Positions 1-64,000 of a DNA stretch of 64,000 bases are shown piece after piece. The position numbers and the translations under genes are program-made. Below the pieces are notes generated by a model that was not told the DNA's origin, did not search any database, and saw only the letters and a list, made by a program, of their open reading frames with translations. The stretch comes from a virus. Location: positions 63,288 through 127,287 of IMG/VR virus record IMGVR_UViG_3300032334_001923; one strand, written 5' to 3'. Numbering within the stretch: the stretch's first letter is position 1; each line of letters opens with the position of its first letter.

Positions 1-1263
1 GCAGTTACTTGGTTTGGAGGAAACACTGGAAACAGTCTTAACTCATTAATTCAATTCTCAACGGGTATATCTTGGAAAGATGCCAGCCAGGATATAACTA
101 AAACCCAAGAGGCCTTTTCTAAAGGACTCTGGTTTGATGGGCCTGCCAATTTAGTTGGAAAAGTAACGGACGCACTAGGGACTAAAGGGCTCACCGATGT
201 GGCTAAATCTTTTATTGATGGAGCTATAGCTGCTTCAGATCCATCTCAAACAATTACCAATGCAATCAGAGTAAAAGGTCTTAGAGATAGAGCTAAAGAG
301 CAAGGCGGACTTATGAGTGAATACATCTGGGTTCCTGTTGACGTTGTTAAGGGAGGACAAGTTAGAGATGTCGGATTACCTTTTACTTGGGGTGAGTTTA
401 AAGTTACATTTGAGTATGATCTTACTTCAGTTGGAGAGGTAAACTCTAAAGCTGCCTTATTGGATATAATGGGGAATCTTTTATCAATTGGTACTAACTA
501 CGGTAACTTCTTAACACCAGATATAAGATACAATAGTAATTTCCCAGTGGTTGGATTTCCTGGTGGGAATAAAGGTCTTGAACTCTATTACAAAGATCCG
601 ATATCCTGGTTTGTTAAATACGGAAAGGAGATAGCATCAATAGCTAATCCTGGAGGATCCAACGAGAACGGCGAGGGCGGTGAAGAGACCGGGCCTAGCA
701 AATTAGAAGAGATAAAGAGTCAACTTAAAAGTATACTTCAAGCATCTTCTGGAAGTTCTGCTAAATTACAGGAACTTGTTGAGAGCCTAGGAAAAAGTTT
801 GGGTGCAGCAGGATCTAGACTTATAAAACTTGCATTAACCTCAGAATTTCTTGAAACGTATCAGGCACCAATCTCACTTTTAACCGGTGCTCCGATAGGG
901 GAATGGCACCTAACAATAGGCAACCCGTGCAACCCTATAGCAATGATAGGAAATCTGATATGTAAGGGAGTAAATATAAGCTTTAGTGACGCACTAGGAC
1001 CTGATGATTTCCCAACAAGCATTAAGGCTGAATTTACATTATCGCATGCAAGAGATAGAGAAAGAGGAGAGATTGAAAGCATATTTAATAGAGGTGATGG
1101 CAGACTTTATCAATCATCTAATCCGACTTCGGCTTCTGTCCAATCATATACCGCTTACGCTGATGTTTCAGGAAATATGATGAATGAACAAACTGTTGAA
1201 AATTACTTTAACGGTACGGTGTGGCAGCGCGAGGGACTATTTCCAGAAAATTTGGGTCAATAA
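1..1263 (+). CDS. Tail/baseplate structural protein (possible tail-tube initiator/cap class), 5'-truncated by window edge
   Basis: Frame is open from base 1 (AVTWFGGNTGNSLNSLIQF...), so the tracked GTG at 199 is internal. It is the first gene of a baseplate cluster; the function call rests on context only. Confidence 0.5.
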   Translation, partial: AVTWFGGNTGNSLNSLIQFSTGISWKDASQDITKTQEAFSKGLWFDGPANLVGKVTDALGTKGLTDVAKSFIDGAIAASDPSQTITNAIRVKGLRDRAKEQGGLMSEYIWVPVDVVKGGQVRDVGLPFTWGEFKVTFEYDLTSVGEVNSKAALLDIMGNLLSIGTNYGNFLTPDIRYNSNFPVVGFPGGNKGLELYYKDPISWFVKYGKEIASIANPGGSNENGEGGEETGPSKLEEIKSQLKSILQASSGSSAKLQELVESLGKSLGAAGSRLIKLALTSEFLETYQAPISLLTGAPIGEWHLTIGNPCNPIAMIGNLICKGVNISFSDALGPDDFPTSIKAEFTLSHARDRERGEIESIFNRGDGRLYQSSNPTSASVQSYTAYADVSGNMMNEQTVENYFNGTVWQREGLFPENLGQ

Positions 1264-1275
1264 AAAGATAACGAA

Positions 1276-1866
1276 ATGGCTTTACTTATAGATACTTTAG
1301 TTGAAAATAAAAATATATTTAATCCTTCTGCGGATTTGAATGCTGCTAAATATGGAATTTGGGATCTAACAAGATCTTCAGTTACTTTTAATGGGGTTAG
1401 TCCTGAATTAAAATCTGTAGTTGTTGTTAGTGAATATTTCCAAATGAGACCAGATTTGATGGCGGTTCTAAACATGGGGGATCAGGGTAAAATGGGGACG
1501 CTATTGAAATTCAATGGTATAAGTAATCCTTTTGCTATTAAAGAAGGTTTACTCCTAGCTATACCCACAACATCTACCACTGATGATATGATTAGAGCTA
1601 AAAAATTAATGAATCAAAAAGCTCCTAATTCTAATACTAATACGAATCCAAATCAGACTTTTAGGAAAAATCAGGAGCAAAAAAAATTCGAGGTTAGTCC
1701 GGGTAGACAGAAATTTTTACAAGACAAGATCAAGAATAAACCAGAGATGGTGCTTCCTCCTAACGTTGCTCAACCTAGTGATAAACCTGTTGTTAAGCAA
1801 GATGGATTTTTCATCTTTGCTCCTAATGCAGGAGGAGGAGGATTCAACTCACCTTCAACAATCTAA
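1276..1866 (+). CDS. Baseplate wedge protein, gp53/LysM-like
   Basis: Motif MRPDLMA...LLKFNGISNPFAIKEGLLLAIP is typical of gp53/LysM-type tail proteins; lies upstream of the hub gene. Confidence 0.7.
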   Translation: MALLIDTLVENKNIFNPSADLNAAKYGIWDLTRSSVTFNGVSPELKSVVVVSEYFQMRPDLMAVLNMGDQGKMGTLLKFNGISNPFAIKEGLLLAIPTTSTTDDMIRAKKLMNQKAPNSNTNTNPNQTFRKNQEQKKFEVSPGRQKFLQDKIKNKPEMVLPPNVAQPSDKPVVKQDGFFIFAPNAGGGGFNSPSTI

Positions 1867-1871
1867 AAAAT

Positions 1872-3434
1872 ATGGCGGTTAAAGATCTAATACAAATAGT
1901 TAGTCTAGCTCTAAATAACATTAAGCTCGATGAGATCATTCAGATAGACAAGACTAATGGATCTTCTAATATAGGAGACCTTCAGAATCAAGGTGAAGTC
2001 GGAGATAAGATCACCGGTCTTTATGCTCCTCTTATAACAATTAATGGTTATAACGTAACTAAATATTTAACCAAATTTCATTTAGACCTTAACGGGTTTC
2101 TTCCGACAGTAAGATTTTCTTTTATTGCTGCAGAGAGTGTTTTTATCTCAGTTAACTATCCAAAGGATGGCGATATAGTTTCCGTTTACATGAGATCCCC
2201 TGGTGATTTTTACAAGCCTCTTAGAATGGATTTTAATGTACTGAATGTTATAAGTGAGCCGTCAAGCAGATATTCATCAACAGGATCTGATCCTGACGGG
2301 AAGGGAATAAATCTAAGATTTACGATACTGGGTGAATGTAGAATACCTGGACTTTATACTTCTAGAATAAAGTCTTTCTCTAATCTGACCTCTAACGATT
2401 GTTTACTTGACGTTTCTCAGGAGCTTAATCTTGGATTTTCAACAAATGAAAAAAATACTTTAGATAGGATGACCTGGATATGTCCATCTTATTCTTATTA
2501 CGATTTCATTCAAGAGGTTTCTCTCAGAGCTTATAAGGATGATCAGGGTAGTTTTTTTGATTGTTGGGTAGATCCATATTACAATCTCAACTTCGTAAAC
2601 ATGGGGAGCCAATTTTCTTTCACTGGTGATCCTAAAGTAAATGCTGTATTCCTTCCAGGTTTTGCAGCAGGTGGAGCTCAAGCGGGAAGTGCTATACCAG
2701 GGTCTCCAGATCCGGATCCTGTTGAAATGCCGTTAGTTCTTACTAACCTAGTTGGATATGGCACAATCCCTTATTTCGTTAACGGGTACACGCTTACATC
2801 TAGAGCAGGAGCAAATACAAATAGGATGGGTTATATTACGGAGATTGGTTTCTATGATGAAACCTCTACTGATAAAGATCCTTCTAAAAAATACATCAAG
2901 TATGACATAGAATCTCAGACACAAGAAGATATTGGCATAGGAACAATTTTGCAGAAGGGCAGAGCAAGAGATAACGAGTATAAAAACGAGAAAAGAATAG
3001 AATGGCTAGGGGTATTTAATCCAAAAATTTCTCAGAACGATGGAGTGCATGAAAACTATTTTCATGCAAAATATCAAAATTTAATAAACCTCTCAGATTG
3101 CACTAAAATGACTTTAGAGGTTGAATTGGCTAACTATTTTCCTGGAATTTATAGAGGACAAGTGTTACCTGTAACAATCTATGTAAACGATGGAGGTGTG
3201 AGACAACAAAATGCTGGAGATCAGAAGAATTCTGAAAGTAATACAGCTCTATCTCCTGTTGTGGATAATTTCCTTTCCGGAAATTATGTTGTTGTTGGAA
3301 TTAGCGTTTCTTGGAGCTATGCAAGTCCTGGAATGAGACAGCACTTAACATTAGCAAAACGTCAATGGACTGCTAATTCATCAGGATCACTACCAAAGGC
3401 TTTCCCTATTTCAATTTCAAAGAAATTGTTTTAA
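1872..3434 (+). CDS. Baseplate hub protein (gp27/late control D-like)
   Basis: 520 aa; C-terminal RGQVLPV...SGNYVVVGIS...QHLTLAKR; sits between gp53-like and gp5-like genes. Confidence 0.6.
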   Translation: MAVKDLIQIVSLALNNIKLDEIIQIDKTNGSSNIGDLQNQGEVGDKITGLYAPLITINGYNVTKYLTKFHLDLNGFLPTVRFSFIAAESVFISVNYPKDGDIVSVYMRSPGDFYKPLRMDFNVLNVISEPSSRYSSTGSDPDGKGINLRFTILGECRIPGLYTSRIKSFSNLTSNDCLLDVSQELNLGFSTNEKNTLDRMTWICPSYSYYDFIQEVSLRAYKDDQGSFFDCWVDPYYNLNFVNMGSQFSFTGDPKVNAVFLPGFAAGGAQAGSAIPGSPDPDPVEMPLVLTNLVGYGTIPYFVNGYTLTSRAGANTNRMGYITEIGFYDETSTDKDPSKKYIKYDIESQTQEDIGIGTILQKGRARDNEYKNEKRIEWLGVFNPKISQNDGVHENYFHAKYQNLINLSDCTKMTLEVELANYFPGIYRGQVLPVTIYVNDGGVRQQNAGDQKNSESNTALSPVVDNFLSGNYVVVGISVSWSYASPGMRQHLTLAKRQWTANSSGSLPKAFPISISKKLF

Positions 3435-3457
3435 GGATAAATATAACAAACTATTAG

Positions 3458-5791
3458 ATGTCATTAGGAGCAACAGATAAACAAAGGAGTCTCTTTCTAA
3501 AGGGATTTAAACTATCGAAGCAAGGAAATTACGAAGATCCAACATATCTTGGATTTAAGGTACTCTTTGATTTCGGATCACTCCCAGTTGGTGCAGATGA
3601 TGGTCTTCCTCCAAGTCCCCTTTTAAAGCAGGGCAGTTACTTATCAGGTGAAACTGGTTTAAACACGATGTACGCAACAAATCCGTTTGGACAACCCCAG
3701 TACGATTATAAGACCTCAGGTCCTGATGGACCCGTAGCTTTTTACTCTGCTGCTTCTTATCTACAACAAAGAGAAGCTAATTTTCTAAATGGTGGGAGAA
3801 GATCTGATATGCTTATTCAGTTTACCAACAACTTAAGAGATCTTGTAACTAATTATCCTTGGTTCTTACAATCTATATCCGGACTGGATAATTTAAGTAA
3901 AGTTGCTAGACCTGGATTTCAGGATTCAGAGTCAGGTGGATTCAATCCGCATAGAACAGCTGGAAAAACTCTTGAATTTAAAACCCTAGAGTCTTTAAAT
4001 CTTAGAATGACCGCTCTGGCAAATCTTTATAATCAAGCAACTTTTGATTATGACAACATGAGAGAGCTGGTTCCTAGAAACCTGAGAAAGTTCACTATGT
4101 ATATCATGGTTTCTGAGATAAGAAATTTCTTTAAAACCTCTAGATTACTTGGTGCGTCCGCTGCTCTTCAAACAATAGATAACTTTGCTAATCTTTTAGG
4201 ATCTGGAAATAATCCAGGAAGCAATATAGCAAGCAGCGAAATAGGAAATCTTAATAATGAATACTCAAGAGAAAATTCAAATATCAATCCTGCAAGTTCC
4301 TTCAACTCTTTTGTTGGAAACATATTAGGACAGGCGGGGGTAGATAACGATTTTGCTTTACTTAAAAATCAGCAGGATCAAAGCGGTATAAAACCGGTTA
4401 TAATATTTGAATGTAAGAATTGCGAATTTGATTTCACCGAGAGCACACCGATACAATCTTCGATTTCTCAAGGATCTGAAAGTCCCTCTGTGACAACTCA
4501 ATCTTTTAAAATTCACGTGGGTAAGGTTAGAATAAAATCTCAATTCCCTAACATCAGACAAGACGGTAAACCTTTAATACTTGGGGATAGCTGGGATGGT
4601 GCAAGATCTTCAGTTCAATCTAATCCAAGAAACACACAAGACATCCTATCACTAGGTGGAGAGCTATTGACAAATTTTGTTAGCAATTCATTAAATGATT
4701 TAATCAATGAAGGAGTTGCTAATCTAAATCAAAGTCTAAGCGGTGCAAACCAATTAGTTTTAGGAAATGCTTACAGCTTTAATCCTAGTCAAGTACTATC
4801 TAGTCTATCCTTTAATAGTGCACAGAATTTCTTAGATAATTTAGGAAGTGTAAATTCTTTAGCTACGAATGGATCTCTTCCGAATCCTCAAACAGCAGGA
4901 TTAGGAGGTCCACCAGAAAGGGTTTACACAAAACCTACAGGGGATTCCTATCCTGAAGTTCCCGGAAAATCCCTCGGAGTTCCTGATAGGGTTTATCCTC
5001 AGCCTAATGGGGATGTTTACGCTGAGGTTCCAGGAAAAGATCTTGGAGTTCCTGATAGGGTTTATCCTCAACCAAACGGAGACCAATATAGTGAGGTTCC
5101 TGGAAAAGATCTTGGAGTACCAGATAGAGTGTATCCGCAACCTAGCGGAGATGCGTATGTTGAGGTTCCTGGAAAAGATCTTGGAGTACCAGATAGAGTG
5201 TATCCGCAACCTAGCGGAGATGCGTATGTTGAGGTTCCTGGAAAAGATCTTGGAGTACCGCAAAGAGTTTATCAACAACCAACCAGTGATGAGTATATTG
5301 AAGTACCAGGGAGAGATTTAGGAGTACCTGATAGGGTCTATCCTAAACCTACCGGGGATGTTTATTCCAATGTTCCAGGTAAAGATCTAGGAGTTCCTGA
5401 TAGAAGCTATGAATCTATAAACGAAAAAGTTTATCCCGATACTCCTGCAGGTAGTTCTCAAACTCCTCAAGCTGAAAGAGTTTATCCTGAATTGCAAAAG
5501 ACCTCCGGCGGATCTCAAATAGACTCCAAAGGTGTATATCCTGAGGATGCTAAGATTTATTCCAGAGGAGAAATAAGAAGTGAATCAAATGCTTTCACCG
5601 AAGCTCCACAGCCAGTTTATTCACCAAGACCTCTCCAAACTAAAAACAGGGGCGAAATAGGAAAAGTTTACCCTTCAACTGCTGGGGATTTCATTGTGGA
5701 AAAACCTTTAAATTTAGGAAATTTAAAACCTCCTGACAAGTATAACATAAGCGAAGGTGGATTCAATACACCTAAATCTGAATTTGAGTAA
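3458..5791 (+). CDS. Tail/baseplate-associated protein with C-terminal 23-aa tandem repeats
   Basis: 777-aa ORF in the baseplate operon; repeat VPDRVYPQPxGDxYxEVPGKDLG; no family recognised. Confidence 0.5.
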   Translation: MSLGATDKQRSLFLKGFKLSKQGNYEDPTYLGFKVLFDFGSLPVGADDGLPPSPLLKQGSYLSGETGLNTMYATNPFGQPQYDYKTSGPDGPVAFYSAASYLQQREANFLNGGRRSDMLIQFTNNLRDLVTNYPWFLQSISGLDNLSKVARPGFQDSESGGFNPHRTAGKTLEFKTLESLNLRMTALANLYNQATFDYDNMRELVPRNLRKFTMYIMVSEIRNFFKTSRLLGASAALQTIDNFANLLGSGNNPGSNIASSEIGNLNNEYSRENSNINPASSFNSFVGNILGQAGVDNDFALLKNQQDQSGIKPVIIFECKNCEFDFTESTPIQSSISQGSESPSVTTQSFKIHVGKVRIKSQFPNIRQDGKPLILGDSWDGARSSVQSNPRNTQDILSLGGELLTNFVSNSLNDLINEGVANLNQSLSGANQLVLGNAYSFNPSQVLSSLSFNSAQNFLDNLGSVNSLATNGSLPNPQTAGLGGPPERVYTKPTGDSYPEVPGKSLGVPDRVYPQPNGDVYAEVPGKDLGVPDRVYPQPNGDQYSEVPGKDLGVPDRVYPQPSGDAYVEVPGKDLGVPDRVYPQPSGDAYVEVPGKDLGVPQRVYQQPTSDEYIEVPGRDLGVPDRVYPKPTGDVYSNVPGKDLGVPDRSYESINEKVYPDTPAGSSQTPQAERVYPELQKTSGGSQIDSKGVYPEDAKIYSRGEIRSESNAFTEAPQPVYSPRPLQTKNRGEIGKVYPSTAGDFIVEKPLNLGNLKPPDKYNISEGGFNTPKSEFE
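4901..5410 (+). repeat. 69-bp coding tandem repeat, about 7.5 copies
   Basis: gaggttcc recurs at 5093, 5162 and 5231 (period 69); units 5093-5161 and 5162-5230 are identical. Confidence 0.95.
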
Positions 5792-5793
5792 AT

Positions 5794-6471
5794 ATGCCAA
5801 GTGAAAAAACATACCTTGGTAAAGTAGTTGACAATAAAGATCCACTTTACCAAGGAAGAGCAAAAATAAACGTTTTTGGAATCTTTGATGATATCCCAAC
5901 AGAGGATCTACCTTGGGCCGAGCAGATTTCCGGTTTATCTTTTGGTGGATCTTACGGAGGTGGTAACACTTCTATTCCCAGAATAGGTTCTGTGGTAGCA
6001 GCTCATTTTGAAGATGGTAATTACTACAAGATTAATTATCACTACATTAAAGAGATCTCTGAGGATCTTCTGGCAAAGCTTAAGGAGGAGAATTCATACG
6101 AGCTTGGCCAGTATTTAATATACGACTCTGAATCTAAGCCTGGTCCACTTCATCTATATTACAATCAAAAAGATGGATTTGTTTTTGAACTCGGAGATGC
6201 TAAGGTTCAACTCGACACTCAAAACGGAGGAAATCTTAGAGTTGTTATCAAAATGGGCAAGGATGAAATACGGATGGAAGATAGCAAAGTGATTGTTAAT
6301 TGTAATAACATAGAGCTCGGTGAAGGTGCTACAGAGAAGCTTGTACTCGGTAACAAATTCTTACAACTTTTCAATCAGCATACACACCCGACAGGGGTAG
6401 GTCCTTCAGGTGTTCCTGTAGTTCCAATGGTTGATGCACAGCATCTAAGTCAAGTATCTAAAACTAAATAA
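5794..6471 (+). CDS. Baseplate central spike (gp5 N-terminal OB-fold/gpV-like)
   Basis: DPLYQGRAKINVFG...LPWA OB-fold motif; C-terminal HTH (HxH) spike-apex motif; no lysozyme domain. Confidence 0.8.
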   Translation: MPSEKTYLGKVVDNKDPLYQGRAKINVFGIFDDIPTEDLPWAEQISGLSFGGSYGGGNTSIPRIGSVVAAHFEDGNYYKINYHYIKEISEDLLAKLKEENSYELGQYLIYDSESKPGPLHLYYNQKDGFVFELGDAKVQLDTQNGGNLRVVIKMGKDEIRMEDSKVIVNCNNIELGEGATEKLVLGNKFLQLFNQHTHPTGVGPSGVPVVPMVDAQHLSQVSKTK

Positions 6472-6473
6472 GA

Positions 6474-7940
6474 ATGCCAGCAGATTGGTCGTCATTTATA
6501 AAAAACGTAAGCGATAAATTAAGTTCTCAGAGCATAAAGGGTCCTGAGGACCTGGCTGACTTTTTGACCAAACAATACACCTCTGCAACAGTAGGAAAGG
6601 CTCAATCACCATTCGGCAATACACATCAAAAAGGTCAAGATTCAATAATGTTGGCTGCTTTCTCAAAGGGATTTAAAATGTTAGAGGAGGAGAGAAGTCC
6701 AACGTTCCAAGAAAAACTATTAAATCCATTATACGAGAAATTGGATTCACCTCTTCCTGAAATAAACGCTAGCGATTTCGTAGACAAAACTGATCTTGAT
6801 TTTAAGAAATGGTCAGTAGAGCAGGGAGCAGGAATACCAGATTTTACTTTCTCACAGCTGTTTGATACTTTTCCAAAGTATCCAAAGGATGAAAATGAAT
6901 TGGTTGATAAATTATCGGACAGCATACTTTCTAAATTTGATGGAAGTTCGGGATATCTTCTTTGGCTCAATTCTCTTGATGCCGGATATGAACGAGATTT
7001 GGGAAGAAAAGTTTTAGCTAAGATTAACGAGAAAACTAAAAATATTCTTAAAAGAGATCTAGTAGTCGGAGATCGGGTCGTTGCTACAGTTTCTGTTGCT
7101 TACGATTTTTATAATAGCTTTAACCAAGGTAATAGAAAAGATATAGAGGGAACTCTCGTCTCTATCAGAACAGATTTAATGGGTAGAAAAAAGTATATCA
7201 TTAAAATTCCGAACTCATATGACTATATAGAAGCTGATGAATACTCGGTTGTAAGATTGATAAACCCTACCGATTTTTCTCAGTATAAATCGGAAGTTTT
7301 AACTCTAAAGATTTTTCAAGAAAGCCACTATAACAATCCTCAAAAAATACCTTCAAGATACACGGAAGATTTTATATTAAAATTTACCTACGTGAAGGGT
7401 ATTGATAACAACCCTTCTAGATACACCTACAACTACGCATTTTTCGGAGCTCAGCTAAAGAAAGAAAGATATGCTGCTGAGTTTAGAAGAAATATCGATC
7501 TTAAAACTAAATGGGTTAATGAAATTGCTGATAAGTACAGAAATCAAGAGGATCCAAATAAACCAGAAGAAGATACAGAGGATCCTTATGAAATCATAGC
7601 AGGCGGGATTATAGCATATTGGAAATCCACTGTTTCTAGACCCCTTTCAGCTAATCCCCCAGTTCCCCCCTGTACTTTAGTACCCCCAGGAGGAGGGATC
7701 TACGTACCGATATATTACGGTGACAAGAAATCACTGGCCAATAATTTAAGGAGGGCTTTTAACACCGGAAAAATGCTCAGCAACCCCATAGATAAGAAAA
7801 CCCCAGCTAAGCTAGTTGCTGCTGCTTTGGCCTTCTCTTTTGCAAAAAATCTACTAGAACTTAAGTTTATTTATTTAGGCGGGATTCCTTCCCCTGGAGG
7901 TCCAGTTCCTATGGTGGGTTTTGTTCCACTTGTGTTCTAA
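6474..7940 (+). CDS. Hypothetical baseplate-associated protein
   Basis: 488-aa ORF directly after the spike gene; KOW/SH3-like LVVGDRVVATV; Pro/Gly-rich C-terminus. Confidence 0.45.
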   Translation: MPADWSSFIKNVSDKLSSQSIKGPEDLADFLTKQYTSATVGKAQSPFGNTHQKGQDSIMLAAFSKGFKMLEEERSPTFQEKLLNPLYEKLDSPLPEINASDFVDKTDLDFKKWSVEQGAGIPDFTFSQLFDTFPKYPKDENELVDKLSDSILSKFDGSSGYLLWLNSLDAGYERDLGRKVLAKINEKTKNILKRDLVVGDRVVATVSVAYDFYNSFNQGNRKDIEGTLVSIRTDLMGRKKYIIKIPNSYDYIEADEYSVVRLINPTDFSQYKSEVLTLKIFQESHYNNPQKIPSRYTEDFILKFTYVKGIDNNPSRYTYNYAFFGAQLKKERYAAEFRRNIDLKTKWVNEIADKYRNQEDPNKPEEDTEDPYEIIAGGIIAYWKSTVSRPLSANPPVPPCTLVPPGGGIYVPIYYGDKKSLANNLRRAFNTGKMLSNPIDKKTPAKLVAAALAFSFAKNLLELKFIYLGGIPSPGGPVPMVGFVPLVF

Positions 7941-7957
7941 TTTTTTGGACTTTCTTA

Positions 7958-7989
7958 GAAACTTAAGTTTCGATATATAGTATAATAAA
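7958..7989 (+). promoter_or_regulatory. Candidate promoter(s): GAAAC-N18-TATAATAAA containing GATATATA (7972-7979)
   Basis: Intergenic, upstream of the S1 gene; the same bipartite layout occurs at 59987-60018. Confidence 0.45.
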
Positions 7990-8022
7990 TAATATTCAAC
8001 TAACCTTTTAAAACTAAAAAAA

Positions 8023-9186
8023 ATGAATTTTAATCCAGCAGAAAACTTTGATTGGGATATTCCAAATGGGCTTGCGTTTAACACTAAAATTAGAATCCCT
8101 GAGGGATCTAAGGTTTATTGTCATGCTCCATATGCACAGGAGTTAGCCGATCTTTATTTTGCCACTTTTTCACAACAACCAGATTTCGTAGGTAAGGATC
8201 TTGATGACGGAGAAGTTTACGTTTGTAAAATCACCACTCTAAGAGAAGACACTGCATTGGCCCAAACAACATCAGGTCAGACGATCTATATAGATCTTAA
8301 AAAAGAAAATAAAGATGCCCAAAGATTTAACCTTGAGCCTCACGATTTTAAAATTGGAGACGAACTTAAAGCTAGAGTTAGAAAAATAGGAGGTAGCTAC
8401 TCAGGATCTGTTATGGACTATTACATCCATAGTCTTAGAGTTGAACTCTTTGAACAGGTCAAGAAAGAGACAAGTGCTTATAAAGTTAAAATCGAAAGCA
8501 TCAACAAGGGCGGTTACATTGTTGACCTCTCCGGCATTAAATGCTTCCTTCCCGGATCTCTTGCTGCTGCTAATAGAATTACCGATTTTGAATCTTATAT
8601 AGGAAAAGAAATCCACGTTATGGTGGAAGGCTACGTCGAAGCAAAAGACATCTTTATAGTTTCTTATAAGAAATACCTTAACAGGATTATGGATTCCAAA
8701 ATACAGGATCTTGATCTTACTAAGAAGTATAAAGGTTATGTTACAGGAAAAAGTGAATTTGGTGTATTTGTTGAGTGGGAAGAGGTCTACACTGGTCTTA
8801 TCCACAAAACCGAATTCGAGGAGAATTCGACAATGTCTTCATTTACTCCTGGCGATGAAATTGAGTTTTACGTAAAAGAGATTAAAGATAACAATAGACT
8901 GACCCTAACACTAGAGAAGCCTCTAGAAAGAAATGTTATAGTTCACGATCTTGACAGACAAGTTAAAGAAGGAACCTGCGAACCTCTAGAAGCTAAAGTT
9001 AAGCACAAAAGGAAAAACGGAATCCTGATTGAGCTAGTCCCTCATGGTCTAATGGCTCTTATTCCCCAAGATAAATTAGGAAAGAAAACAAAAAACCTAA
9101 AATCTGGTGATGAACTAGTAGTTTCAATATACGATGTTGAACCAACTACTGGTAAAATATTTGCTGAGCCTAATAATGACCAATAA
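8023..9186 (+). CDS. rpsA: Phage-encoded ribosomal protein S1 homologue (3-4 S1 domains, shortened)
   Basis: S1 motifs INKGGYIVDLSGIKCFLPGS, SEFGVFVEWEEVYTGLIHKTE and NGILIELVPHGLMALIP; N-terminal ENFDWD resembles the Bacteroidota RpsA start. Confidence 0.85.
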   Translation: MNFNPAENFDWDIPNGLAFNTKIRIPEGSKVYCHAPYAQELADLYFATFSQQPDFVGKDLDDGEVYVCKITTLREDTALAQTTSGQTIYIDLKKENKDAQRFNLEPHDFKIGDELKARVRKIGGSYSGSVMDYYIHSLRVELFEQVKKETSAYKVKIESINKGGYIVDLSGIKCFLPGSLAAANRITDFESYIGKEIHVMVEGYVEAKDIFIVSYKKYLNRIMDSKIQDLDLTKKYKGYVTGKSEFGVFVEWEEVYTGLIHKTEFEENSTMSSFTPGDEIEFYVKEIKDNNRLTLTLEKPLERNVIVHDLDRQVKEGTCEPLEAKVKHKRKNGILIELVPHGLMALIPQDKLGKKTKNLKSGDELVVSIYDVEPTTGKIFAEPNNDQ

Positions 9187-10582
9187 TAGAACACACTTTG
9201 ACCAACTTAACGCTCTTAGCTCTTCCGTAATTGGATTTGAATTTGAGTTTTATACAAATATGCTTAAGGGCAAGGCTGCTGAAGCCTTGTCCAAGCTTTT
9301 GAATAAGAAGGTCGTAGTTTCTGAAAAATATCACTCCAATATTCCAGTTGATCAGAACACCTTTAAATTAGAACCTGACTATTCTGGTGGTGGAAAGATG
9401 GTGGAATTTATAACCGGTCCGCTTCCATATAATGAGGCTATTCCTGTTATGATAAAAACCCTTAAGTGGATAGACGAAAACGGATGGACTAATGATAGAT
9501 GCGCTTTTCAATTCTCAGTAAGCTTTGATAAATTTAGAACTGATGTTAAAGATAAGATACAGAATATAGATAAGCTTAAATTTATTCTAGGCCTCGATGA
9601 GGGTAAAATCTATGATAAATTTGGAAATAGAGCAAGAAACGTTTATGCTAAGTCCATAAAAAGAGTGGTTCCAAGAAATAGGTTTTCTATTCTTGAAAAT
9701 ATTACTCATATAGATCCCAAGATGTTTAAGACCCCAGAAGACAAATATTACGGGGTAAACTTCACTAAACTGGATAAGGGATATCTTGAATTCAGATATC
9801 TAGGAAACAGGGACTACCAGAAGAAAATAAAAGACATCAGAGAGATCATTGATTATGTGGTTCTTTACCTCTACGATCTACTTAGCAGAAGAATATCCGG
9901 TTACACTAAGGATGATGTTGCTAAGCTTCAGACAATGATGAACGCTTATACTAAGGTTGTTAGATCTTTTAGCAATCCTGAATTCTTCTTTAGAAACTAC
10001 CCAGATTTTCACCTTTTTGTTGATCTAAAAGGATGGGATGAAAATATTAAAACTTATTTCCCTTTAATTAGAGACAAAGTTTTTGATCTAATTGTTGAGG
10101 GAAACATCGCATCCGGATATTTTAATTACGATACCACAACTGGAAAATACCAGTTAAAAGACGCAAGAAGCAGGGATGCTTTTATCATAGAAGGAATAGA
10201 TATGATAGAATGCGACATCAAAAACGGTGTTATTAAAAACTGCAATATTTACAACTGCGATATTAAAAAGTCATCATTAGAAGATTGCAGTGTTTTATCC
10301 GGCTCTAAGATAACCTCATCTAAAGTTAAGACTACTATTGTAGAATATGGAAACGAACTCAATGACTGCTTTATTGACTGTGAAAATATGAATATAAACT
10401 GTAAAATAGAGGGTGGAGTATTCAGAGCTGGAAATTTAGGAGAAAATTCAGAGGTTAGCAAAGAAACACATAAAGTTAAAGGCTGGGACGAAATAAGAAA
10501 ACAAAGATTCGTTACAGATAGCAGATTAAAGGATCTTAATGATAAATACAATATCCCTAGGTTCGGGAATATGAACTATTAA
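9176..10582 (+). CDS. Putative amidoligase (COOH-NH2 ligase fold) with C-terminal beta-helix-like repeats
   Basis: IGFEFEF, LEPD, VEFITGP, KYYGVNF and LEFRY motifs; C-terminal xCxIK/xxIx pentad repeats. Start placed at ATG 9176 (MTNNR), overlapping the S1 stop. Confidence 0.7.
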   Translation: MTNNRTHFDQLNALSSSVIGFEFEFYTNMLKGKAAEALSKLLNKKVVVSEKYHSNIPVDQNTFKLEPDYSGGGKMVEFITGPLPYNEAIPVMIKTLKWIDENGWTNDRCAFQFSVSFDKFRTDVKDKIQNIDKLKFILGLDEGKIYDKFGNRARNVYAKSIKRVVPRNRFSILENITHIDPKMFKTPEDKYYGVNFTKLDKGYLEFRYLGNRDYQKKIKDIREIIDYVVLYLYDLLSRRISGYTKDDVAKLQTMMNAYTKVVRSFSNPEFFFRNYPDFHLFVDLKGWDENIKTYFPLIRDKVFDLIVEGNIASGYFNYDTTTGKYQLKDARSRDAFIIEGIDMIECDIKNGVIKNCNIYNCDIKKSSLEDCSVLSGSKITSSKVKTTIVEYGNELNDCFIDCENMNINCKIEGGVFRAGNLGENSEVSKETHKVKGWDEIRKQRFVTDSRLKDLNDKYNIPRFGNMNY

Positions 10583-10597
10583 AATAATCCAGCTTAA

Positions 10598-11395
10598 ATG
10601 ACCCTAGATGAGTTAGTAAAAGAAATTGAAGACGCATTATCTTTTAGTTGTGCACTTCCTTACAATCTTAACAGAAGCGAAATAGAAAGAATTATCAAAA
10701 GAGCTAAAGAATGGTTTCACGATAATTACCAATATGCTGTAGAGGATAGAATATTTATTATTGCAAATTCAATCTTTAACCACAAGGAATTTAGAGCAAC
10801 TAGACAGTTAAGACTCCCTGATGCTATAGTAACGGTTTATGACGTTAGAGAAGTTGGAGGAAATGGAATTTCTGGCAACCCAGATAGAGACTTCAGTGAT
10901 TCTAAGCTTTTAGGATCAGAGCTTCTTCTATCGCCCTTTGTTGGTGATAATCTAGTTTATAGAACCGTAATGTATTCATATTTTGACCTATCTAGAGCAT
11001 ATCTACTTGATAGCTTTGCTTTTAAATGGAATAAAAACAGCAAAAAATTAACCATTTTAGGTAGGGATCCAAACAGATCAGGAAAACCTGGATCTCCAAG
11101 CGGAAACCAGCTTGCACAGGGATTTGCTGGTACAGGGGGAAAGGACGTTTCTATAAGATGCTTTGTTGCATTGAATGATGAGGATCTCTTTGAAGACGAG
11201 CTTTTCGTTAGATATTGTATTGCTAAGTGTAAAATAGCACTTTCTCAAATGCTTGGGGTTTTTACGTATAATCTTCCAGGAGGAGTTCAGATAAATGCTG
11301 GCGAGATAGGTGCTCAAGGATCAACGGAACTTCAGGAGGTAATGGATATGATAAATGGAGAAAATACTCCTTCGTATTTCTTACAATGGAACTAA
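10598..11395 (+). CDS. Neck/head-completion protein (T4 gp13-like)
   Basis: FVRYCIAKCKIAL...LPGGVQINA...G..EL..V motif characteristic of gp13. Confidence 0.75.
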   Translation: MTLDELVKEIEDALSFSCALPYNLNRSEIERIIKRAKEWFHDNYQYAVEDRIFIIANSIFNHKEFRATRQLRLPDAIVTVYDVREVGGNGISGNPDRDFSDSKLLGSELLLSPFVGDNLVYRTVMYSYFDLSRAYLLDSFAFKWNKNSKKLTILGRDPNRSGKPGSPSGNQLAQGFAGTGGKDVSIRCFVALNDEDLFEDELFVRYCIAKCKIALSQMLGVFTYNLPGGVQINAGEIGAQGSTELQEVMDMINGENTPSYFLQWN

Positions 11396-11411
11396 TCAAA
11401 TAAAACACTTA

Positions 11412-11450
11412 AAAAAGCCCTAGATTTACTCAAATCTGGGGCTTTTTATT
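11412..11450. terminator. Intrinsic terminator, potentially bidirectional
   Basis: AAAAAGCCCTAGATTT-actc-AAATCTGGGGCTTTTT hairpin with A and T tracts after the gp13-like gene. Confidence 0.85.
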
Positions 11451-11475
11451 TATGTTGTGAGCGTTAAAAAATAGC

Positions 11476-11483
11476 GATATATA
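11476..11483 (+). promoter_or_regulatory. Candidate late promoter GATATATA
   Basis: Recurrent intergenic motif; 17 nt before ATG 11501, just after a terminator. Confidence 0.55.
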
Positions 11484-11500
11484 ATAAGATTTTTTTAGCA

Positions 11501-11872
11501 ATGAGAGAGATTTATAATAGAGACCCACTAGACCCAAGTTACAATCCATACCAGATTGAAACAACAGACCCTGTTGAAATCTGTGTGGGTCAACTTAAAA
11601 TGATGCTTTTAACAAATAAAGGTGAGGTTTTAGGAGATCCTAAATTTGGATTAAATTTGGAAGATCTGCTATTTAATTTAAACCTTTCTGAGAGTAGCAT
11701 TAAAAAAGAGCTTGACCTCTTTTTATTAACTTACGTTCCTCTTTTTGGAAAACTGGGTGGCACATATTCACTTAAATTCTATCTAGGAACACAAAGAGAT
11801 ATAGCGGCTCTAGATTTTTTACTTCCTGGAGATGGTGGTTTAGATCCGGTAGTAACCCTAAGAATAACTTAA
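11501..11872 (+). CDS. Baseplate wedge gp25-like protein
   Basis: TNKGEVLGDPKFGLNLEDLLFN is a gp25/GPW motif; precedes the gp6-like gene. Confidence 0.85.
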   Translation: MREIYNRDPLDPSYNPYQIETTDPVEICVGQLKMMLLTNKGEVLGDPKFGLNLEDLLFNLNLSESSIKKELDLFLLTYVPLFGKLGGTYSLKFYLGTQRDIAALDFLLPGDGGLDPVVTLRIT

Positions 11873-11881
11873 TTTATAAAA

Positions 11882-13609
11882 ATGAATATTTTTAAGAAGA
11901 ATAATATCCTAATCAACGGATTACTAAACGACACCTTCGTTTTTTTGCAGGACACCTATAACCAAACTGCAAATCTTTTCACGGTGGCTTCTGCTTGGGG
12001 ACAAATTCTCTTTGTGGTTCAGAATCTTTCCCAGATGATTCTCTACTTTATAGAGGATTCCATTACCGAGCTCAATATGGAACAAGCCACTAGAGATTAT
12101 TCGGTTAGAAGTTTGGCTAGAATAGCAGGCTATGATCCAGGAAGAGCAACAGCATCACAGGGTGAGGTTTCTATTGCTTGGAATGCAAGAGAATCTGACG
12201 TTGGAGGAGGATCTATAATATTAAATAATTACACACAGATCAGATGCCAAGAAAACGGTAAGCTTTATTCTTTAATTTTTGGATCACAAAAAGTAACCAT
12301 TCCTCTTACCGGAGGTACCTCTCCTTTAAGATGTAAGATAGCTCAGGGATTTTTTCAGAGCAACATTGTAACCGGAACTGGACAGGCACTACAGAGCTTC
12401 AATATACCAGCACAATCTGGATCTTATATAGACCAGTTCTATGTTGATGTTTACGTAAACGAGGAAAAATGGAAGAGATATGATTCTTTATATGATATTC
12501 CTCTTAACGGCAAAGGATACCTAGTAAAAACGGGAATACAGGAAGGTATAGACATTTACTTCGGAAACTCATATTTCGGATTAAATCCTCAGAGTGGATC
12601 TAGAATCAGAATAGAATACTTGCAAACAACTGGAGCTGCAGGGAACTCAAAATCGACAAAAGAAAAACCTCTCACCTATAAATTCAACACAACAGGAACT
12701 GACCTATTTGGAAAAGAAGTAGATGTTAACAACTACTTAAATATAATTCCAGGAGTAGATCCTATGTTCGGAACAAATCCAGAATCGACAAATCTAATTA
12801 GACTAGTGGCTCCAAAGACCAGTAGATCTTTTGTTTTTGCAAATGCTCAAAACTATGAAATTTTCCTAGATAAACTTGGTATATTTTCTCAGGTCCAGGC
12901 ATTCTCAACTTTTGATGATGATTATCTTGATGACGATAACGTTGTTTACATTTATCTTGTCCCTGACATAACTTTAAACATAAGTTCAAACGAGGATTAT
13001 TTCAGTGTTCCGGTAACTGACTTTTTATTATCTCAAGCTCAAAAAACCGCTGTATTGAATCTTATTCAGGATTCAGGATCAATGATAGCAACCACTGTTG
13101 TTAAAATAGTCGAGCCTATTATCACTAGATACACAGGAAACGTCATCATGACAATGTTCGAGGGCTACGATCCAGAGACTATAAAAACAGAAATCAGAAA
13201 AAGGATCTCAACTTATATGTTAAATCTTAAAAGAAGGGACACCATTCCTAAATCTGATATAATAGCAATCATAGAAGGTATTGATGGTGTTGACTCTGTT
13301 AATTTCTTTTTCGTCGGACAGAAAAATGAAGCAAACCAGTTAGCAGTTCAAAATTTAAGTAACGTTTCAGATATTCAGAAAGATCAGATCTTAGGAATGA
13401 ACGACTTTGGAGACATTGTAATTGGAAGAAATGAACTGGTTGTTTTAAGAGGTGGATGGTCAGATAGAAACGGGACAGTGTTTACTGAAAGTATCGTTGA
13501 TGGCAAACCCGGTCCTTTAAACATTAGTATCTCCTCAGTGGTAAAGAAAAACTACAGAGCAGATCTTAATGCTGAAACCAAAAATGTAATTATAAAATCT
13601 TCTACATAA
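11882..13609 (+). CDS. Baseplate wedge gp6/baseplate-J-like protein
   Basis: ATRDYSVRSLARIAGYDPGRATAS; RIRIEYLQTTGAAGN; ES..LIRLVAP...NYE motifs. Confidence 0.85.
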   Translation: MNIFKKNNILINGLLNDTFVFLQDTYNQTANLFTVASAWGQILFVVQNLSQMILYFIEDSITELNMEQATRDYSVRSLARIAGYDPGRATASQGEVSIAWNARESDVGGGSIILNNYTQIRCQENGKLYSLIFGSQKVTIPLTGGTSPLRCKIAQGFFQSNIVTGTGQALQSFNIPAQSGSYIDQFYVDVYVNEEKWKRYDSLYDIPLNGKGYLVKTGIQEGIDIYFGNSYFGLNPQSGSRIRIEYLQTTGAAGNSKSTKEKPLTYKFNTTGTDLFGKEVDVNNYLNIIPGVDPMFGTNPESTNLIRLVAPKTSRSFVFANAQNYEIFLDKLGIFSQVQAFSTFDDDYLDDDNVVYIYLVPDITLNISSNEDYFSVPVTDFLLSQAQKTAVLNLIQDSGSMIATTVVKIVEPIITRYTGNVIMTMFEGYDPETIKTEIRKRISTYMLNLKRRDTIPKSDIIAIIEGIDGVDSVNFFFVGQKNEANQLAVQNLSNVSDIQKDQILGMNDFGDIVIGRNELVVLRGGWSDRNGTVFTESIVDGKPGPLNISISSVVKKNYRADLNAETKNVIIKSST

Positions 13610-13612
13610 AAA

Positions 13613-14152
13613 ATGGCAAATCAAGAAAGTTACTCTCCATTTTTCCCCGGACAGGATAAAGGCGTAAATTACACGGTTGCTGGTCAGAAGCCTCAAACGA
13701 CTAATACAACTTTTTACAATTCTAAGGATCTATATGAAACTATTTCTTTAGCAGAGGACAGAGCATATAATATAGGATGCTCTGGATATAGAATGGTTTT
13801 GGTTAGTGGTCAAGGTGTTTATAAATATGCTCCTTGCACAAATTCTCAAGATTATAAGAAATTGATGAAAGAAATGCCCAACATTCCAGTAGAAAGAAGA
13901 TACTATGATTTTGATCCAACGGATAACATCTATGATATTAGAGATAGTTTCAATGACGTTCTCCCTGATGGATTTGATTATAAAAGACAGGTTTTAAGAA
14001 GAACTCTATCCAATGTTATTTACAGAGATCCTATAAAAGAAGGAATCCTGAATTATTTTGAGAGAGTATTTTTTGGTTTGATTGAATCAACTAAGCAGAT
14101 CAAAAATTTCTTTAACTACACTGTAAAAAAGAATAATAGAAGGGTTTTTTAA
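13613..14152 (+). CDS. Hypothetical baseplate-associated protein
   Basis: 179-aa ORF tightly packed between gp6-like and gp7-like genes. Confidence 0.5.
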   Translation: MANQESYSPFFPGQDKGVNYTVAGQKPQTTNTTFYNSKDLYETISLAEDRAYNIGCSGYRMVLVSGQGVYKYAPCTNSQDYKKLMKEMPNIPVERRYYDFDPTDNIYDIRDSFNDVLPDGFDYKRQVLRRTLSNVIYRDPIKEGILNYFERVFFGLIESTKQIKNFFNYTVKKNNRRVF

Positions 14153-14159
14153 ATAGCTT

Positions 14160-17100
14160 ATGTCCAGTTTTTTCTATAGAAGACTTAATTTTTTCGATAA
14201 ATCAGGTAAACCCCTGAATTTCGATTATATCGGCCCTACGGGTCCAACACCGTTGGACACCAACTTTACGTATATTAGTCAACCCAATCCTTATGGAATG
14301 GGACATGCTTATGTTGCTAATCTCAGCAGCAGCACCCCTTTAATTCAGATTCATATACAAGACCTAAACGGATTCTCTATAGAATCTTGGGCGGATGAGG
14401 CAATATCTTTTCTGGAACAGGGAGCAGATGTTTATTTTCACGGTAGCATCGTAGGCCAACAAGAATTTAAAGGTAAAGTACAGTCAATAACCAAAGTATT
14501 AGGTTTGGATTATGTTCAGATCAATTTTGCTCCTGGCTACGTTTCTGGACAAACGATTATTAGTAACGGTAATCAGATTTACTTTAGAACAACATACGAT
14601 CACAGACCAGGAGGTTATTATAAAGGAAACATATATTTTGAACCAGTTTCATCTGGACTCTATGAAAATGAACAGGTTTTTATAGTTCAGAATTTTCTAT
14701 ACCAACCTAACGGACAGTACTACTACGGTCTTCCTCATACAGGGGTAACCGGTGCAACTGGATCTGGAAAATGGAGAAGTAGATGGTACAATGACAAATA
14801 CGGTGAAACTGATGTTTCTGAAATAATTTTCAGCTACAAGATAGAGGATCAGCTGGAAGGTGGAGACGGCCAACCGCTCATCGTTAGCTATCCGAACATA
14901 CTTTTTGAAGTGGATAAAAATTCATTCGACTATGTTTACGGAAACGGTTACATAGGAACGAATAGTATAACATCCTCAGCTTTAGCGGTGGACGTTGCAT
15001 TAAACACAACTGATCTTGCAGCTAATATTTATGAAAGAAAACTCATTATTGAGGACGTAACAGGGGGAACTGGATCTACTCCTCAGAAGGTTATAGAAAT
15101 AGATTTTTACGGTCAGGTTATAGGGGAGGACGAAAGATTTGATGTTATGCTTCAGAATATGGGCAGAGCATTTTATCAAAGTGATTCTGTTATTCTTAGA
15201 GATCATGATCCCAAAGAGCCCCTTCCCAACTATATAGAGATAAACGAAAAAAGAAAAGAACTTCTAATAGCGGGAGAAGAGATTTTTCCTTATATAGGAA
15301 GTTATAAAGGTCTAATCAATGCTATAAAGTTTTTCGGATATCAGGATCTTAGGATTAAAGAATATTGGTTAAATCTTCAGTATAAAAAAGTTGAATCAGA
15401 TTCACCAATCAAGAAGAATCAGGAATTTCTTAACGGTCTAAAGAGACAACAACAAACTCAAGGATATAGTCAGAGTTACCAGATTGCGGACGTATTAGAT
15501 AATCCAAATTCAGGAAAGTATAAATTAGTTCAGACGTATGGTCCTAATAAGGACGGAGAATACGTTTTAAGTGTTGCTTCTGAAGACACATTGCTACCTA
15601 GTAGAACTTTTAAAAAGACCTCTTTATTTGGTCTTTACTACGATCTAAATAAAGATTCTGGAGAAGTTGATGATAATGGATATCCTGTCGTTGTAGATGC
15701 TTTTAAATTTACTCAGGAGGAGGTTTTAGTAAAACTATTCGCTCTTAAGGAGAGACTTAAAAGTGATTATCTACCACTGAATGCTAGAATAGTTGATATC
15801 ACGGGTGAGGGTATTTACTTTGATGTATACAACACCAGATCATGGACTGATGTAATGCAAAGACCTGATATTGATGCTGGTCTTTATTTCGATGTTAGAT
15901 CTAATCCGGATTTCGGGTTTATTGAGGACCTTAGAAATTTCTCAGTTCGTCCACTTTCAACCTCTATACAAACGCCATCTAATTATTTCAATCAGTACAG
16001 CGCAAGTGTTAGTGTATCCGGTGGAACAGGTAGCGCAATATATTTTAACGGAATCCCAGCAACTGGACCAAACCCAACCTTATATGTAACCCAAGGTAAA
16101 ACTTACGAATTCACTATAGGAACAACCGGGTTTAATTTGTATTTAACAACTGATCCAACCCTGAGCTCTGTGGTAGATCCCGTTGGATTACAAAACAATG
16201 GAGCCACCTCTGGAGGATCTCCGATAGAGTGGTATGTGAATCCTCTTCAGGGATCACCTGTTTATTATTTCTCTCCTCAGAATCCTAGTTTATTAAATGG
16301 ACAAATAGTTGTTCAAACATCGGAGATATCTGATCTTGGAAATATCATAGATCCTCTTTCAGCTCAACAGAACTACAGTGCAGACCAAAACACTTCTTTA
16401 CTGAGTGCGATAGAGAATTTCTATAGATTGAAGCAACAGGGTGAAATAAAGGAATTAGGAGACGGTAAATACGATCCTCCGGCCTACATAGATCCTTCCA
16501 CAGGACTCACGTATAGAACTTCTATAGGAACTCCGATCGTTCTAGAATTGATCTTAGATAGATGGAGCTGGGACGAACTTAATGTTAACTGGACATCAAT
16601 CATTTTACCTATTTTTAGGGTAGGCGACAGAGTTCAAGTTAGAGACCCAAACAATTTTGCATATCAAACTTTCGGAACTGTTACTTCGGTTAGTTATTCT
16701 ACCGGTGTTTATGACGTGTTCCTTGATAGCTTTTCTACTACTCTACAATATGACGAATCCCAATTATTTGCTAGCCTTCAGAATTATGGAATTCTCAACT
16801 GGGCAAATATAGATTTTTCTAACATGGTTGAGATTGAGTGGATTCTCGATAAGGAGACAACCCAATCTGGAAGTCCTTATCATTTTGAATTTAGAGGTCT
16901 TATTCTTGATTTCTATAAGTTAGCTCACTTTGTTCCTTATACTGGTGAATATAAAGTCACCTGTAATATTTATGATGCCTTTAATGTTAAGAGCACAGTC
17001 ATAAATCACGGAGCTCTTGTTGTTAGTCCTAAGACTATAGAAATAGATGCTTGGACTAGATACAGAGAATCTCAGAGTTATGAGTGGATTAATACAATAA

Positions 17101-19001
17101 AACAATGGGACGACTATCAGTCTATCTGGGAGTATCCTGCTGAAGGATCTTCTATAGAGGTTTTAGAAAAAACAATACCTAGCGAAATCCTAGATTTTGC
17201 AACATACGGAAATAAATCAGAAGATGGACAGGACGTTTATGTTAAAGTTAAAACTAAACCGATCGGTGCAACTGGTGCTATAGTTCTAACCCAAACAAAT
17301 CTTGTGATCACTGATATCTCATCATATCAGATCTCTCTTGGACAATATGGATATGCAACAGTTACAACATCAACTCCACACAATCTTTCAACTGGAGAGG
17401 AAGTTACGATTTTAAATACGATACCTCAGATAATTGGTAGATGGTCAGTAATAGTTCCATCAGGATCTACTAACACCTTTAAAATACCATTAGTTATAGA
17501 AAACACCTGGAGTGGAATTTTAGTTCAAACATCTCCTAATCGATTATCCGTCGACACCACCCCAGCTGGATATCAAAATCAATATCTGACAGGAGCTGGA
17601 ACGATAATGATAACCGTTGGCGGAAGGGATATCGGATCATCAGATTCTGGTGACTCCCTATATAAAACGGCAAATGCTATAGTATCGTCGGTAAACTCTT
17701 TAAAAACTTATCCCGATTACTTCGCTTCTTGTACTGATCCTAGTCAAGATCCAGTTACAATTATAATATCAGCTCAGGATAGTTTAGGAGCAGATCAGAA
17801 TGGTGTCTCGATGAACGTGACTTCAACGGGTTCTGTTTCGATTGTTTATTCTTCTCCGAATCTCGATTATGGGGTTAGTCCAACTGAAACCTATGAATAT
17901 TGGTACGAGTCAAGCGGTGTTTTACCTAATGCTAATCTTAAATACTGGGGAACTAAAAAATTAGATTGGCAGATTTTCACCGACAGCACATGGGATAATT
18001 CTTATGCTCACGGATGGTATGATTTTGAATTCAATAACGATTGGCTGGGCGGATATGAACTTCATAATATAAAGCCAGGTGATAATGTAAAACTCAGTAC
18101 AGGTAGTCCGACATATCCATTTCCTATTGGGATAACAATACAGCCTGGTGTTTCTGCTTTAACTGTTCAGGAGGTTGCTGATCAGCTTAATTCATCTTCT
18201 GATAGATACGTTACTGATTTTTACTATAGACCTATTCCGAACGAGTCCGGAAGTCTTCCCATAGATTCACCTCCTATAAACTTGGATATAAACAACTTCG
18301 GAATTCCGAATTCTTTATATCCTCCGCCTATTTCAGTAATCGGAGGAAGCCAGATCCTTATCGCTTCTTTTGGTATAACCGGAGGAACATCTATAACCAC
18401 AACAACAAGTACCACAACAACAAGTACTTCGACAACAAGTACTTCGACAACAAGTACTTCGACAACAAGTACTTCAACAACAACAAGTACAACCACAGCT
18501 CCTCCTCCTGATTGCTCTCTATCAGGAACGGCTTCTATGGTTTATCCGACGACTACAACAACTAGTACGACTACAATTGCTCCGACGACTACAACAACTA
18601 GTACGACTACAATTGCTCCGACGACTACAACAACTACAACTATCGCACCTACAACAACTAGTACAACCACAGCTGGAACAGTTACGGTTCTGTTTGAGAC
18701 AATTGTAGACGGTAGTGCTAGTGGTTCGACTACTTTTAGACTAATGAAAAATGGACTTACAGTCGTAAATATCATAAACCTCGACGTAAGTAACACCTAT
18801 ACATACAATGTTGGCGACACCATCGAAGCACGATTGATAACGGCTTCAGGTAACGTATATAGTGAAGTAGCTATCTATCAAGATCCATTTATCCTTCTAG
18901 ATACCTCAGGATATGGCGGAGGCACTCGTATTGCAGGACCTATTACAACATCAGGCGGACAAAGCTATACTGTTGAATGTGTAGCTAGTGCATTACCTTA
19001 A
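14160..19001 (+). CDS. Large baseplate wedge (gp7-like) protein with cupredoxin-like and KOW-like domains and Thr/Ser mucin-like stalks
   Basis: YIGSYKGLINAIKFFGY..L.IKEYW; NPTLYVTQGKTYEF; FRVGDRVQVRD; long Thr/Ser tracts near the C-terminus. Confidence 0.6.
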   Translation: MSSFFYRRLNFFDKSGKPLNFDYIGPTGPTPLDTNFTYISQPNPYGMGHAYVANLSSSTPLIQIHIQDLNGFSIESWADEAISFLEQGADVYFHGSIVGQQEFKGKVQSITKVLGLDYVQINFAPGYVSGQTIISNGNQIYFRTTYDHRPGGYYKGNIYFEPVSSGLYENEQVFIVQNFLYQPNGQYYYGLPHTGVTGATGSGKWRSRWYNDKYGETDVSEIIFSYKIEDQLEGGDGQPLIVSYPNILFEVDKNSFDYVYGNGYIGTNSITSSALAVDVALNTTDLAANIYERKLIIEDVTGGTGSTPQKVIEIDFYGQVIGEDERFDVMLQNMGRAFYQSDSVILRDHDPKEPLPNYIEINEKRKELLIAGEEIFPYIGSYKGLINAIKFFGYQDLRIKEYWLNLQYKKVESDSPIKKNQEFLNGLKRQQQTQGYSQSYQIADVLDNPNSGKYKLVQTYGPNKDGEYVLSVASEDTLLPSRTFKKTSLFGLYYDLNKDSGEVDDNGYPVVVDAFKFTQEEVLVKLFALKERLKSDYLPLNARIVDITGEGIYFDVYNTRSWTDVMQRPDIDAGLYFDVRSNPDFGFIEDLRNFSVRPLSTSIQTPSNYFNQYSASVSVSGGTGSAIYFNGIPATGPNPTLYVTQGKTYEFTIGTTGFNLYLTTDPTLSSVVDPVGLQNNGATSGGSPIEWYVNPLQGSPVYYFSPQNPSLLNGQIVVQTSEISDLGNIIDPLSAQQNYSADQNTSLLSAIENFYRLKQQGEIKELGDGKYDPPAYIDPSTGLTYRTSIGTPIVLELILDRWSWDELNVNWTSIILPIFRVGDRVQVRDPNNFAYQTFGTVTSVSYSTGVYDVFLDSFSTTLQYDESQLFASLQNYGILNWANIDFSNMVEIEWILDKETTQSGSPYHFEFRGLILDFYKLAHFVPYTGEYKVTCNIYDAFNVKSTVINHGALVVSPKTIEIDAWTRYRESQSYEWINTIKQWDDYQSIWEYPAEGSSIEVLEKTIPSEILDFATYGNKSEDGQDVYVKVKTKPIGATGAIVLTQTNLVITDISSYQISLGQYGYATVTTSTPHNLSTGEEVTILNTIPQIIGRWSVIVPSGSTNTFKIPLVIENTWSGILVQTSPNRLSVDTTPAGYQNQYLTGAGTIMITVGGRDIGSSDSGDSLYKTANAIVSSVNSLKTYPDYFASCTDPSQDPVTIIISAQDSLGADQNGVSMNVTSTGSVSIVYSSPNLDYGVSPTETYEYWYESSGVLPNANLKYWGTKKLDWQIFTDSTWDNSYAHGWYDFEFNNDWLGGYELHNIKPGDNVKLSTGSPTYPFPIGITIQPGVSALTVQEVADQLNSSSDRYVTDFYYRPIPNESGSLPIDSPPINLDINNFGIPNSLYPPPISVIGGSQILIASFGITGGTSITTTTSTTTTSTSTTSTSTTSTSTTSTSTTTSTTTAPPPDCSLSGTASMVYPTTTTTSTTTIAPTTTTTSTTTIAPTTTTTTTIAPTTTSTTTAGTVTVLFETIVDGSASGSTTFRLMKNGLTVVNIINLDVSNTYTYNVGDTIEARLITASGNVYSEVAIYQDPFILLDTSGYGGGTRIAGPITTSGGQSYTVECVASALP
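18396..18497 (+). repeat. 15-bp tandem repeat encoding about 34 consecutive Thr/Ser
   Basis: Unit acaagtacttcgaca (TSTST), about 4 copies plus aca runs. Confidence 0.95.
18546..18672 (+). repeat. 36-bp tandem repeat encoding PTTTTTSTTTIA mucin-like units
   Basis: ccgacgactacaacaactagtacgactacaattgct twice exactly, then degenerate copies. Confidence 0.95.
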
Positions 19002-19012
19002 AAATTTAAAAC

Positions 19013-20008
19013 ATGGCATCAGTATTAATAACATTAACAACAGCAGGAACAGATACGGGACCTTTCAACCTGTATTCAAATACGGATGGATACGTTACCG
19101 CTTTTCAGACTAACGTGTCTAAAATTCTTCTTATTGGTGGATATACATCTACCCTAGTTCCAAATGGAACAACCACCATAAGAGTGAAGTCAAACAACCC
19201 TGGACTTTGTACGAATTATGTGGATCTTGCAGTTTCTGGTATGACAACTACAACAACTACCACAACTGCTGCACCTATTGGATTCTATTGGCTTAACGGA
19301 GGATCAGCAAATTCGTTTAGTGGAGCTTTCATGAGATTGACAAGTCCTTACACGTCTTCCAATTTCTTGAACAATCAATCCCTTACAAGCGGAACAACAA
19401 AAGCTTGGACTTCATCCCCTCCCATTCCTCTTGCATCTACAAATTCTAGTTTTTTCTTTACTGGTGTCCCTAGTAGTCTTAGTTTGACCGGAAATGCTAC
19501 TCTCACGATGCTACCAAGTAATACTAACACTAATACAAATCTTATTGTAGGTGCGACTTCAGCAAGTCTTAGTTGGACTGGGATTAATACCACGGGTCAA
19601 ACAAGCATGCAGGTTACTATGTATACTAGCACTGCTGCGACAACTAGTACGACTACAATTGCTCCTAACTCTTATGTGTTAGATTATTCTGCTAATAAGA
19701 ATATTCAGACGTGGACTTTGTCCATAAATGGATCTGCATCTTTCTATAATAGTGCTTTCCCGGCGGCTACTATTAATTATTTCTATATACCTACAACATA
19801 TTCTGGAACATTTGTTCTTGCTTTTATTATGTTAGGCACACCTTCGTCTGTTAGTGCAGTCTTTACAGGAAGCGGAAGTGGAGGTCCTCATACTGCTACT
19901 ACGGTCTACCAGTCTAGTTATGGAATTTATAGTGTTTATAAATCGACTTGGACAAGTAAAACTATTGGTGGAGGACCAGGAAATGGAATGTATATCACAA
20001 TATTTTAA
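19013..20008 (+). CDS. Thr/Ser-rich putative virion surface protein with TTTT linkers
   Basis: N-terminal domain (TAGTDTGPFNLYS...CTNYVDL), then TTTTTTTTAAP and TTSTTTIAP linkers separating small domains. Confidence 0.6.
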   Translation: MASVLITLTTAGTDTGPFNLYSNTDGYVTAFQTNVSKILLIGGYTSTLVPNGTTTIRVKSNNPGLCTNYVDLAVSGMTTTTTTTTAAPIGFYWLNGGSANSFSGAFMRLTSPYTSSNFLNNQSLTSGTTKAWTSSPPIPLASTNSSFFFTGVPSSLSLTGNATLTMLPSNTNTNTNLIVGATSASLSWTGINTTGQTSMQVTMYTSTAATTSTTTIAPNSYVLDYSANKNIQTWTLSINGSASFYNSAFPAATINYFYIPTTYSGTFVLAFIMLGTPSSVSAVFTGSGSGGPHTATTVYQSSYGIYSVYKSTWTSKTIGGGPGNGMYITIF

Positions 20009-20020
20009 CAATTAAAAAAT

Positions 20021-20995
20021 ATGCAAAAAAAAGTAATATTTATTAGTGTACAGCCAGACGATCCATACTTCTTTTGGCAGGTCGAGGTTTTTATACATAA
20101 TTTTATGAAATCTGGTGTTCCTTCCCGCAATATACATGTTCTTTTTTCCTATGAGAATGAACCAAGTCAGGGATTATTGGAGTTAGCTCAGAAATATAAA
20201 TTCATAAAATTCTTTTTTTACAAAAAAACTCCGGTTGATAATTTTGGATACATTCCTATTTTAAGACCGGATGCTCTAGAACAGCACTTTAGAAAATTCC
20301 CTCATCTAGCTAACGAGATTTTTTTCTATCACGATTCTGATATAATCTTTAGAGAACTTCCTAATTTCGATTCTTTAAAAGATGATGAATTCTGGTATCT
20401 TAGTGACACGATCTCCTATATAGGTGGAGACTATATTAAATCTAAATCAGATTCTCTGCTAACAGAGCTCTGTCAGGTAGCAGGAATCGATAGATCGGTA
20501 GTTGAAGAAAACGAGAATAATTCAGGGGGAGCACAATATTTACTAAAAGAAATAGATGCTGACTATTGGGCTGATGTGAATAAAGTAACCCTGGATCTTT
20601 ATAAATATATGTCAGAGAGGGAAGTAGAAGAGAGAAAGACATTAACAGAGGAGCAGCTAATATCTTACAACCCTATTCAGAAATGGTGCGCTGATATGTG
20701 GGGGGTTTTATGGTGCGGATGGAAGAGAGGACTTAAATCTAAGATCACTCCGGAATTTGGATTCAGCTGGGGCTCTTCAAGTTCTCAAGAGTGGAGTTAT
20801 TTTAAGATCATGCACAATGCAGGAGCTATGAATAATGAAGGAGGAAAAAGATTTTACAAAGCGGAATACATGACAAAAAGTCCTTTTGATGCAGATCTAT
20901 CGTCAATAGATCCTGCTAATAACACATGGAACTATGTTCAAGCAATACTCTCAGCAAAAGAGAAGAGAAAGTCTCTTTGGGAGGGGTCTTTATAA
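20021..20995 (+). CDS. Glycosyltransferase resembling GT96 peptidyl-serine galactosyltransferase / GT95 HPAT protein O-glycosyltransferases
   Basis: WQVEVFIHNFMKSG, YIPILRP, DxD motif HDSDIIF, GGAQYLL and KWCADMW, in the order seen in plant/algal SGT1/HPAT enzymes. Confidence 0.65.
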   Translation: MQKKVIFISVQPDDPYFFWQVEVFIHNFMKSGVPSRNIHVLFSYENEPSQGLLELAQKYKFIKFFFYKKTPVDNFGYIPILRPDALEQHFRKFPHLANEIFFYHDSDIIFRELPNFDSLKDDEFWYLSDTISYIGGDYIKSKSDSLLTELCQVAGIDRSVVEENENNSGGAQYLLKEIDADYWADVNKVTLDLYKYMSEREVEERKTLTEEQLISYNPIQKWCADMWGVLWCGWKRGLKSKITPEFGFSWGSSSSQEWSYFKIMHNAGAMNNEGGKRFYKAEYMTKSPFDADLSSIDPANNTWNYVQAILSAKEKRKSLWEGSL

Positions 20996-20999
20996 TAAG

Positions 21000-21007
21000 A
21001 ATATATA
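21000..21007 (+). promoter_or_regulatory. Candidate late promoter AATATATA
   Basis: Recurrent intergenic RATATATA motif, 12 nt before ATG 21020. Confidence 0.4.
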
Positions 21008-21019
21008 GAAGAAACTAAA

Positions 21020-22786
21020 ATGGCAAACACACCCACAGGGATAAATCAGGGAGATTTTATTTATTTCTACGACACGAGCACAGGAAACGTGACCGGGTGG
21101 GATTGGTATTTTCCTGGAGGTACTCCAACAGGAAGTTTTTCTTTCGCTCAGTTGGTTAATTATTACAATGTTAATACAAACGGATATCCCGTTAGTCTTA
21201 GTGTTACCGATGGCGTTATAACATCATCAGTTACAGAGAATAATTTGATAGTGGTATCACCAGAACAGATATCACCTTCACTTTTAATCAGTACCCCGAT
21301 TGGTCCTTTCCCTTCAGGCACTGCTAATCTGAGTGAAAGCATTACTTTTACAGCAACCGGTGGAACCGGATCTGGGATTCAATATTACACGTGGAACCTA
21401 CCAGGTACAGCAGGATTCACGGGAACGTCACCTTCAGTAACCACCAACATTTATGACTGGTTGACTCTGACAGGGTCTGATCTTGGTGCTTTGTATAGCA
21501 CATATTTTGCATCTGCTCAGGTTTCTTTATCGACAGTGGTTGGTAATACCTTTGTTGCATCTAATTCGCTAACGTATAATAAGAGTGGAATAGCCGAGAG
21601 CTTCAATCTTTGTGATGTTAATGTGACTGGACCTACAGCTCATAACATCCAATACTATCAAGTTTCTCCTTACAATCTAGCAACTATAAACACGTCAACT
21701 ATTGGTTTACTAGGATCTTCATATCTAGTCATGGAAACAAAACAACTAGATTCTAGCTACACTATAAATAACTTGTCATCCCATGTGGAAGGTGAGACTG
21801 TTAATTTTTACTCTCCGAGTATGGACATAATGACCAATTCAGAGGGAAGAATCCCTGGACTGGTCGTGGCTTCAGGTTCTGCTTTTAGTGTGATGGGGGT
21901 ATCGGTTCCTCCTCTCAACAGATACACGGTTGGTAAGTATATGTGGCCTAATGATATTAGCGGAGTTCTAGGGAATCAATTTTATTTTGCTGACTCGTCA
22001 GGAGCATTAACAACCCCTTTAACTGTGGGAGCATCAGGAGATTATACCAAAAGATGCTGGTCTGATGATGCCCTTGATCTCTTCTTGAACGATGTCTCTT
22101 ATGCTAGTGTCAGTTCTAAAAGCTGGGAGAATTCTCAATCAGCTTTGCCCTCTAAGGTTAACGGTGTCGATGGCGGATTAAACTCTCGTGGACCTTGCTA
22201 TCCAGCAAGCATCGCAATGGGTGGAATTGATGTTGCGATTACCCTTAGATTTTACGGAGGACCTACTAGATCATGGACTGGTTCATCGCTTTTAGGAAGC
22301 TTGGTCATTAACGTAAGCACTTCGAATGCGAGAGGAAATTCACCAGACGGAACTATTCTGCTGGCTCAGGACACTGGATATTACACACAAAAGGGATTAG
22401 CTTTCAAACTGAACTCTGCTTTCTCCTCCGCAAATTTAACCCCTTATATGAGTGCAGTGGCTAGCAAATATCTTGCAACATACGAACTTATGCCAGAAGT
22501 TGACCGTGATGAATTTAACGGGCTTCAGGTTTCAATAATTGATGAGTATGTTACTAGCGCCAAAGGGTCTTTACCTATACTGAGTGCGGGAAGCATCCCC
22601 GATGGCTACTTTATAACCAAAGTTGAATTTACTAATACCGCTGGAAGTTGGACTAGTCCTTTTACTGGTTATCCCTCATATAATTGGCTGGGTTTTTATT
22701 TAGACGGTCTAGACTTATTTCTTTTCAACCTGGCAAACTCAACATATGATTCAGGACCAAGAAGAGGTTGGTTTTTCACAGGATAA
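21020..22786 (+). CDS. PKD-domain virion structural/adhesion protein
   Basis: FYDTSTGNVTGWDWYFPGGTP...YPVSLSVTDG is a PKD motif; a second Ig-like unit YYTWNLPG follows. Confidence 0.7.
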   Translation: MANTPTGINQGDFIYFYDTSTGNVTGWDWYFPGGTPTGSFSFAQLVNYYNVNTNGYPVSLSVTDGVITSSVTENNLIVVSPEQISPSLLISTPIGPFPSGTANLSESITFTATGGTGSGIQYYTWNLPGTAGFTGTSPSVTTNIYDWLTLTGSDLGALYSTYFASAQVSLSTVVGNTFVASNSLTYNKSGIAESFNLCDVNVTGPTAHNIQYYQVSPYNLATINTSTIGLLGSSYLVMETKQLDSSYTINNLSSHVEGETVNFYSPSMDIMTNSEGRIPGLVVASGSAFSVMGVSVPPLNRYTVGKYMWPNDISGVLGNQFYFADSSGALTTPLTVGASGDYTKRCWSDDALDLFLNDVSYASVSSKSWENSQSALPSKVNGVDGGLNSRGPCYPASIAMGGIDVAITLRFYGGPTRSWTGSSLLGSLVINVSTSNARGNSPDGTILLAQDTGYYTQKGLAFKLNSAFSSANLTPYMSAVASKYLATYELMPEVDRDEFNGLQVSIIDEYVTSAKGSLPILSAGSIPDGYFITKVEFTNTAGSWTSPFTGYPSYNWLGFYLDGLDLFLFNLANSTYDSGPRRGWFFTG

Positions 22787-22810
22787 CAAACTTATAATAT
22801 ATAATTTCAA

Positions 22811-25800
22811 ATGCCAAGTGCTTCATTAAATATCAATCAAATAGCTTTAGACTCTCAGTTTTATGTTTGGGGATCGGGAGAAGATGTCAGAAGATTCAAC
22901 GGATCTTCATGGGAATATTACAACTATCTAAATTCAGCTGTGCCTGGACCCTTTGGTGGTTCATTTTCACTGGACACCAGAACCGTCTCTATAGACCCCG
23001 AGGAGAAACTTTGGTGTGGAGTTGCTGAAGGCCCAACATCAGGGTTCAATGAAGTTGCGGTTTTCTATATCAACACAAACGACGTTGATGAAGGTGAATC
23101 TTGGAGATTTTCAGATCTTGGAGATTTTGGAGGAATCCCACAAGAAACATCTTTCGTCTATGCTTGTCCATTTGGTGATGACGTTTACGCTTTTGTTACC
23201 CCTCTTAATGGTATAGGTGGAACTGCAGGAATTTCTAATTATACTAGATTCTACGGGGTTACCGGAGGGAGACTTTTTTACCATCTGAAAGAGACGGGTC
23301 AATGGAAAGAGACAATTCCAAATTATCCTTGGCCACATATCTATGACATGCAAGCTAAAGGTATAGACGGAAAAAGTTATTTCTATTATGTTGCAACCAA
23401 CGAGGGACTTATGACAATTCCTCAGGGAAGTCTTTCCACTGTTGAACTTACTGACGGAACTCAAATAATTAAACAAGCACAGGTTTACAACACCCACACA
23501 TCAGGAATAATCTCTGATAACGTTTATGCTCTTGACCTTGACGAAGACGGGAATCTTTGGATGGGTACAGATAAAGGCCTTTCATTTTTTAACGGGCATG
23601 GATTCTGGAACTATGGAACAACTGGACCTGTGACTGCGATTAAATCTAGACCTAACGGCCACGTGTTCTACTCAACAGGGGATGGCGAGCTTGGCCAGGG
23701 TGCTGGTCTTTGGCATTTTAACGGCAGTACACACACTTTATTTACAAATTCTAATTCTACCCTTTCAAGCAATAATATCATCGATATTGAGCTCGTAGGA
23801 GGCAATATAGATCAGTCTGGACTTATTGCTCACGAGAATGCCCTTTGGGTTCTAGAGTACAATGTGCTTTCTTCTTTTGATTATGATATTCCACATGTTT
23901 ACGGGTCTTCCAAGTATGCTGGAGCTACCGGATGGAATTTCGTCTACTACAGTCCTACTGGAGGAACTAGTGCTCCTTTGCCTAAGGTGAACAAATATAC
24001 TTGGACATATCCAGAGTGGAGGGTTTATCAAGATGATTATCTTGCTTCCAAACATCCTGGACTTGATCCGAGGAATTTATTCATGACCACGAAGCTGAGC
24101 GCTATAGCAGACGGCAGAGCAGGAAAACAGCCTTATTGGGATAATTTCCCTCTTCCAAGTTACGAACAGGAAGTTTGGGAAGGCAAGGTAACAGGTCCAA
24201 CTTGGATAAAGGAAATAGCTCTAGTCGGAACTGATGCAGGATATGATTATCCTGATTTAAAAATAACTTGCTCTACAACTCTAAACGTTGATGGATCAAC
24301 TAAATTGTATATTGGTGGAGAAATCTCCGGAAATACGACAGGGTATCTAGGTTATTATAATGATACCGAGCTAGCAACAGTTGTGAATCTAAATCCCACA
24401 ATGGGAGGAAGTGCTGCTAGTGTGCTAGATTCCAATTCAGGATTTTTTGCTAAAATGGGATTCATTGCTTGCTATGATGAAGATGGGTATGTTGAATCCG
24501 TACTTCCTTTTAGAGGTTACTCAACTAAAATAGATTCACTGTCACCTTCTGCAGATGGGAATTCAATCATAGCTACCGGATCTTATAATTGGCTAATAGA
24601 AAACGGACCTTATGTTTATCCCGGATGGCTTGGAGCAACAAATACTTATTTAGGTGGGCCTACAGGAGCTCCTATAGGTCTAACGAATATTAACGTTCCT
24701 GGTGCAACCACTGGGATTTACAACTGGATAACTTCAGTGGGTCAGACTGGGTCTAATTTCTTCTACACTTATAGTGGAGGATCAACAAGTACTCTAGTAT
24801 ACATCGGGGTTCTCGGACCTGGAGCTGGTAACCCCGGAGGAATCGATTTCGAATACAATGTGGGAGCTTTAACCCAATATGCCCATGATGTGAGTGCTAT
24901 AACGGTCAACTTTATTGACTTCAACATGACTGATTGGAGTAATGCTTATGAGCAACTCCCTACCGGATACGTGATAACAATTACTGACTATGTCGGAACA
25001 GGGGAAGTTCTTGCCAATTATACAATAGATTCAATAAATCTAGGGAATAACGGACCGGGAAGCACCGCAAAATTTAACGTTACATATCAAGGAGGAACCT
25101 CAGGGAACATAGATTTCAATGTTATTACGTATTCTTTTCTTGGATTTGATGTTTATTCGTATCTGACTAGCTGCTTCCCTCTTGTACCTGCACTAGAAAC
25201 AATTAGCAGTCAAGAATCTGCAAATATACACGCCCCTGGAGTTTTTGTAGCTCAGATTGAGAAAGACCTTGGCGATATAAGTTCATTTGCTGGTATAACT
25301 GGAGATTACACTTCTGATATCAGGAAGTCTTATAGAATAACCGACTTTAGAACTTTCCCTTCAGTTAACCAAGTCCCTTCCTCAACATCAGAAACTTTAA
25401 ACTCGATATACTCAAAATCTGATACCAGTGCTAATTTTGTAAATGTCGCTATAGTTTCAGGAGCTACTGCTGCTCCTAGTTTATCTACATTGAAGAATTC
25501 GTGGAACAGAAACAATGATAATCCATCTACTGTTGAAGTTTTAAAAGATCCGCTCTCTCAGAACTTCATGTCTTATGTGAGATTAAATGCTTCTGATTTT
25601 TCTTTACAGACAACTGTTAATGCTGAGGGATCTACATCTGGGTACTTATACCAAGGAATAAATTCTTTGAACTCTCTATCCAATGAAGATACTGTTTTAA
25701 TCACGGGTAATTCGTGTAAAGATTTCTCAATAGGTGGAATGGGATTAACTGGACCAACCTCATCTGTTCCTTATCCTTATTTTGCAATAATTTCAACGTC

Positions 25801-26917
25801 AGGTACAGGTGTTACTGGGTATTTTATGAACGATGCCCAGCCTGGAACAGGATCTATAAATTCATCCAAGGATAGATCAACATATTACGTGACCTCAATA
25901 TATGGTGGATCTGGTTCTTACTTTAGGGAAGATTTTGTAGCAGGATCTACCGGCACTTATCTTCTAACCGCTCAGATAACTGAACAAGGTGTTGTTAAAA
26001 ATACTTTTGGTCCTCATTTGGAAACCTACGCTAGTAACATACAGAAGATTTCAGCTTCAGAGATCATGCCTAATGGCCAGTATTTTATTTCTTATTCCGA
26101 CTATAGCATTGCCTCCTTTCACCTACAAAAATTCTTAAAATCAACTCAGGATGGAAGAATAACTGATACGAATTATTTCAGCGGACCTGATCCTTCTACA
26201 TCTTTATTTAATTTTTCGGTATCTGATAAATCCGATATTTATATGTCTATAACATGGGGGAATTCCACCACAGCGCCTTTACCTTTTGGGTATAACTATC
26301 CTTATGGACTAGGCTCAGGAAACTCACAAGTTATTAAAGCTGAGCAATATAAGCCAGATTTAGGAATAAACTTAGGTGGTATAATTTCGAGACCCGGATC
26401 AGGCGCTTGGACGTGGTGTGATGTCCACTCAACAGACAACTATTTTGAAATACCTTTAATGTCTACGGTTATCCTAAACAACTATGCTTCCAATATCTAT
26501 GGTAAGCAAAATAACGTTTGGTCTCTAATAGATTCTTCTACTGATAATGATTTGCTGACTGTGAAATCTACACCTTACTTTATCTACACATTTACCCAAC
26601 CTGGATTCTATACGGTGAACAATCAAGTTGAAGATTCTCAAGGAAATGTTTATGAGGTTTCTAAACCTGGATTTATTAAAGTTGTGGACCATCTGGCTAA
26701 GAGACCTGATGATCTAAGACCTGAATTTGTAGATTCAACTGACTATGGATACCCTCCGGGAGTGCCTTTCTATGAAAGAGATGAGGAAGCTAAGAAACTT
26801 GCAGCCGAGCTATTAAAAGATGAAAAAGAAATCTTAAGTCAAGAAATTCAACCATTTGGCTCTGATCTTAAAATAGCTCCTAATCCGGATGCAACGTTTG
26901 ATGAGTATGACTATTAA
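22811..26917 (+). CDS. Large tail-associated protein with beta-propeller repeats and C-terminal PKD-like domain
   Basis: SDNVYALDLDEDGNLWMGTDKGLSFFNG and LSSNNIIDIE propeller repeats; YTFTQPGFYTV near the C-terminus. Confidence 0.65.
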   Translation: MPSASLNINQIALDSQFYVWGSGEDVRRFNGSSWEYYNYLNSAVPGPFGGSFSLDTRTVSIDPEEKLWCGVAEGPTSGFNEVAVFYINTNDVDEGESWRFSDLGDFGGIPQETSFVYACPFGDDVYAFVTPLNGIGGTAGISNYTRFYGVTGGRLFYHLKETGQWKETIPNYPWPHIYDMQAKGIDGKSYFYYVATNEGLMTIPQGSLSTVELTDGTQIIKQAQVYNTHTSGIISDNVYALDLDEDGNLWMGTDKGLSFFNGHGFWNYGTTGPVTAIKSRPNGHVFYSTGDGELGQGAGLWHFNGSTHTLFTNSNSTLSSNNIIDIELVGGNIDQSGLIAHENALWVLEYNVLSSFDYDIPHVYGSSKYAGATGWNFVYYSPTGGTSAPLPKVNKYTWTYPEWRVYQDDYLASKHPGLDPRNLFMTTKLSAIADGRAGKQPYWDNFPLPSYEQEVWEGKVTGPTWIKEIALVGTDAGYDYPDLKITCSTTLNVDGSTKLYIGGEISGNTTGYLGYYNDTELATVVNLNPTMGGSAASVLDSNSGFFAKMGFIACYDEDGYVESVLPFRGYSTKIDSLSPSADGNSIIATGSYNWLIENGPYVYPGWLGATNTYLGGPTGAPIGLTNINVPGATTGIYNWITSVGQTGSNFFYTYSGGSTSTLVYIGVLGPGAGNPGGIDFEYNVGALTQYAHDVSAITVNFIDFNMTDWSNAYEQLPTGYVITITDYVGTGEVLANYTIDSINLGNNGPGSTAKFNVTYQGGTSGNIDFNVITYSFLGFDVYSYLTSCFPLVPALETISSQESANIHAPGVFVAQIEKDLGDISSFAGITGDYTSDIRKSYRITDFRTFPSVNQVPSSTSETLNSIYSKSDTSANFVNVAIVSGATAAPSLSTLKNSWNRNNDNPSTVEVLKDPLSQNFMSYVRLNASDFSLQTTVNAEGSTSGYLYQGINSLNSLSNEDTVLITGNSCKDFSIGGMGLTGPTSSVPYPYFAIISTSGTGVTGYFMNDAQPGTGSINSSKDRSTYYVTSIYGGSGSYFREDFVAGSTGTYLLTAQITEQGVVKNTFGPHLETYASNIQKISASEIMPNGQYFISYSDYSIASFHLQKFLKSTQDGRITDTNYFSGPDPSTSLFNFSVSDKSDIYMSITWGNSTTAPLPFGYNYPYGLGSGNSQVIKAEQYKPDLGINLGGIISRPGSGAWTWCDVHSTDNYFEIPLMSTVILNNYASNIYGKQNNVWSLIDSSTDNDLLTVKSTPYFIYTFTQPGFYTVNNQVEDSQGNVYEVSKPGFIKVVDHLAKRPDDLRPEFVDSTDYGYPPGVPFYERDEEAKKLAAELLKDEKEILSQEIQPFGSDLKIAPNPDATFDEYDY

Positions 26918-27570
26918 GAGTCTTTGAGAGCATTAAGAACTTCCTCAACAATCGGATCTCTATGATTTGTTTTCAATGAGATCATGGAAATTCCCTCTAT
27001 AAAGCTTAGCTTTTTAGAAAGCCAATCAAATCCACTAAGTTTTTTGTCTTTTAGATCTATCTGGGAATTATCTCCTACGAATATCATCTTTGCACCCATA
27101 CAAAGCCTTGTGATAATCAGTTCAAGTTGGTTTTGTGTTATGTTCTGAGATTCGTCTATAACAACACAACAATCTGAAAAGTTTCTACCTCTCATAAATC
27201 CAATGGGTATAACCTCTATATTTCCCTCCATGATCTCTTTGTCAATCTTATCCTTGCTGTAAAGAACATACATGTTATCATAAATGGATGCTGTATATGG
27301 AGCTAGCTTAGCGTCCTTGTCACCAGGAAGAAATCCAATATCTTCACCTGCTGTTACCGCGGGACGTGTGAGGATTATCTTTTTTACCTCTTTCTTAAAA
27401 AGAAGATCCAGTGCCACTTGGGCTGCTAGAAGAGATTTACCACTTCCTGCCTGTCCCTTTAAAAAGGATATCTTTGATTGTAGAATTTTGTCCTTCGCTG
27501 CCTTTTGCTCTTCGTTAAGTGCGATGTTAAATTTAATAGGGTTTTTAGGCTTTTTTGTGGAATTTTGCAT
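26914..27570 (-). CDS. phoH: PhoH-family ATPase
   Basis: Walker A GQAGSGKS, ILTRPAV, GFLPGD, FMRGRNF, VIDESQN, GDNSQID, HRDP. Confidence 0.95.
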   Translation of the reverse strand: MQNSTKKPKNPIKFNIALNEEQKAAKDKILQSKISFLKGQAGSGKSLLAAQVALDLLFKKEVKKIILTRPAVTAGEDIGFLPGDKDAKLAPYTASIYDNMYVLYSKDKIDKEIMEGNIEVIPIGFMRGRNFSDCCVVIDESQNITQNQLELIITRLCMGAKMIFVGDNSQIDLKDKKLSGFDWLSKKLSFIEGISMISLKTNHRDPIVEEVLNALKDS

Positions 27571-27588
27571 GGGCTATGTTTTTTTAGT

Positions 27589-27729
27589 TTATATAACAAT
27601 ATATCGTTTGTTATTATTAAAATGAAAGGATAATTTTCCTTGTCCTTTTGTGGAATAAATTGCTGATTTCAAGCTTAAAGATACATCCAAGGTATCTTTT
27701 TTAGAGAGTTTTATGTTTTGCCACTCCAT
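27589..27729 (-). CDS. Possible small hypothetical protein (46 aa)
   Basis: Read manually: ATG at 27729, MEWQNIKLSKKDTLDV...RYIVI*; fills the gap upstream of phoH on the same strand; below the ORF-track cut-off. Confidence 0.3.
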   Translation of the reverse strand: MEWQNIKLSKKDTLDVSLSLKSAIYSTKGQGKLSFHFNNNKRYIVI

Positions 27730-27752
27730 ATTTAGTAGTTGTCCGAGACATT

Positions 27753-27762
27753 GATATATATT
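27753..27762. promoter_or_regulatory. Candidate promoter in the divergent region (GATATATA on +, AATATATA on -)
   Basis: gatatatatt lies between phoH (-) and the 27794 gene (+). Confidence 0.4.
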
Positions 27763-27793
27763 TCGCTCTAAAATGAAATAAAAAAATTAAAAA

Positions 27794-28708
27794 ATGGCAA
27801 CAGTAAACATTACAGAAATTTTGGGCTCCGACTCTATCTCGGGGTCTAGGATAACCATCAATTCAAACTTTTTAATCCTCCAGAACTGGATAAACGGATA
27901 TATCACGGTTTTCGGGATAGACAGCGTGAATGGGATTTTGGATTTAACCTCGGCTTCGACCGGTAGGGTTAGTGCTAAGCAAGGCAGCTTTAATTCTCTA
28001 GCCCTTCCGTCTTCAGGTACAGCTTTGGCCTCAGTGAACTCTTCAGGACAAGCATCCTTTGCAAGCGTCGCAACAACCACACTAACTGCTTCTGGAGCTG
28101 TGACATTAAACGGATCGGTAACTCTTTCATCTGCATCTATATTTACAGTAGGAGGTACCTCTAGCTTTAACGGGTCACTATCCGCTAACGGTGCTTTCTA
28201 TTTAGGAACATCCCAATTAACAGGACACGTGATCGCTCAGAATACGATGTATCTTTCTGGGTTAACCGCAGGCTCTGCCTTCCCCGCAAATACTTCAGGT
28301 GGCGGAGGAGTTTATACGTCTATGAATTCCCCTTATGCACTGACGGGACAAGAAGATGTTATTTACGCAAATTGCGGACCAACCGGATTTTATCTAAAAA
28401 TGGTTAACGGGCTTTCTCCTTTCGGCGGTACATTACCTAACATACCTCAAGGATCTAGAATAACTATTATCAACACATCTTCTGCTACAGGGTATATCTG
28501 GACCGGAACTACGGGAGCTACCGCTTATTATACAGGGTTCAACACTGCCGCTTCTTATGGCGGATTTTCTTCAGGTGGTATAGTGGTAAACCAGAATAAG
28601 GCATACAGATCTTCAGTTACCCTTCAATGGGAACCTAGAGTTGGACAGGGACAAGCCAACCAAAACGGTTCTTGGGTAGTTTTGAGCTCTACTAATATGA
28701 CAGTTTAA
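27794..28708 (+). CDS. Tail fibre/baseplate-attached structural protein
   Basis: N-terminal EILGSDSISGSRITINSNF anchor-like motif related to the 40097/41711/43460 N-termini; Ser/Thr/Gly-rich beta-helix-like middle. Confidence 0.55.
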   Translation: MATVNITEILGSDSISGSRITINSNFLILQNWINGYITVFGIDSVNGILDLTSASTGRVSAKQGSFNSLALPSSGTALASVNSSGQASFASVATTTLTASGAVTLNGSVTLSSASIFTVGGTSSFNGSLSANGAFYLGTSQLTGHVIAQNTMYLSGLTAGSAFPANTSGGGGVYTSMNSPYALTGQEDVIYANCGPTGFYLKMVNGLSPFGGTLPNIPQGSRITIINTSSATGYIWTGTTGATAYYTGFNTAASYGGFSSGGIVVNQNKAYRSSVTLQWEPRVGQGQANQNGSWVVLSSTNMTV

Positions 28709-28729
28709 TAATAAAAATTAGAAACCTTA

Positions 28730-30937
28730 ATGGCAAAGACACCTTTTATAAGACCGCTTCAAGTACAGGGAGGAACATTTTATTCTTTCTCATCTGCATC
28801 CGAGGATTTGTCATTCTCCTTTAATAATTCAGTTAACAAATTTAGATTTTCGAAGTTTGCCTTATTGAATATTCCAAACATCGATAATGGCTATAGTTCT
28901 TCTTCACAAGATAACCTTATTAGATTAAATGCTCCTGATGGAGCTTTTATAGACTATGCAACTTCAGCAGGAAAAATTATTACCGGAGACGGCAACATAG
29001 ACTTCTCACAGAGTTTTCAAAGCTACTGCTTAAACTTTGAAACCACAGCGACTAGCACTGATGAATACGATTCTACACTTAAGCAGAACATATCAGAAAG
29101 AGTTTTCTTTAAGTGGCTCAAAGAAACGGGAGCTATGAGATGGAGACCCGCTGACTCTTCAGAGGTTTCTCCTGCTTTGAATCAATACACAGTTACTATA
29201 GTTAATGATCTTCCAGTAACACAAAAAAGATACGTTGAAGGGGATACCGCTTTAGGTACAACTGGGGCATACGGAATAACAGCGGGCACTTATAATAGAG
29301 TAGTTCAATACGTAGGAAGTCTTGATATTGTAAATACCGTTAAGAATTCTAATAACACTTATTCTGAAGTTTATGTTTACGTTCCGACTAAGGACGGAAA
29401 TACCCCTACAGTACTATTCAAAAACGTTGTAGATAAAAATTATTATCCAGATTACCAGTGGACTAATAATCCGACTAATCCTTTGAACGATGAATATCTA
29501 TTCGGAAGAAATTATGACGATATTAATCCTAGCGGTCTTACTACCCTAGCCATTTTTGATGATGATGTTTTAGGAGCACCAACATCTACATATTTTTATA
29601 CGGGTACAAACGGAGCGACCGCTTCTGGGAACTGGTACACTCCAAGGGATACTGCTAACACTTATTTTAGTGATATTCTTTTCACTGATGCCTCTAATGA
29701 CATCCTCACTAAAACGTACAACAATAATTCTCTAACATACGTCAGATCTAGACTTGATTCAATAGGAATTGATTTCGATCCTAATTCATACCAGGGAATA
29801 CTTACAAATCCTAGCATCAGCACTTTAGAAGAGTTTAATGCAACACCAGATGCTAACGACTTTGAATTCAACTGTGTTCTGGTTTATTATGACATCTACG
29901 ATCCTGCTAACCCGGCAGATTCTGCAACCAATCTTTTTGGTGTTCTATTTTTAGATGACGTTAACACTTCGGGCGGAGACGTATACATTCCTAGACTTCA
30001 GAAATATAGACCTAATCCAGTAACTAAGCTTAACGGTAACTCTTATGGATTTAAGATCAATCTTAAATTTGACGTTGATATAGATCAAACTGGAGTTGAA
30101 CAGGCAATAAACGATTACTCCCCGTTTTCACTTTCTATGTTTATGGATGCTATGAACGTTCTTCAAGACGCAAGTTCATCTTTAAATAACGCTACAACGG
30201 ATTTTATAGATTTAAGTGATAGGGTAACAAGTCTAGAAAACGTAACACTCAGCGCACCAACTTCAATAAATTTAGATAGAAGAATAAACTCTATAGAGCA
30301 AACTCTTGCTGCTAACCAAGCTTTATTAAGAAACACAAGCTCTATAATGCAGCTAATTAATCAAAACTATGATTTAGTAAGATCGATTCTAAATAATCAA
30401 ACTAGCGTTGAAGTTTCATATAATTTAGATCTAATTAAACAAGGGGAAGGAATTATAGTAGACAGAAGCATCCCTAATCAAGTTTTTATTAATAACGATA
30501 ACCAGGATTTTAACATAGGGGCTAATAAAGGATACGGAACATTAACCCAGAATGGACTAAATGTAATTCCTTTAGTGGATTTCTCAAATTATTTTAAACA
30601 TGTTAATAACGGAAATCCTTTAACCCTAACTGGTGATTTAACAATAAGAATAGATGATAGCCAGATTAATTGGAAAAAAGGACAAAGATTTAGAATGTCC
30701 TTCGGAGATGAGATTTATCTTGGTAATTTTACTATAACAATCTTAACTGATGCTTTGGGACAATATCCTCTAGCAAATCCTACAGGAACATCATATTCAA
30801 AAGTCGTAATATCACTGAATGATGCAACATTTGCTTCTTATGACTATTTACCGGTTATGGATATAGTTTGTATAGATCAAAGTAATCTGAAATTCCAAGT
30901 TGATTTAGTTGGAAAAAGTTTAACAAACAACGTATAA
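28730..30937 (+). CDS. Putative virion structural protein with coiled-coil segment
   Basis: 735-aa ORF in the structural operon; heptad segment LSDRVTSLEN...IEQTLAANQ. Confidence 0.5.
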   Translation: MAKTPFIRPLQVQGGTFYSFSSASEDLSFSFNNSVNKFRFSKFALLNIPNIDNGYSSSSQDNLIRLNAPDGAFIDYATSAGKIITGDGNIDFSQSFQSYCLNFETTATSTDEYDSTLKQNISERVFFKWLKETGAMRWRPADSSEVSPALNQYTVTIVNDLPVTQKRYVEGDTALGTTGAYGITAGTYNRVVQYVGSLDIVNTVKNSNNTYSEVYVYVPTKDGNTPTVLFKNVVDKNYYPDYQWTNNPTNPLNDEYLFGRNYDDINPSGLTTLAIFDDDVLGAPTSTYFYTGTNGATASGNWYTPRDTANTYFSDILFTDASNDILTKTYNNNSLTYVRSRLDSIGIDFDPNSYQGILTNPSISTLEEFNATPDANDFEFNCVLVYYDIYDPANPADSATNLFGVLFLDDVNTSGGDVYIPRLQKYRPNPVTKLNGNSYGFKINLKFDVDIDQTGVEQAINDYSPFSLSMFMDAMNVLQDASSSLNNATTDFIDLSDRVTSLENVTLSAPTSINLDRRINSIEQTLAANQALLRNTSSIMQLINQNYDLVRSILNNQTSVEVSYNLDLIKQGEGIIVDRSIPNQVFINNDNQDFNIGANKGYGTLTQNGLNVIPLVDFSNYFKHVNNGNPLTLTGDLTIRIDDSQINWKKGQRFRMSFGDEIYLGNFTITILTDALGQYPLANPTGTSYSKVVISLNDATFASYDYLPVMDIVCIDQSNLKFQVDLVGKSLTNNV

Positions 30938-30954
30938 TATAAATATTAAAAGAA

Positions 30955-33900
30955 ATGGCAGGCACACAAAACTCAATAAGTTCTTTAATTGCTCAGTTTC
31001 TAAGACTGCAAAAGAACTCTTTGGAAATACTCAATGGATTGAATGAAGCTGCGGTTTCAACGAATGATACTGTTACTATCGAGGTTCTTGATGAGCAGGG
31101 TCTACCTAAAAACGCAAACATTCCTTCTTATGGTTATTTAAGAGGGGAACTTCAGAGAATTGATAATAATATAAAATCATTAGCTGGAATCGGAGATTCT
31201 TCTTCCACAGTAAGAAACCCGGACGGAACATATTCGCAGGTCTTTAAAGTTGAGACTTTGAAGAATCCTCCAACACTTTCAAATCTACCGGTACCTAATA
31301 CTTTTTATGTAAAAGATAATTGGTTCTTCGAAAGCTTTCTAAGCCCACTTCTTTATGTTAGTGTGAACGTAACTGGAAAGATCCCAGACAGTGCTGATAG
31401 AATTAATGTAAAAAGGATAATTGCTAACACCGATACTGAAGTTAAAAGAACTTATTTTGATTCAAACATTAAAGGAAGAAACGATCTTACTTATGATCAA
31501 TACATAAAAGCTTTACAAGACAATGGAATTGGTTATTTTGTAGATGAAGACATAGTTAATCTTCCGCTAAGAGAAATAAGATACATTGGAAATTTTGGTG
31601 TTCTTTCTTATTATGATGATTTAGTTTCTGTTAAAGATGCAAACGGAAACATTTACCAGGAGACTAGAAGAAATTACAAGCTAGATCAGTTAACTTATAC
31701 TGACACTTTATCAACGGTTAGAAACGGAAGAACACTGGATGTAAATGACAAAGTTTCAACCCCGGACGGAACACAGTATTTAATTACTGCGGTTAATAAA
31801 GATCAAAATTCAATCCAGGCAAAAAGAGTTTCTGGATATGAAGCTATCCAATTAGGTGCAAATACTCTTTCGATTTCATCTACAGACTTTGGTCCTAGAT
31901 ACATTCAAGTTAATGTTGGCTATAATGAGAGACAAGGGATTTTCTTTAAAACTATTGATGATTATTTTAATATACAAGGAGCTAACTGGTCAACCGGTAT
32001 AGTTTTCTGGAGTAATGAACTTACGACTAAAAATTCAGACGGAGAAATAGTTACTTTAGAAAATTACTATCTCGCCGAAGTTTCTGATATGGGTAAAGTT
32101 TTCCTAGGAATGGCCAAGGAAAAAAAGGTTCCTGCAATTCAAGGACTTACTCCCAATGCACCACTTGTAACAACTGACAGCTTTAAAGTTGTACAGATAA
32201 ACAAACAGGTAACAGATTCTACTTCTATAAAAGTAGTTAACGACAAGCTTCAGGTTAAGAGCGGACTAAAATCAGAAATAGATTCTTTAGATGATGCTAT
32301 TAATAAATCTAAGCTTCAGTTAAATACAGGATTAGCTACTTCTGACCAATTGGATGTTCAGATTGCAAGAGAAGGTGTGGATGCTAATAGCATACTAGGA
32401 GCTAATCTGACAGAGGCAAAAATAAAACAGAGAACAAATCCAATAGGGATTAACGTAGAATCTGTTAAAGCAAATCTCAATAACCTCATAAATGAGAGAG
32501 TTAAGAAGGTTCAACTTTACGCTTCTATTGTTGATGAGGTTAGTACTATAGTTCAGGATGTACCTCAAATAGTTGCTGAGCCTAAGTATAGAGTTAGAGG
32601 ATTCTGGCCTATACCTGCTCCAAAAGTAAGTCCTTCTACCGGAGATCAGGCAGTCATTCAATTCTCTGTTAGATATAGATACCTGAGTGATAGCGGTTCT
32701 GCACAACCTTCAGAACAAATTGAATATACCGATATTGATGGCGTTAAAAAAGTTGGAGCTTTTTCCAACTGGGTCGAATATAAAACTGATATCAGGAAGA
32801 AAGCTTACGACGACACTAAGGGTGTTTATGTTTGGGTTCCAGAAGCAACCGCAGATTCAAATATTCAAAATATAAATCAGTTAGATTTAGCTATAACAAA
32901 AGGAGAAAAGCTTGAAATCCAGATAGCTTCTATTTCTGAAGCTGGATGGCCAGACAATCCTTTGACTTCTGAATATTCGCCTTCTGTTGTGGTGTCTTTC
33001 CCTGACAACCTTTCAGTAAACGGAGTTACAAATCTTCTTAGAACCAACAACGAAGACTCTGCAGTGGTTAAGGTTCAAGCAAATCTTGATGCTCAAGGAT
33101 TGCCTGTGCACCTTTCTCAGCAATTTACTTCAGGAGATAAAACTTACTTCCACGATTCTACAGGAATAGCCAGCGGATTCTTTACAAGCGCTGGATTGGT
33201 TATAAATCTGTTTGATAAAATAACAGACCTTCAGAATCAAATAAACACTCTTAAAGCTGGCATTACGCAAGCTAAAGGAGTTCTTGAAGTTTATATTGTT
33301 GACTCATCCGGAAATAAAATTAAGATATCTAAAGGAGCTACAGCTAAGCTTAATGCTGGATTCTATTCAGATATCTACACCAGTCCACTTACAAGCGATG
33401 CGGGAAAAATTGCTTCTGTTAGTTACAGTATACAGCTTTTCAACCCCGAAGCTAGCCCTTTAGAGCTTGCTTCAATTATACCTGGTGGATTGGAAACTAG
33501 AGCACCTTCCACTATAAGTGGGACTTACCCAGCTGGCTACAACGATAACTTAAGATATGGTGACGCTGCTATATCTATAACATCTCTAACTAAGCCAGAT
33601 ATAAGTTCAAATCAATCTTTCAGACAAGCACCACCTTATGCTTCTGCTAGTGCATATTCTCAGTTCATTTATCCTAGATATAAAAATATCGGATTTAATC
33701 AGGTTCTAGTTAATAACCCATCGGTTGGAGATCTCGGAGCATACTTTACCTCTGTGTATACTCCTTCTTATGCTTATGATGGATCTGCTTCAACCACACA
33801 AATAAACTTCGGAGTTCCTGGGATTTATCCTCAAAATGGAACAATATTTACTCCCTATGATCCTGCAATCACCCCAGCATCTGTTCAGGGTGCAACCGCA

Positions 33901-34599
33901 TCAAACATTTGGGGTGGAACATTCTCCGGCGTTACTGCTGGAAATCCTATCGGGGGTGGGGCAATATCAGAATTCTGTATAGACATTAGACACCCTTACT
34001 TAATATCTGTTGGTGCATCAAGCTCTTACACTACATATGATGATTTAGTTAAACCGTTTGAAACACCATTTGCATACGCTCCTTTTAGACACACACAGTC
34101 TTTCTGGGGTGATACCACATTAAGTGTTTATTGGGTACAACAGTCTTATAGAGCACCAATCACTTTTGCAGCTGGAGCTACAGCAGCAAGACAAGATGCA
34201 ATGTATCCTGATAAGTTAGGATTCTCTTCGAATGACGAGTATCTAATAGGAAAATTCTCTTGCGGAGCTTATTTGTTCCTAGCACCTACTTCTGGATCTT
34301 ATGTTCAGGTTCCTGGTACTAATAGTCTTTCCACTAAACAACTTCTATCTGGAGAACCTAATGCTATAAACGTTCCTCTAATATTCCAATTTAGAGCTGT
34401 TGATAAAGCAGGATACATTGGAGGCTGGAGAAAATCAGGTAATCTTTCAAATATAACATACGCTAAGAAAATAGGAATTGACATACAGGTTCTTAACGGT
34501 GATGCTTTCTCGTTTGATGTACAGGTTACTGGATCATACCAAAATGATACATTAGTGGCTCCTAATTTCGATAGCGGATTAAGTGCTGTTAATTTTTAA
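30955..34599 (+). CDS. Large putative virion structural protein
   Basis: 1214-aa ORF with coiled-coil and beta-rich regions; co-oriented in the structural cluster. Confidence 0.5.
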   Translation: MAGTQNSISSLIAQFLRLQKNSLEILNGLNEAAVSTNDTVTIEVLDEQGLPKNANIPSYGYLRGELQRIDNNIKSLAGIGDSSSTVRNPDGTYSQVFKVETLKNPPTLSNLPVPNTFYVKDNWFFESFLSPLLYVSVNVTGKIPDSADRINVKRIIANTDTEVKRTYFDSNIKGRNDLTYDQYIKALQDNGIGYFVDEDIVNLPLREIRYIGNFGVLSYYDDLVSVKDANGNIYQETRRNYKLDQLTYTDTLSTVRNGRTLDVNDKVSTPDGTQYLITAVNKDQNSIQAKRVSGYEAIQLGANTLSISSTDFGPRYIQVNVGYNERQGIFFKTIDDYFNIQGANWSTGIVFWSNELTTKNSDGEIVTLENYYLAEVSDMGKVFLGMAKEKKVPAIQGLTPNAPLVTTDSFKVVQINKQVTDSTSIKVVNDKLQVKSGLKSEIDSLDDAINKSKLQLNTGLATSDQLDVQIAREGVDANSILGANLTEAKIKQRTNPIGINVESVKANLNNLINERVKKVQLYASIVDEVSTIVQDVPQIVAEPKYRVRGFWPIPAPKVSPSTGDQAVIQFSVRYRYLSDSGSAQPSEQIEYTDIDGVKKVGAFSNWVEYKTDIRKKAYDDTKGVYVWVPEATADSNIQNINQLDLAITKGEKLEIQIASISEAGWPDNPLTSEYSPSVVVSFPDNLSVNGVTNLLRTNNEDSAVVKVQANLDAQGLPVHLSQQFTSGDKTYFHDSTGIASGFFTSAGLVINLFDKITDLQNQINTLKAGITQAKGVLEVYIVDSSGNKIKISKGATAKLNAGFYSDIYTSPLTSDAGKIASVSYSIQLFNPEASPLELASIIPGGLETRAPSTISGTYPAGYNDNLRYGDAAISITSLTKPDISSNQSFRQAPPYASASAYSQFIYPRYKNIGFNQVLVNNPSVGDLGAYFTSVYTPSYAYDGSASTTQINFGVPGIYPQNGTIFTPYDPAITPASVQGATASNIWGGTFSGVTAGNPIGGGAISEFCIDIRHPYLISVGASSSYTTYDDLVKPFETPFAYAPFRHTQSFWGDTTLSVYWVQQSYRAPITFAAGATAARQDAMYPDKLGFSSNDEYLIGKFSCGAYLFLAPTSGSYVQVPGTNSLSTKQLLSGEPNAINVPLIFQFRAVDKAGYIGGWRKSGNLSNITYAKKIGIDIQVLNGDAFSFDVQVTGSYQNDTLVAPNFDSGLSAVNF

Positions 34600-34622
34600 A
34601 AATATAAAAGCTGAGAGCTAAT

Positions 34623-37600
34623 ATGTCTCAATCTAAACTTTTTGATTACAATTCATCGTTTTCTGTAACGAGAACTAACCCTAAACTATCCGGGAATTTT
34701 AAAATCACGGTAGATTCAAACGATGGAGTTTGGTTTAATTCCATAGACGCAAATCCGACTTTAAGCGATAATAGATTTAAAAAGTTTAATATCACCGGAG
34801 AGAATAGCTACTCCGTCGATCTTTTTAATTTTTTTGACCAAGGACAAATCTCTAAAGATCTAGTTTTCCAGGTAGCTAATTTTACTAACGGTGCCGCTCA
34901 ATCTGCAGAGAATTTTGCAGATCAGTATGATTTTTTTTACGGTAGCGGAGCTTCTGTTTTAGTGGATAAAAATTACAAAGAATCTTTTAAATATTTTGCA
35001 CCGCTTTGGGTAAAGAATGAACTTCCTGATTTTTTTGTAATATTCAAATTACCAAATCCGTTAGATTATCCATATTCTAAGAATGTAACGACAATTAAAT
35101 CTGGAACGAAATATAAGATCATACAGGATTATAACAGCACATCTCCTTTTGTCATATCTTATGGCAAAAGCCCATCTGGTAATGATATCTATTACGGAGA
35201 CGGTGATGTTTTCTCTGGTTTAAATAATTATTCCTCATACACAATAATCAGCGGAAGCGGAAAGGTTGCCGTATTTAACGAGCTAGCTTATCTTCCTGAT
35301 GTTCTTGATGTTGAACAAACATTCAAGCAGAAGATTCTTAATAATTGTGCTGCGATCAAGACTTTTGATCTAAGAGAAAATACTAAGATAGGAAAATACA
35401 TAAGATCCATATTTAACAATCCCCTCTTTTCTAAATCCCCTCTGGAAGTCAGTTGGGGATCTAATTCTTATACATATTTTAAAGGGGTAAGTTATAATGA
35501 AGGAGTTTTCACTAAAAAAGGAGAACTTTTAAGTTCCTTCCTAGCTTCTTCCGATTCCGATCCGATGATAGATTTTGAGGATTATGTCACTTCGGGATTT
35601 TCTAGAAACGGTGTTATATGTCCAAATATTCTAAATCTTGAATTTATATTCGACGATGACGAATCAAATCTGTATACCATTAACAGATACATCGGATTTT
35701 ACGTTTCTAGAAATGATATAGCTAGTGTTAGAATGAATGGTAGTTTTTTCTACGACTACAAAGATCTAGATGGTAATAATAACCTCCCTAAACCTTCCAT
35801 AGATAATGTCGGGTATTATTATAACAATTACCCAACAATAATGGGATCTACTTCAGGGATCAGATTATTTTACGAAGAGGGAAGTGGATTTTTACCAGGA
35901 TCTGATGATGTTAATTTGTATAACCCGAATAAGCTTTTTTACATAACCGATAAGGAAGACAATTTTTATAGTCTTAAAAGAAATGAAGATTATTTAACTC
36001 CTGGTGGGAATTCACCGGATTATTCCTACGGTCCTTTTAATTATAGCACAGATACTTTTTCTGCAACAGGATCCACTGGAGCAACTTCAGGGTCTGTTGT
36101 AATCGGAAATACTATAACCAATCTTCTTAACTTCACAGGATCTGATACTAAAGTAGGAACAATACCAGGAATAAATGCAAAGGAGGCTGGAAGATCTTAT
36201 GCAGAAGTGGAGTTTCTAAAACAGTATGATCTAAACAATCCTTTAACATTTAAAATATACTGGCCTAACGGATCGCAGTCAGAGGGCAGCAGAAAATATG
36301 ACGTTGTGAGATCTGGTGATTTTTCTGCAATATTTCCTTGGGTCGAAGGAGCATATTATTTTACTGGAGATTCTTATTATTTCAATGCCTCTGCAGGTAC
36401 AACTGAACAAATTGCAAGTGCTTTTTCCGGGGTAGTTAGACAGGTAGACCAGATAACTTGGGATTCTGGGTATGATTCTGCTTCTTCTGTGATAAGGCTC
36501 AAAAACCCAGGATTCTATGGAAACACACAGTACTCCATTAGTGTTTTTGATAACTACGCATCTTTCTTAACTGTATATAAGGGGAATTGGTCAAACAGTT
36601 CAGCATATTCTATTGGTGACGTTGTGATGTATGATAATTCGTATTATTCTTCGAACATCGCAATATCATCATCTAGCGGATCAGGAACAATCCCAGGAGG
36701 TACAGCTTGGAGTTCATATAAAACTTTTAGTCAGAGCGGATATGTTAAAATAAATGGGGTTGATGCTTCGGAACTAGACTACAATACGAATTTCGTGGGC
36801 GGGACTAAAACCAAAAACAATAGAATAATTTTTGATAATAAATATTCTAATTTGGTTCAACCTGGATATTTTATGAATACCACAACGGGGAGGTCTAAGA
36901 TTACCAGTGTTACCAAGTATGTCGATTCACCTAAAAAAGATCCAGACACCGAGAGTGTTATAGGATTTAATAATTTTAATTATCTTCTTGTTGCTAACCT
37001 TGAAGACGAAAATGCTATAGTTGCATTAGGTTCTGATAATTCTTTCAATACATATTCTTCTGCAGTTTCTAAGATAGGAGTTTTTACATTCTTTGATACT
37101 AAAGAATTTGATTTTGATTTCTGGAGTTCAAATTACGGATACAATCCTGTCGGCGAAACCTTTAAATATTTCCAAATCCAAACAGGGATTACCGGTGCAA
37201 TAGATCCGAATATTCCATATCTAGTTAAATCTGGACAGGTCCTATATAATAACAATCTGTATGATCAGGGTGCTATATTCTATGGTGTAACCGGATACAC
37301 TTCTTTCGAAAACGCTAACCCTAGTATAGCTAAGGACGTTGTAGTTTTTCCTGCCCAGTACTCTAACATATCTTATAATCCTAGCGCTACTAGTTATCAA
37401 GATATAAAATACTATAAAGATCTTGATGCCTTTATTGGATTTTTAGGAATACAGGAATTAAATCCGGATGCACTTAAATCTGGTGCAACTAAGGAGGAGA
37501 TTTTCCTTCATGGTAAGCTCAACTCTGAATATGAGTATTTAAGAGAAAACTACACTCCAAGAAGAGCTAATCTATCTAGGATAGTTCCATATATAAATAA

Positions 37601-40094
37601 ATGGGGTTATTATTCTGGATTTGATGCTAGAGGTAATGAATATAGACTAAATTCAAGTCCAGCTTTTTCTCCCTTAAATTTTTCACCTACTTTAGATAGA
37701 ATAGCATCAGATCCCCAATATCTAAGTCAGGAATGGCTTCTTCTTGAAAGACCACCAAGAAAGTTTCCTAAGGATTTAATGAACGATCAGAACAGTTATC
37801 TTGCTGGAAAGATAGATCTTTTGAAAGCTAAAAGTGCAGATCCTAACGACTATCTTTATCTCCCTTCATATTTTACTGTTGAGCCTGAAGATTATGATGC
37901 TGAATTCAGGGACACATCTTTCTACACTAAAGAGCTATTTACTTCGTTAGAATACAATCCTGCATCTGGATATTACGAAACTCTTTTCAGAGGGGCTAAA
38001 ATAGTATTTAAAAAGAGATCTAGTCTTACAACAGGTCAAACTGACGGATTGGATAAATACGTTCCAAACTTTAGAGGATATCAGGACTATAAATTCTCTG
38101 CAATTCTAAGAGCTATCCCTGAAGACAGCGACACTATACAACCTCCAGTAACTTATGAGGTCATAGAAAATACACAGCAGAAGTTTATACTTTTTGTTTG
38201 TAACGTTGTTATAAAAGATCATAGGGTATTTCCTTTAGGTTATACTGGAGGAACAGGAGGAGATCCTGTTTTAGACTACACTTCTCTTTATTCTATATCA
38301 GGTAAGAATAAACTAAACTACCCTTTAGTTTCGGGTAATCCTTTTACTTCTATAGATGACATAAAACTAAGTGTTGCTCTAGATCTTTCTCTTGCTTCAG
38401 GTAGCTATGCTAACACTACAGTTACTGGAGTGATAAACTCGATTAAGAGCACAGATTATGAAGTTGATCTAAGACAAGAGATACACACTTTCTATGTTGA
38501 GAACGCTTCGGGTGCAACATCGGGGGTTAGTTCAACTGGGGCTGGAAGTTTCTCCGTTCCTTCTATAAGTTGTTCTTACCCTTGGCCTATTGGGGTTGGT
38601 CCTTCTTATATAGAGTTTGGTAAAGTTGCAACTGCTTCCAACTACACCTTTACGATACCTTTCTCTCCGTCTAGTCCGGTAACAATCCCGGTTGGACCTT
38701 CTTCTATCTACAAGAATAAACCGGTTTTCCAGCTTTCTGGTGGTGATAGATACTACGAGTCTCTTTTAACCAGATGCACTGCTGCTTATATTTCTAAGAA
38801 AGTTAACTCAAGCTCTCCTTATATAAAATATAAAACGTATTACTGGGATGATGCTTTATCTAACACAATTCTTAAAGAAAACGATTTTGAAATCTATATA
38901 GAGAAACCAACAAAGGTAGTAAAAGTAAAAGGTAGTTCATACATTAAGACTAAAAACGGACCACAGGAACTAAAAGGTAATTCTAGCGTTACTGGATTCG
39001 AGGTAATAAAAGGTAATCCTAAGCTTCCTTCTATTATGCTTAGATACTCTGGAGGATATGAACCACTATTTAGGAAGGTCGTACATTTCGATAAAGATAA
39101 GACGGATACAATATCCGGATCAGGTGGAACTATAGATCTATCTTTTAGAAATTGCAACTTTGCTCCAAATAAACTTTATTTTGGAATATCTAGAAATCTT
39201 AGCTATACTAAAGTTTCTTTGGGCTCTCCCATATTATCTCTTTCGAATTCATTCCCAGAGGGCCCAGTCTATCCTTATATAGGTCAATCTCCAATTGCTA
39301 GAAAAGATTTTAATCTTTTCTCTTCAACTTGGGATCCTGGATATTATGAAAAATACAACACGGCAACAACATTTAGTGAGGTTGCAGGAACTAGATCGAT
39401 GAAAGAATTTAATACTTTCTTTGGATCTAAAATGATGCAAACTCCAGATCCTGTTGGAATTTCAAATTATATAAATCTTGAGATATCAAGAACGTCCGGA
39501 GATTCTAGTGTTTCTAGCATTAATTCTCAAATAGATAGTTACATTAAATCGATTCAAAACATAACATCAGCCAACTCAGGCAGCGGGATAGGAAATGTCG
39601 GCCCTTATCTTTCTGGCGTTGATTACGATAAACTCGATTTAAACATTTTTCCTAACGCAGAGATAGTTTGGCAATATTTTTCAGAAACTAGAAGAATCTC
39701 TGGAACTATAAGATTGGATAGAATGCTAAGAAGATATCTTCTGAATTCTGGGATCAAGCAAGTGTTTATAGATAATATGATTTCCGATTTTGGTGTTGGG
39801 AGTCCAAATTCTATAAATGATGATGTTAACGGGTACATAGATCTAAATGTTTCTCCTATTTACGAAGGCGGTGAATTCGATCTATATGTTATGAAAACAG
39901 GAGAGCGAGATTTTCAGGTTAAAGAAACACTAAGAGGTGATATATTTAAAGCTGATAGATATAAAATGGGGTACTATCTAAATCAGAATTACAAATTAAC
40001 AAAAGTAAACAATTTAGTTTATAATTTCGAATTTCCTTTTGAGAGAAACTTCGATTATTCCCTATTGTTTAACTTCTCGATAACTAAAATTTAA
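34623..40094 (+). CDS. Very large putative tail/baseplate protein with a CBM5/12-like module
   Basis: 1823 aa; YKGNWSNSSAYSIGDVVMYDNSYY...PGGTAW matches the CBM5/12 pattern. Confidence 0.5.
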   Translation: MSQSKLFDYNSSFSVTRTNPKLSGNFKITVDSNDGVWFNSIDANPTLSDNRFKKFNITGENSYSVDLFNFFDQGQISKDLVFQVANFTNGAAQSAENFADQYDFFYGSGASVLVDKNYKESFKYFAPLWVKNELPDFFVIFKLPNPLDYPYSKNVTTIKSGTKYKIIQDYNSTSPFVISYGKSPSGNDIYYGDGDVFSGLNNYSSYTIISGSGKVAVFNELAYLPDVLDVEQTFKQKILNNCAAIKTFDLRENTKIGKYIRSIFNNPLFSKSPLEVSWGSNSYTYFKGVSYNEGVFTKKGELLSSFLASSDSDPMIDFEDYVTSGFSRNGVICPNILNLEFIFDDDESNLYTINRYIGFYVSRNDIASVRMNGSFFYDYKDLDGNNNLPKPSIDNVGYYYNNYPTIMGSTSGIRLFYEEGSGFLPGSDDVNLYNPNKLFYITDKEDNFYSLKRNEDYLTPGGNSPDYSYGPFNYSTDTFSATGSTGATSGSVVIGNTITNLLNFTGSDTKVGTIPGINAKEAGRSYAEVEFLKQYDLNNPLTFKIYWPNGSQSEGSRKYDVVRSGDFSAIFPWVEGAYYFTGDSYYFNASAGTTEQIASAFSGVVRQVDQITWDSGYDSASSVIRLKNPGFYGNTQYSISVFDNYASFLTVYKGNWSNSSAYSIGDVVMYDNSYYSSNIAISSSSGSGTIPGGTAWSSYKTFSQSGYVKINGVDASELDYNTNFVGGTKTKNNRIIFDNKYSNLVQPGYFMNTTTGRSKITSVTKYVDSPKKDPDTESVIGFNNFNYLLVANLEDENAIVALGSDNSFNTYSSAVSKIGVFTFFDTKEFDFDFWSSNYGYNPVGETFKYFQIQTGITGAIDPNIPYLVKSGQVLYNNNLYDQGAIFYGVTGYTSFENANPSIAKDVVVFPAQYSNISYNPSATSYQDIKYYKDLDAFIGFLGIQELNPDALKSGATKEEIFLHGKLNSEYEYLRENYTPRRANLSRIVPYINKWGYYSGFDARGNEYRLNSSPAFSPLNFSPTLDRIASDPQYLSQEWLLLERPPRKFPKDLMNDQNSYLAGKIDLLKAKSADPNDYLYLPSYFTVEPEDYDAEFRDTSFYTKELFTSLEYNPASGYYETLFRGAKIVFKKRSSLTTGQTDGLDKYVPNFRGYQDYKFSAILRAIPEDSDTIQPPVTYEVIENTQQKFILFVCNVVIKDHRVFPLGYTGGTGGDPVLDYTSLYSISGKNKLNYPLVSGNPFTSIDDIKLSVALDLSLASGSYANTTVTGVINSIKSTDYEVDLRQEIHTFYVENASGATSGVSSTGAGSFSVPSISCSYPWPIGVGPSYIEFGKVATASNYTFTIPFSPSSPVTIPVGPSSIYKNKPVFQLSGGDRYYESLLTRCTAAYISKKVNSSSPYIKYKTYYWDDALSNTILKENDFEIYIEKPTKVVKVKGSSYIKTKNGPQELKGNSSVTGFEVIKGNPKLPSIMLRYSGGYEPLFRKVVHFDKDKTDTISGSGGTIDLSFRNCNFAPNKLYFGISRNLSYTKVSLGSPILSLSNSFPEGPVYPYIGQSPIARKDFNLFSSTWDPGYYEKYNTATTFSEVAGTRSMKEFNTFFGSKMMQTPDPVGISNYINLEISRTSGDSSVSSINSQIDSYIKSIQNITSANSGSGIGNVGPYLSGVDYDKLDLNIFPNAEIVWQYFSETRRISGTIRLDRMLRRYLLNSGIKQVFIDNMISDFGVGSPNSINDDVNGYIDLNVSPIYEGGEFDLYVMKTGERDFQVKETLRGDIFKADRYKMGYYLNQNYKLTKVNNLVYNFEFPFERNFDYSLLFNFSITKI

Positions 40095-40096
40095 AG

Positions 40097-41683
40097 ATGC
40101 CTAATACCAATATACAAGCACTTAATTACGGTGACAATCAAAATCAGCTGATAAACAAGCTGAATAATAATTTTGACGAGGTTGTTGAATTCCACGGGGG
40201 AAGCCAGGGTTTGACCGGACCAACAGGAAGTAGAGGTCCAATTGGTGAATCTGGTACTATCGGAATAACTGGTCTAACTGGACCTAGAGGAACAAGATGG
40301 TTTATTAACGCTAGTGTTAGTCCATCAGGCTCTGGAAATTATGTGGTCGAGGGAGATTATTGGATAGAATCTGTTACGGGACAAATCTACATTTTCACCG
40401 ATACCGGGTGGACATACACTGGATATAACTTCAATGCAACTGGATCTCTATTTTCTTCCATAACTAGTAATTATGATGCTTCCATGAATCCCTCATCGGG
40501 ACTCACTGGAGCTTCTATTGTAGAGAATCAAGTTAATCCTGAAAAATACACATTTGTAGTATCTGATAATGCACCAGAGTCGGACATTTTAAATGAGCTA
40601 CTTTCTAAATTTCTTATTTCTACAAATCCTAATAGTAACTCTGGTCCTGTTTTAGAGTTTTCTAAAAGCAACATAGAGGATGGTACGATCTCTGATTATT
40701 TACAACATCCTACTTTTAAATGGGCTAATTTCACTTCAGGTGACGATTCTATAATACTTAACGTTCCTGGAGGTATTTTTACTTTGGGTGCAAGTGGAGG
40801 ATTTCAATCCTCTTCGAGAGACTATAATATAAATGCTTCAACTTCATTATCGGTAGAGTATGGTGCGACATCCGGATCTGGAATATTTTCAACCGGTGGA
40901 TTTCAAATTAATGCACCTTCCGGTGATTTCAATTTAATAAGTTCTTTTTATAGTGTTACCGGAGGTTCCGGAACCTTCTCTAAACCTATAGAATCTACTT
41001 CAACACTTCCTGGTTCTGTTTCTTCCCTTTATGTTTCTATAGGAGGAACGTCGGGATTTAGAAGTACTAGATCTGGAGACAACTCAGGAACACTCTCGCA
41101 TAATGTCTACCACATTAAACTTGAAAATAGTGACGGAACACAGTTTTATCTAGACACAAAAGGAAAACTAAAGACCAATAAGATCGACGAGGGACTTACA
41201 ATTCCGGTTAATACCCCTGGTATAACAGGCGCTAATAATTGGTTTGTGTTATCTGCACCGTATACTCCCGATAGTGCATACACTTCTTTGGAAAATGGTA
41301 ATAACATAATATTTGCTCCGAATATAGGATCTACTGCTTCGTATGTCGGGGTTGCTTTTAACACTCTGATTGATTATTCGCTCGGTTCAACCGGAGGGGT
41401 TCTTCCTGGAGAATCTATAGATATAAATGTTTACTGCGGATCTGATCAATATGTTGGTTATTGGGAAAATCAAGTAGATGGAGCTAATTATACCGGATTT
41501 AAGTATATTGGATATGGTTCGACCGCAGGGGTTACCACAGCGGTTACACTTCCATTTAAAGCTCAAGCTATAGATTTTACACTAACCAAGGGAGTAACTG
41601 GTCCTTTAACCACAGTTTTTTATAAAGCATATAACACCGGAGTTGGTGGCGCTGGTGCCTCGGGGGGATATTTCAGTTTCTGA
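40097..41683 (+). CDS. Tail fibre-like protein (paralogue 1) with short collagen-like GxxGxx repeat
   Basis: GDNQNQLINKLNNNF, then GLTGPTGSRGPIGESG...GPRGTRW, then GDYWIE. Confidence 0.65.
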   Translation: MPNTNIQALNYGDNQNQLINKLNNNFDEVVEFHGGSQGLTGPTGSRGPIGESGTIGITGLTGPRGTRWFINASVSPSGSGNYVVEGDYWIESVTGQIYIFTDTGWTYTGYNFNATGSLFSSITSNYDASMNPSSGLTGASIVENQVNPEKYTFVVSDNAPESDILNELLSKFLISTNPNSNSGPVLEFSKSNIEDGTISDYLQHPTFKWANFTSGDDSIILNVPGGIFTLGASGGFQSSSRDYNINASTSLSVEYGATSGSGIFSTGGFQINAPSGDFNLISSFYSVTGGSGTFSKPIESTSTLPGSVSSLYVSIGGTSGFRSTRSGDNSGTLSHNVYHIKLENSDGTQFYLDTKGKLKTNKIDEGLTIPVNTPGITGANNWFVLSAPYTPDSAYTSLENGNNIIFAPNIGSTASYVGVAFNTLIDYSLGSTGGVLPGESIDINVYCGSDQYVGYWENQVDGANYTGFKYIGYGSTAGVTTAVTLPFKAQAIDFTLTKGVTGPLTTVFYKAYNTGVGGAGASGGYFSF

Positions 41684-41689
41684 TATATA
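41682..41689 (+). promoter_or_regulatory. Candidate late promoter GATATATA
   Basis: 21 nt before ATG 41711. Confidence 0.55.
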
Positions 41690-41710
41690 GCATAAGCTAA
41701 GTAATATAAA

Positions 41711-43456
41711 ATGCCAGATTTAAAATTATTAAGAATAGAGGACGGGGATTCACAAAAAGTTTTTGTTGATAAGATCAACTCAAACTTTTCTAATATTCTG
41801 TCTTTTGGTGGAGGACCTTACGGGAGAATAGGGAAAAAAGGTCCTCAGGGTGACCAAGGAACATTGGGTCCAGCTGGATCCTATGGAGATCCAGGACGGA
41901 GAGGTAATATATGGACGGTTGGTGGAACCTCGTATCCATCATCGCCTTTTAACGATGACTTCTGGATAGATGTTTTTAATTTCAATAAAGTTTATCAATA
42001 TGAGAATGGATCTTGGTTAGATTACGGTTTAAATCTATCTGCTCAGGATCTATTTAGAATATATGGTCCTTTAGTTACTGCATCAAGCGGGGTTTCCAAT
42101 AGGAACGGATATTTTATAACTTCACAAATACCGGAGAGTTATACTGTTGTATTAAGTGATAACAATTTCGATTCTTCACCTTCCGGAAATAGTGTCTATA
42201 CTTTTAACCCTCAGTATTCTAAGATGGTGCTATCGGTTAACAGCAGTATAGAAACGAGAAAACTTTTAGAGTTCACTAAGGCAGATTATCAAATAGACCC
42301 AGCATTCTATTCTAAAACCCCAAGATTCCTTTGGTCAACAGGAACAACTGCTGACAGAGGCCAGTATGGATTGAAATTTGAATCCTATGGCGGATTTTCT
42401 TTAGATATACAAAATGCAGCTTTAAACCTAGAATCAAATACTTCTAGTGTAAGATTTAATTCAACGGGCTTTAATATCAATCTAAACTCAACTAATCCTC
42501 TTACTATGACCTCTGCCGGAGGTAATATAGTTTTTGATTTTAGCTCGACCGGAACTGCTTTATTTTCGGCCTCTAATATAAAATACGCGAATAATACATT
42601 CACCGTTCCGGTAAGAACTCTTTTCATATCCGGATTTAAAGATGCAAATCCACCCCTTTGGCTGAATACCACGGTCGGGAGCGCATCTGGACTAAGACAC
42701 AAGTCAACCGTTTCAACAAACAGGAACTCTTTCTTAATGAGGATCCTTGATATAACAGATGTTAATTCACCACAGTCAATATTCAACGTTTTATCAAACG
42801 GTGACGTTTATTATAACAGAAAAATAGATTCAGTTCAACCGTCTCAGAGTGTAACTAACAGTGTTTCTGCAAATGTGACCGATAGTTACGGAACCAGAGC
42901 TTGCTATTGGACTACAGTAATTCCAACAGTGGCTATGACTGCTCAAGGACAAAGTAATATGCTGATGTCCAACAACGGTGTTGATTTCGTTTTCGACCCT
43001 ACTAGATTTAATGGTGACGGTTTGACAGGTAGTAACGCTGGAATATCTCTATGGCTTCCTTCAGCATTCGGAGGTACTGGATCAAACCGGGGATGGCTAA
43101 ATCTTTTAGATGACCATGAATGTATAACTATAAGAGTTAAAAGCTCTAGTAGTGATAAGATGTTCAGGTATATTGGAATTAATACTAACACCACACAGAA
43201 TTCTACATTCCCCGATGGGACTACTAATCCTGGAGCAGTTGGTAACGGACAGGTAGTTGATTTAAGCAGTGGAGCTGGGGTCGGAGCATCTGCGGTAGAT
43301 TTCACTATAATGAACATATCAGGAACAGGACCAACTGGAGCTAGTTACAGATGGTTTAAAGTCTATTATTCTGCTTATGGTCCAAATCTATGGCTAGGAT
43401 TTGGTGATCATGTAAAATGCGGGGTATTATATACAGTAAATTCAACACCTTTTTAA
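41711..43456 (+). CDS. Tail fibre-like protein (paralogue 2)
   Basis: GDSQKVFVDKINSNF, GKKGPQGDQGTLGPAG...GRRGNIW, DDFWID. Confidence 0.65.
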   Translation: MPDLKLLRIEDGDSQKVFVDKINSNFSNILSFGGGPYGRIGKKGPQGDQGTLGPAGSYGDPGRRGNIWTVGGTSYPSSPFNDDFWIDVFNFNKVYQYENGSWLDYGLNLSAQDLFRIYGPLVTASSGVSNRNGYFITSQIPESYTVVLSDNNFDSSPSGNSVYTFNPQYSKMVLSVNSSIETRKLLEFTKADYQIDPAFYSKTPRFLWSTGTTADRGQYGLKFESYGGFSLDIQNAALNLESNTSSVRFNSTGFNINLNSTNPLTMTSAGGNIVFDFSSTGTALFSASNIKYANNTFTVPVRTLFISGFKDANPPLWLNTTVGSASGLRHKSTVSTNRNSFLMRILDITDVNSPQSIFNVLSNGDVYYNRKIDSVQPSQSVTNSVSANVTDSYGTRACYWTTVIPTVAMTAQGQSNMLMSNNGVDFVFDPTRFNGDGLTGSNAGISLWLPSAFGGTGSNRGWLNLLDDHECITIRVKSSSSDKMFRYIGINTNTTQNSTFPDGTTNPGAVGNGQVVDLSSGAGVGASAVDFTIMNISGTGPTGASYRWFKVYYSAYGPNLWLGFGDHVKCGVLYTVNSTPF

Positions 43457-43459
43457 AAG

Positions 43460-45766
43460 ATGCACTTTAATACTAAATATATTTTTCAAGGAGACTCAGA
43501 GAAAGAGATAGTCAAAAAGATAAACTACAATTTTGATCAGATTCTTTCTTTCGCTGTTGGCCCGGACGGACACGTAGGTGACAAAGGTCCAACCGGATAC
43601 GCCGGACCTGCGGGAAAAAAAGGCGTACATGGAGGATCTGGTGCAAGGGGATCTTTATGGTTTAAGCAATCAACCGAGCCATCTTCATCTATAAGTAACC
43701 AATTCGATAAGTGGATAGATGAATCAACAAGTTCCAACGAGGTTAAAGAATATGGCCCAACAGGAAGCTGGAGTTACACAGGATACTCAATGTTTTCCTC
43801 CACTTACTTCAAATCTTATTCAGGAATATCTGGACCTGCTGGGGTTACTGATAAATTCGTTATAGGATTTTCAAATTCTGGCGGATTAACTGCAAGTGAA
43901 ACGAGTCTCGTTCTTTCCGACAAGACATTGAATATAACCAATTCAAATCCTAATAGAAGTAAACTGATCATTTCAACTCTTGATCAAACTTCCACCCCTG
44001 TACTTACATTTACGAAAACAACTACAAATACTACGGGTGCTCCTTCGTTCTATTGGAAAAATACGGGAGCAGATACAGGTTTAGTTCTAAAATCTTCAGG
44101 CTCTTCCATTTCTTTTGTTTCTTCCCTAGGTCTAACCATAGATTCAAGTACAGCTAGAAGTATAATCTTTGGTACTTCTATGACTATGACAGCTAACAAT
44201 GATATAAAAATTTCGGGATTAGGAGATTTTATACTTGGGACTAATACTACTATAGGAACTGGATCTGCTTTTGCCATACTTACTAGCAACATAGAAATGG
44301 CATCATCGTATTATAGATCCAATGTACCTACTAAAATAAATAATTCGCAGTCTGGAGTTTTTACTTTGGATAACACCAAAAACGTAACTGGAACTTCAAC
44401 ATCTTATGGCATACAGATGGAAGTTCAAAGTCAAGTTAATTTAAGGGGATTTGAATTTTTAGACCTAACTGGTTCTGCTATATTTTCGGGGAAAATAAAG
44501 GGTCCGGTGTCTTCTGGTAAATCTCTTCAAACAACTTTTGGCTCAACTGGGAATGCAGCAGCAGGATCTACAGGGGGCCCTTATTTTTATCATGTCAAAA
44601 GGCTTAAAGAAATACGCTCTGACGGTAGCACAGTAACATGTAGACAGTATTTCAATTCAAGCACTTCAACTACTTATAACATACCTAATGTAATAGATCT
44701 AGACTCTTTGACACTGTGGGATTCCAATTACATCATGGTAACCCCAATAGGTACTGCTTTAAACTCATGGAATCCTCCAACAACATACGGAGTTTATTTA
44801 AAGATTCCTGCCCCTCTTTCACCTACAGCTCCTTTATTTTATAACGGAACTGCTACAAATTACAGAGTTTTCGTTAATGACATAAACCCAAGTAACAGTG
44901 CGCCTAACAACGACATTAAAATAGTGGGTTTAGTTTGGGACTACACTAGATACACAGGAACTTCAGCAACTACGACCACTTATTATCTGACCTTTCCTAG
45001 AGAAAGAGACATGAATTTTTATCAGAGCTACGGTTGCTCTTATGTTGATCTTATATGGATGCCACTCACGAGTTCAACCAATGCTACACCTAAAATATTT
45101 TGGAAAACGTGTAACGGGAGTGCAGGGTTTATCAACGTCACCAACTACTACACTGTGGGACAATTAGTTCCTCCTAGCTCTGGCGGTGGAAGTGTCGGAA
45201 ATCCGCTATCTTCTTCCGGTGGAGGTGGGGTATCTTCTGGAGGAGGCGGTATCGGCGGTGGAGGATATGGAGGTGGATCACCTTCAGGAGGTGGAGGCTG
45301 CTTCTTGCCTGGAACTCTTATAACTATGGCTGATGGATCTAAGAAACTAATCGAAGAAATTTCGATAGGAGATCTTGTGATGTCTTATGATTTCAACTCT
45401 GGAAAATTGACAGATGATGTTGTTTCTGAAACATTCAATCTTGTAAATAACAATATAGTAGAATTTGTTCTAGAAAACGGGACATCTTTAAGAAGCACTT
45501 CGGATCACCCATATTGGGTTGAAAATAAAGGCTGGTGTTCTTTTGATCCCATAGCAACTAAAGATAAATACAGCATAGATTCTGCTCTTATAGATGAGGA
45601 TGATCTATTAACTTCGGATGATCTTAAACAGATTAAGATAATTTCGATTAAAAAACTGGAAATGTTAGAAAGCAAAGTGATAAACTTCCATGCGCTTAAG
45701 AATCAGAATTATTTTGCAGAGGGAGTCCTAGTTCATAATAAACAAATATTCATCCCTGCGGAGTAA
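43460..45766 (+). CDS. Tail fibre-like protein (paralogue 3) with Gly-rich linker and C-terminal Hint domain
   Basis: GDSEKEIVKKINYNF, collagen-like repeat, RGSLW; ends GGGG-CFLPGT...TSDHPYW...NYFAEGVLVHN-KQIFIPAE. Confidence 0.75.
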   Translation: MHFNTKYIFQGDSEKEIVKKINYNFDQILSFAVGPDGHVGDKGPTGYAGPAGKKGVHGGSGARGSLWFKQSTEPSSSISNQFDKWIDESTSSNEVKEYGPTGSWSYTGYSMFSSTYFKSYSGISGPAGVTDKFVIGFSNSGGLTASETSLVLSDKTLNITNSNPNRSKLIISTLDQTSTPVLTFTKTTTNTTGAPSFYWKNTGADTGLVLKSSGSSISFVSSLGLTIDSSTARSIIFGTSMTMTANNDIKISGLGDFILGTNTTIGTGSAFAILTSNIEMASSYYRSNVPTKINNSQSGVFTLDNTKNVTGTSTSYGIQMEVQSQVNLRGFEFLDLTGSAIFSGKIKGPVSSGKSLQTTFGSTGNAAAGSTGGPYFYHVKRLKEIRSDGSTVTCRQYFNSSTSTTYNIPNVIDLDSLTLWDSNYIMVTPIGTALNSWNPPTTYGVYLKIPAPLSPTAPLFYNGTATNYRVFVNDINPSNSAPNNDIKIVGLVWDYTRYTGTSATTTTYYLTFPRERDMNFYQSYGCSYVDLIWMPLTSSTNATPKIFWKTCNGSAGFINVTNYYTVGQLVPPSSGGGSVGNPLSSSGGGGVSSGGGGIGGGGYGGGSPSGGGGCFLPGTLITMADGSKKLIEEISIGDLVMSYDFNSGKLTDDVVSETFNLVNNNIVEFVLENGTSLRSTSDHPYWVENKGWCSFDPIATKDKYSIDSALIDEDDLLTSDDLKQIKIISIKKLEMLESKVINFHALKNQNYFAEGVLVHNKQIFIPAE
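45299..45739 (+). other. Hint (bacterial intein-like, A-type) domain, 147 aa
   Basis: Block A CFLPGTLITMADGS, block B TSDH, terminal VHN followed by Lys; no endonuclease insert. Confidence 0.9.
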
Positions 45767-45789
45767 TTTATAATATAAAAACAATAAAA

Positions 45790-46056
45790 ATGGCTTTATT
45801 AACAAAAAAAGAAAAGGATACGATCCTAAAATTCTCAGAAACCTACATCAAGCTTCACGGGGAGATAGTTGAAGTTGAAAAACATATAAAAGATCTGGAG
45901 CAAAGATCAGGAGATCTAGTAAACGATCTTCAGTGTTGTAGAAAGAATGAGGCCGAATTTATGAGTAAGCTCGAAGCCAAATATGGCCCGGGGAAGTTAA
46001 ACCCTATGACCCTTTGTTGGGAAAAAGAAATTATTAGAGATGAAGTACTTCAGTAA
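45790..46056 (+). CDS. Small coiled-coil protein (possible fibre assembly chaperone)
   Basis: 88 aa with heptads and a C-terminal LEAKYGPGKLN motif of a type seen beside fibre genes; function inferred. Confidence 0.45.
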   Translation: MALLTKKEKDTILKFSETYIKLHGEIVEVEKHIKDLEQRSGDLVNDLQCCRKNEAEFMSKLEAKYGPGKLNPMTLCWEKEIIRDEVLQ

Positions 46057-46882
46057 AGAAACACCAGGAAAAGTTTTCAGCCTGCTATCTAGCAGGATGG
46101 GACTTTTAGTAGTTATAGCAATCTTAATTATGCTATTTCTAAAACAATGCAACGAGAGAGCAGCAATCGAGGCAGAAGCAAAAAGAGAGCACAACAATTA
46201 TCTGGCAGCTCAGGATAGTGTTAGAACTATAAGTAAGGATAAGGATCACCTCATCCAAGAAAAGTCTGCTTTTCAACTTAAAGTTTCAGAGCTTTCTAAA
46301 GATCAGAAGGATCTTATAGCTCAACTAGGACTAAAATCAAACGGTAGAGGAAATACACCTAGAACTGTTATTGAAACCGTAGTTGAGTATAGAGATACAG
46401 GGAGAGTGGTTTCTTCGGTTATTAAAGACGCATCTGGTGAATCTATTAATTTTGAATACGCACCGGAGATGAAGGGAAAGAATAAATTAGTTATATCAGG
46501 AAAAACTCCATATAAAGTAAATCTTTTTAAAGATCCCGAAGACAGCACTAGATATTTAACCTCTGTTGATCCTGGACATACTGATTTAACAATTGCACAG
46601 AATATAGAATTGGTTACTGGAATATATCAAGATCCTAAGTCAAAGAGAATTATGACTAGAGTTAGCACAACTTTTCCTAATTTAACTTTTAGTGATGTTA
46701 ACTCTTTTGATATTACTGATAACCCAGAAACAAGAAAAAGTCTTAAGAACGCCAGAAAAGAATTCGGAATTGGATTCACAATAGGTTACGGAATGGCTTT
46801 ATCAACAACAGGAGTTAAACCTGGATTAATATTAGGAGTTGGTTTCCACTATACCCCTAAGTTTCTCCAATTTGGAAAATAA
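46040..46882 (+). CDS. Membrane protein, possible spanin-like lysis protein
   Basis: N-terminal TM helix (GLLVVIAILIMLFL) ending KQC, then a coiled coil and a C-terminal amphipathic hairpin GIGFTIGYG...LGVGFHY. Confidence 0.4.
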   Translation: MKYFSKETPGKVFSLLSSRMGLLVVIAILIMLFLKQCNERAAIEAEAKREHNNYLAAQDSVRTISKDKDHLIQEKSAFQLKVSELSKDQKDLIAQLGLKSNGRGNTPRTVIETVVEYRDTGRVVSSVIKDASGESINFEYAPEMKGKNKLVISGKTPYKVNLFKDPEDSTRYLTSVDPGHTDLTIAQNIELVTGIYQDPKSKRIMTRVSTTFPNLTFSDVNSFDITDNPETRKSLKNARKEFGIGFTIGYGMALSTTGVKPGLILGVGFHYTPKFLQFGK

Positions 46883-46890
46883 TTAGAAAA

Positions 46891-49692
46891 ATGGCATATA
46901 GTACATCATCAAAATACGTTCAGCTCACTCCATATCTTTTAATGGAGTATATGTATGCTGATCAACCTACCCCGGAAACATATTTTACGAATACCGGAGG
47001 ATCCACTGTTACCTTTGATAAATTGATCAATGGGTACATGTCTGATGCTGTACAGATTTTTAATCCTCCAGCGGATTATAGCATAACCCAAAACGGTCCA
47101 GAAAATAGTGTGGTTAAGATAGCTGAGAATTCATTTGTGACCTTAGATTCTAACCTTATAATTCCATTTAATGATTATTCAGAATATCTTACTGACACCA
47201 CGAATCTTCCGATAACTTTTCCGTATAACTTAAGTGTTGTTTATGACACTATCAGATACCACCTCAGAGCGGGATACAATCTTCAGAATATAGATGGACT
47301 TATTATAGGAATAGATTTTCAGGATGTCGATTCTACTTATGTTACAATTTCTCAGATACTTTTAAAGAGAGGAACTGAACAGGAGTACACTTTAAATCCC
47401 AATCCTGTAACAATTGGATCAAACATCTATGACAAGTTCTTTGAGATCAAGATACCTAGTTTAAAGAACATGAACGACACGTATCTTGCAACCCCAGCAA
47501 ACTTCCAATCTGTTTCATTAGCGGGTTTATTAAGTGCTAGTGGAAACGGGTTTGTATATGGAGCTCCGATGAGAATATCTCTTTGGCAGGTTCAAAGTAC
47601 TGATGATTTTGCAGGTTATGACAGATATAATTCTTCCAGAATAGCTCTTCTATCTTTAGAGGAGGAAGATCCTTTTGCAAACATAGGAGCCGTGATACAA
47701 GAATCCGATAAAGGAGAATTCTTTGAATATTTTGCAACCGATAATGAAGGATTCATAGAGGATTTTATTCTTTTCCAGAATTCAATAGGAAATAGCTATT
47801 ACATAAGTCATCAGATAGAAGTACTTGAACAAATTGGTGCTGCAATTATAGAAACGTCTAGGTTTGAATCTATACAGACAACTGCTTATGATACACCTAA
47901 CTACTATAGACCTATAGTTAGAAATGCCGCCTATGCTGCATCTTTCTTTCTAAGATACACTATGTCTCTGGTTAATAATAAAGACCAAACAAGGGTAATT
48001 AGAATAGCATCATATTCATCTAATAATCCTTCTCAGTGGGGATTAAATATAACTCCAATTCAACTTAGTACTTTTCCGCAAGTTCAGAAAATATACAACA
48101 AGGTTTACAGTCAGCCCCAAATTAAACTTGGAGGGTTTAACACTCCACAACCTAAGGAGATATTGAAATTCACGAATGTTTACATCCAGCAGAATTTAAT
48201 TAATTCCACTGCGACTAATCTGGTTCTTCAAAACGGATCTCTTACCGAGACCCTTAGTTCCACCCCTAGTGTTGCAGTTGGTACTGGTAAATTAACGGTA
48301 ACCCTTTCTCCTTTTGATAATTATTATAAATTCAAATTTATTAAGAGTGGAAGTGACGGAACCCCTGTTGCTGTAGATCTTAGCAATTCGCCTATTTATA
48401 ATTTGGCCTTCCTGGATAATCAGGGAAATAAAATTTATGTTCCTACTCTTTCCGATCCAACTATAGCTAGACCTTCTTCAGGAGAATTGGCTTTTAAAGT
48501 TGATGAATCAACATCAGTTAAGGTTCTTAAATTCAGTGACAGAAGATTCTTTATAGTAAGTGGAGGAGGAAATCCACTAGGTGCTACAGGATCAACGGTG
48601 GCTCTGGCTTCAAGTGTTGAAGCTGTTGCCTCCGGAAATCGTGAAAGATTAAGAGCAGTTCCTATTTCTAGTACAGATCCTGCTATAAATCTAGCCACTC
48701 AGAATTATAAAAGTCTTAACACGATCACTAAGACAACTAACACTTTAAACCCAGACTCAACTAAAAACAATCCTGCTAGTGTTATCTATTGGGGATATTG
48801 GAAGAAAGAAGGAGAATCTGATTTTGTAACAACCGTTACCACGGCAGGTGCAACTGGTGCAACTGGTGCTCCAGCTCCTGTAAGTAGTGGAACACAGGTT
48901 CTTGGAGATCTTGAGCCAGTAGTTATTATTCCTAGAAAACCATTTATCCGTACAATTAAACCTCCTGTTAGAGGCCAAATTCTAGAATCTAATCTTGGAT
49001 TAACCGGACCTGTAGCGGTAAGCTCAGCAACAAATCGGTTAACAGGAAACGCTTTGATTTCTGCCCTTAGCGCTCAGATTCAAGGGTACAAAGATTCTGG
49101 ATGGAAAGATCAAACAATTATAGATTACTTCCTAATACCAGGAAATCCTGGGTATATCCAATATCCTGGATTAACTAAAGCTGAATTCATAAAAGCAGCA
49201 AGTGGAATTCTTTCCCCTACTTCTATCAGCGTTCTAACAAGACAATCAATCTCATCAAGTGGAGGCGCTAGTGGATGTCCAACCCCAGATATGAAAATTT
49301 ATTTAGGTAAGGATAATTGGGTTACTGCAGGAAACTTAGTTAAAGGAATGGAGGTTTACACAGTTCATGAAAAAACAGGGGAGTGGGGAATTTACAAAGT
49401 TGTTCATTCTGAAATAATCAAGCAACCGGTGTTGGCTGTTAAAATAGGTGACAAGAGAGTAACCGTTTCAGCTTCCCATAAATTCTTAACGGATTCCGGA
49501 AAATATGAAGAAACTATGGATCTGAAGATTGGATCTCTCATAAGAACTATAAATGGAACTGCCATCCTATCAGAGAAGAACTACATTGGTGAATCTGATG
49601 TTGTTAAAATAGAGGTACAGGGAGCACATACCTATATAATGGAGGGATTTGTTTCTCATAATAAAAGAGCAGCAGAAAAAATAGAAGAATAA
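46891..49692 (+). CDS. Virion structural protein with C-terminal Hint domain
   Basis: 933 aa; ends SGGASG-CPTPDMKI...SASHKF...TYIMEGFVSHN-KRAAEKIEE. Confidence 0.7.
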   Translation: MAYSTSSKYVQLTPYLLMEYMYADQPTPETYFTNTGGSTVTFDKLINGYMSDAVQIFNPPADYSITQNGPENSVVKIAENSFVTLDSNLIIPFNDYSEYLTDTTNLPITFPYNLSVVYDTIRYHLRAGYNLQNIDGLIIGIDFQDVDSTYVTISQILLKRGTEQEYTLNPNPVTIGSNIYDKFFEIKIPSLKNMNDTYLATPANFQSVSLAGLLSASGNGFVYGAPMRISLWQVQSTDDFAGYDRYNSSRIALLSLEEEDPFANIGAVIQESDKGEFFEYFATDNEGFIEDFILFQNSIGNSYYISHQIEVLEQIGAAIIETSRFESIQTTAYDTPNYYRPIVRNAAYAASFFLRYTMSLVNNKDQTRVIRIASYSSNNPSQWGLNITPIQLSTFPQVQKIYNKVYSQPQIKLGGFNTPQPKEILKFTNVYIQQNLINSTATNLVLQNGSLTETLSSTPSVAVGTGKLTVTLSPFDNYYKFKFIKSGSDGTPVAVDLSNSPIYNLAFLDNQGNKIYVPTLSDPTIARPSSGELAFKVDESTSVKVLKFSDRRFFIVSGGGNPLGATGSTVALASSVEAVASGNRERLRAVPISSTDPAINLATQNYKSLNTITKTTNTLNPDSTKNNPASVIYWGYWKKEGESDFVTTVTTAGATGATGAPAPVSSGTQVLGDLEPVVIIPRKPFIRTIKPPVRGQILESNLGLTGPVAVSSATNRLTGNALISALSAQIQGYKDSGWKDQTIIDYFLIPGNPGYIQYPGLTKAEFIKAASGILSPTSISVLTRQSISSSGGASGCPTPDMKIYLGKDNWVTAGNLVKGMEVYTVHEKTGEWGIYKVVHSEIIKQPVLAVKIGDKRVTVSASHKFLTDSGKYEETMDLKIGSLIRTINGTAILSEKNYIGESDVVKIEVQGAHTYIMEGFVSHNKRAAEKIEE
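49276..49662 (+). other. Hint (bacterial intein-like) domain, 129 aa
   Basis: Starts with Cys after Gly; block B SASH; block F VVKIEVQGAHTY; terminal SHN followed by Lys. Confidence 0.85.
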
Positions 49693-49698
49693 TAGATT

Positions 49699-50247
49699 AT
49701 GATTTTAAACCCGAAAGCTAATAGTTTTTACTTTAATTTCCCTAAAGGATTCTTTAGCGAGAGAGTAACTCAAAAGTATGAAAAATACATCAAAAGACAG
49801 CCAATACCTTTTGATAATGTGCAGCAGTATGTAAACAGCACAATTCAATCTGTAGGGTTTCCTAGTATATCTATAGACACAGTTGAACAAGTTAGACTAC
49901 TAGGTAAGAAGATAAATTATAAAAGTTCAACCCCTATTCAGGATTTATTCTCAAGGGATTTCTCTATTAACTTTAAAATGGCGGACGGGTTCGTGAATTA
50001 CTTCATACTTTTAGACACCGTCTTAGATTTTCTTAATTTTGAGAACCCCCAGTTATTTATACAGGATTTGCCTCTAAGAATAATGGACAATGAGGGGAAC
50101 GTCCTCTTTTCATTGACCTTCCAGGAGGTAATTTTCAGCTCCCTGAATAACATAGATCTATCTTATACTAACAATAGTCCAAACTTTACCGCATTCACAC
50201 TAGGATTTAGATGTAACTACATAGACATAGTTACGGAGATAAAGTAA
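49699..50247 (+). CDS. Tail-tube-fold protein (tube/terminator-like)
   Basis: 182 aa; YVNSTIQSVGFP...FSINF...LPLRIMD...FTLGF layout resembles gp19/gp3-type proteins. Confidence 0.5.
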   Translation: MILNPKANSFYFNFPKGFFSERVTQKYEKYIKRQPIPFDNVQQYVNSTIQSVGFPSISIDTVEQVRLLGKKINYKSSTPIQDLFSRDFSINFKMADGFVNYFILLDTVLDFLNFENPQLFIQDLPLRIMDNEGNVLFSLTFQEVIFSSLNNIDLSYTNNSPNFTAFTLGFRCNYIDIVTEIK

Positions 50248-50248
50248 A

Positions 50249-50256
50249 GATATATA
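50249..50256 (+). promoter_or_regulatory. Candidate late promoter GATATATA
   Basis: 21 nt before ATG 50278. Confidence 0.55.
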
Positions 50257-50277
50257 AACTAAACAAATTAGAAAAAT

Positions 50278-50508
50278 ATGAAAAGCTTCACTCAGAAAGT
50301 AAACGAAATGAAATACGCACAGCCTCTAGGAGGTCAAAAAGACCAAATGAAGAACCTTTTGGTTGCTGCTGCTGGAAACGATCAAAGAGTATTAAACGAT
50401 TTGGTAAACTGCTTAACTGACGACCAAATGGAGAAATGCTTCCAAAAGCTTTCTAAAGTTTATGGATACACTGGATCTTTTGGTCAGATCGTTCACCCTT
50501 CAATGTAA
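50278..50508 (+). CDS. Small hypothetical protein with capsid-targeting-like N-terminus
   Basis: Starts MKSFTQKVNE, compared with the T4 internal-protein signal MKTYQEFIAE. Confidence 0.55.
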   Translation: MKSFTQKVNEMKYAQPLGGQKDQMKNLLVAAAGNDQRVLNDLVNCLTDDQMEKCFQKLSKVYGYTGSFGQIVHPSM

Positions 50509-50512
50509 TTTC

Positions 50513-51232
50513 ATGTCAGAAGACAAAAATTTTGTAGGTATAGACTTTTCGATAAACTCACCAGCCTTTTGCTGTTTTAAAGACGGCAAATATATCTGGG
50601 GATCGTTAACTAGATCCGATCGAACAAGCGAATCTCTAACAAAAAATTCAAAAAAACCGTTTTCTGTTCTAAGCACAGAAACCGATTTTCACCTGCATTT
50701 CTTGGATAAGAAGGAACTTCCCGAGGACTACACCGGAAGGGAGAGAACCAAGATAGTTTATTTTAACGAGATTGCAGAGAAACTATGGAATAGCATCTTA
50801 GAGATAATGGGTGATTCTGAGTTCTTTGTAGCAATGGAGGGACTAAGCTTCTCTTCAAACGGAAATGCCCTAATAGACATCTCTATGGCAACTGCTCTTT
50901 TAAGAAAAAAGATTATAGATAGAGTGAGTGTCGATAACTTTTATGTTTTTTCGCCAACCTCTATTAAAAAGTTTGCTCTAAAGGGGAATGCTAAAAAGGA
51001 CGAGCTTTACGAAGCTCTTTGCAAAGTAAGCGACGGAACAAATCTGAAGAACTTTACTAATATATTAGAGTTCAACAAATCTGAATGGATAACTCCAAAA
51101 AAGGTTGTTAACAAACCAATTGATGATATTGTGGACGCAACTTGGATAACTTTATATTTAAAGGAAGAATTAAAGGGAAAATTAAAGGAAATTTATGGAA
51201 TTAAAGGAAATTTTGAATCGACATCTGCTTGA
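50513..51232 (+). CDS. ruvC: RuvC-like Holliday junction resolvase
   Basis: FVGIDFS, AMEGLSF, PTSIKK, AKKDEL and DDIVDA acidic motifs; start moved to ATG 50513 to avoid overlap. Confidence 0.8.
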   Translation: MSEDKNFVGIDFSINSPAFCCFKDGKYIWGSLTRSDRTSESLTKNSKKPFSVLSTETDFHLHFLDKKELPEDYTGRERTKIVYFNEIAEKLWNSILEIMGDSEFFVAMEGLSFSSNGNALIDISMATALLRKKIIDRVSVDNFYVFSPTSIKKFALKGNAKKDELYEALCKVSDGTNLKNFTNILEFNKSEWITPKKVVNKPIDDIVDATWITLYLKEELKGKLKEIYGIKGNFESTSA

Positions 51233-51458
51233 GACCTCTGAAATATCAAATGACTTTTCTACAAACGAGGAGTATCTAAACTCCGTAACAGAGGCGGCCG
51301 AAATAATCATTACAGCTTTACAGTCTAACAATAAAATAATCACTGCGGGGAACGGCGGGTCCATGTGTGATGCTATGCACTTTGCTAGCGAACTTAGTGG
51401 AAACTATAGAGATGATAGAAGTCCTTTACCTACTATTGATATATCCAATTCATCTTAG
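51195..51458 (+). pseudogene. gmhA: Truncated phosphoheptose isomerase (GmhA N-terminal half)
   Basis: KIITAGNGGSMCDAMHFASELSGNYRDDRSPLP is a clear GmhA/SIS motif; it stops at 87 aa and no continuation was seen downstream. Confidence 0.85.
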
Positions 51459-51550
51459 ATATGGTAGAAAAAAAATTATTTAAAATTAAACAAAATTAAG
51501 AGAAACAAAAGGAAAACAAAAACTAAAAACTAAAAATAAATTTTAAAATC

Positions 51551-52519
51551 ATGAGCAATTTAGACATTTTTAATCTCGACGCAGAAGCTTTTGTAACAAA
51601 AGCAAATCAACAAACAAGTGGTAAAGAATTAGATTTTTACAAGCCTTATCCAGAAGACGGCAAGGATGGAGTTTACAAATCTTTGGTTAGATTTGTTCCT
51701 AACCAAGTAAATCCTGCTAAGTCTAAAATCCATAAGTACTATGTGTATTTAAACGATCCAGTTTCAGGAAATGGCTTCTCAGTAGACTGTCCATCAACAG
51801 TTGGAAAGAAATCAATTTTAAAAGACCTCTTTTGGAAATTGAAAAACTCACATTCGGCTGCAGATCAAGAACTTGCTAAGAAGTTCTCAAGAAAAGAGGA
51901 CTACTATGCTTTAGTTCAAATCGTCCAAGATAAAAACAAACCTGAATTAGAAGGAAAGATTATGATCTTCAAGTTCGGTAAAAAAATCAACGATCTTATT
52001 GAAGCTCAACTTCAACCAGAATACGGAGATCCTTGCAATCCTTTTGACCTTTTCGGAGGAAGAGAATTTGCTGTTCACGTAAGAAAAGTAGGCGAATGGA
52101 ACAACTACGATCTTTGTTCTTTTGTAGGTGAAAAAGCACCAATTAAAGTAAACGGATCTCCGATGTCAAAGAATCAAGATGACATGAACAAGATTCTTGA
52201 GTATTTAAAAACCGGTCCTCAAAATCTAACGTCTTTTGATTACAAAGATTGGGATGACGAGGTAACAGATAAGGTGATGACAGTTATTAAAAACACTGTA
52301 CCTGAAGCAAGAATCGTAAACGAGATCGTAGGATCTGTATCTAGCTCTTCTTCAAATTACAGCAAGCCTGCTCCGCCTGCAAGTTCTTCAGATGATATCT
52401 ATAACGAAGTTAGCAACACTAAAGTTGGATCTGCTAAATCTGAGAGCGCTCAGTCTGCTCAGCAATCAGCTCCTTCTAAGTCTAGCTCTTCTTTAGAGGA
52501 TCTTTATAACGATCTTTAA
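51551..52519 (+). CDS. Single-stranded DNA-binding protein (T4 gp32-like)
   Basis: VRFVP, DCPST, YALVQIVQD, MIFKFGKKI, NPFDLF, NNYD motifs; acidic tail SLEDLYNDL. Confidence 0.9.
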   Translation: MSNLDIFNLDAEAFVTKANQQTSGKELDFYKPYPEDGKDGVYKSLVRFVPNQVNPAKSKIHKYYVYLNDPVSGNGFSVDCPSTVGKKSILKDLFWKLKNSHSAADQELAKKFSRKEDYYALVQIVQDKNKPELEGKIMIFKFGKKINDLIEAQLQPEYGDPCNPFDLFGGREFAVHVRKVGEWNNYDLCSFVGEKAPIKVNGSPMSKNQDDMNKILEYLKTGPQNLTSFDYKDWDDEVTDKVMTVIKNTVPEARIVNEIVGSVSSSSSNYSKPAPPASSSDDIYNEVSNTKVGSAKSESAQSAQQSAPSKSSSSLEDLYNDL

Positions 52520-52532
52520 TCACAATATAAAC

Positions 52533-52569
52533 AAGGACAGTCTTTTTAGAGGACTGTCCTTATTTTTTT
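52533..52569 (+). terminator. Intrinsic terminator
   Basis: AAGGACAGTC-loop-GACTGTCCTT followed by a T tract, after the SSB gene. Confidence 0.85.
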
Positions 52570-52572
52570 AAA

Positions 52573-53640
52573 ATGGAATTATCTAGAATAGAAGACTTAG
52601 TAAGAACAGTCCTATCAAAGGAATTTAAGGGAGACCCTGCGAGACAGATTGTCTACAAAGCGGGTAATAGACTTAATTTCTCTTGTCCTTATTGTGGGGA
52701 TTCTGTAAAAGAAGCAAAGAAGAAAAGAGGTAATTTCTATCTAGATACTTTATCTTATAAGTGCTATAATGGTGGGTGCGGGATATTTAAGGATTCAGCT
52801 TCTTTCTTTAAAGATTTTTCTGTTTATTCTAGACTCAGTGGAGATGAAAGGGAGGAGATCAGAGGTGTATTGGAAGAGAATAGAAACAAAAGAAAGGTTT
52901 CCTATGGAAAAATAGACGTGGGATTATTTTTCGAAAATGACATCACCGATATCATTATACCCCGAAGTGAATTCATTTCTCGTCTTAAGTTACAAGAGGT
53001 GGCAGGATCACAAATACAAAGATACATCCAGAGAAGATCTCAGAGGACAGATTCTAGGTTTGCTTGGGATCAGAAGTGGCAAAAACTATATCTATTTAAT
53101 CTTACTCCAGATGAAAAGATTGTAGGACTCCAGGTTAGAAATATGGAATCATTTAAAGGTTCCACTAAATACTTAACATATAAGCTGAGCGGCATTTATG
53201 AAAAAATTCTAAAAGAGACTAATCAGGAGATATTGGATAAAGCCAGAGAAGTTGATCCAATATCTAACGTCTTTGGAATAGGCTCACTTGATTTCAGCAG
53301 GGATATAACAATCTTTGAAGGCCCAATGGATTCTTGGTTATGGGAAAATTCTGTTGGTCTTTGCTCTCTAGAAAATAGATTCCCTTTTGATGTGGATAAC
53401 AAAAGATTTTGGTATGACTGGGATAAACCAGGTATACAGAAATCAATAGATCTTCTAGGAGCTGGAGAAACAGTTTTTAACTGGGGAAAATTTTTGGAAG
53501 AAAACAATATAACAAAGAATAGAAAATGGGATTTGAATGACGTTGTTATTCATCTCAGAACAACCGGTAAAAAAATAAAAAGATTCGATAACTATTTTAC
53601 AAATGATGTCCTTGACCTTAGATATTTTATTAATGAGTGA
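52573..53640 (+). CDS. DNA primase (T4 gp61-like)
   Basis: Zn finger CPYCGDS...CYNGGC; TOPRIM motifs FEGPMDS and YDWD. Confidence 0.88.
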   Translation: MELSRIEDLVRTVLSKEFKGDPARQIVYKAGNRLNFSCPYCGDSVKEAKKKRGNFYLDTLSYKCYNGGCGIFKDSASFFKDFSVYSRLSGDEREEIRGVLEENRNKRKVSYGKIDVGLFFENDITDIIIPRSEFISRLKLQEVAGSQIQRYIQRRSQRTDSRFAWDQKWQKLYLFNLTPDEKIVGLQVRNMESFKGSTKYLTYKLSGIYEKILKETNQEILDKAREVDPISNVFGIGSLDFSRDITIFEGPMDSWLWENSVGLCSLENRFPFDVDNKRFWYDWDKPGIQKSIDLLGAGETVFNWGKFLEENNITKNRKWDLNDVVIHLRTTGKKIKRFDNYFTNDVLDLRYFINE

Positions 53641-53884
53641 TCCTTCCTCCGGTTCAGATAAAACTGGAGAATGGGAGCATGAAATAGATAGAAGAAGTTC
53701 TCCAAAGAAAAAATTCCCTTTAAAGATTAGAACAGATCTTAGCGATCTGAACTCTGAGTTTAAAGATCCAGAGGTGTCGGATCCACCAAAGAGAAAATCA
53801 GAGATGAAGAAGGAAGCTAGAGTGGTGGAAACAGGCAAGAGTAAAAATAGGGGTAAATCCAAAGACAAAACAAAACTTTTTTAA
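53633..53884 (+). CDS. Small charged hypothetical protein
   Basis: Likely start ATG 53633 overlapping the primase stop; ends abutting uvsY. Confidence 0.45.
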   Translation: MSDPSSGSDKTGEWEHEIDRRSSPKKKFPLKIRTDLSDLNSEFKDPEVSDPPKRKSEMKKEARVVETGKSKNRGKSKDKTKLF

Positions 53885-54331
53885 ATGTCAACAGAAGAGA
53901 AAAAAGACTTTAATAAAATATTCGAAGGTGAAAGAAATGAATGGAAGGAGAAGATCCAGGTGATTTCTTTACAGATGAAGGATATAAAGACACTAGCAAA
54001 AGCCCAGGTGGATCTTTTTAGTCAAAGACAAATATTGCTGGAGTACAGCTATAAATTAGCATCCATAATTTCTAAACTAAACACAAAGTATAGAAGCGAA
54101 AAGTCTAGGAAGCTAAAGGATTACTCTGAAAACAACGATGTTCGATATGGATCTAACGAGAAGACTGTTTTAATAGAAGGAGATTTAAGCGAGATACTAG
54201 AAAAAATAGAATTGGTAGAAGGACATAGAAAATTTATAGATCAAACCACACAAACCGTGGATCACATGCTTTATGGTGTGAAGAGTCGCATTGCTCTTGA
54301 AGATTACCTAAGGGGCAACACAATTAAATAG
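53885..54331 (+). CDS. uvsY: Recombination mediator UvsY-like
   Basis: 148-aa helical protein (EKTVLIEGDL...HMLYGVKSRI) directly upstream of uvsW, the T4-like arrangement. Confidence 0.7.
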   Translation: MSTEEKKDFNKIFEGERNEWKEKIQVISLQMKDIKTLAKAQVDLFSQRQILLEYSYKLASIISKLNTKYRSEKSRKLKDYSENNDVRYGSNEKTVLIEGDLSEILEKIELVEGHRKFIDQTTQTVDHMLYGVKSRIALEDYLRGNTIK

Positions 54332-54343
54332 AATATATAATAA

Positions 54344-55867
54344 ATGCTTAAATTCCAAGTTTCTGAAGACCAACAATGGATGATTCTTTTAGAGTCATTA
54401 GACGAGGTCGAGAAGAAACAAATAGAAATATCTCTCACAAAGAAGATCCACAACTTCTATTTTCATCCACTGGTAAAGAAAAAACTATGGGATGGGAATA
54501 TTTGTTTTGTTGAAAAAAGGGGTGGCTACTGGAAAGTCCCAATAGGCCTCTGGAGAGAGGTTATGCAAATAGGGGAAGACTATAATATAAAGATTGAAAT
54601 AAATGGTCTTGACAACATCATCAATCCGAATTTAACCCTCGAGGAATACACTTCATGGGTTAATGACTTTTTTGCAGATTCCGATATAGAGCCAAGAGAT
54701 TACCAGATAGAAACAGCATGGAAGATTATAAAGTATAGATACTCAATTTCTGAGGTGGCAACGTCTTCTGGAAAAACCCTTATCTCCTTTATGATATTTG
54801 CTTATCTTAAATCTAAAGGACTGGTTCGTAAATTCATGATGGTTGTGCCTAGCACCAATCTTGTTTTTCAAGGAAGCGATGATTTCGATGATTATGGTCT
54901 TGCTAAGCTTGGAGTTAAGATTCAACAAATAGGTGGTGGTAATAAATTAAGGGAAGGATGTGATTTAATTATTGGAACATTCCAATCTCTAGTTAAACAA
55001 GACAAGGAATTTTTTGAAGAGATTGATGCAGTTTTTGTTGACGAAGCGCACCACACCAACTCCAATTCTATTAAGAAGATAGTTTCACATTGCATGCACT
55101 CTAAATGGAGATTCGGATTAACCGGAACTTTGACCAAAAGAGGCACTGCAGATTATCTAACCATTCAGCAATTTCTAGGACCACTCGTCGTGGAAATCCC
55201 ACCGAGCTTTCTATTTGCCAATAACTATGCAACTCCCGTTTCTATCAAGGTTGTTATTATGGACTGGTTAGAGAAAGAGTATAAAGAGAAACTAGCGGAT
55301 CTTAAATTGAACAACAACAACCTGGAGGGGAATGAAGTTTATAACATAGAAAGGAAACTTGTGATAGAGAGCAAGAAGCGTCTTAATTATGTAGTTGACT
55401 TCATCAGTAAAACATCTAAAAATTCACTGGTGTTATTCCAATCTGTAAAGGACGAATACGGAAAACAGATATGGAATTTAATCAGGGAAAAGAATAACGA
55501 CAAAGAGGTTTTCTATGTTGACGGAGAAACCGATGAGGGATTAAGAGAAGAATATAAATCTAGAATGGGAGGGGGTAACAATAAGATTCTCGTTGCAACC
55601 TACGGTACGTTCTCCACAGGTATTTCCATAAATAACCTACATAATATCTTTTTAGTTGAGTCTTACAAGAGCGAAGTTCTCATAAAACAGAGCTTGGGTA
55701 GAGGTATGAGAAAAATGGAGGGCAAGGAAAAAGTTAACGTTATTGACTTCGTGGATGACTTTTCCACTCCTAAATACCAAAACTACCTTATTAAGCACGG
55801 AAATGCCCGTATAGAGATCTATAAAAAGGAGGGCTTCGAATACCGGGTTTTTAATATAAAACTTTAA
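54344..55867 (+). CDS. uvsW: UvsW-like SF2 DNA helicase
   Basis: PRDYQ, ATSSGKT, VDEAH, GLTGT, TYGTFSTGISI, QSLGRGMR. Confidence 0.93.
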   Translation: MLKFQVSEDQQWMILLESLDEVEKKQIEISLTKKIHNFYFHPLVKKKLWDGNICFVEKRGGYWKVPIGLWREVMQIGEDYNIKIEINGLDNIINPNLTLEEYTSWVNDFFADSDIEPRDYQIETAWKIIKYRYSISEVATSSGKTLISFMIFAYLKSKGLVRKFMMVVPSTNLVFQGSDDFDDYGLAKLGVKIQQIGGGNKLREGCDLIIGTFQSLVKQDKEFFEEIDAVFVDEAHHTNSNSIKKIVSHCMHSKWRFGLTGTLTKRGTADYLTIQQFLGPLVVEIPPSFLFANNYATPVSIKVVIMDWLEKEYKEKLADLKLNNNNLEGNEVYNIERKLVIESKKRLNYVVDFISKTSKNSLVLFQSVKDEYGKQIWNLIREKNNDKEVFYVDGETDEGLREEYKSRMGGGNNKILVATYGTFSTGISINNLHNIFLVESYKSEVLIKQSLGRGMRKMEGKEKVNVIDFVDDFSTPKYQNYLIKHGNARIEIYKKEGFEYRVFNIKL

Positions 55868-55874
55868 TTTCGGG

Positions 55875-55882
55875 GATATATA
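55875..55882 (+). promoter_or_regulatory. Candidate late promoter GATATATA
   Basis: 20 nt before ATG 55903. Confidence 0.55.
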
Positions 55883-55902
55883 CATAAAAATAATTAGGTT
55901 AG

Positions 55903-56496
55903 ATGCGCATAAAAAGATTTGATGATTTTAATAGTCCCCTTAACGAGTCACGCCATTCGTCAAGAGAATACAGCTACTCTGACTATTTTGAGGGTAAAAA
56001 CAAGTTTAGCAAATGGCTAAGAGGAGTTTCTAATAACCTTAAGTGGGATGCTAAAGAATTACAGGATCAAGCTGCAGATTCGAAAAGCAATATTAGCGGT
56101 GGACAAACTGTTAGCAGTATCAGATCTATTTTTCCCACACTGGGCAGAGTTATTTTTGGTGCCGGTGCCGCTGTAGCGGACTTCTTCTCCAAAGGAGACT
56201 CTAAGGACAGCTTAAGTAAACTTTCTAAGAAGGATATAAAAACCAAAAAAGAGGAGCTCTTAGATGACTGGGAGAAGAGACAACTTAAGGGCAAAAAGAT
56301 AGAACAAACAGACGCTGAAAAGTTTTACAAATCTGGAGTGTTAAAAGGTAAAGGGTATTTCGGAAAGGAATACAATCCCCTAAATCCTAAGAATGACGAT
56401 GAAAGAGCCTATTCCGAATATCTGGGAGGTGCAATGTCAAGATACTATGATAAAATAGAAAATCCAATTTATGCTAAGAGAGAAAAAAGTTCTTAA
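55903..56496 (+). CDS. Hypothetical protein with capsid-targeting-like N-terminus
   Basis: MRIKRFDDFNSPLNE-S, then YSYSDYFE-G. Confidence 0.55.
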   Translation: MRIKRFDDFNSPLNESRHSSREYSYSDYFEGKNKFSKWLRGVSNNLKWDAKELQDQAADSKSNISGGQTVSSIRSIFPTLGRVIFGAGAAVADFFSKGDSKDSLSKLSKKDIKTKKEELLDDWEKRQLKGKKIEQTDAEKFYKSGVLKGKGYFGKEYNPLNPKNDDERAYSEYLGGAMSRYYDKIENPIYAKREKSS

Positions 56497-57409
56497 CTTC
56501 GAGGGATTCAAGAAGATGTTTGAAGGAGGGGCGGCAATAAAGTCATCCAGAAGAATCCGTGAGGATGAGTATCCAAAAACTCTAGAGCATATACAACAGG
56601 TTCTCTTTCCCATTTTAGACATAAATCCAGCAGAAAAAGGCAATGAATACCTAGTAATAGGAAGTATAGGCAAGAAGAGCGATCCTTCAGAGACATCAGG
56701 AGATTTGGATATAGGTTACAACGGTGCTTGGTTTTCTCAAAAGGAGGGAATTCAGTATAAGGAGTGCTCCAAAAAAATCATGGACATTTTACAACCTGAG
56801 CTTGCTACTGTATTGGGATTTGAACCAGAGATCAAATATATGCCAGGTCTTAATATAGTGAGTATAGGATGGCCTATAGAAGGAGATATAAACAAAGGCA
56901 CGGTCCAACTGGATCTTATTCCTTTATCAAATATCGAATGGGCCGAATTTATATACTATTCTCCAGACTATAAGAAGGGTGAGAGCAAATATAAGTCAGC
57001 TCACAGAAACTGGCTTTTCTCCGCTATTCTTTCTGCGAGAAGAAACGAACTGGAAAGGGATGAAGCGGGAGAGATCTTAGACTACGATTCTCCAGTGCTT
57101 ATTTTAAGCGATGGTCTTTTCTGGCACACTAAATCTTATAAGGGAAAGATAAAAGCTAGACTTAAACACTCTCAAAAGATTCCAGGAAGCGAAAGATTCG
57201 TAACGAACAATCCCCAGGAATTTATAGATTTCACATTGGGCAAGGGATATAAACCAGAGGACGTTAAAAGCTTCGAGGATGTGTTTAAAATCATAAATTC
57301 TCCAAGTTTTGACCTTTACGACAAACTTCCTGAAATAAAGGAAAGATATATTGAATACCTGGATCGAGTAAAATTACCGGTTCCAACTGAAATAAATCAG
57401 ATCTCTTAA
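56471..57409 (+). CDS. Pol-beta superfamily nucleotidyltransferase
   Basis: IGSIGKK...SGDLDIG (GS plus DxD) and a third Asp in VQLDLI; N-terminus VLNFEGFKKMFE-GG. Confidence 0.75.
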   Translation: MLREKKVLNFEGFKKMFEGGAAIKSSRRIREDEYPKTLEHIQQVLFPILDINPAEKGNEYLVIGSIGKKSDPSETSGDLDIGYNGAWFSQKEGIQYKECSKKIMDILQPELATVLGFEPEIKYMPGLNIVSIGWPIEGDINKGTVQLDLIPLSNIEWAEFIYYSPDYKKGESKYKSAHRNWLFSAILSARRNELERDEAGEILDYDSPVLILSDGLFWHTKSYKGKIKARLKHSQKIPGSERFVTNNPQEFIDFTLGKGYKPEDVKSFEDVFKIINSPSFDLYDKLPEIKERYIEYLDRVKLPVPTEINQIS

Positions 57410-57437
57410 AATAAAATAAAGACTAATAAAATATTGT

Positions 57438-59429
57438 ATGTCGGGAATAACCCATTTATATGAGCTTTACAACAAGAAAGGAAAGGATTTTATAGACAGT
57501 CTTTTAAATTCTTACGTGACCATCAACGAGAAGATTGACGGATCTGCATTTATCTTTGAAAGAGATGAAGAGAGCGGAAAGTTCAAATTTTACAAAAGAG
57601 ATCAAAGAAACCCTATCACTCTTGTTGACAGGACTCTAATGAAGTATTACGAAAAACCTATCCAGTACATCGAATCACTTCCACCTCACATTATTCAAAG
57701 AATCCCTAGAGGTTGGAGATTCGGTCTAGAGTATCTGTCCACTGTTAATCCGGTAGAGATAGTTTATGATAGAGTTCCCAAGAATAATTTAATCCTCTCC
57801 TATATCCACACAGATAAGGTTGACGATAGGTATAAAGGAACCATACAGAATAAAGAGGAACTTGACACCTGGGCAGATATCTTAGGTGTGGAAAGACCCC
57901 CGATTATTTTCCAGGGCAAATTAAACCCGGATCAGAAAGAGCAGATTCTAAATTTCCTTAGAACCCCTTTTGAAGATCTAGTAAAAGAATATAAGACTAG
58001 AAGCTTTGTAGCTTTTATCATAGGCGTACTTAATCCTGATTTAAAAACAACAGCCCTAAATATGGACTTGAATAAGCCTATAGAGGGAATAGTTTTCAGA
58101 TTCGGTGAAGAAGGATCAAACCAAGAACCTATACTATCTAAAGTTGTAGATCCAGTATTTACGGAACTTGCTAAATCTAAAGCCAAGAAAAAGAAGGAGG
58201 AAAAGCCTAGCGATTTCTTAGGAATAGCAATACTTGATGTTATGAATTTCATTCTTGAGAATGGAGTTGATTCTTTCGAGTTTAGTGGCGAAACAGAGGA
58301 CGAGAGATACATCTCTTTCATCTCTGATGTTTTCTTTAAATTCTTGGAGGAATATTCAGAGAAGTATAAGAGCGCTGATTTCCAAGAGCCTGAATATCTT
58401 AAGAAGGAAGAATTTAGACTTAATAAAGATATGCTAAAGGACAAAAGGGTACTTAAGTATATCGACGAAGACGAGTCTTTCGAATCTTTATATAAGCTCA
58501 TTCTTAATTCATTCAGAAAGATAAAAAAGAGACCTGGTGGAATTATTACCACAGGGATCATGGACCAGTTTAATGATCTGGTTACTCAGATAGAAAAAAG
58601 AGTTGCTGTTAAGAAGAAAGAGACTGTAAACGAGTCTGAAATGATTTCTTTCTTAGACTTCAAAAAGAAGAACATAAAGAAAGTTGATTATCTAACAACA
58701 GAGTCTGACGAGTCTCAGGAATCACCAGAGAACGAGGATGATTGCTTCTATTCTTACAATGAGTTTATTTCAGCTTTAGAAAAAGTTGACACAACCAAAA
58801 AACCTAAATCTAGAGACATCTCAGAAGACGCAGACGAAAAGAAGGAACTCCAACCTGTTAATATGATAGTTGGGAGATTTCAACCTTTCCATAAGGGACA
58901 TCTTAAGATGGCACAAAAACTCAAGGAGAAAAATGATCTTCCTTGTATAGTTGCGGTTGTTCATCCTGACCATAATAAATCTAAAAAATCTCCATTTAAA
59001 CAAGACCTAGTCAGAAGATACATGGAGGGTGTTATTAAAGAGAACCCTGATCTGATTAAAGGATTCTTTATAGTAAACAGAGGTCTTCTCGGAGTGATAT
59101 ACGGAACTGCTAAAGAACACGGATTCCTAGTAAAAACAATAGGAGCAGGTGCAGATAGAATAGAAGACTATAAAAAACAAGAGGAATATCTAAAGAAACA
59201 CGGAAGTGATTTCCCTGAGGATATCCAAGTGGTTGAAACCCCTAGAACTGTAACTGCAACAGAGGTAAGAGAAAAACTTAAAGATGAGGACTTCCTAGGA
59301 TTTAAAAAATTAGTACCGTCTTCGGTTGCTTCTTTTTACCAATCCCTAGTTTCAGCTTTAAACGAAACAGACGTCAAGGAGTCAGAAATCTCTGGAGAAT
59401 CTGAAGATCTAAAAGAAATAGAAAAATAA
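57438..59429 (+). CDS. Fusion of an RNA-ligase-like covalent nucleotidyltransferase domain and a HIGH-type cytidylyl/adenylyltransferase domain
   Basis: Ligase motifs EKIDG, FGLEY, IEGIVFR and SKVVD; HIGH-type GRFQPFHKGH and VTATEVRE. Confidence 0.75.
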   Translation: MSGITHLYELYNKKGKDFIDSLLNSYVTINEKIDGSAFIFERDEESGKFKFYKRDQRNPITLVDRTLMKYYEKPIQYIESLPPHIIQRIPRGWRFGLEYLSTVNPVEIVYDRVPKNNLILSYIHTDKVDDRYKGTIQNKEELDTWADILGVERPPIIFQGKLNPDQKEQILNFLRTPFEDLVKEYKTRSFVAFIIGVLNPDLKTTALNMDLNKPIEGIVFRFGEEGSNQEPILSKVVDPVFTELAKSKAKKKKEEKPSDFLGIAILDVMNFILENGVDSFEFSGETEDERYISFISDVFFKFLEEYSEKYKSADFQEPEYLKKEEFRLNKDMLKDKRVLKYIDEDESFESLYKLILNSFRKIKKRPGGIITTGIMDQFNDLVTQIEKRVAVKKKETVNESEMISFLDFKKKNIKKVDYLTTESDESQESPENEDDCFYSYNEFISALEKVDTTKKPKSRDISEDADEKKELQPVNMIVGRFQPFHKGHLKMAQKLKEKNDLPCIVAVVHPDHNKSKKSPFKQDLVRRYMEGVIKENPDLIKGFFIVNRGLLGVIYGTAKEHGFLVKTIGAGADRIEDYKKQEEYLKKHGSDFPEDIQVVETPRTVTATEVREKLKDEDFLGFKKLVPSSVASFYQSLVSALNETDVKESEISGESEDLKEIEK

Positions 59430-59439
59430 CCAAATAAAA

Positions 59440-59985
59440 ATGAGAATCATAACTAATTTTGATGATTTTAATCCCTCTATGAATGAGTCAGACGGATTCG
59501 GAACATCACCATTCCTTCTAAAAAAGACCAGTGACGTTTATCACTACTTTTTCAACATCGAAAACGAAAATGGAACTGACAATGAAATGGGATATCACCT
59601 TATCATAGGAAAGTATTCTGACATCGAAGTAATCGATGGAGCAAAGAACTCGTATTGCGTTTTAACCCTAAACCAAGTTGCTCACGAAATAATAGACGAT
59701 ATTGCTGTTGACAAGGAAGATATTCCTTTAGCAAATGAAGATAAATTTAAAGCAAAAGGAAACGAGGTTTCTAGACTTATGGAGTACTGCTGCAAGTGTA
59801 TTCAGAACTATCTTGAGCTTAACCCTAAAGTTACCAGAATATATGACGAGATCCAGGATAATCTAGTTTTTGAAGGTGAAGGAACATACATAGAGTTCAT
59901 GAAATCCATAGTTATTTCTTACCTGGGATCAAATTGGTCAGTACAGGAGGGAGCTTCTAAAAAATCAGTTTTAATCACTAGATAA
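59440..59985 (+). CDS. Hypothetical protein with capsid-targeting-like N-terminus
   Basis: MRIITNFDDFNPSMNE-S, nearly the same leader as the 55903 gene. Confidence 0.55.
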   Translation: MRIITNFDDFNPSMNESDGFGTSPFLLKKTSDVYHYFFNIENENGTDNEMGYHLIIGKYSDIEVIDGAKNSYCVLTLNQVAHEIIDDIAVDKEDIPLANEDKFKAKGNEVSRLMEYCCKCIQNYLELNPKVTRIYDEIQDNLVFEGEGTYIEFMKSIVISYLGSNWSVQEGASKKSVLITR

Positions 59986-59986
59986 G

Positions 59987-60018
59987 GAAACAACGGAGGA
60001 ATTTTTAACTATAATAAA
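59987..60018 (+). promoter_or_regulatory. Candidate bipartite promoter GAAAC-N18-TATAATAAA
   Basis: Same spacing as 7958-7989; upstream of the Hc1-like gene. Confidence 0.45.
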
Positions 60019-60039
60019 CAAATTAAAAAAATTTAAAAC

Positions 60040-60222
60040 ATGGAAACATTCGAAAAAATGCAAGCTCTTTTGGAGCAGCTTAAACCAGACGCTCAAAAAT
60101 TCTTTGAAAAAGGTAACGGTTCAGCGGGTACTAGAATTAGACAAAGTATGCAGGAACTTAAGAAATTAGCTCAAGATTTAAGAGCTGAAGTTCAAGAAGC
60201 TAAGAAAACTAAAACTACCTAA
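60040..60222 (+). CDS. Histone H1-like (Hc1-family) small DNA-binding protein
   Basis: KFFEKGNGSAGTRIRQSMQELKKLAQDLR matches the Bacteroidota Hc1-like pattern KGNKAAGTRARK. Confidence 0.8.
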   Translation: METFEKMQALLEQLKPDAQKFFEKGNGSAGTRIRQSMQELKKLAQDLRAEVQEAKKTKTT

Positions 60223-60251
60223 TCTTTTTTTAAACCCCAAAAATATATATA

Positions 60252-60491
60252 ATGAGCTATTATTTAGTAAAAGTAAACACTGAATCAGGTGAAGTAAACA
60301 AAAAGGGAGATCCCGTAATGAAAAAATGGGAATTTCTCGTAGCAGGTGATTCTGTCACTGAAGTAGAAAAAAAAGTCGCAGAATATATGGACGGCACTGT
60401 TGGTGGATTTGAAACCTTCGCGATTTCAAAAACCAAAATTGAAGCTGTCATATACGACAAAGATAAATATGCAGAAGAACTTCTCAACTAA
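60252..60491 (+). CDS. DUF4494-like protein
   Basis: YLVKVN.E......G...K.EFLV.GDSVTEVE.KV pattern resembles Bacteroidota DUF4494. Confidence 0.6.
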   Translation: MSYYLVKVNTESGEVNKKGDPVMKKWEFLVAGDSVTEVEKKVAEYMDGTVGGFETFAISKTKIEAVIYDKDKYAEELLN

Positions 60492-60720
60492 TGAGGGAGA
60501 CACCGGATCTTATCCTCCCCCTCAGTCACCCATAGCAATTCAGCCAGGTGACACAGGATTTAAAACGGTAGGAAAGGGCTACAATCGATTCATTTGGACC
60601 TTTAGCGATTGGGACAAAAGAAAAAAGAAGATCATAGATCCGGATAAAAATTGGGGGTTAGCTTCCAAACCGATGTCAAAATCCGAATGGGATAAAAAGA
60701 AGAAAGATCTATATCTTTAA
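60469..60720 (+). CDS. Small hypothetical protein
   Basis: Likely start ATG 60469 (MQKNFSTNE-GD); ends before a terminator. Confidence 0.45.
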   Translation: MQKNFSTNEGDTGSYPPPQSPIAIQPGDTGFKTVGKGYNRFIWTFSDWDKRKKKIIDPDKNWGLASKPMSKSEWDKKKKDLYL

Positions 60721-60729
60721 GCTATTTTT

Positions 60730-60762
60730 AAAAAAGGACTTATATTTATAAGTCCTTTTTTT
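60730..60762. terminator. Intrinsic terminator, potentially bidirectional
   Basis: AAAAAGGACTTAT-attt-ATAAGTCCTTTTT. Confidence 0.85.
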
Positions 60763-60765
60763 ATT

Positions 60766-60773
60766 GATATATA
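60766..60773 (+). promoter_or_regulatory. Candidate late promoter GATATATA
   Basis: Just after the terminator; 21 nt before ATG 60795. Confidence 0.55.
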
Positions 60774-60794
60774 GTTAAAATCAAAAGAATATTC

Positions 60795-61589
60795 ATGATC
60801 CTATCTTTCGAAAGTTATTTATCTGAAAAAGAATCCTCATACTACACTTCGGTAATTGATTCTGTTAAGCTTATCAACAGTTTTTACTCAGCTGTTAAAT
60901 CAACACAGGCGGAAGAATTACCCAGAGGTAGTAACAAAGGACCTAAGGTAGAGCCCCTTCTGAGAGGTGTTCAAGCGAACGCCGGAGACCCCTGGTGCGC
61001 AGCATTTGTTTATGGTGTTTTGTCTAAAACCGCATTTTCAAAGGATATATTAAAAGATCAGATTCCAGCTGATGCAGCTGTTAGATTACACTGGGCAAAT
61101 TCAAAAGGTAAAAAGATAGAGGTTTATCCAAAGACTATAGATACTATAGATATTAATTCTATTCTTCCTGGAATGGTTTTTTGCTATCTTAGTAAGGACA
61201 AAAAGACTGGAGGATATCCTGGTCACGGGCATACTGGAATAATACTATCTGTGGATAAGGTAAATAAAACATGGACCGGGGTAGAAGGAAATACTAATCC
61301 GCTTGACGGCGGTAGAGAAGGCTACGGTACTTTCATAGTTTCTAGAAATTTATCGAATCCTAGCATAGCTAAAGATCGCGAAGATTATCCAGCTAGGCTT
61401 CTAGGGTTTATAGATTATTTTGCCCCATATAGAAAAACCCCGGGATTCACGGAAGCACTCACATTAAAACTGAAATCTTTAACTAATGAACTATTACCAA
61501 AAACAAAGAATGAGATTGCATATCTAAAAACAAATCCCAAAGTTTTAAGCGACTACGAGAAAAATTATAATAACAGAAATAAATCATAA
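60795..61589 (+). CDS. CHAP-domain peptidoglycan amidase/endopeptidase
   Basis: GSNKGPKV...PWCAAFV, GHTGII and VEGNTN give the Cys-His-Glu catalytic set. Confidence 0.88.
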   Translation: MILSFESYLSEKESSYYTSVIDSVKLINSFYSAVKSTQAEELPRGSNKGPKVEPLLRGVQANAGDPWCAAFVYGVLSKTAFSKDILKDQIPADAAVRLHWANSKGKKIEVYPKTIDTIDINSILPGMVFCYLSKDKKTGGYPGHGHTGIILSVDKVNKTWTGVEGNTNPLDGGREGYGTFIVSRNLSNPSIAKDREDYPARLLGFIDYFAPYRKTPGFTEALTLKLKSLTNELLPKTKNEIAYLKTNPKVLSDYEKNYNNRNKS

Positions 61590-61593
61590 AGAT

Positions 61594-61971
61594 ATGCCAG
61601 CACTAAGTACATCACAACAACGATTAATGGCCCAGGCCTATGCAATTAAGACAGGAGAACTTCAGCCTTCGGACTTAAACCCAAAATACAGAGATGAGAT
61701 CGTTCAACTGGCTCAGAAGATGACTAAAAAACAGCTTAGCGATTTCGCTTCAACCAAGCATAAGAATTTAAAACATCATGTTTCAGAGGAGCAATTAAAG
61801 GATCTTTCTGTAAGTTTAGAACCAATCCCATCCGAGACTATGCCTAAATTCAACCCTCATGGTCCTGGTAAAATCGTTCCTTTTCTAGATCCAGATTCTA
61901 GACAGAGAAAGAAAGGAAAGAAAAATCTTCAAAATCTTAAAGACTATAGAGATTGGTCTAGTCAATCTTAA
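61594..61971 (+). CDS. DUF3008-like protein
   Basis: MPALSTSQQRLMAQAYAIKTG...MTKKQLSDFAST pattern. Confidence 0.6.
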   Translation: MPALSTSQQRLMAQAYAIKTGELQPSDLNPKYRDEIVQLAQKMTKKQLSDFASTKHKNLKHHVSEEQLKDLSVSLEPIPSETMPKFNPHGPGKIVPFLDPDSRQRKKGKKNLQNLKDYRDWSSQS

Positions 61972-61984
61972 TTTGATTTAAAGT

Positions 61985-64000
61985 ATGGCTCAATTTCCTT
62001 CAAATCCTAGAATTGGTCAGGCATTTTTAGCTGATGCAACCACTTTATATGTGTGGAGCGGATATCAGTGGGTTCTGGCAACAGTTGGTGGATCAGGAAC
62101 TGGTTCTAACGGTACCTCCGGGACCTCTGGTATACCTGGTTCTAGTTCAGGATCTAGCGGAAGCTCTGGAAGTAGAGGAAGTTCGGGAACATCAGGAACT
62201 CCCGGCTCTAATGGTTCATCAGGAACTTCTGGCTCTAATGGTTCATCAGGAACTAGCGGAACCTCTGGAAGTAGAGGAAGTTCAGGAAGTTCAGGAACAT
62301 CGGGAACATCAGGAACATCAGGAGCGCAAGGAGGACCTGGAACTTCGGGGTCATCAGGAACTTCTGGCTCTAATGGATCTTCAGGAACTTCTGGCTCTAA
62401 TGGATCTTCAGGAACTTCTGGTTCGAGGGGATCTAGTGGATCTAGTGGATCTAGTGGAATCTCAGGAGCAACCGGGCCAGCGGGAGCTGGAGGAGCCTTG
62501 GGATATTATGGTTCTTTCTATGACACCACAACTCAAACAAATTCTGGGGTAACTGCAGCCAATAAGATAACTCTAAACTCTCTGGATATTGCTAATGGTG
62601 TTTCAGTTAATAATAACTCGGAGGTTACCTTTGCATATCCTGGTGTTTATAATGTACAATTTTCATTACAAGTTAACAAGACCGATTCGGGAGATGATTT
62701 CATAGACATTTGGCTAAGCAAAAATGGATCTAGTGTGCCTTATTCAAACACGACATTGTTTCTTCCTAAGAACGATGCAAAATCCGTAGCTGCTTGGAAC
62801 TTCTTTGTGGAGACAACAGGCCCTTCTGAATACGTGGAGCTGTATTGGAGCTCCTCCGATATCGACATGTTATTATATTCGGGTGCCACAGCTTCATCTC
62901 CAACAAGGCCCGCAATCCCATCTGTGATACTTACAGCCCAACAGGTAATGTATACACAATTGGGACCAACCGGAGCTCAAGGATCCTCCGGAACTAGTGG
63001 ATCTTCAGGAACATCTGGAATCTCAGGCTCTAGCGGTTTATCCGGTCTAGACGGAACATCAGGTTCTTCTGGAACATCAGGTAGCTCTGGCTCTAGCGGA
63101 TCTTCAGGAAACTCTGGATCTTCTGGAACATCTGGATCTAACGGTTCTTCAGGAACATCTGGATCTAACGGTTCTTCAGGGACATCTGGAAGCTCAGGCT
63201 CTAGCGGTTCTTCGGGATCTTCTGGAACATCAGGAAGCTCTGGCTCTAGTGGTTCTTCGGGAAGCTCTGGCTCTAGCGGTTCTTCAGGGACCAGTGGAGT
63301 TAATGGATCTTCAGGAACATCAGGTTCTTCAGGAACATCAGGTAGCTCAGGATCTAGCGGATCTTCTGGAACCTCAGGTTCTTCGGGAACATCCGGAAGC
63401 TCAGGAACGTCGGGATCTTCAGGAACCTCAGGAACATCGGGATCTTCTGGAACAAGCGGAACATCGGGATCTTCAGGAACCTCGGGATCTTCAGGAACCT
63501 CAGGAACCTCGGGATCTTCAGGAACCTCGGGATCTTCAGGAACCTCAGGAACCTCGGGATCTTCAGGATCTTCTGGAACCTCAGGAAGCTCTGGAACCTC
63601 AGGAAGCTCGGGAACCTCAGGATCTAACGGTTCTTCAGGGACCAGTGGAGTTAATGGATCTTCAGGGACATCCGGGTCCAGTGGAACCTCGGGATCTTCA
63701 GGAACAAGCGGAACATCAGGATCTTCTGGAACTTCAGGATCTTCTGGAACATCAGGTAGCACAGGATCTAGCGGATCTTCTGGAACTTCAGGATCTTCTG
63801 GAACATCAGGTAGCACAGGATCTAGTGGATCTTCAGGAAGCTCGGGATCTTCTGGAACTTCAGGATCTTCTGGAACATCAGGATCTTCTGGAACATCAGG
63901 TAGCACAGGATCTAGTGGATCTTCAGGAAGCTCAGGATCTTCTGGAACTTCAGGATCTTCTGGAACATCAGGTAGCACAGGATCTAGTGGATCTTCAGGA
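61985..64000 (+). CDS. Collagen-like (Gly-Ser/Thr-Ser) fibre protein with an internal C1q/BclA-C-like domain, 3'-truncated
   Basis: Not in the ORF track because it has no stop in the window. ATG 61985 gives MAQFPSNPRIGQAF..., GSSGTS repeats, a globular domain YYGSFYDTTTQ...YPGVYNVQFSLQ...YVELYW...SVILTAQQV (about 62500-62950), then Gly every third residue to the end. Confidence 0.9.
   Translation, partial: MAQFPSNPRIGQAFLADATTLYVWSGYQWVLATVGGSGTGSNGTSGTSGIPGSSSGSSGSSGSRGSSGTSGTPGSNGSSGTSGSNGSSGTSGTSGSRGSSGSSGTSGTSGTSGAQGGPGTSGSSGTSGSNGSSGTSGSNGSSGTSGSRGSSGSSGSSGISGATGPAGAGGALGYYGSFYDTTTQTNSGVTAANKITLNSLDIANGVSVNNNSEVTFAYPGVYNVQFSLQVNKTDSGDDFIDIWLSKNGSSVPYSNTTLFLPKNDAKSVAAWNFFVETTGPSEYVELYWSSSDIDMLLYSGATASSPTRPAIPSVILTAQQVMYTQLGPTGAQGSSGTSGSSGTSGISGSSGLSGLDGTSGSSGTSGSSGSSGSSGNSGSSGTSGSNGSSGTSGSNGSSGTSGSSGSSGSSGSSGTSGSSGSSGSSGSSGSSGSSGTSGVNGSSGTSGSSGTSGSSGSSGSSGTSGSSGTSGSSGTSGSSGTSGTSGSSGTSGTSGSSGTSGSSGTSGTSGSSGTSGSSGTSGTSGSSGSSGTSGSSGTSGSSGTSGSNGSSGTSGVNGSSGTSGSSGTSGSSGTSGTSGSSGTSGSSGTSGSTGSSGSSGTSGSSGTSGSTGSSGSSGSSGSSGTSGSSGTSGSSGTSGSTGSSGSSGSSGSSGTSGSSGTSGSTGSSGSSG
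62960..64000 (+). repeat. 9/18-bp low-complexity tandem repeats (GSS-GTS)
   Basis: ggatcttcaggaacatca-type units, with higher-order repeated blocks at about 63720-64000. Confidence 0.95.

Follow-up and report, generated by a model that had tools for sequence, protein, structure and literature searches.

Background

Self-glycosylation of phage particles has, to our knowledge, been shown experimentally only in a few mycobacteriophages. In phages such as Che8, Corndog and Myrna, phage-encoded glycosyltransferases modify the phage's own capsid and tail-tube proteins in the cytoplasm of the infected cell, and this reduces antibody recognition (Freeman et al. 2023, Cell Host Microbe, as summarised in PMC12363180 and PMC11256854). 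Outside the tailed phages, the chlorovirus PBCV-1 glycosylates its capsid protein by means of A064R and other virus-encoded glycosyltransferases. Among cellular systems, the serine-rich-repeat adhesins of streptococci and staphylococci are glycosylated by GtfA/GtfB together with GT8 enzymes such as GlyE. The hydroxyproline O-arabinosyltransferases (HPAT, CAZy GT95, Pfam PF23452) and the peptidyl-serine alpha-galactosyltransferase (SGT1, GT96) of plants and algae put the first sugar on hydroxyl groups of repetitive, extended cell-wall protein tracts. Here we describe a locus of a large uncultured freshwater phage (IMG/VR record IMGVR_UViG_3300032334_001923), in which an unannotated predicted glycosyltransferase lies among the baseplate genes, directly downstream of two proteins with poly-threonine tracts. 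The analysed stretch, hereafter the window, spans 64,000 nucleotides of this record.

Results and discussion

Threonine tracts in the baseplate module

A reading made from the sequence alone had drawn attention to a gp7-like protein ending in about 34 straight Thr/Ser residues plus repeats, to a following gene with TTTT linkers, and to a DxD glycosyltransferase encoded right after it. All of these features are present in the sequence, and the observation is therefore confirmed. In the 1613-aa baseplate-module protein (ORF 14160-19001) the residues GGTSI are followed by 34 uninterrupted Thr/Ser residues and, after a short spacer, by PTTTTTSTTTIA, PTTTTTSTTTIA, PTTTTTTTIA and PTTTSTTTAG, before a 106-aa C-terminal domain. 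The two linkers of the 331-aa protein read SGMTTTTTTTTAA and TSTAATTSTTT, and the 324-aa enzyme contains the motifs WQVEVFIHNFMKSG, YIPILRP, HDSDIIF, GGAQY and WCADMW. The genes lie on the same strand, with gaps of 11-24 nt (Table 1). A scan for promoters and terminators found no more sites than in shuffled sequence.

The tracts are more than chance. Of about 40 plus-strand ORFs of 100 aa or more in the window, only these two carry a tract of at least 8 Ser/Thr in 10 residues, both directly upstream of the enzyme gene. A run of seven ACN codons occurs 3 times in the 127-kb genome record, in each case in one of these two genes, and 0 times for the reversed control pattern. Four DNA sequencing runs of one study contain the stretch, while other freshwater runs contain only small shares of it. 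A metatranscriptome run yielded only short fragments at 85-99% identity over parts of the tract gene and the enzyme gene, which does not show transcription.

Table 1. Features of the locus, in window coordinates
Position	Strand	Feature	Evidence
11882..13609	+	Baseplate wedge subunit (gp6/Baseplate_J-like); anchor gene for finding close relatives	PHROG 219 baseplate wedge subunit, E 2.6e-34; 64 related viral loci at 59-100% identity
14160..18383	+	Core (aa 1-1408) of the giant protein that follows the wedge gene (gp7-like in the sequence-only reading)	Aligns end to end with the full-length 1392-1417-aa orthologues of relatives that lack the glycosyltransferase; PHROG 28177, function unknown
18384..18680	+	Appended Ser/Thr tract of the giant protein (aa 1409-1507): run of 34 Thr/Ser, then PTTTTTSTTTIA-type repeats; predicted O-glycosylation acceptor	Encoded by tandem repeats; absent from all 23 enzyme-less relatives; repeat number differs in a strain from another sample
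18396..18490		Tandem repeat of period 15; 18396 is the first base of the array that encodes the tract	TRF
18545..18636		Perfect 36-bp unit x2.6	TRF
18681..19001	+	Appended 106-aa C-terminal domain at the end of the Thr stalk, plus the stop codon	Beyond the C-terminus of the enzyme-less orthologues; no BLASTP match to the tract-bearing -1 proteins of the glycosyltransferase loci or to the domains of the 331-aa protein; Pfam/PHROG status not separately resolved
19013..20008	+	331-aa beads-on-a-string protein: conserved N-terminal beta-sandwich domain (aa 1-75), Thr linker 1, variable middle part, Thr linker 2, variable C-terminal part	In an alignment of 14 orthologues the N-domain and the G(I/M)TTTT linker are conserved and the rest is hypervariable; only the N-domain is modelled with confidence; no Pfam or PHROG match
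19235..19273		Thr linker 1 (aa 75-87)	
19625..19657		Thr linker 2 (aa 205-215)	
20021..20995	+	Soluble predicted GT-A glycosyltransferase (324 aa)	PHROG 4417, function unknown: E 6.5e-61, residues 7-313 on profile positions 3-292 of 293
20333..20341		DxD (D105/D107)	
20813..20815		H265	
21020..26917	+	Two downstream structural-module proteins (588 aa and 1368 aa), Ser/Thr-rich; context, not part of the cassette	No tracts found; proteins of similar size follow the giant protein in relatives with and without the enzyme; only weak sub-threshold Pfam hits (Reg_prop and PKD)

A predicted GT-A fold without a curated family

The AlphaFold2 model of the 324-aa protein is confident (pLDDT 96.3) and displays a Rossmann-like alpha/beta/alpha GT-A fold, for which the closest solved structures are retaining enzymes of the GT8/GT24 type, namely glycogenin, the UGGT catalytic domain, LgtC, the LARGE1 xylosyltransferase domain and GlyE; WbbM is also among the fold matches. 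Viral GT8 proteins likewise matched in BFVD. The aspartates of the HDSDIIF motif are invariant in both sets of homologues that we aligned (47 and 88), as is K280, and H265 is invariant or nearly so across these 135 sequences. The position of the aspartates after a beta-strand (residues 100-103) fits the DxD site of GT-A enzymes, although metal binding itself was not assayed.

Pfam and NCBIfam scans of the enzyme and of the two tract proteins gave nothing above threshold, such that the activity of the enzyme rests on the fold and the conserved residues. Searches of PDB sequences with the protein and with the family profile gave only TALE-repeat matches built from many sub-threshold stretches, which we judged spurious. 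Many homologues are fusions of 500-990 aa, and of 88 scanned at least 17 carry a second recognisable glycosyltransferase domain (GT7C in 8, GT2 in 6, and GT29, GT6 and GT25 in one each), which fits an initiating enzyme followed by chain extension. No GT2, epimerase or nucleotidyltransferase genes were found in the genome record of the window, but as this record is only about 46% complete it says little about the whole phage, and further glycosylation genes or tracts may lie outside it.

The sequence-only reading had assigned the enzyme to a eukaryote-type GT96/GT95-like group on the basis of its motif order, and this label is not supported as stated. The HPAT profile gave no match in the window's own genome at E <= 10 and none among 135 family members scanned against Pfam-A, which includes this model. 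In 38 related viral records it gave a single sub-threshold hit (E 0.012), which was not at the enzyme gene. A search of the window's genome with PF23741 (DUF7164) also gave nothing; however, the control genomes of this search and of the corresponding HPAT search gave no signal either, so these two negatives are weak on their own. Only protein-language-model neighbours point to HPAT, which is the commonest named family among them (21 of the 30 nearest named clusters, at 10-58% member share in the two such clusters listed), and we regard this as a lead rather than a test. Homology to GT96 was not examined, and no profile-profile or structural comparison with GT95 or GT96 was made; no GT96 entry appeared in the PDB sequence or fold searches. 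The enzyme appears soluble, as its sequence starts MQKKVIFISVQPDD and the first beta-strand of the model spans residues 5-12, so there is no hydrophobic N-terminal helix.

The enzyme and the tracts are gained and lost together

A lack of correlation between the enzyme and Thr tracts had been named in advance as an outcome that would count against a link between them, and we examined this in two sets of loci. In 76 distinct IMG/VR loci with a homologue (37-65% identity), a Ser/Thr tract is present in the gene at position -1 in 59 of 76 (78%), as against 24% at position -2, 11% at position +1 and 3.4% for genes three or more positions away (Fisher p 2e-54). The tract-bearing -1 proteins fall into 14 unrelated homology clusters, whose only common element is the tract. 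However, it should be noted that 12 of the 76 loci have no tract within two genes of the enzyme, suggesting that other acceptors or tract-free uses exist, or that the ORF calls are imperfect.

The second set comprised close relatives collected through the wedge protein (59-100% identical), of which 44 loci have a full 10-kb downstream flank. All 21 with the enzyme have at least 30 tract residues and none of the 23 without it does, with no discordant cases, and the wedge tree needs 4-5 changes of state to account for this distribution, although many of the related loci are phylogenetically non-independent. The enzyme-less orthologues of the giant protein stop exactly where the tract begins. Five enzyme-less relatives, one of them a 100%-complete genome of 348,582 bp, lack the family on the whole contig, while the window's own genome, as a positive control, scores E 2e-131; the complete genome also has no run of seven Thr codons. 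The correlation thus held in both sets.

A comparable arrangement was seen in cultured phages. In five phages of Gram-positive hosts the homologue directly follows the major capsid or major tail gene, and capsid and/or tail proteins end in poly-Thr tags. In iLp84 the capsid protein ends in PTTTTTTTSK and the tail protein in ETTTTTTTSK, and there is in addition a 125-aa poly-Thr protein; the corresponding proteins are gp11 and the tail tube gp18 in phiCTP1, gp45 and gp50 in phiFL1A, capsid and tail in CHPC836, and tail in VPE25. In Chryseobacterium phage MA9V-3 they are the products of the -1 and -3 genes.

Interpretation

We consider it likely that the region 14160-20995 contains a three-part cassette inserted in the baseplate operon of a jumbo-class myovirus, consisting of a Ser/Thr tract plus a small terminal domain appended to the C-terminus of the giant post-wedge baseplate protein, a small protein whose domains are joined by Thr linkers, and a soluble, Mn2+/DxD-type GT-A glycosyltransferase. 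In this view, the enzyme would take a host nucleotide-sugar in the cytoplasm during late infection and transfer sugar to the hydroxyls of the poly-Thr tracts of the two proteins encoded just upstream, before or during assembly. This would turn the tracts into stiff, hydrophilic, protease-resistant mucin-like stalks that hold variable distal domains away from the baseplate. As the nearest folds are all retaining enzymes, an alpha-linked sugar is the best guess, though the reaction mechanism was not measured. Our analysis establishes the fold, the conserved catalytic-type residues, the operon position and the tight evolutionary coupling of enzyme and tracts, whereas the acceptor, the donor sugar, the anomeric outcome and the benefit to the phage are inferred. 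There is no chemical evidence for a glycan on any of these proteins, and genomic coupling shows a functional link without proving that the tract is the substrate. A complex of the enzyme with a tract peptide was not modelled, as such predictions are rarely informative for enzyme-substrate pairs. The earlier interpretation is accordingly supported in part: its core inference, a phage glycosyltransferase functionally coupled to mucin-like Thr tracts on virion-module proteins, holds up, but only two proteins carry tracts here, rather than baseplate and fibres in general, and the roles it proposed (stiffening, shielding, adhesion) were not addressed by our data.

Of the alternatives, the one that survives best, although we regard it as unlikely, is that the tracts are plain flexible linkers that stay unmodified or are modified by host enzymes, with the phage enzyme acting on another phage or host protein or on the distal domains carried by the linkers. 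Thr/Pro-rich linkers occur widely without proof of modification, the loci with the enzyme but no nearby tract are compatible with this view, and the distal domains are gained and lost together with the tracts. However, in the cultured siphophages the tags are bare C-terminal poly-Thr tails with no distal domain, the tail itself being the only shared feature, and the 14 unrelated clusters of tract-bearing proteins also argue against it. Still less likely is that the enzyme glycosylates a host envelope polymer (O-antigen, teichoic acid or capsule) to block superinfection or alter receptors, its position beside Thr-tract genes being incidental. Phage-encoded GT-A enzymes do modify host surface glycans, and LgtC and WbbM, which build LOS and O-antigen, are among the fold matches. 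Against this stand the co-variation in the 44 relatives across at least four gain/loss events, the enrichment at the -1 gene, the location in siphophages between capsid/tail genes whose products carry poly-Thr tags, the absence of a membrane segment, and the placement inside a late structural operon of a lytic-type jumbo phage. Glycosylation of phage DNA (hypermodified bases) as an anti-restriction measure is very unlikely, for although phage DNA glycosyltransferases are common and new families are still being described, no association with DNA-modification genes was seen in the neighbourhoods, the gene lies in structural modules next to Thr-tract genes, the nearest solved folds act on protein or glycan acceptors, and the tract co-variation would be left unexplained.

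A broader possibility, which we consider about as likely as not, is that poly-threonine runs are portable, genetically encoded glycosylation tags read by one soluble and previously unnamed GT-A family. On this reading, tailed phages ranging from 30-kb siphophages of lactic acid bacteria, enterococci and clostridia to 430-kb freshwater jumbo phages would build mucin-like coats or stalks on capsids, tail tubes and baseplate appendages, and the fused second transferase domains (GT2, GT7, GT6, GT25, even a sialyltransferase-like GT29) would extend the first sugar into lineage-specific glycans. Virion O-glycosylation would then be a widespread, modular phage trait rather than a mycobacteriophage curiosity.

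A single unannotated enzyme family paired with simple poly-Thr acceptor tags would make virion glycosylation predictable from sequence in many phages. The family comprises 832 clusters at 50% identity in public data, at least 597 IMG/VR loci and 75 cultured-phage records. The cultured carriers include Enterococcus and Staphylococcus phages, whose hosts are phage-therapy targets, and dairy Lactococcus and Lactobacillus phages. Literature searches found no paper on this family or on poly-Thr tags in phages. If confirmed, the pairing would bear on phage stability, adhesion to mucus or host glycans, immune clearance, and the interpretation of cryo-EM density and proteomic mass shifts, and it would supply a minimal tag-plus-enzyme system for O-glycosylation in the bacterial cytoplasm. 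As cultured phage-host pairs exist, the hypothesis is open to direct testing.

Comparison with known systems

Phage virion glycosylation as such is already known from the mycobacteriophages, where it is proven, while here it is only predicted. The enzymes are different, in that a tblastn search of the window enzyme against 50,697 phage records gave 75 hits, none of them from a Mycobacterium phage at E <= 1e-5, and hence no sequence homology to enzymes of the Che8 gp110 / Corndog gp38 type was detected. Furthermore, the mycobacteriophage glycosyltransferase genes lie near the far end of the genome and not beside the substrates (PMC11256854), and poly-Thr tags as acceptors and the tight gene-by-gene pairing are not described in the summarising texts on which this comparison rests.

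With respect to the retaining GT-A enzymes of the GT8/GT24 type, sequence identity is 8-12% and the rmsd is 3.4-4.5 A. Pfam-A, which includes the GT8 profile, gave no family at E <= 0.1 for the window protein or for any of 47 standalone relatives, and the phage family has its own invariant set (W19, Y77, Y133, G170, M226, F248, F278, K280). In the serine-rich-repeat adhesin systems the initiating enzyme is a GT-B pair and the substrate is exported by an accessory Sec system, whereas here a single GT-A enzyme is paired with virion proteins that never leave the cytoplasm before lysis. The plant HPAT enzymes are membrane-anchored (type II) Golgi proteins acting on hydroxyproline, while the phage enzyme has no membrane anchor and the associated tracts are Thr/Ser, with Pro only as an occasional spacer, and the acceptor here would be Thr, not Hyp or Ser-Hyp; no solved GT95 or GT96 structure appeared in the fold searches, and the fold relation was thus not assessed. 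Finally, in the chlorovirus PBCV-1 the host is eukaryotic, the glycans are atypical N-linked glycans on the capsid protein, there are no Thr-tract acceptors, and the enzyme family is different.

Genomic context and the Ser/Thr tracts

The 127,287-bp IMG/VR virus record, of which the window is the second half, is rated 46% complete by CheckV, and its close relatives reach 348-434 kb, so this is a jumbo-class tailed phage. The stretch is present in four DNA runs of one metagenome study, while other runs, mostly labelled freshwater, contain only small shares of it, which were not aligned. Comparison of the predicted proteins with PHROG profiles delineated a long plus-strand structural module that includes a baseplate hub, a gp6-like wedge subunit, several giant proteins and tail-fibre-like genes. 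The only minus-strand gene inside this module encodes a PhoH-like protein. Further downstream in the module, three consecutive genes share a short N-terminal tail-fibre motif at residues ~20-90, with PHROG 5073 as the best hit for the first of them, whereas the rest of each protein differs, like a set of alternative fibres on a common anchor. The genes of interest are three consecutive members of this module that are separated by 11-24 nt.

Features of the window and of two related loci
Feature	Coordinates	Strand	Size or profile match
Structural module	1-50,000	+	
Baseplate hub	5794-6471	+	PHROG 430
gp6-like wedge subunit	11882-13609	+	PHROG 219, E 2.6e-34
Giant protein with Ser/Thr tract	14160-19001	+	1613 aa
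Region of tract-length polymorphism	18544-18660		
Small Thr-linker protein	19013-20008	+	331 aa
Predicted glycosyltransferase	20021-20995	+	324 aa, PHROG 4417
PhoH-like gene	26914-27570	-	PHROG 170, E 6e-62
Three genes with a shared N-terminal tail-fibre motif	40097-45766	+	528, 581 and 768 aa; PHROG 366 in all three
Gly-Ser/Thr-Ser triplet protein, open at the window end	61985-64000	+	at least 671 aa
Small Thr-linker protein, relative L122	17107-18307		
Small Thr-linker protein, relative L123	17093-18289		

Inspection of the translations confirmed what the sequence-only reading had observed at this locus. The giant protein contains a run of 34 uninterrupted Thr/Ser residues, which is followed by PTTTTTSTTTIA-type repeats and a 106-aa terminal domain. 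The small protein has two Thr linkers, and the third protein contains each of the glycosyltransferase motifs that had been listed for it. Among about 40 plus-strand ORFs of 100 aa or more in the window, only the first two of these proteins carry Ser/Thr tracts. The tracts are encoded by tandem DNA repeats, including a perfect 36-bp unit. A contig representing a strain in another sample of the same study skips one 36-bp PTTTTTSTTTIA unit (18544->18581) and carries a 12-bp insertion after 18649, indicating that the length of the tract is polymorphic. A different kind of Ser-rich protein lies at the end of the window: it is made almost entirely of Gly-Ser/Thr-Ser triplets (GSSGTSGSS...) with 36% Ser, has a roughly 170-aa non-repetitive domain in the middle, and looks like a collagen-like fibre. 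Whether such Ser/Thr-filled triplets are also sugar acceptors was not examined. The local GC content rises to 48% in this region.

The predicted glycosyltransferase

The enzyme has no match in Pfam or NCBIfam, but is a full-length member of PHROG 4417, which is annotated as 'unknown function'. The family is large, with 832 clusters at 50% identity, at least 597 IMG/VR loci and 75 cultured-phage records. A structural model built on 47 homologues is very confident (pLDDT 96.3, pTM 0.92). In two alignments totalling 135 sequences, D105 and D107, which form the DxD motif, and K280 are invariant, while H265 is invariant or nearly so. The chain begins directly with the first beta-strand and, accordingly, we read it as a soluble cytoplasmic enzyme.

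About two thirds of the 149 representatives below the top hit are fusions of 400-990 aa. Of 88 that were scanned, at least 17 carry a second recognisable glycosyltransferase domain (GT7C, GT2, GT29, GT6 or GT25), and single cases carry radical-SAM/SPASM or methyltransferase domains. This is what one would expect of an initiating transferase whose product is extended. The fusions with a sialyltransferase-like GT29 domain (E 1e-20), a GT6 domain and a radical-SAM/SPASM pair (among homologues P0123-P0269 of the family search) hint at elaborate, lineage-specific glycans or further tailoring.

Coupling of the enzyme to Thr tracts

To determine whether the enzyme is coupled to the Thr tracts we carried out three independent tests. 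Co-occurrence of the enzyme with Thr-tract structural genes across large phage genomes had been put forward in the sequence-only reading as a criterion for its proposal, and we first examined this across diverse phages. We collected 80 IMG/VR loci with a homologue at 37-65% identity, called ORFs, and scored tracts of at least 8 Ser/Thr in 10 residues. In the 76 distinct loci, such a tract was present in 59 of 76 genes (78%) at position -1 relative to the enzyme, in 24% at position -2, in 11% at position +1, and in 26 of 774 genes (3.4%) that are three or more genes away (Fisher's test for -1 against distant genes, p 2e-54). These counts come from the loci collected here, and no census with phylogenetically independent contrasts was made over all INPHARED and IMG/VR genomes. 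With the tracts masked, the 63 tract-bearing -1 proteins fall into 14 unrelated homology clusters. Hence, conserved synteny of one gene pair does not explain the pattern.

We next examined close relatives, which were detected by means of the wedge protein (59-100% identity), and of which 44 loci have a full 10-kb downstream flank. All 21 loci with the enzyme have at least 30 tract residues in the intervening genes, whereas none of the 23 loci without it does. On a maximum-likelihood tree of the wedge protein the presence of the enzyme needs 4-5 changes, with well-supported branches forcing at least 4, and one pair of sister taxa (the loci L092 and L096) differs in state. The enzyme-less orthologues of the giant protein are 1392-1417 aa long and align with residues 1 to about 1408 of the window protein, ending exactly where its tract begins. 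What is gained and lost is therefore a cassette comprising the tract plus terminal domain, the small Thr-linker protein and the enzyme. Five enzyme-less relatives, including a 100%-complete genome of 348,582 bp, lack the family on their whole contigs, while the genome containing the window, which served as a positive control, scores E 2e-131 in the same search. That complete genome also contains no run of seven Thr codons.

Finally, we examined cultured phages with annotated genomes, in which the homologue sits directly after the major capsid or major tail gene, and capsid and/or tail proteins end in poly-Thr tags. In Lacticaseibacillus phage iLp84 the capsid protein ends in ...PTTTTTTTSK and the tail protein in ...ETTTTTTTSK, and there is additionally a 125-aa protein of almost pure poly-Thr. 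The tags are seen in the head protein gp11 and the tail tube gp18 of Clostridium phage phiCTP1, in gp45 and gp50 of Enterococcus phage phiFL1A, in the capsid and tail proteins of Lactococcus phage CHPC836 and in the tail protein of Enterococcus phage VPE25. In Chryseobacterium phage MA9V-3 poly-Thr tracts occur in the -1 and -3 genes. In these tags the Thr run is the only feature that the proteins share.

Predicted role and alternative explanations

The most likely mechanism is that the enzyme uses a host nucleotide-sugar to O-glycosylate the Thr tracts of the two proteins encoded just upstream, in the cytoplasm and late in infection. No GT2, epimerase or nucleotidyltransferase gene was detected in the available part of the genome. 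In this phage the tracts connect the baseplate protein to a small terminal domain and, in the 331-aa protein, a conserved N-terminal beta-sandwich anchor to hypervariable distal parts, and glycosylation would stiffen and protect these stalks. In two relatives (the loci L122 and L123) the variable C-terminal part of the small Thr-linker protein begins CLVADTLI... and, in L123, ends ...THNK, which resembles a Hint/intein-type domain, although this was seen only by eye in the alignment. Our analysis directly establishes the fold, the conserved residues and the genomic coupling, whereas the acceptor, the donor, the alpha linkage and the benefit to the phage are inferred. We regard this reading as likely on the whole.

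Of the alternatives, the one that survives best, though we consider it unlikely, is that the tracts are unmodified linkers and that the enzyme acts on another protein or on the distal domains. This cannot be excluded in the absence of chemical data, but the bare C-terminal tags of the siphophages argue against it. Modification of host envelope glycans, which we consider improbable, and modification of DNA, which we consider very improbable, both leave the co-variation with the tracts unexplained.

Relationship to known systems

The interpretation offered by the sequence-only reading is supported only in part, as its assignment of the enzyme to GT95/GT96 is not confirmed. The HPAT profile (PF23452) matches neither the window protein, nor 135 relatives, nor the enzyme genes of 38 related records. 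However, HPAT is the commonest named family among the protein-language-model neighbours of the enzyme, which we treat as a lead. GT96 was not tested, and no profile-profile comparison with PF23452, DUF7164 or GT96 was made. Structurally, the family sits beside GT8/GT24 but fails their sequence profiles.

The locus is a real feature, and the closest functional precedent for it is the virion glycosylation of mycobacteriophages Che8, Corndog and Myrna (summarised in PMC12363180 and PMC11256854), the enzymes of which are not detectably related to the one described here. Literature searches recovered no description of this family or of poly-Thr tags in phages. While phage-encoded virion glycosylation is itself already known, the system inferred here, which is directly testable in cultured phages, differs in having a new enzyme family, a simple acceptor tag that can be read from sequence and a wide host range.

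What the first reader, a model, noticed from the sequence alone, without database searches (positions are those of the whole stretch)
50278..61971. Cluster of proteins with T4 capsid-targeting-like leaders: a putative injected protein set
Seen: N-termini MKSFTQKVNE (50278), MRIKRFDDFNSPLNE (55903), KKVLNFEGFKKMFE (56471), MRIITNFDDFNPSMNE (59440), MQKNFSTNE (60469) and MILSFESYLSE (60795). Related aromatic/acidic motifs occur near C-termini (IWTFSDW, NLKDYRDW). Known: T4 internal proteins carry MKTYQEFIAE, are packaged into the head and are cleaved after Glu by the prohead protease. Inference: this block encodes head-packaged, protease-matured proteins delivered at infection, several downstream of the GATATATA motif.
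Basis: partly seen in the sequence, partly recalled or inferred. Interest (0 to 1): 0.72.

Follow-up and report, generated by a model that had tools for sequence, protein, structure and literature searches.

The report
Capsid-targeting-like leader peptides, giant phage
Several unrelated late proteins of an uncultured giant T4-related phage start with the same short tag, which resembles the signal phage T4 uses to load proteins into its head and then cut them free, so they are probably virion cargo, although no experiment has shown this.

Summary
The window is the second half of a 127-kb fragment (CheckV 46%) of an uncultured jumbo myophage. It has a T4-type gp23 capsid protein and an S77 prohead protease, and its nearest named relatives are the Lak megaphages.

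Four carry a real, conserved leader (55903, 56471, 59440, 60795): hydrophobic-x-x-F-x-(E/D)-(F/W), a 0-7 residue spacer, then (L/I/V)-(N)-E. Two (50278, 60469) have only a short x-x-E end. The "C-terminal" motifs are ordinary conserved core segments.

- The leader sits on proteins that are otherwise unrelated.
- It is invariant in orthologues at 45-86% identity and is selected at the amino-acid level.
- AlphaFold2 models it as disordered and detached from the folded body.
- It is absent from distant homologues, which begin exactly at the predicted cut.
- It ends in the motif conserved at the capsid protein's and protease's own N-terminal sites.

GATATATA is a strand-specific late-promoter-like element shared with sheath, portal and fibre genes.

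Best reading (about 0.65): T4 CTS-like targeting propeptides cleaved by the prohead protease. The cargo includes a PolX-like nucleotidyltransferase and a CHAP peptidase. Packaging, cleavage and injection are untested. This scan noted the same leader earlier on related genomes and on this genome's neighbouring window.

The parts
50249..50256 (+). GATATATA late-promoter-like motif, 22 nt before the ATG at 50278
   Evidence: The motif is conserved upstream of the orthologous gene in 4 of the 5 related loci checked (L002, L005, L007, L008). The fifth, L003, does not reach that gene.
50278..50508 (+). 76-aa protein with a weak candidate propeptide MKSFTQKVNE|M. It has no aromatic pair. Orthologues read MKKYSELQELNE|MKF.
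   Evidence: no Pfam or PHROG family
55875..55882 (+). GATATATA motif heading the unit 55903-60720
   Evidence: It is conserved at the same place in all 5 relatives checked.
55903..56496 (+). 197-aa protein of unknown function. The leader is residues 1-15, MRIKRFDDFNSPLNE|S (55903-55947). The predicted mature part is 182 aa with pI 9.4.
   Evidence: no Pfam or PHROG family; no Atlas hit
56471..57409 (+). 312-aa Pol-beta/PolX-like nucleotidyltransferase. The leader is residues 1-18, ending FEGFKKMFE|GGAAIK (56471-56524).
   Evidence: F10, F13, E18, G19 and G20 are invariant in 27 sequences. AF2 mean pLDDT is 85, but residues 1-20 are below 50. Best VIA match is Z 8.9 to ASFV PolX, rmsd 3.8, 164 residues aligned. 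The Lak-B6 and Phosso homologues start at the predicted cut.
57438..59429 (+). 663-aa fusion of a ligase-like N-domain (KIDGS at residues 32-36) and an NMNAT/cytidylyltransferase-like C-domain. It has no N-terminal leader. Its linker holds two conserved internal leader-like motifs: TVNE|S..SFLDF..YLTTE (58623-58703) and FYSYNEFISALE (58746-58781).
   Evidence: PF01467 on residues 477-612; NMNAT chains; linker motifs conserved in 5 orthologues; coordinates. The ligase motif is read directly and has no Pfam match.
59440..59985 (+). 181-aa protein. The leader is residues 1-16, MRIITNFDDFNPSMNE|SDGFG (59440-59487). The mature part is 165 aa with pI 4.7. Its fold is possibly GNAT-like, but the match is weak.
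   Evidence: F7, E16 and D18-G21 are invariant in 30 sequences, with a spacer of variable length. AF2 pLDDT is below 50 at residues 1-4 and 10-21, while the body is about 88. VIA best Z is 6.8, which is inconclusive.
60469..60720 (+). 83-aa basic protein with a weak candidate propeptide MQKNFSTNE|G. Orthologues read MKNNSSKSAE|T. It has no aromatic pair.
60736..60762 (+). Terminator-like hairpin (20 nt) plus a T-run, closing the 55903-60720 unit just before the next GATATATA
   Evidence: read directly
60766..60773 (+). GATATATA motif, 22 nt before the ATG at 60795
60795..61589 (+). 264-aa CHAP-type peptidase. The leader is residues 1-11, MILSFESYLSE|K (60795-60827). The candidate catalytic Cys lies in DPWCAAF (residue 68) and the His in GHGHTG (around residue 146).
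   Evidence: CHAP scores 21.8 bits, below the 26-bit cut-off. PHROG endolysin families match. 80 of 118 homologues pass the leader regex, and the two most distant lack a leader.

Best explanation
The shared N-termini are capsid-targeting propeptides of the T4 CTS type. An aromatic pair three residues apart (F-x-E/D-F/W), preceded by hydrophobic or basic residues, would dock the newly made late protein onto the scaffolding core of the assembling prohead. A spacer of 0-7 residues leads to (L/I/V)-(N)-E. There the phage's own T4-type (S77) prohead protease would cut, releasing the mature protein inside the shell.

The candidate cargo in this window is:
- a basic 182-aa protein (55903);
- a PolX-like nucleotidyltransferase (56471);
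- an acidic 165-aa protein (59440);
- a CHAP peptidoglycan peptidase (60795);
- possibly the ligase-like/NMNAT-like fusion (57438), through internal copies of the motif.

Shown here: the motif, its modularity and conservation, the machinery, and late-type promoters. Inferred: docking, cleavage, retention in the virion and ejection into the host.
For: 1. Machinery. An S77 protease domain lies in a 666-aa ORF. That ORF has 14 repeats of 14 aa, each carrying (L/I/V)-A-E. The MCP is Pfam Gp23 at E 4e-39.

2. Modularity. Leader-bearing proteins resemble each other only in the first ~15 residues.

3. Conservation.
- Orthologues in 8 loci at 45-99% identity keep the pattern.
- The F, F and E positions are invariant in 27 NTase sequences; F7 and E16 are invariant in 30 sequences of the 181-aa family.
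- 127 distinct leaders show preferences my regex did not impose: P2 is Asn in 51%, P1' is Ala or Ser in 51%, an acidic residue sits between the aromatics in 66%, and position -3 is hydrophobic.

4. Selection acts on the protein. In 45 distinct DNA versions of one family, P3 uses 11 codons, Asn is split 20 AAC to 20 AAT, and Glu is split 29 GAA to 16 GAG.

5. The leader is a detachable add-on.
- AF2 gives pLDDT below 50 for the leader and 85-95 for the body in two proteins.
- The NTase homologues in Lak-B6 and Sinorhizobium phage Phosso begin at M-S-G-M-A-I-K and M-G-G-A-A-F-K. That is at or within a residue of the predicted cut E|GGAAIK.
- The two most distant CHAP homologues lack the leader.

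6. The same cut motif occurs in the head proteins. HYHSLNE|SAGAY and MKLINE are invariant in all 44 distinct MCP N-termini listed. The protease orthologues carry a variable N-extension ending hydrophobic-x-E just before the conserved domain start, in 23 of 26 distinct full-length N-termini by my reading.

7. Parallel with T4. In IPIII, targeting depends on residues 4 and 7 and processing on residues 8 and 10, and propeptides are 10-19 residues long (PMC9026906, passages). T4 ipII and ipIII read MKTYQEFIAE in the T4 record and pass the same regex. Leaders here are mostly 10-21 residues long.

8. Late expression. GATATATA precedes the sheath, portal, neck, fibre and protease genes as well as 50278, 55903 and 60795. 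A 119-aa sigma with region 2 only, gp55-like in layout, is present.
Against: - There are no proteomic, N-terminal or expression data for this phage or any close relative.
- The 25-kb MCP regions of the nearest cultured phages examined (Tenacibaculum pT24, Flavobacterium MaF61) show no such leaders.
- The cargo is strongly conserved: the best 120 NTase homologues are 62-100% identical. T4 internal proteins, by contrast, are poorly conserved.
- The NTase works without a leader in Lak and Phosso, so packaging is not needed for its function.
- 57438 has no N-terminal leader although it lies in the same unit.
- The CHAP protein matches PHROG families annotated 'endolysin'. A cytoplasmic endolysin would not need packaging.
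- The regex has a background of about 1-3%. It misses T4 ipI and Alt.
- A GATATATA directly upstream is only modestly commoner for leader genes (60 of 170) than for other + strand genes (224 of 950) in the MCP loci.
- 50278 and 60469 lack the aromatic pair.
Confidence: 0.65

Rival explanations
1. The leaders do dock proteins to the prohead core and are cut, but the proteins act only during head assembly, as scaffold or core helpers. They are then degraded or expelled and are not delivered to the next host.
For: The clearest leader-bearing genes sit directly after the MCP gene, at genome 50290, 51441 and 52342. They are charged proteins that resemble each other and the scaffold part of the protease ORF. 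T4 core proteins gp22, gp67 and gp68 are cut up and leave the head (PMC9026906).
Against: The window's leader proteins are folded enzymes or globular proteins: a PolX-like NTase, a CHAP peptidase and a 165-aa alpha/beta protein. They are not coiled-coil scaffolds. T4 Alt and the IPs show that enzymes and small proteins are retained and ejected.
Confidence: 0.2
2. The motif is a docking peptide for some other partner, not the capsid. Candidates are a replisome or sliding-clamp-type binding peptide (aromatic-acidic tails of that kind are known in T4; recalled), a chaperone or Clp adaptor tag, or the recognition site of a modifying enzyme.
For: Several bearers lie among replication genes and are nucleic-acid enzymes. 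An earlier scan note (e1-127136) describes a shared phage N-terminal tag that turned out to go with a radical-SAM enzyme rather than the capsid.
Against: The same leader heads scaffold-like proteins in the head module and a cell-wall peptidase, which have no business at a replisome. It ends in the motif conserved at the MCP and protease N-terminal sites. Leaderless replication proteins (gp32, primase, helicase, RuvC-like) sit beside the leader genes. I did not search the genome for a candidate modifying enzyme.
Confidence: 0.1
3. There is no shared function. The similarity would come from composition, chance, or a nucleotide-level signal for translation initiation at the 5' ends of late genes.
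For: The genome is AT-rich. K, F, N and E have AT-rich codons. The regex has a 1-3% background.
Against: The regex is enriched 17-fold over internal-Met controls in relatives. The key residues are invariant across 27-30 orthologues. Synonymous codons vary freely at the conserved positions. The spacer varies in length while the flanks stay fixed.
Confidence: 0.03

Closest known systems
Phage T4 internal proteins IPI, IPII, IPIII and Alt, with the capsid targeting sequence (CTS) removed by the gp21 prohead protease
   Same: - A short N-terminal propeptide sits on mutually unrelated proteins. T4's is 10-19 residues; these are mostly 10-21.
- Two key positions lie three residues apart, aromatic in ipII and ipIII. 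They are followed by a hydrophobic residue at P3 and Glu at P1.
- The phage has an S77 protease, a gp23-type MCP and a cleavable scaffold.
- The genes are scattered outside the head module.
   Different: - The consensus differs: F-x-(E/D)-(F/W), a variable 0-7 residue spacer, then (L/I/V)-N-E. T4 ipII and ipIII have a contiguous 10-mer.
- The cargo is strongly conserved and includes larger enzymes (a PolX-like NTase, a CHAP peptidase).
- The phage is a distant relative: its MCP is 43% identical to the Lak megaphages'.
- No experimental evidence exists.
Head ejection proteins of phiKZ-like giant phages (phiKZ, 201phi2-1, SPN3US), processed by a T4-related prohead protease
   Same: Giant phages load many proteins, enzymes among them, into the head. 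N-terminal propeptides are removed after Glu at a three-residue motif, and paralogues share conserved N-termini (PMC5694885, passages).
   Different: Most of those propeptides are longer than 100 residues, and their motif has a small residue at P3 (A/S/G-x-E). Here the propeptides are T4-sized and P3 is hydrophobic.
Pol-beta-fold nucleotidyltransferases paired with RNA ligases (RlaP, PF10127; a lead taken from earlier scan notes), and minimal family-X polymerases such as ASFV PolX
   Same: The 56471 product has the GS...SGDLD signature and a palm-thumb fold. Its best match is PolX-type enzymes: Z 8.9, rmsd 3.8, 164 residues aligned. It sits next to a ligase-like gene here and in phage Phosso.
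   Different: No Pfam family, PF10127 included, matches at E up to 0.01. There is no PDB sequence match at E up to 1. This clade adds the leader.

Membership tests
T4-type capsid targeting sequence (CTS) propeptides | A short N-terminal propeptide (10-19 residues in T4) on otherwise unrelated proteins | tested here: met
   Leader lengths to the Glu are mostly 10-21 residues (range 8-21) in 127 distinct examples. The bearers are alike only in the first ~15 residues.
T4-type capsid targeting sequence (CTS) propeptides | Targeting determinants at two positions three apart (residues 4 and 7 of IPIII), and processing determinants at P3 and at P1 = Glu (residues 8 and 10) | tested here: met
   By sequence pattern only. 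An aromatic pair at i and i+3, and hydrophobic-x-E, are invariant in orthologues. The T4 determinants come from PMC9026906, and the T4 sequences from the T4 record.
T4-type capsid targeting sequence (CTS) propeptides | The phage encodes a T4-type prohead protease, a gp23-type MCP and a cleavable scaffolding core | tested here: met
   PF03420 scores 36.8 bits, over its cut-off. PF07068 matches at E 4e-39. There are 14 periodic (L/I/V)-A-E sites in the scaffold-like part.
T4-type capsid targeting sequence (CTS) propeptides | The propeptide is removed by the prohead protease in vivo | not testable with these tools
   This needs N-terminal proteomics or a co-expression assay. The only indirect support is that leaderless homologues start at the predicted cut.
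T4-type capsid targeting sequence (CTS) propeptides | The protein is present inside the mature head and is ejected with the DNA | not testable with these tools
   No virion proteome of this clade was found. The literature searches returned only work on T4, P1 and phiKZ-type phages.
T4 late (gp55-type) promoter | A single AT-rich octamer shortly upstream of late (structural) genes, on the coding strand only, in a phage with a region-2-only sigma | tested here: met
   - 22 on the + strand and 0 on the - strand; 18 of 22 lie within 80 nt upstream of an ATG.
- It precedes the sheath, portal, neck and fibre genes.
- A 119-aa protein carries Sigma70_r2 only.
- Which sigma reads it is not testable here.
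- The octamer differs from T4's (T4's is recalled, not checked here).
CHAP peptidase (PF05257), for the 60795 product | Pfam CHAP domain with a catalytic Cys and His | tested here: inconclusive
   The window protein scores 21.8 bits, below the 26-bit cut-off. Many homologues carry a precomputed PF05257. The Cys (DPWCAAF) and His (GHGHTG) candidates are read directly.
RlaP, RNA-ligase-associated Pol-beta NTase (PF10127), for the 56471 product | Match to the Pfam model | tested here: not met
   The Pfam-A scan returned 0 families at E up to 0.01. The fold is Pol-beta/PolX-like, and a ligase-like gene is adjacent.

The most novel reading that the evidence does not exclude
This clade of giant Bacteroidota phages uses a portable address-and-cut tag to load a ready-made enzyme kit into the capsid and deliver it with the DNA. 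The kit would be a PolX-like nucleotidyltransferase, a ligase-like/NMNAT-like fusion that is itself split at internal tags, a peptidoglycan peptidase, and small basic and acidic proteins. Nucleic-acid repair, counter-defence and wall-cutting activities would then be present in the cell before any phage gene is expressed. If so, the tag lets one read the injected proteome of uncultured giant phages from sequence alone.
Probability: 0.3. Interest if true: 0.8.

Novelty: new variant of a known kind. Interest (0 to 1): 0.55.

Why it matters
If the tag works as in T4, the set of proteins a giant uncultured phage carries in its head could be predicted from the genome alone. The predictions are exact enough to test, because they name specific mature N-termini: SDGFGTSPF..., GGAAIK... 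and SAGAY... for the MCP.

It would also extend the CTS principle from the T-even phages to a distant, abundant freshwater and gut-related lineage. It would point to injected repair-type enzymes and a head-borne cell-wall peptidase, neither of which is known from T4.

The tag might also serve as a tool for packaging foreign proteins into phages of Bacteroidota hosts.

The three searches of the held library found no paper that describes CTS-like leaders in metagenomic huge phages. The moraphage paper (PMC12619734) may cover this lineage, though I did not verify that. In the passages searched, it mentions neither internal proteins nor propeptides.

Tried and rejected
- Megablast of 50000-62000 against phage records found no match.
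- PDB sequence searches found nothing for 56471. For 59440 and 60795 they gave only chance-level rows.
- ESM Atlas gave no usable hit for 55903 or 59440.
- Foldseek on both models found nothing at E up to 0.001.
- VIA-wide for 59440 gave only middling GNAT-like and RNase E DNase-I-domain rows with Z up to 6.8. I treat these as inconclusive.
- The MCP regions of the cultured relatives pT24 and MaF61 showed no leaders, so no published proteome could be brought to bear.
- I considered an internal ATG (MFEGG) as the true start of 56471 and rejected it. That position is Ile or Leu in most of the 27 orthologues, while F10 and F13 upstream are invariant.
- I considered Hc1 (60040, METFEKMQALLE) as a leader bearer and rejected it. 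Pfam Hc1 covers residues 1-57, so its N-terminus is part of the domain.
- I rejected the C-terminal motifs as related elements.
- I did not use the search of protein representatives, the look-up of sequencing runs or read laying.
- Supplementary files of the papers were not opened. Supplementary tables of T4 and SPN3US cleavage sites might refine the comparison of cut motifs.

Full report
WHAT THE DNA IS. The window is bases 63288-127287 of a single 127,287-bp IMG/VR virus contig with a CheckV completeness of 46%.
- Almost all genes are on the + strand.
- The genome encodes a tail sheath, tandem portal paralogues, neck and fibre proteins, a gp32-type SSB, a primase and a helicase.
- Its major capsid protein belongs to Pfam family Gp23, at E 4e-39.
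- A T4-type prohead protease domain (PF03420, 36.8 bits, over the cut-off) lies at the start of a 666-aa ORF.
- The rest of that ORF holds 14 repeats of 14 residues, each carrying (L/I/V)-A-E.
- By tblastn of the MCP against phage records, the nearest relatives are an uncultured 462-kb phage and the Lak megaphages (43% identity), then Tenacibaculum pT24, Flavobacterium MaF61 and Sphingomonas PAU (about 30%).
- IMG/VR holds at least 184 related loci, on contigs of up to 434 kb.
- The lineage may be the "moraphages" of PMC12619734 (freshwater, 200-307 kb, Bacteroidota hosts, nearer to Lak than to T4). I saw only passages of that paper and did not verify membership.

THE OBSERVATION.
- Four share one motif: MRIKRFDDFNSPLNE (55903), ..KVLNFEGFKKMFE (56471), MRIITNFDDFNPSMNE (59440) and MILSFESYLSE (60795).
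- The other two, MKSFTQKVNE (50278) and MQKNFSTNE (60469), have only a short N-terminus ending x-x-E, without the aromatic pair.
- The same motif heads further proteins outside the region, mostly just downstream of the MCP gene. These are at genome 50290, 51441, 52342, 57206 and 59515.

Counts for the regex ^M.{0,7}[FYW]..[FYW].{0,7}[LIVMFY].E:
- Own genome: 8 of 110 genes of at least 50 aa, against 6 of 473 internal-Met controls.
- 80 MCP-centred relatives: 173 of 1246 genes, against 49 of 6062 controls.
- 100 kb of phage T4, as a calibration: 6 of 153 ORFs. Two are ipII and ipIII, which both read MKTYQEFIAE. The regex misses ipI, Alt, gp67, gp68, gp21, gp22, gp23 and gp24. It wrongly picks gp20 and three small ORFs.
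So the regex is neither complete nor clean. The enrichment and the conservation are what matter.

THE C-TERMINAL MOTIFS. IWTFSDW is mid-protein, at residues 42-48 of 83. NLKDYRDW is part of a DUF3008 protein. Both are conserved core segments with no cleavage-type Glu after them.

THE LEADER IS A MODULE.
- All-against-all BLASTP of 16 candidate proteins finds similarity between leader bearers only in the first ~15 residues. For example, 55903 against 59440 aligns residues 3-16 with 4-17 at 64% identity, and nothing else aligns.
- Orthologues in 8 related loci (45-99% identity) keep the pattern while the letters change. The 197-aa family reads MRIKKFDSFVSESLNE|D, the NTase family MPDNLMDFVKFSRIFE|GG, and the 181-aa family MNRFIKKFSDFSPVNE|SDGFG.
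- In 27 NTase sequences F10, F13, E18, G19 and G20 are invariant.
- In 30 sequences of the 181-aa family F7 and E16 are invariant. The stretch between the aromatic pair and the Glu varies in length.
- Across 127 distinct leaders there are preferences the regex did not ask for: Asn at P2 (51%), Ala or Ser at P1' (51%), an acidic residue between the aromatics (66%), and hydrophobic residues at -3 and -2.
- Selection is on the protein, not the DNA. In 45 distinct DNA versions of one family the P3 residue uses 11 codons, Asn is 20 AAC to 20 AAT, and Glu is 29 GAA to 16 GAG.
- AlphaFold2 gives confident bodies (mean pLDDT 85 and 82). It gives pLDDT below 50 for residues 1-20 of the NTase and for residues 1-4 and 10-21 of the 181-aa protein.
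- The most telling result concerns distant NTase homologues in Lak-B6 and in the cultured Sinorhizobium phage Phosso. They carry no leader and begin M-S-G-M-A-I-K and M-G-G-A-A-F-K. That is at or within a residue of the predicted cut E|GGAAIK.
- Likewise 80 of 118 CHAP homologues pass the regex. Most of the rest carry a tighter variant (F-x-x-F-N-E) or start with V or L. The two most distant begin directly at the catalytic domain.

LINK TO THE HEAD MACHINERY. The leaders end in (L/I/V)-N-E or a near variant.
- The same motif is invariant in the MCP. All 44 distinct MCP N-termini listed read MKLINE... and ...HYHSLNE|SAGAY. The second site is placed like the gp23 propeptide cut in T4; gp23's propeptide is 65 residues (PMC9026906).
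- The protease ORF here starts MTRTQTNTLNE|QMVFILEK. Its orthologues have a variable extension ending hydrophobic-x-E just before the conserved block, in 23 of 26 distinct full-length N-termini by my reading. T4 gp21 likewise has a site fitting its cleavage logo at residue 9.
- The scaffold-like repeats would be cut into 14-mers at their (L/I/V)-A-E sites. This matches how T4 gp22 is treated.
- In T4 IPIII, targeting depends mainly on residues 4 and 7 and processing on residues 8 and 10 (PMC9026906, passages). In the T4 record these are Tyr4, Phe7, Ile8 and Glu10. The layout found here is the same.

EXPRESSION.
- GATATATA occurs 22 times on the + strand of the genome and never on the - strand.
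- 18 of the 22 lie within 80 nt upstream of an ATG, usually 16-34 nt, whereas 6.7% of positions would qualify.
- In the 80 relatives the count is 430 on the + strand to 2 on the - strand.
- The motif precedes the tail sheath, portal, neck, fibre, baseplate-like and protease genes, and also 50278, 55903 and 60795.
- The site before 55903 is conserved in all five relatives checked. The site before 50278 is conserved in the four of those five that reach that gene.
- A hairpin plus T-run at 60736-60762 closes the unit that starts at 55875. So 55903, 56471, 57438, 59440, the Hc1-like gene, the DUF4494 gene and 60469 look like one late unit.
- A 119-aa protein with sigma region 2 only is present. 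This fits an earlier scan note on a gp55-type late sigma in this genome (e1-5935351).
- A GATATATA directly upstream is only modestly commoner for leader genes (60 of 170) than for other + strand genes (224 of 950) near the MCP. Most genes there are late anyway.

THE CARGO.
- 56471 is a Pol-beta-fold nucleotidyltransferase with an invariant GSIGKK...SGDLD. Its best structural matches are minimal family-X polymerases: ASFV PolX at Z 8.9, rmsd 3.8 and 164 residues aligned, with seven of the top nine rows being family X. Foldseek is weaker, at E 1e-3. No Pfam family matches.
- 57438 joins a ligase-like part (KIDGS, read directly, no Pfam hit) to an NMNAT/cytidylyltransferase-like part (PF01467; PDB NMNAT rows). 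It has no N-terminal leader.
- The linker of 57438 carries two conserved internal copies of the motif...TVNE|S-x-x-x-SFLDF...YLTTE and FYSYNEFISALE. Earlier notes on related genomes had pointed to these. The fusion may therefore be addressed and split internally, but this is inference.
- 60795 is a CHAP-type peptidase. It scores below the Pfam cut-off itself, while its homologues are annotated as CHAP.
- The 55903 product would be a basic 182-aa protein (pI 9.4).
- The 59440 product would be an acidic 165-aa alpha/beta protein (pI 4.7) with only weak GNAT-like matches.

WHAT IS NOT SHOWN. Nothing here shows that any of these proteins is in a virion, is cut, or enters a host.
- The cargo is far more conserved than T4's internal proteins.
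- The NTase exists without a leader in other phages.
- The CHAP protein could be an ordinary endolysin.
- 50278 and 60469 are weak cases.
- The stated region is a mix of late-unit genes and leaderless replication and recombination genes (RuvC-like 50462, SIS fragment, gp32, primase, helicase). It is not a dedicated cargo cluster.

RIVALS. The main rivals are these:
- The proteins are core-associated but not injected (0.2).
- The motif is a docking peptide for another partner, such as a clamp, a chaperone or a modifying enzyme (0.1).
- There is no shared function (0.03).

COMPARISON AND NOVELTY. The mechanism proposed is the T4 CTS mechanism. The differences are the consensus, the variable spacer, the nature and conservation of the cargo, and the lineage.
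- phiKZ-type giant phages also process head cargo after Glu. Their propeptides are mostly longer than 100 residues and have a small residue at P3 (PMC5694885).
- In the held library I found no paper describing CTS-like leaders in metagenomic huge phages. I ran three searches. The 10 papers listed for all have zero occurrences of the CTS phrase.
- Within this scan the same leader has been noted before. It was seen on the neighbouring window of this genome (e1-5935368) and on several related genomes. Those are unchecked AI notes, not independent evidence.

VERDICT. I rate this a new variant of a known kind, real as an observation and plausible but unproven as a mechanism.

Noticed in passing
L010:9054-9130 (genome 47054-47130, outside the window): A GATATATA lies inside the 666-aa protease-scaffold ORF, 65 nt upstream of internal Met236 (MENNEF...). 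In relatives L066 and L072 a separate 423-424-aa gene starts at exactly that point. The scaffold part may therefore also be made on its own from an internal late promoter, much as T4 gene 21 has an internal start.
   Followed up: partly
L010:8422-10419 (genome 46422-48419): The scaffold-like part has 14 repeats spaced exactly 14 residues apart (residues 302-484). Each contains (L/I/V)-A-E, so it looks like a built-in ladder of protease sites.
   Followed up: partly
window 60040-60222: A 60-aa histone H1-like Hc1 protein (PF07432, E 1e-23) is encoded in the same late unit as the leader genes. A DNA-condensing protein made late could be packaged with the DNA.
   Followed up: no
window 51195-51458: An 87-aa ORF matches only positions 15-68 of the 138-position SIS_2 domain (PF13580). 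It looks like a truncated sugar-isomerase gene between the RuvC-like and gp32 genes.
   Followed up: no
window 50462-51232: A RuvC-like resolvase (phrog_159) follows the 76-aa gene directly behind a late-type GATATATA. This fits a late, packaging-linked resolvase, as with T4 endonuclease VII (recalled).
   Followed up: no
L097:2821-4873 (Sinorhizobium phage Phosso): In this cultured 469-kb phage a ligase-like gene (KLDGS near its start) directly precedes and overlaps the leaderless homologue of the 56471 nucleotidyltransferase. The ligase-NTase pairing is therefore older than the leader.
   Followed up: partly
window 61985-64000 and genome 1-400: A very long Gly-Ser/Thr-Ser collagen-like repeat ORF runs off the end of the contig, and similar repeats open the contig. 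The assembly probably breaks inside this repeat.
   Followed up: no
window 49290-49692: The 933-aa protein (46891-49692) ends, after a Gly/Ser-rich stretch, in a Cys-started segment of about 130 residues closing with ...SHN and a short tail. This resembles the Hint-type ending that another note reported for the neighbouring fibre paralogue. I did not test it.
   Followed up: no
window 52533-52561: A strong terminator-like hairpin (13 pairs plus a T-run) follows the gp32 gene directly and separates it from the primase gene.
   Followed up: no
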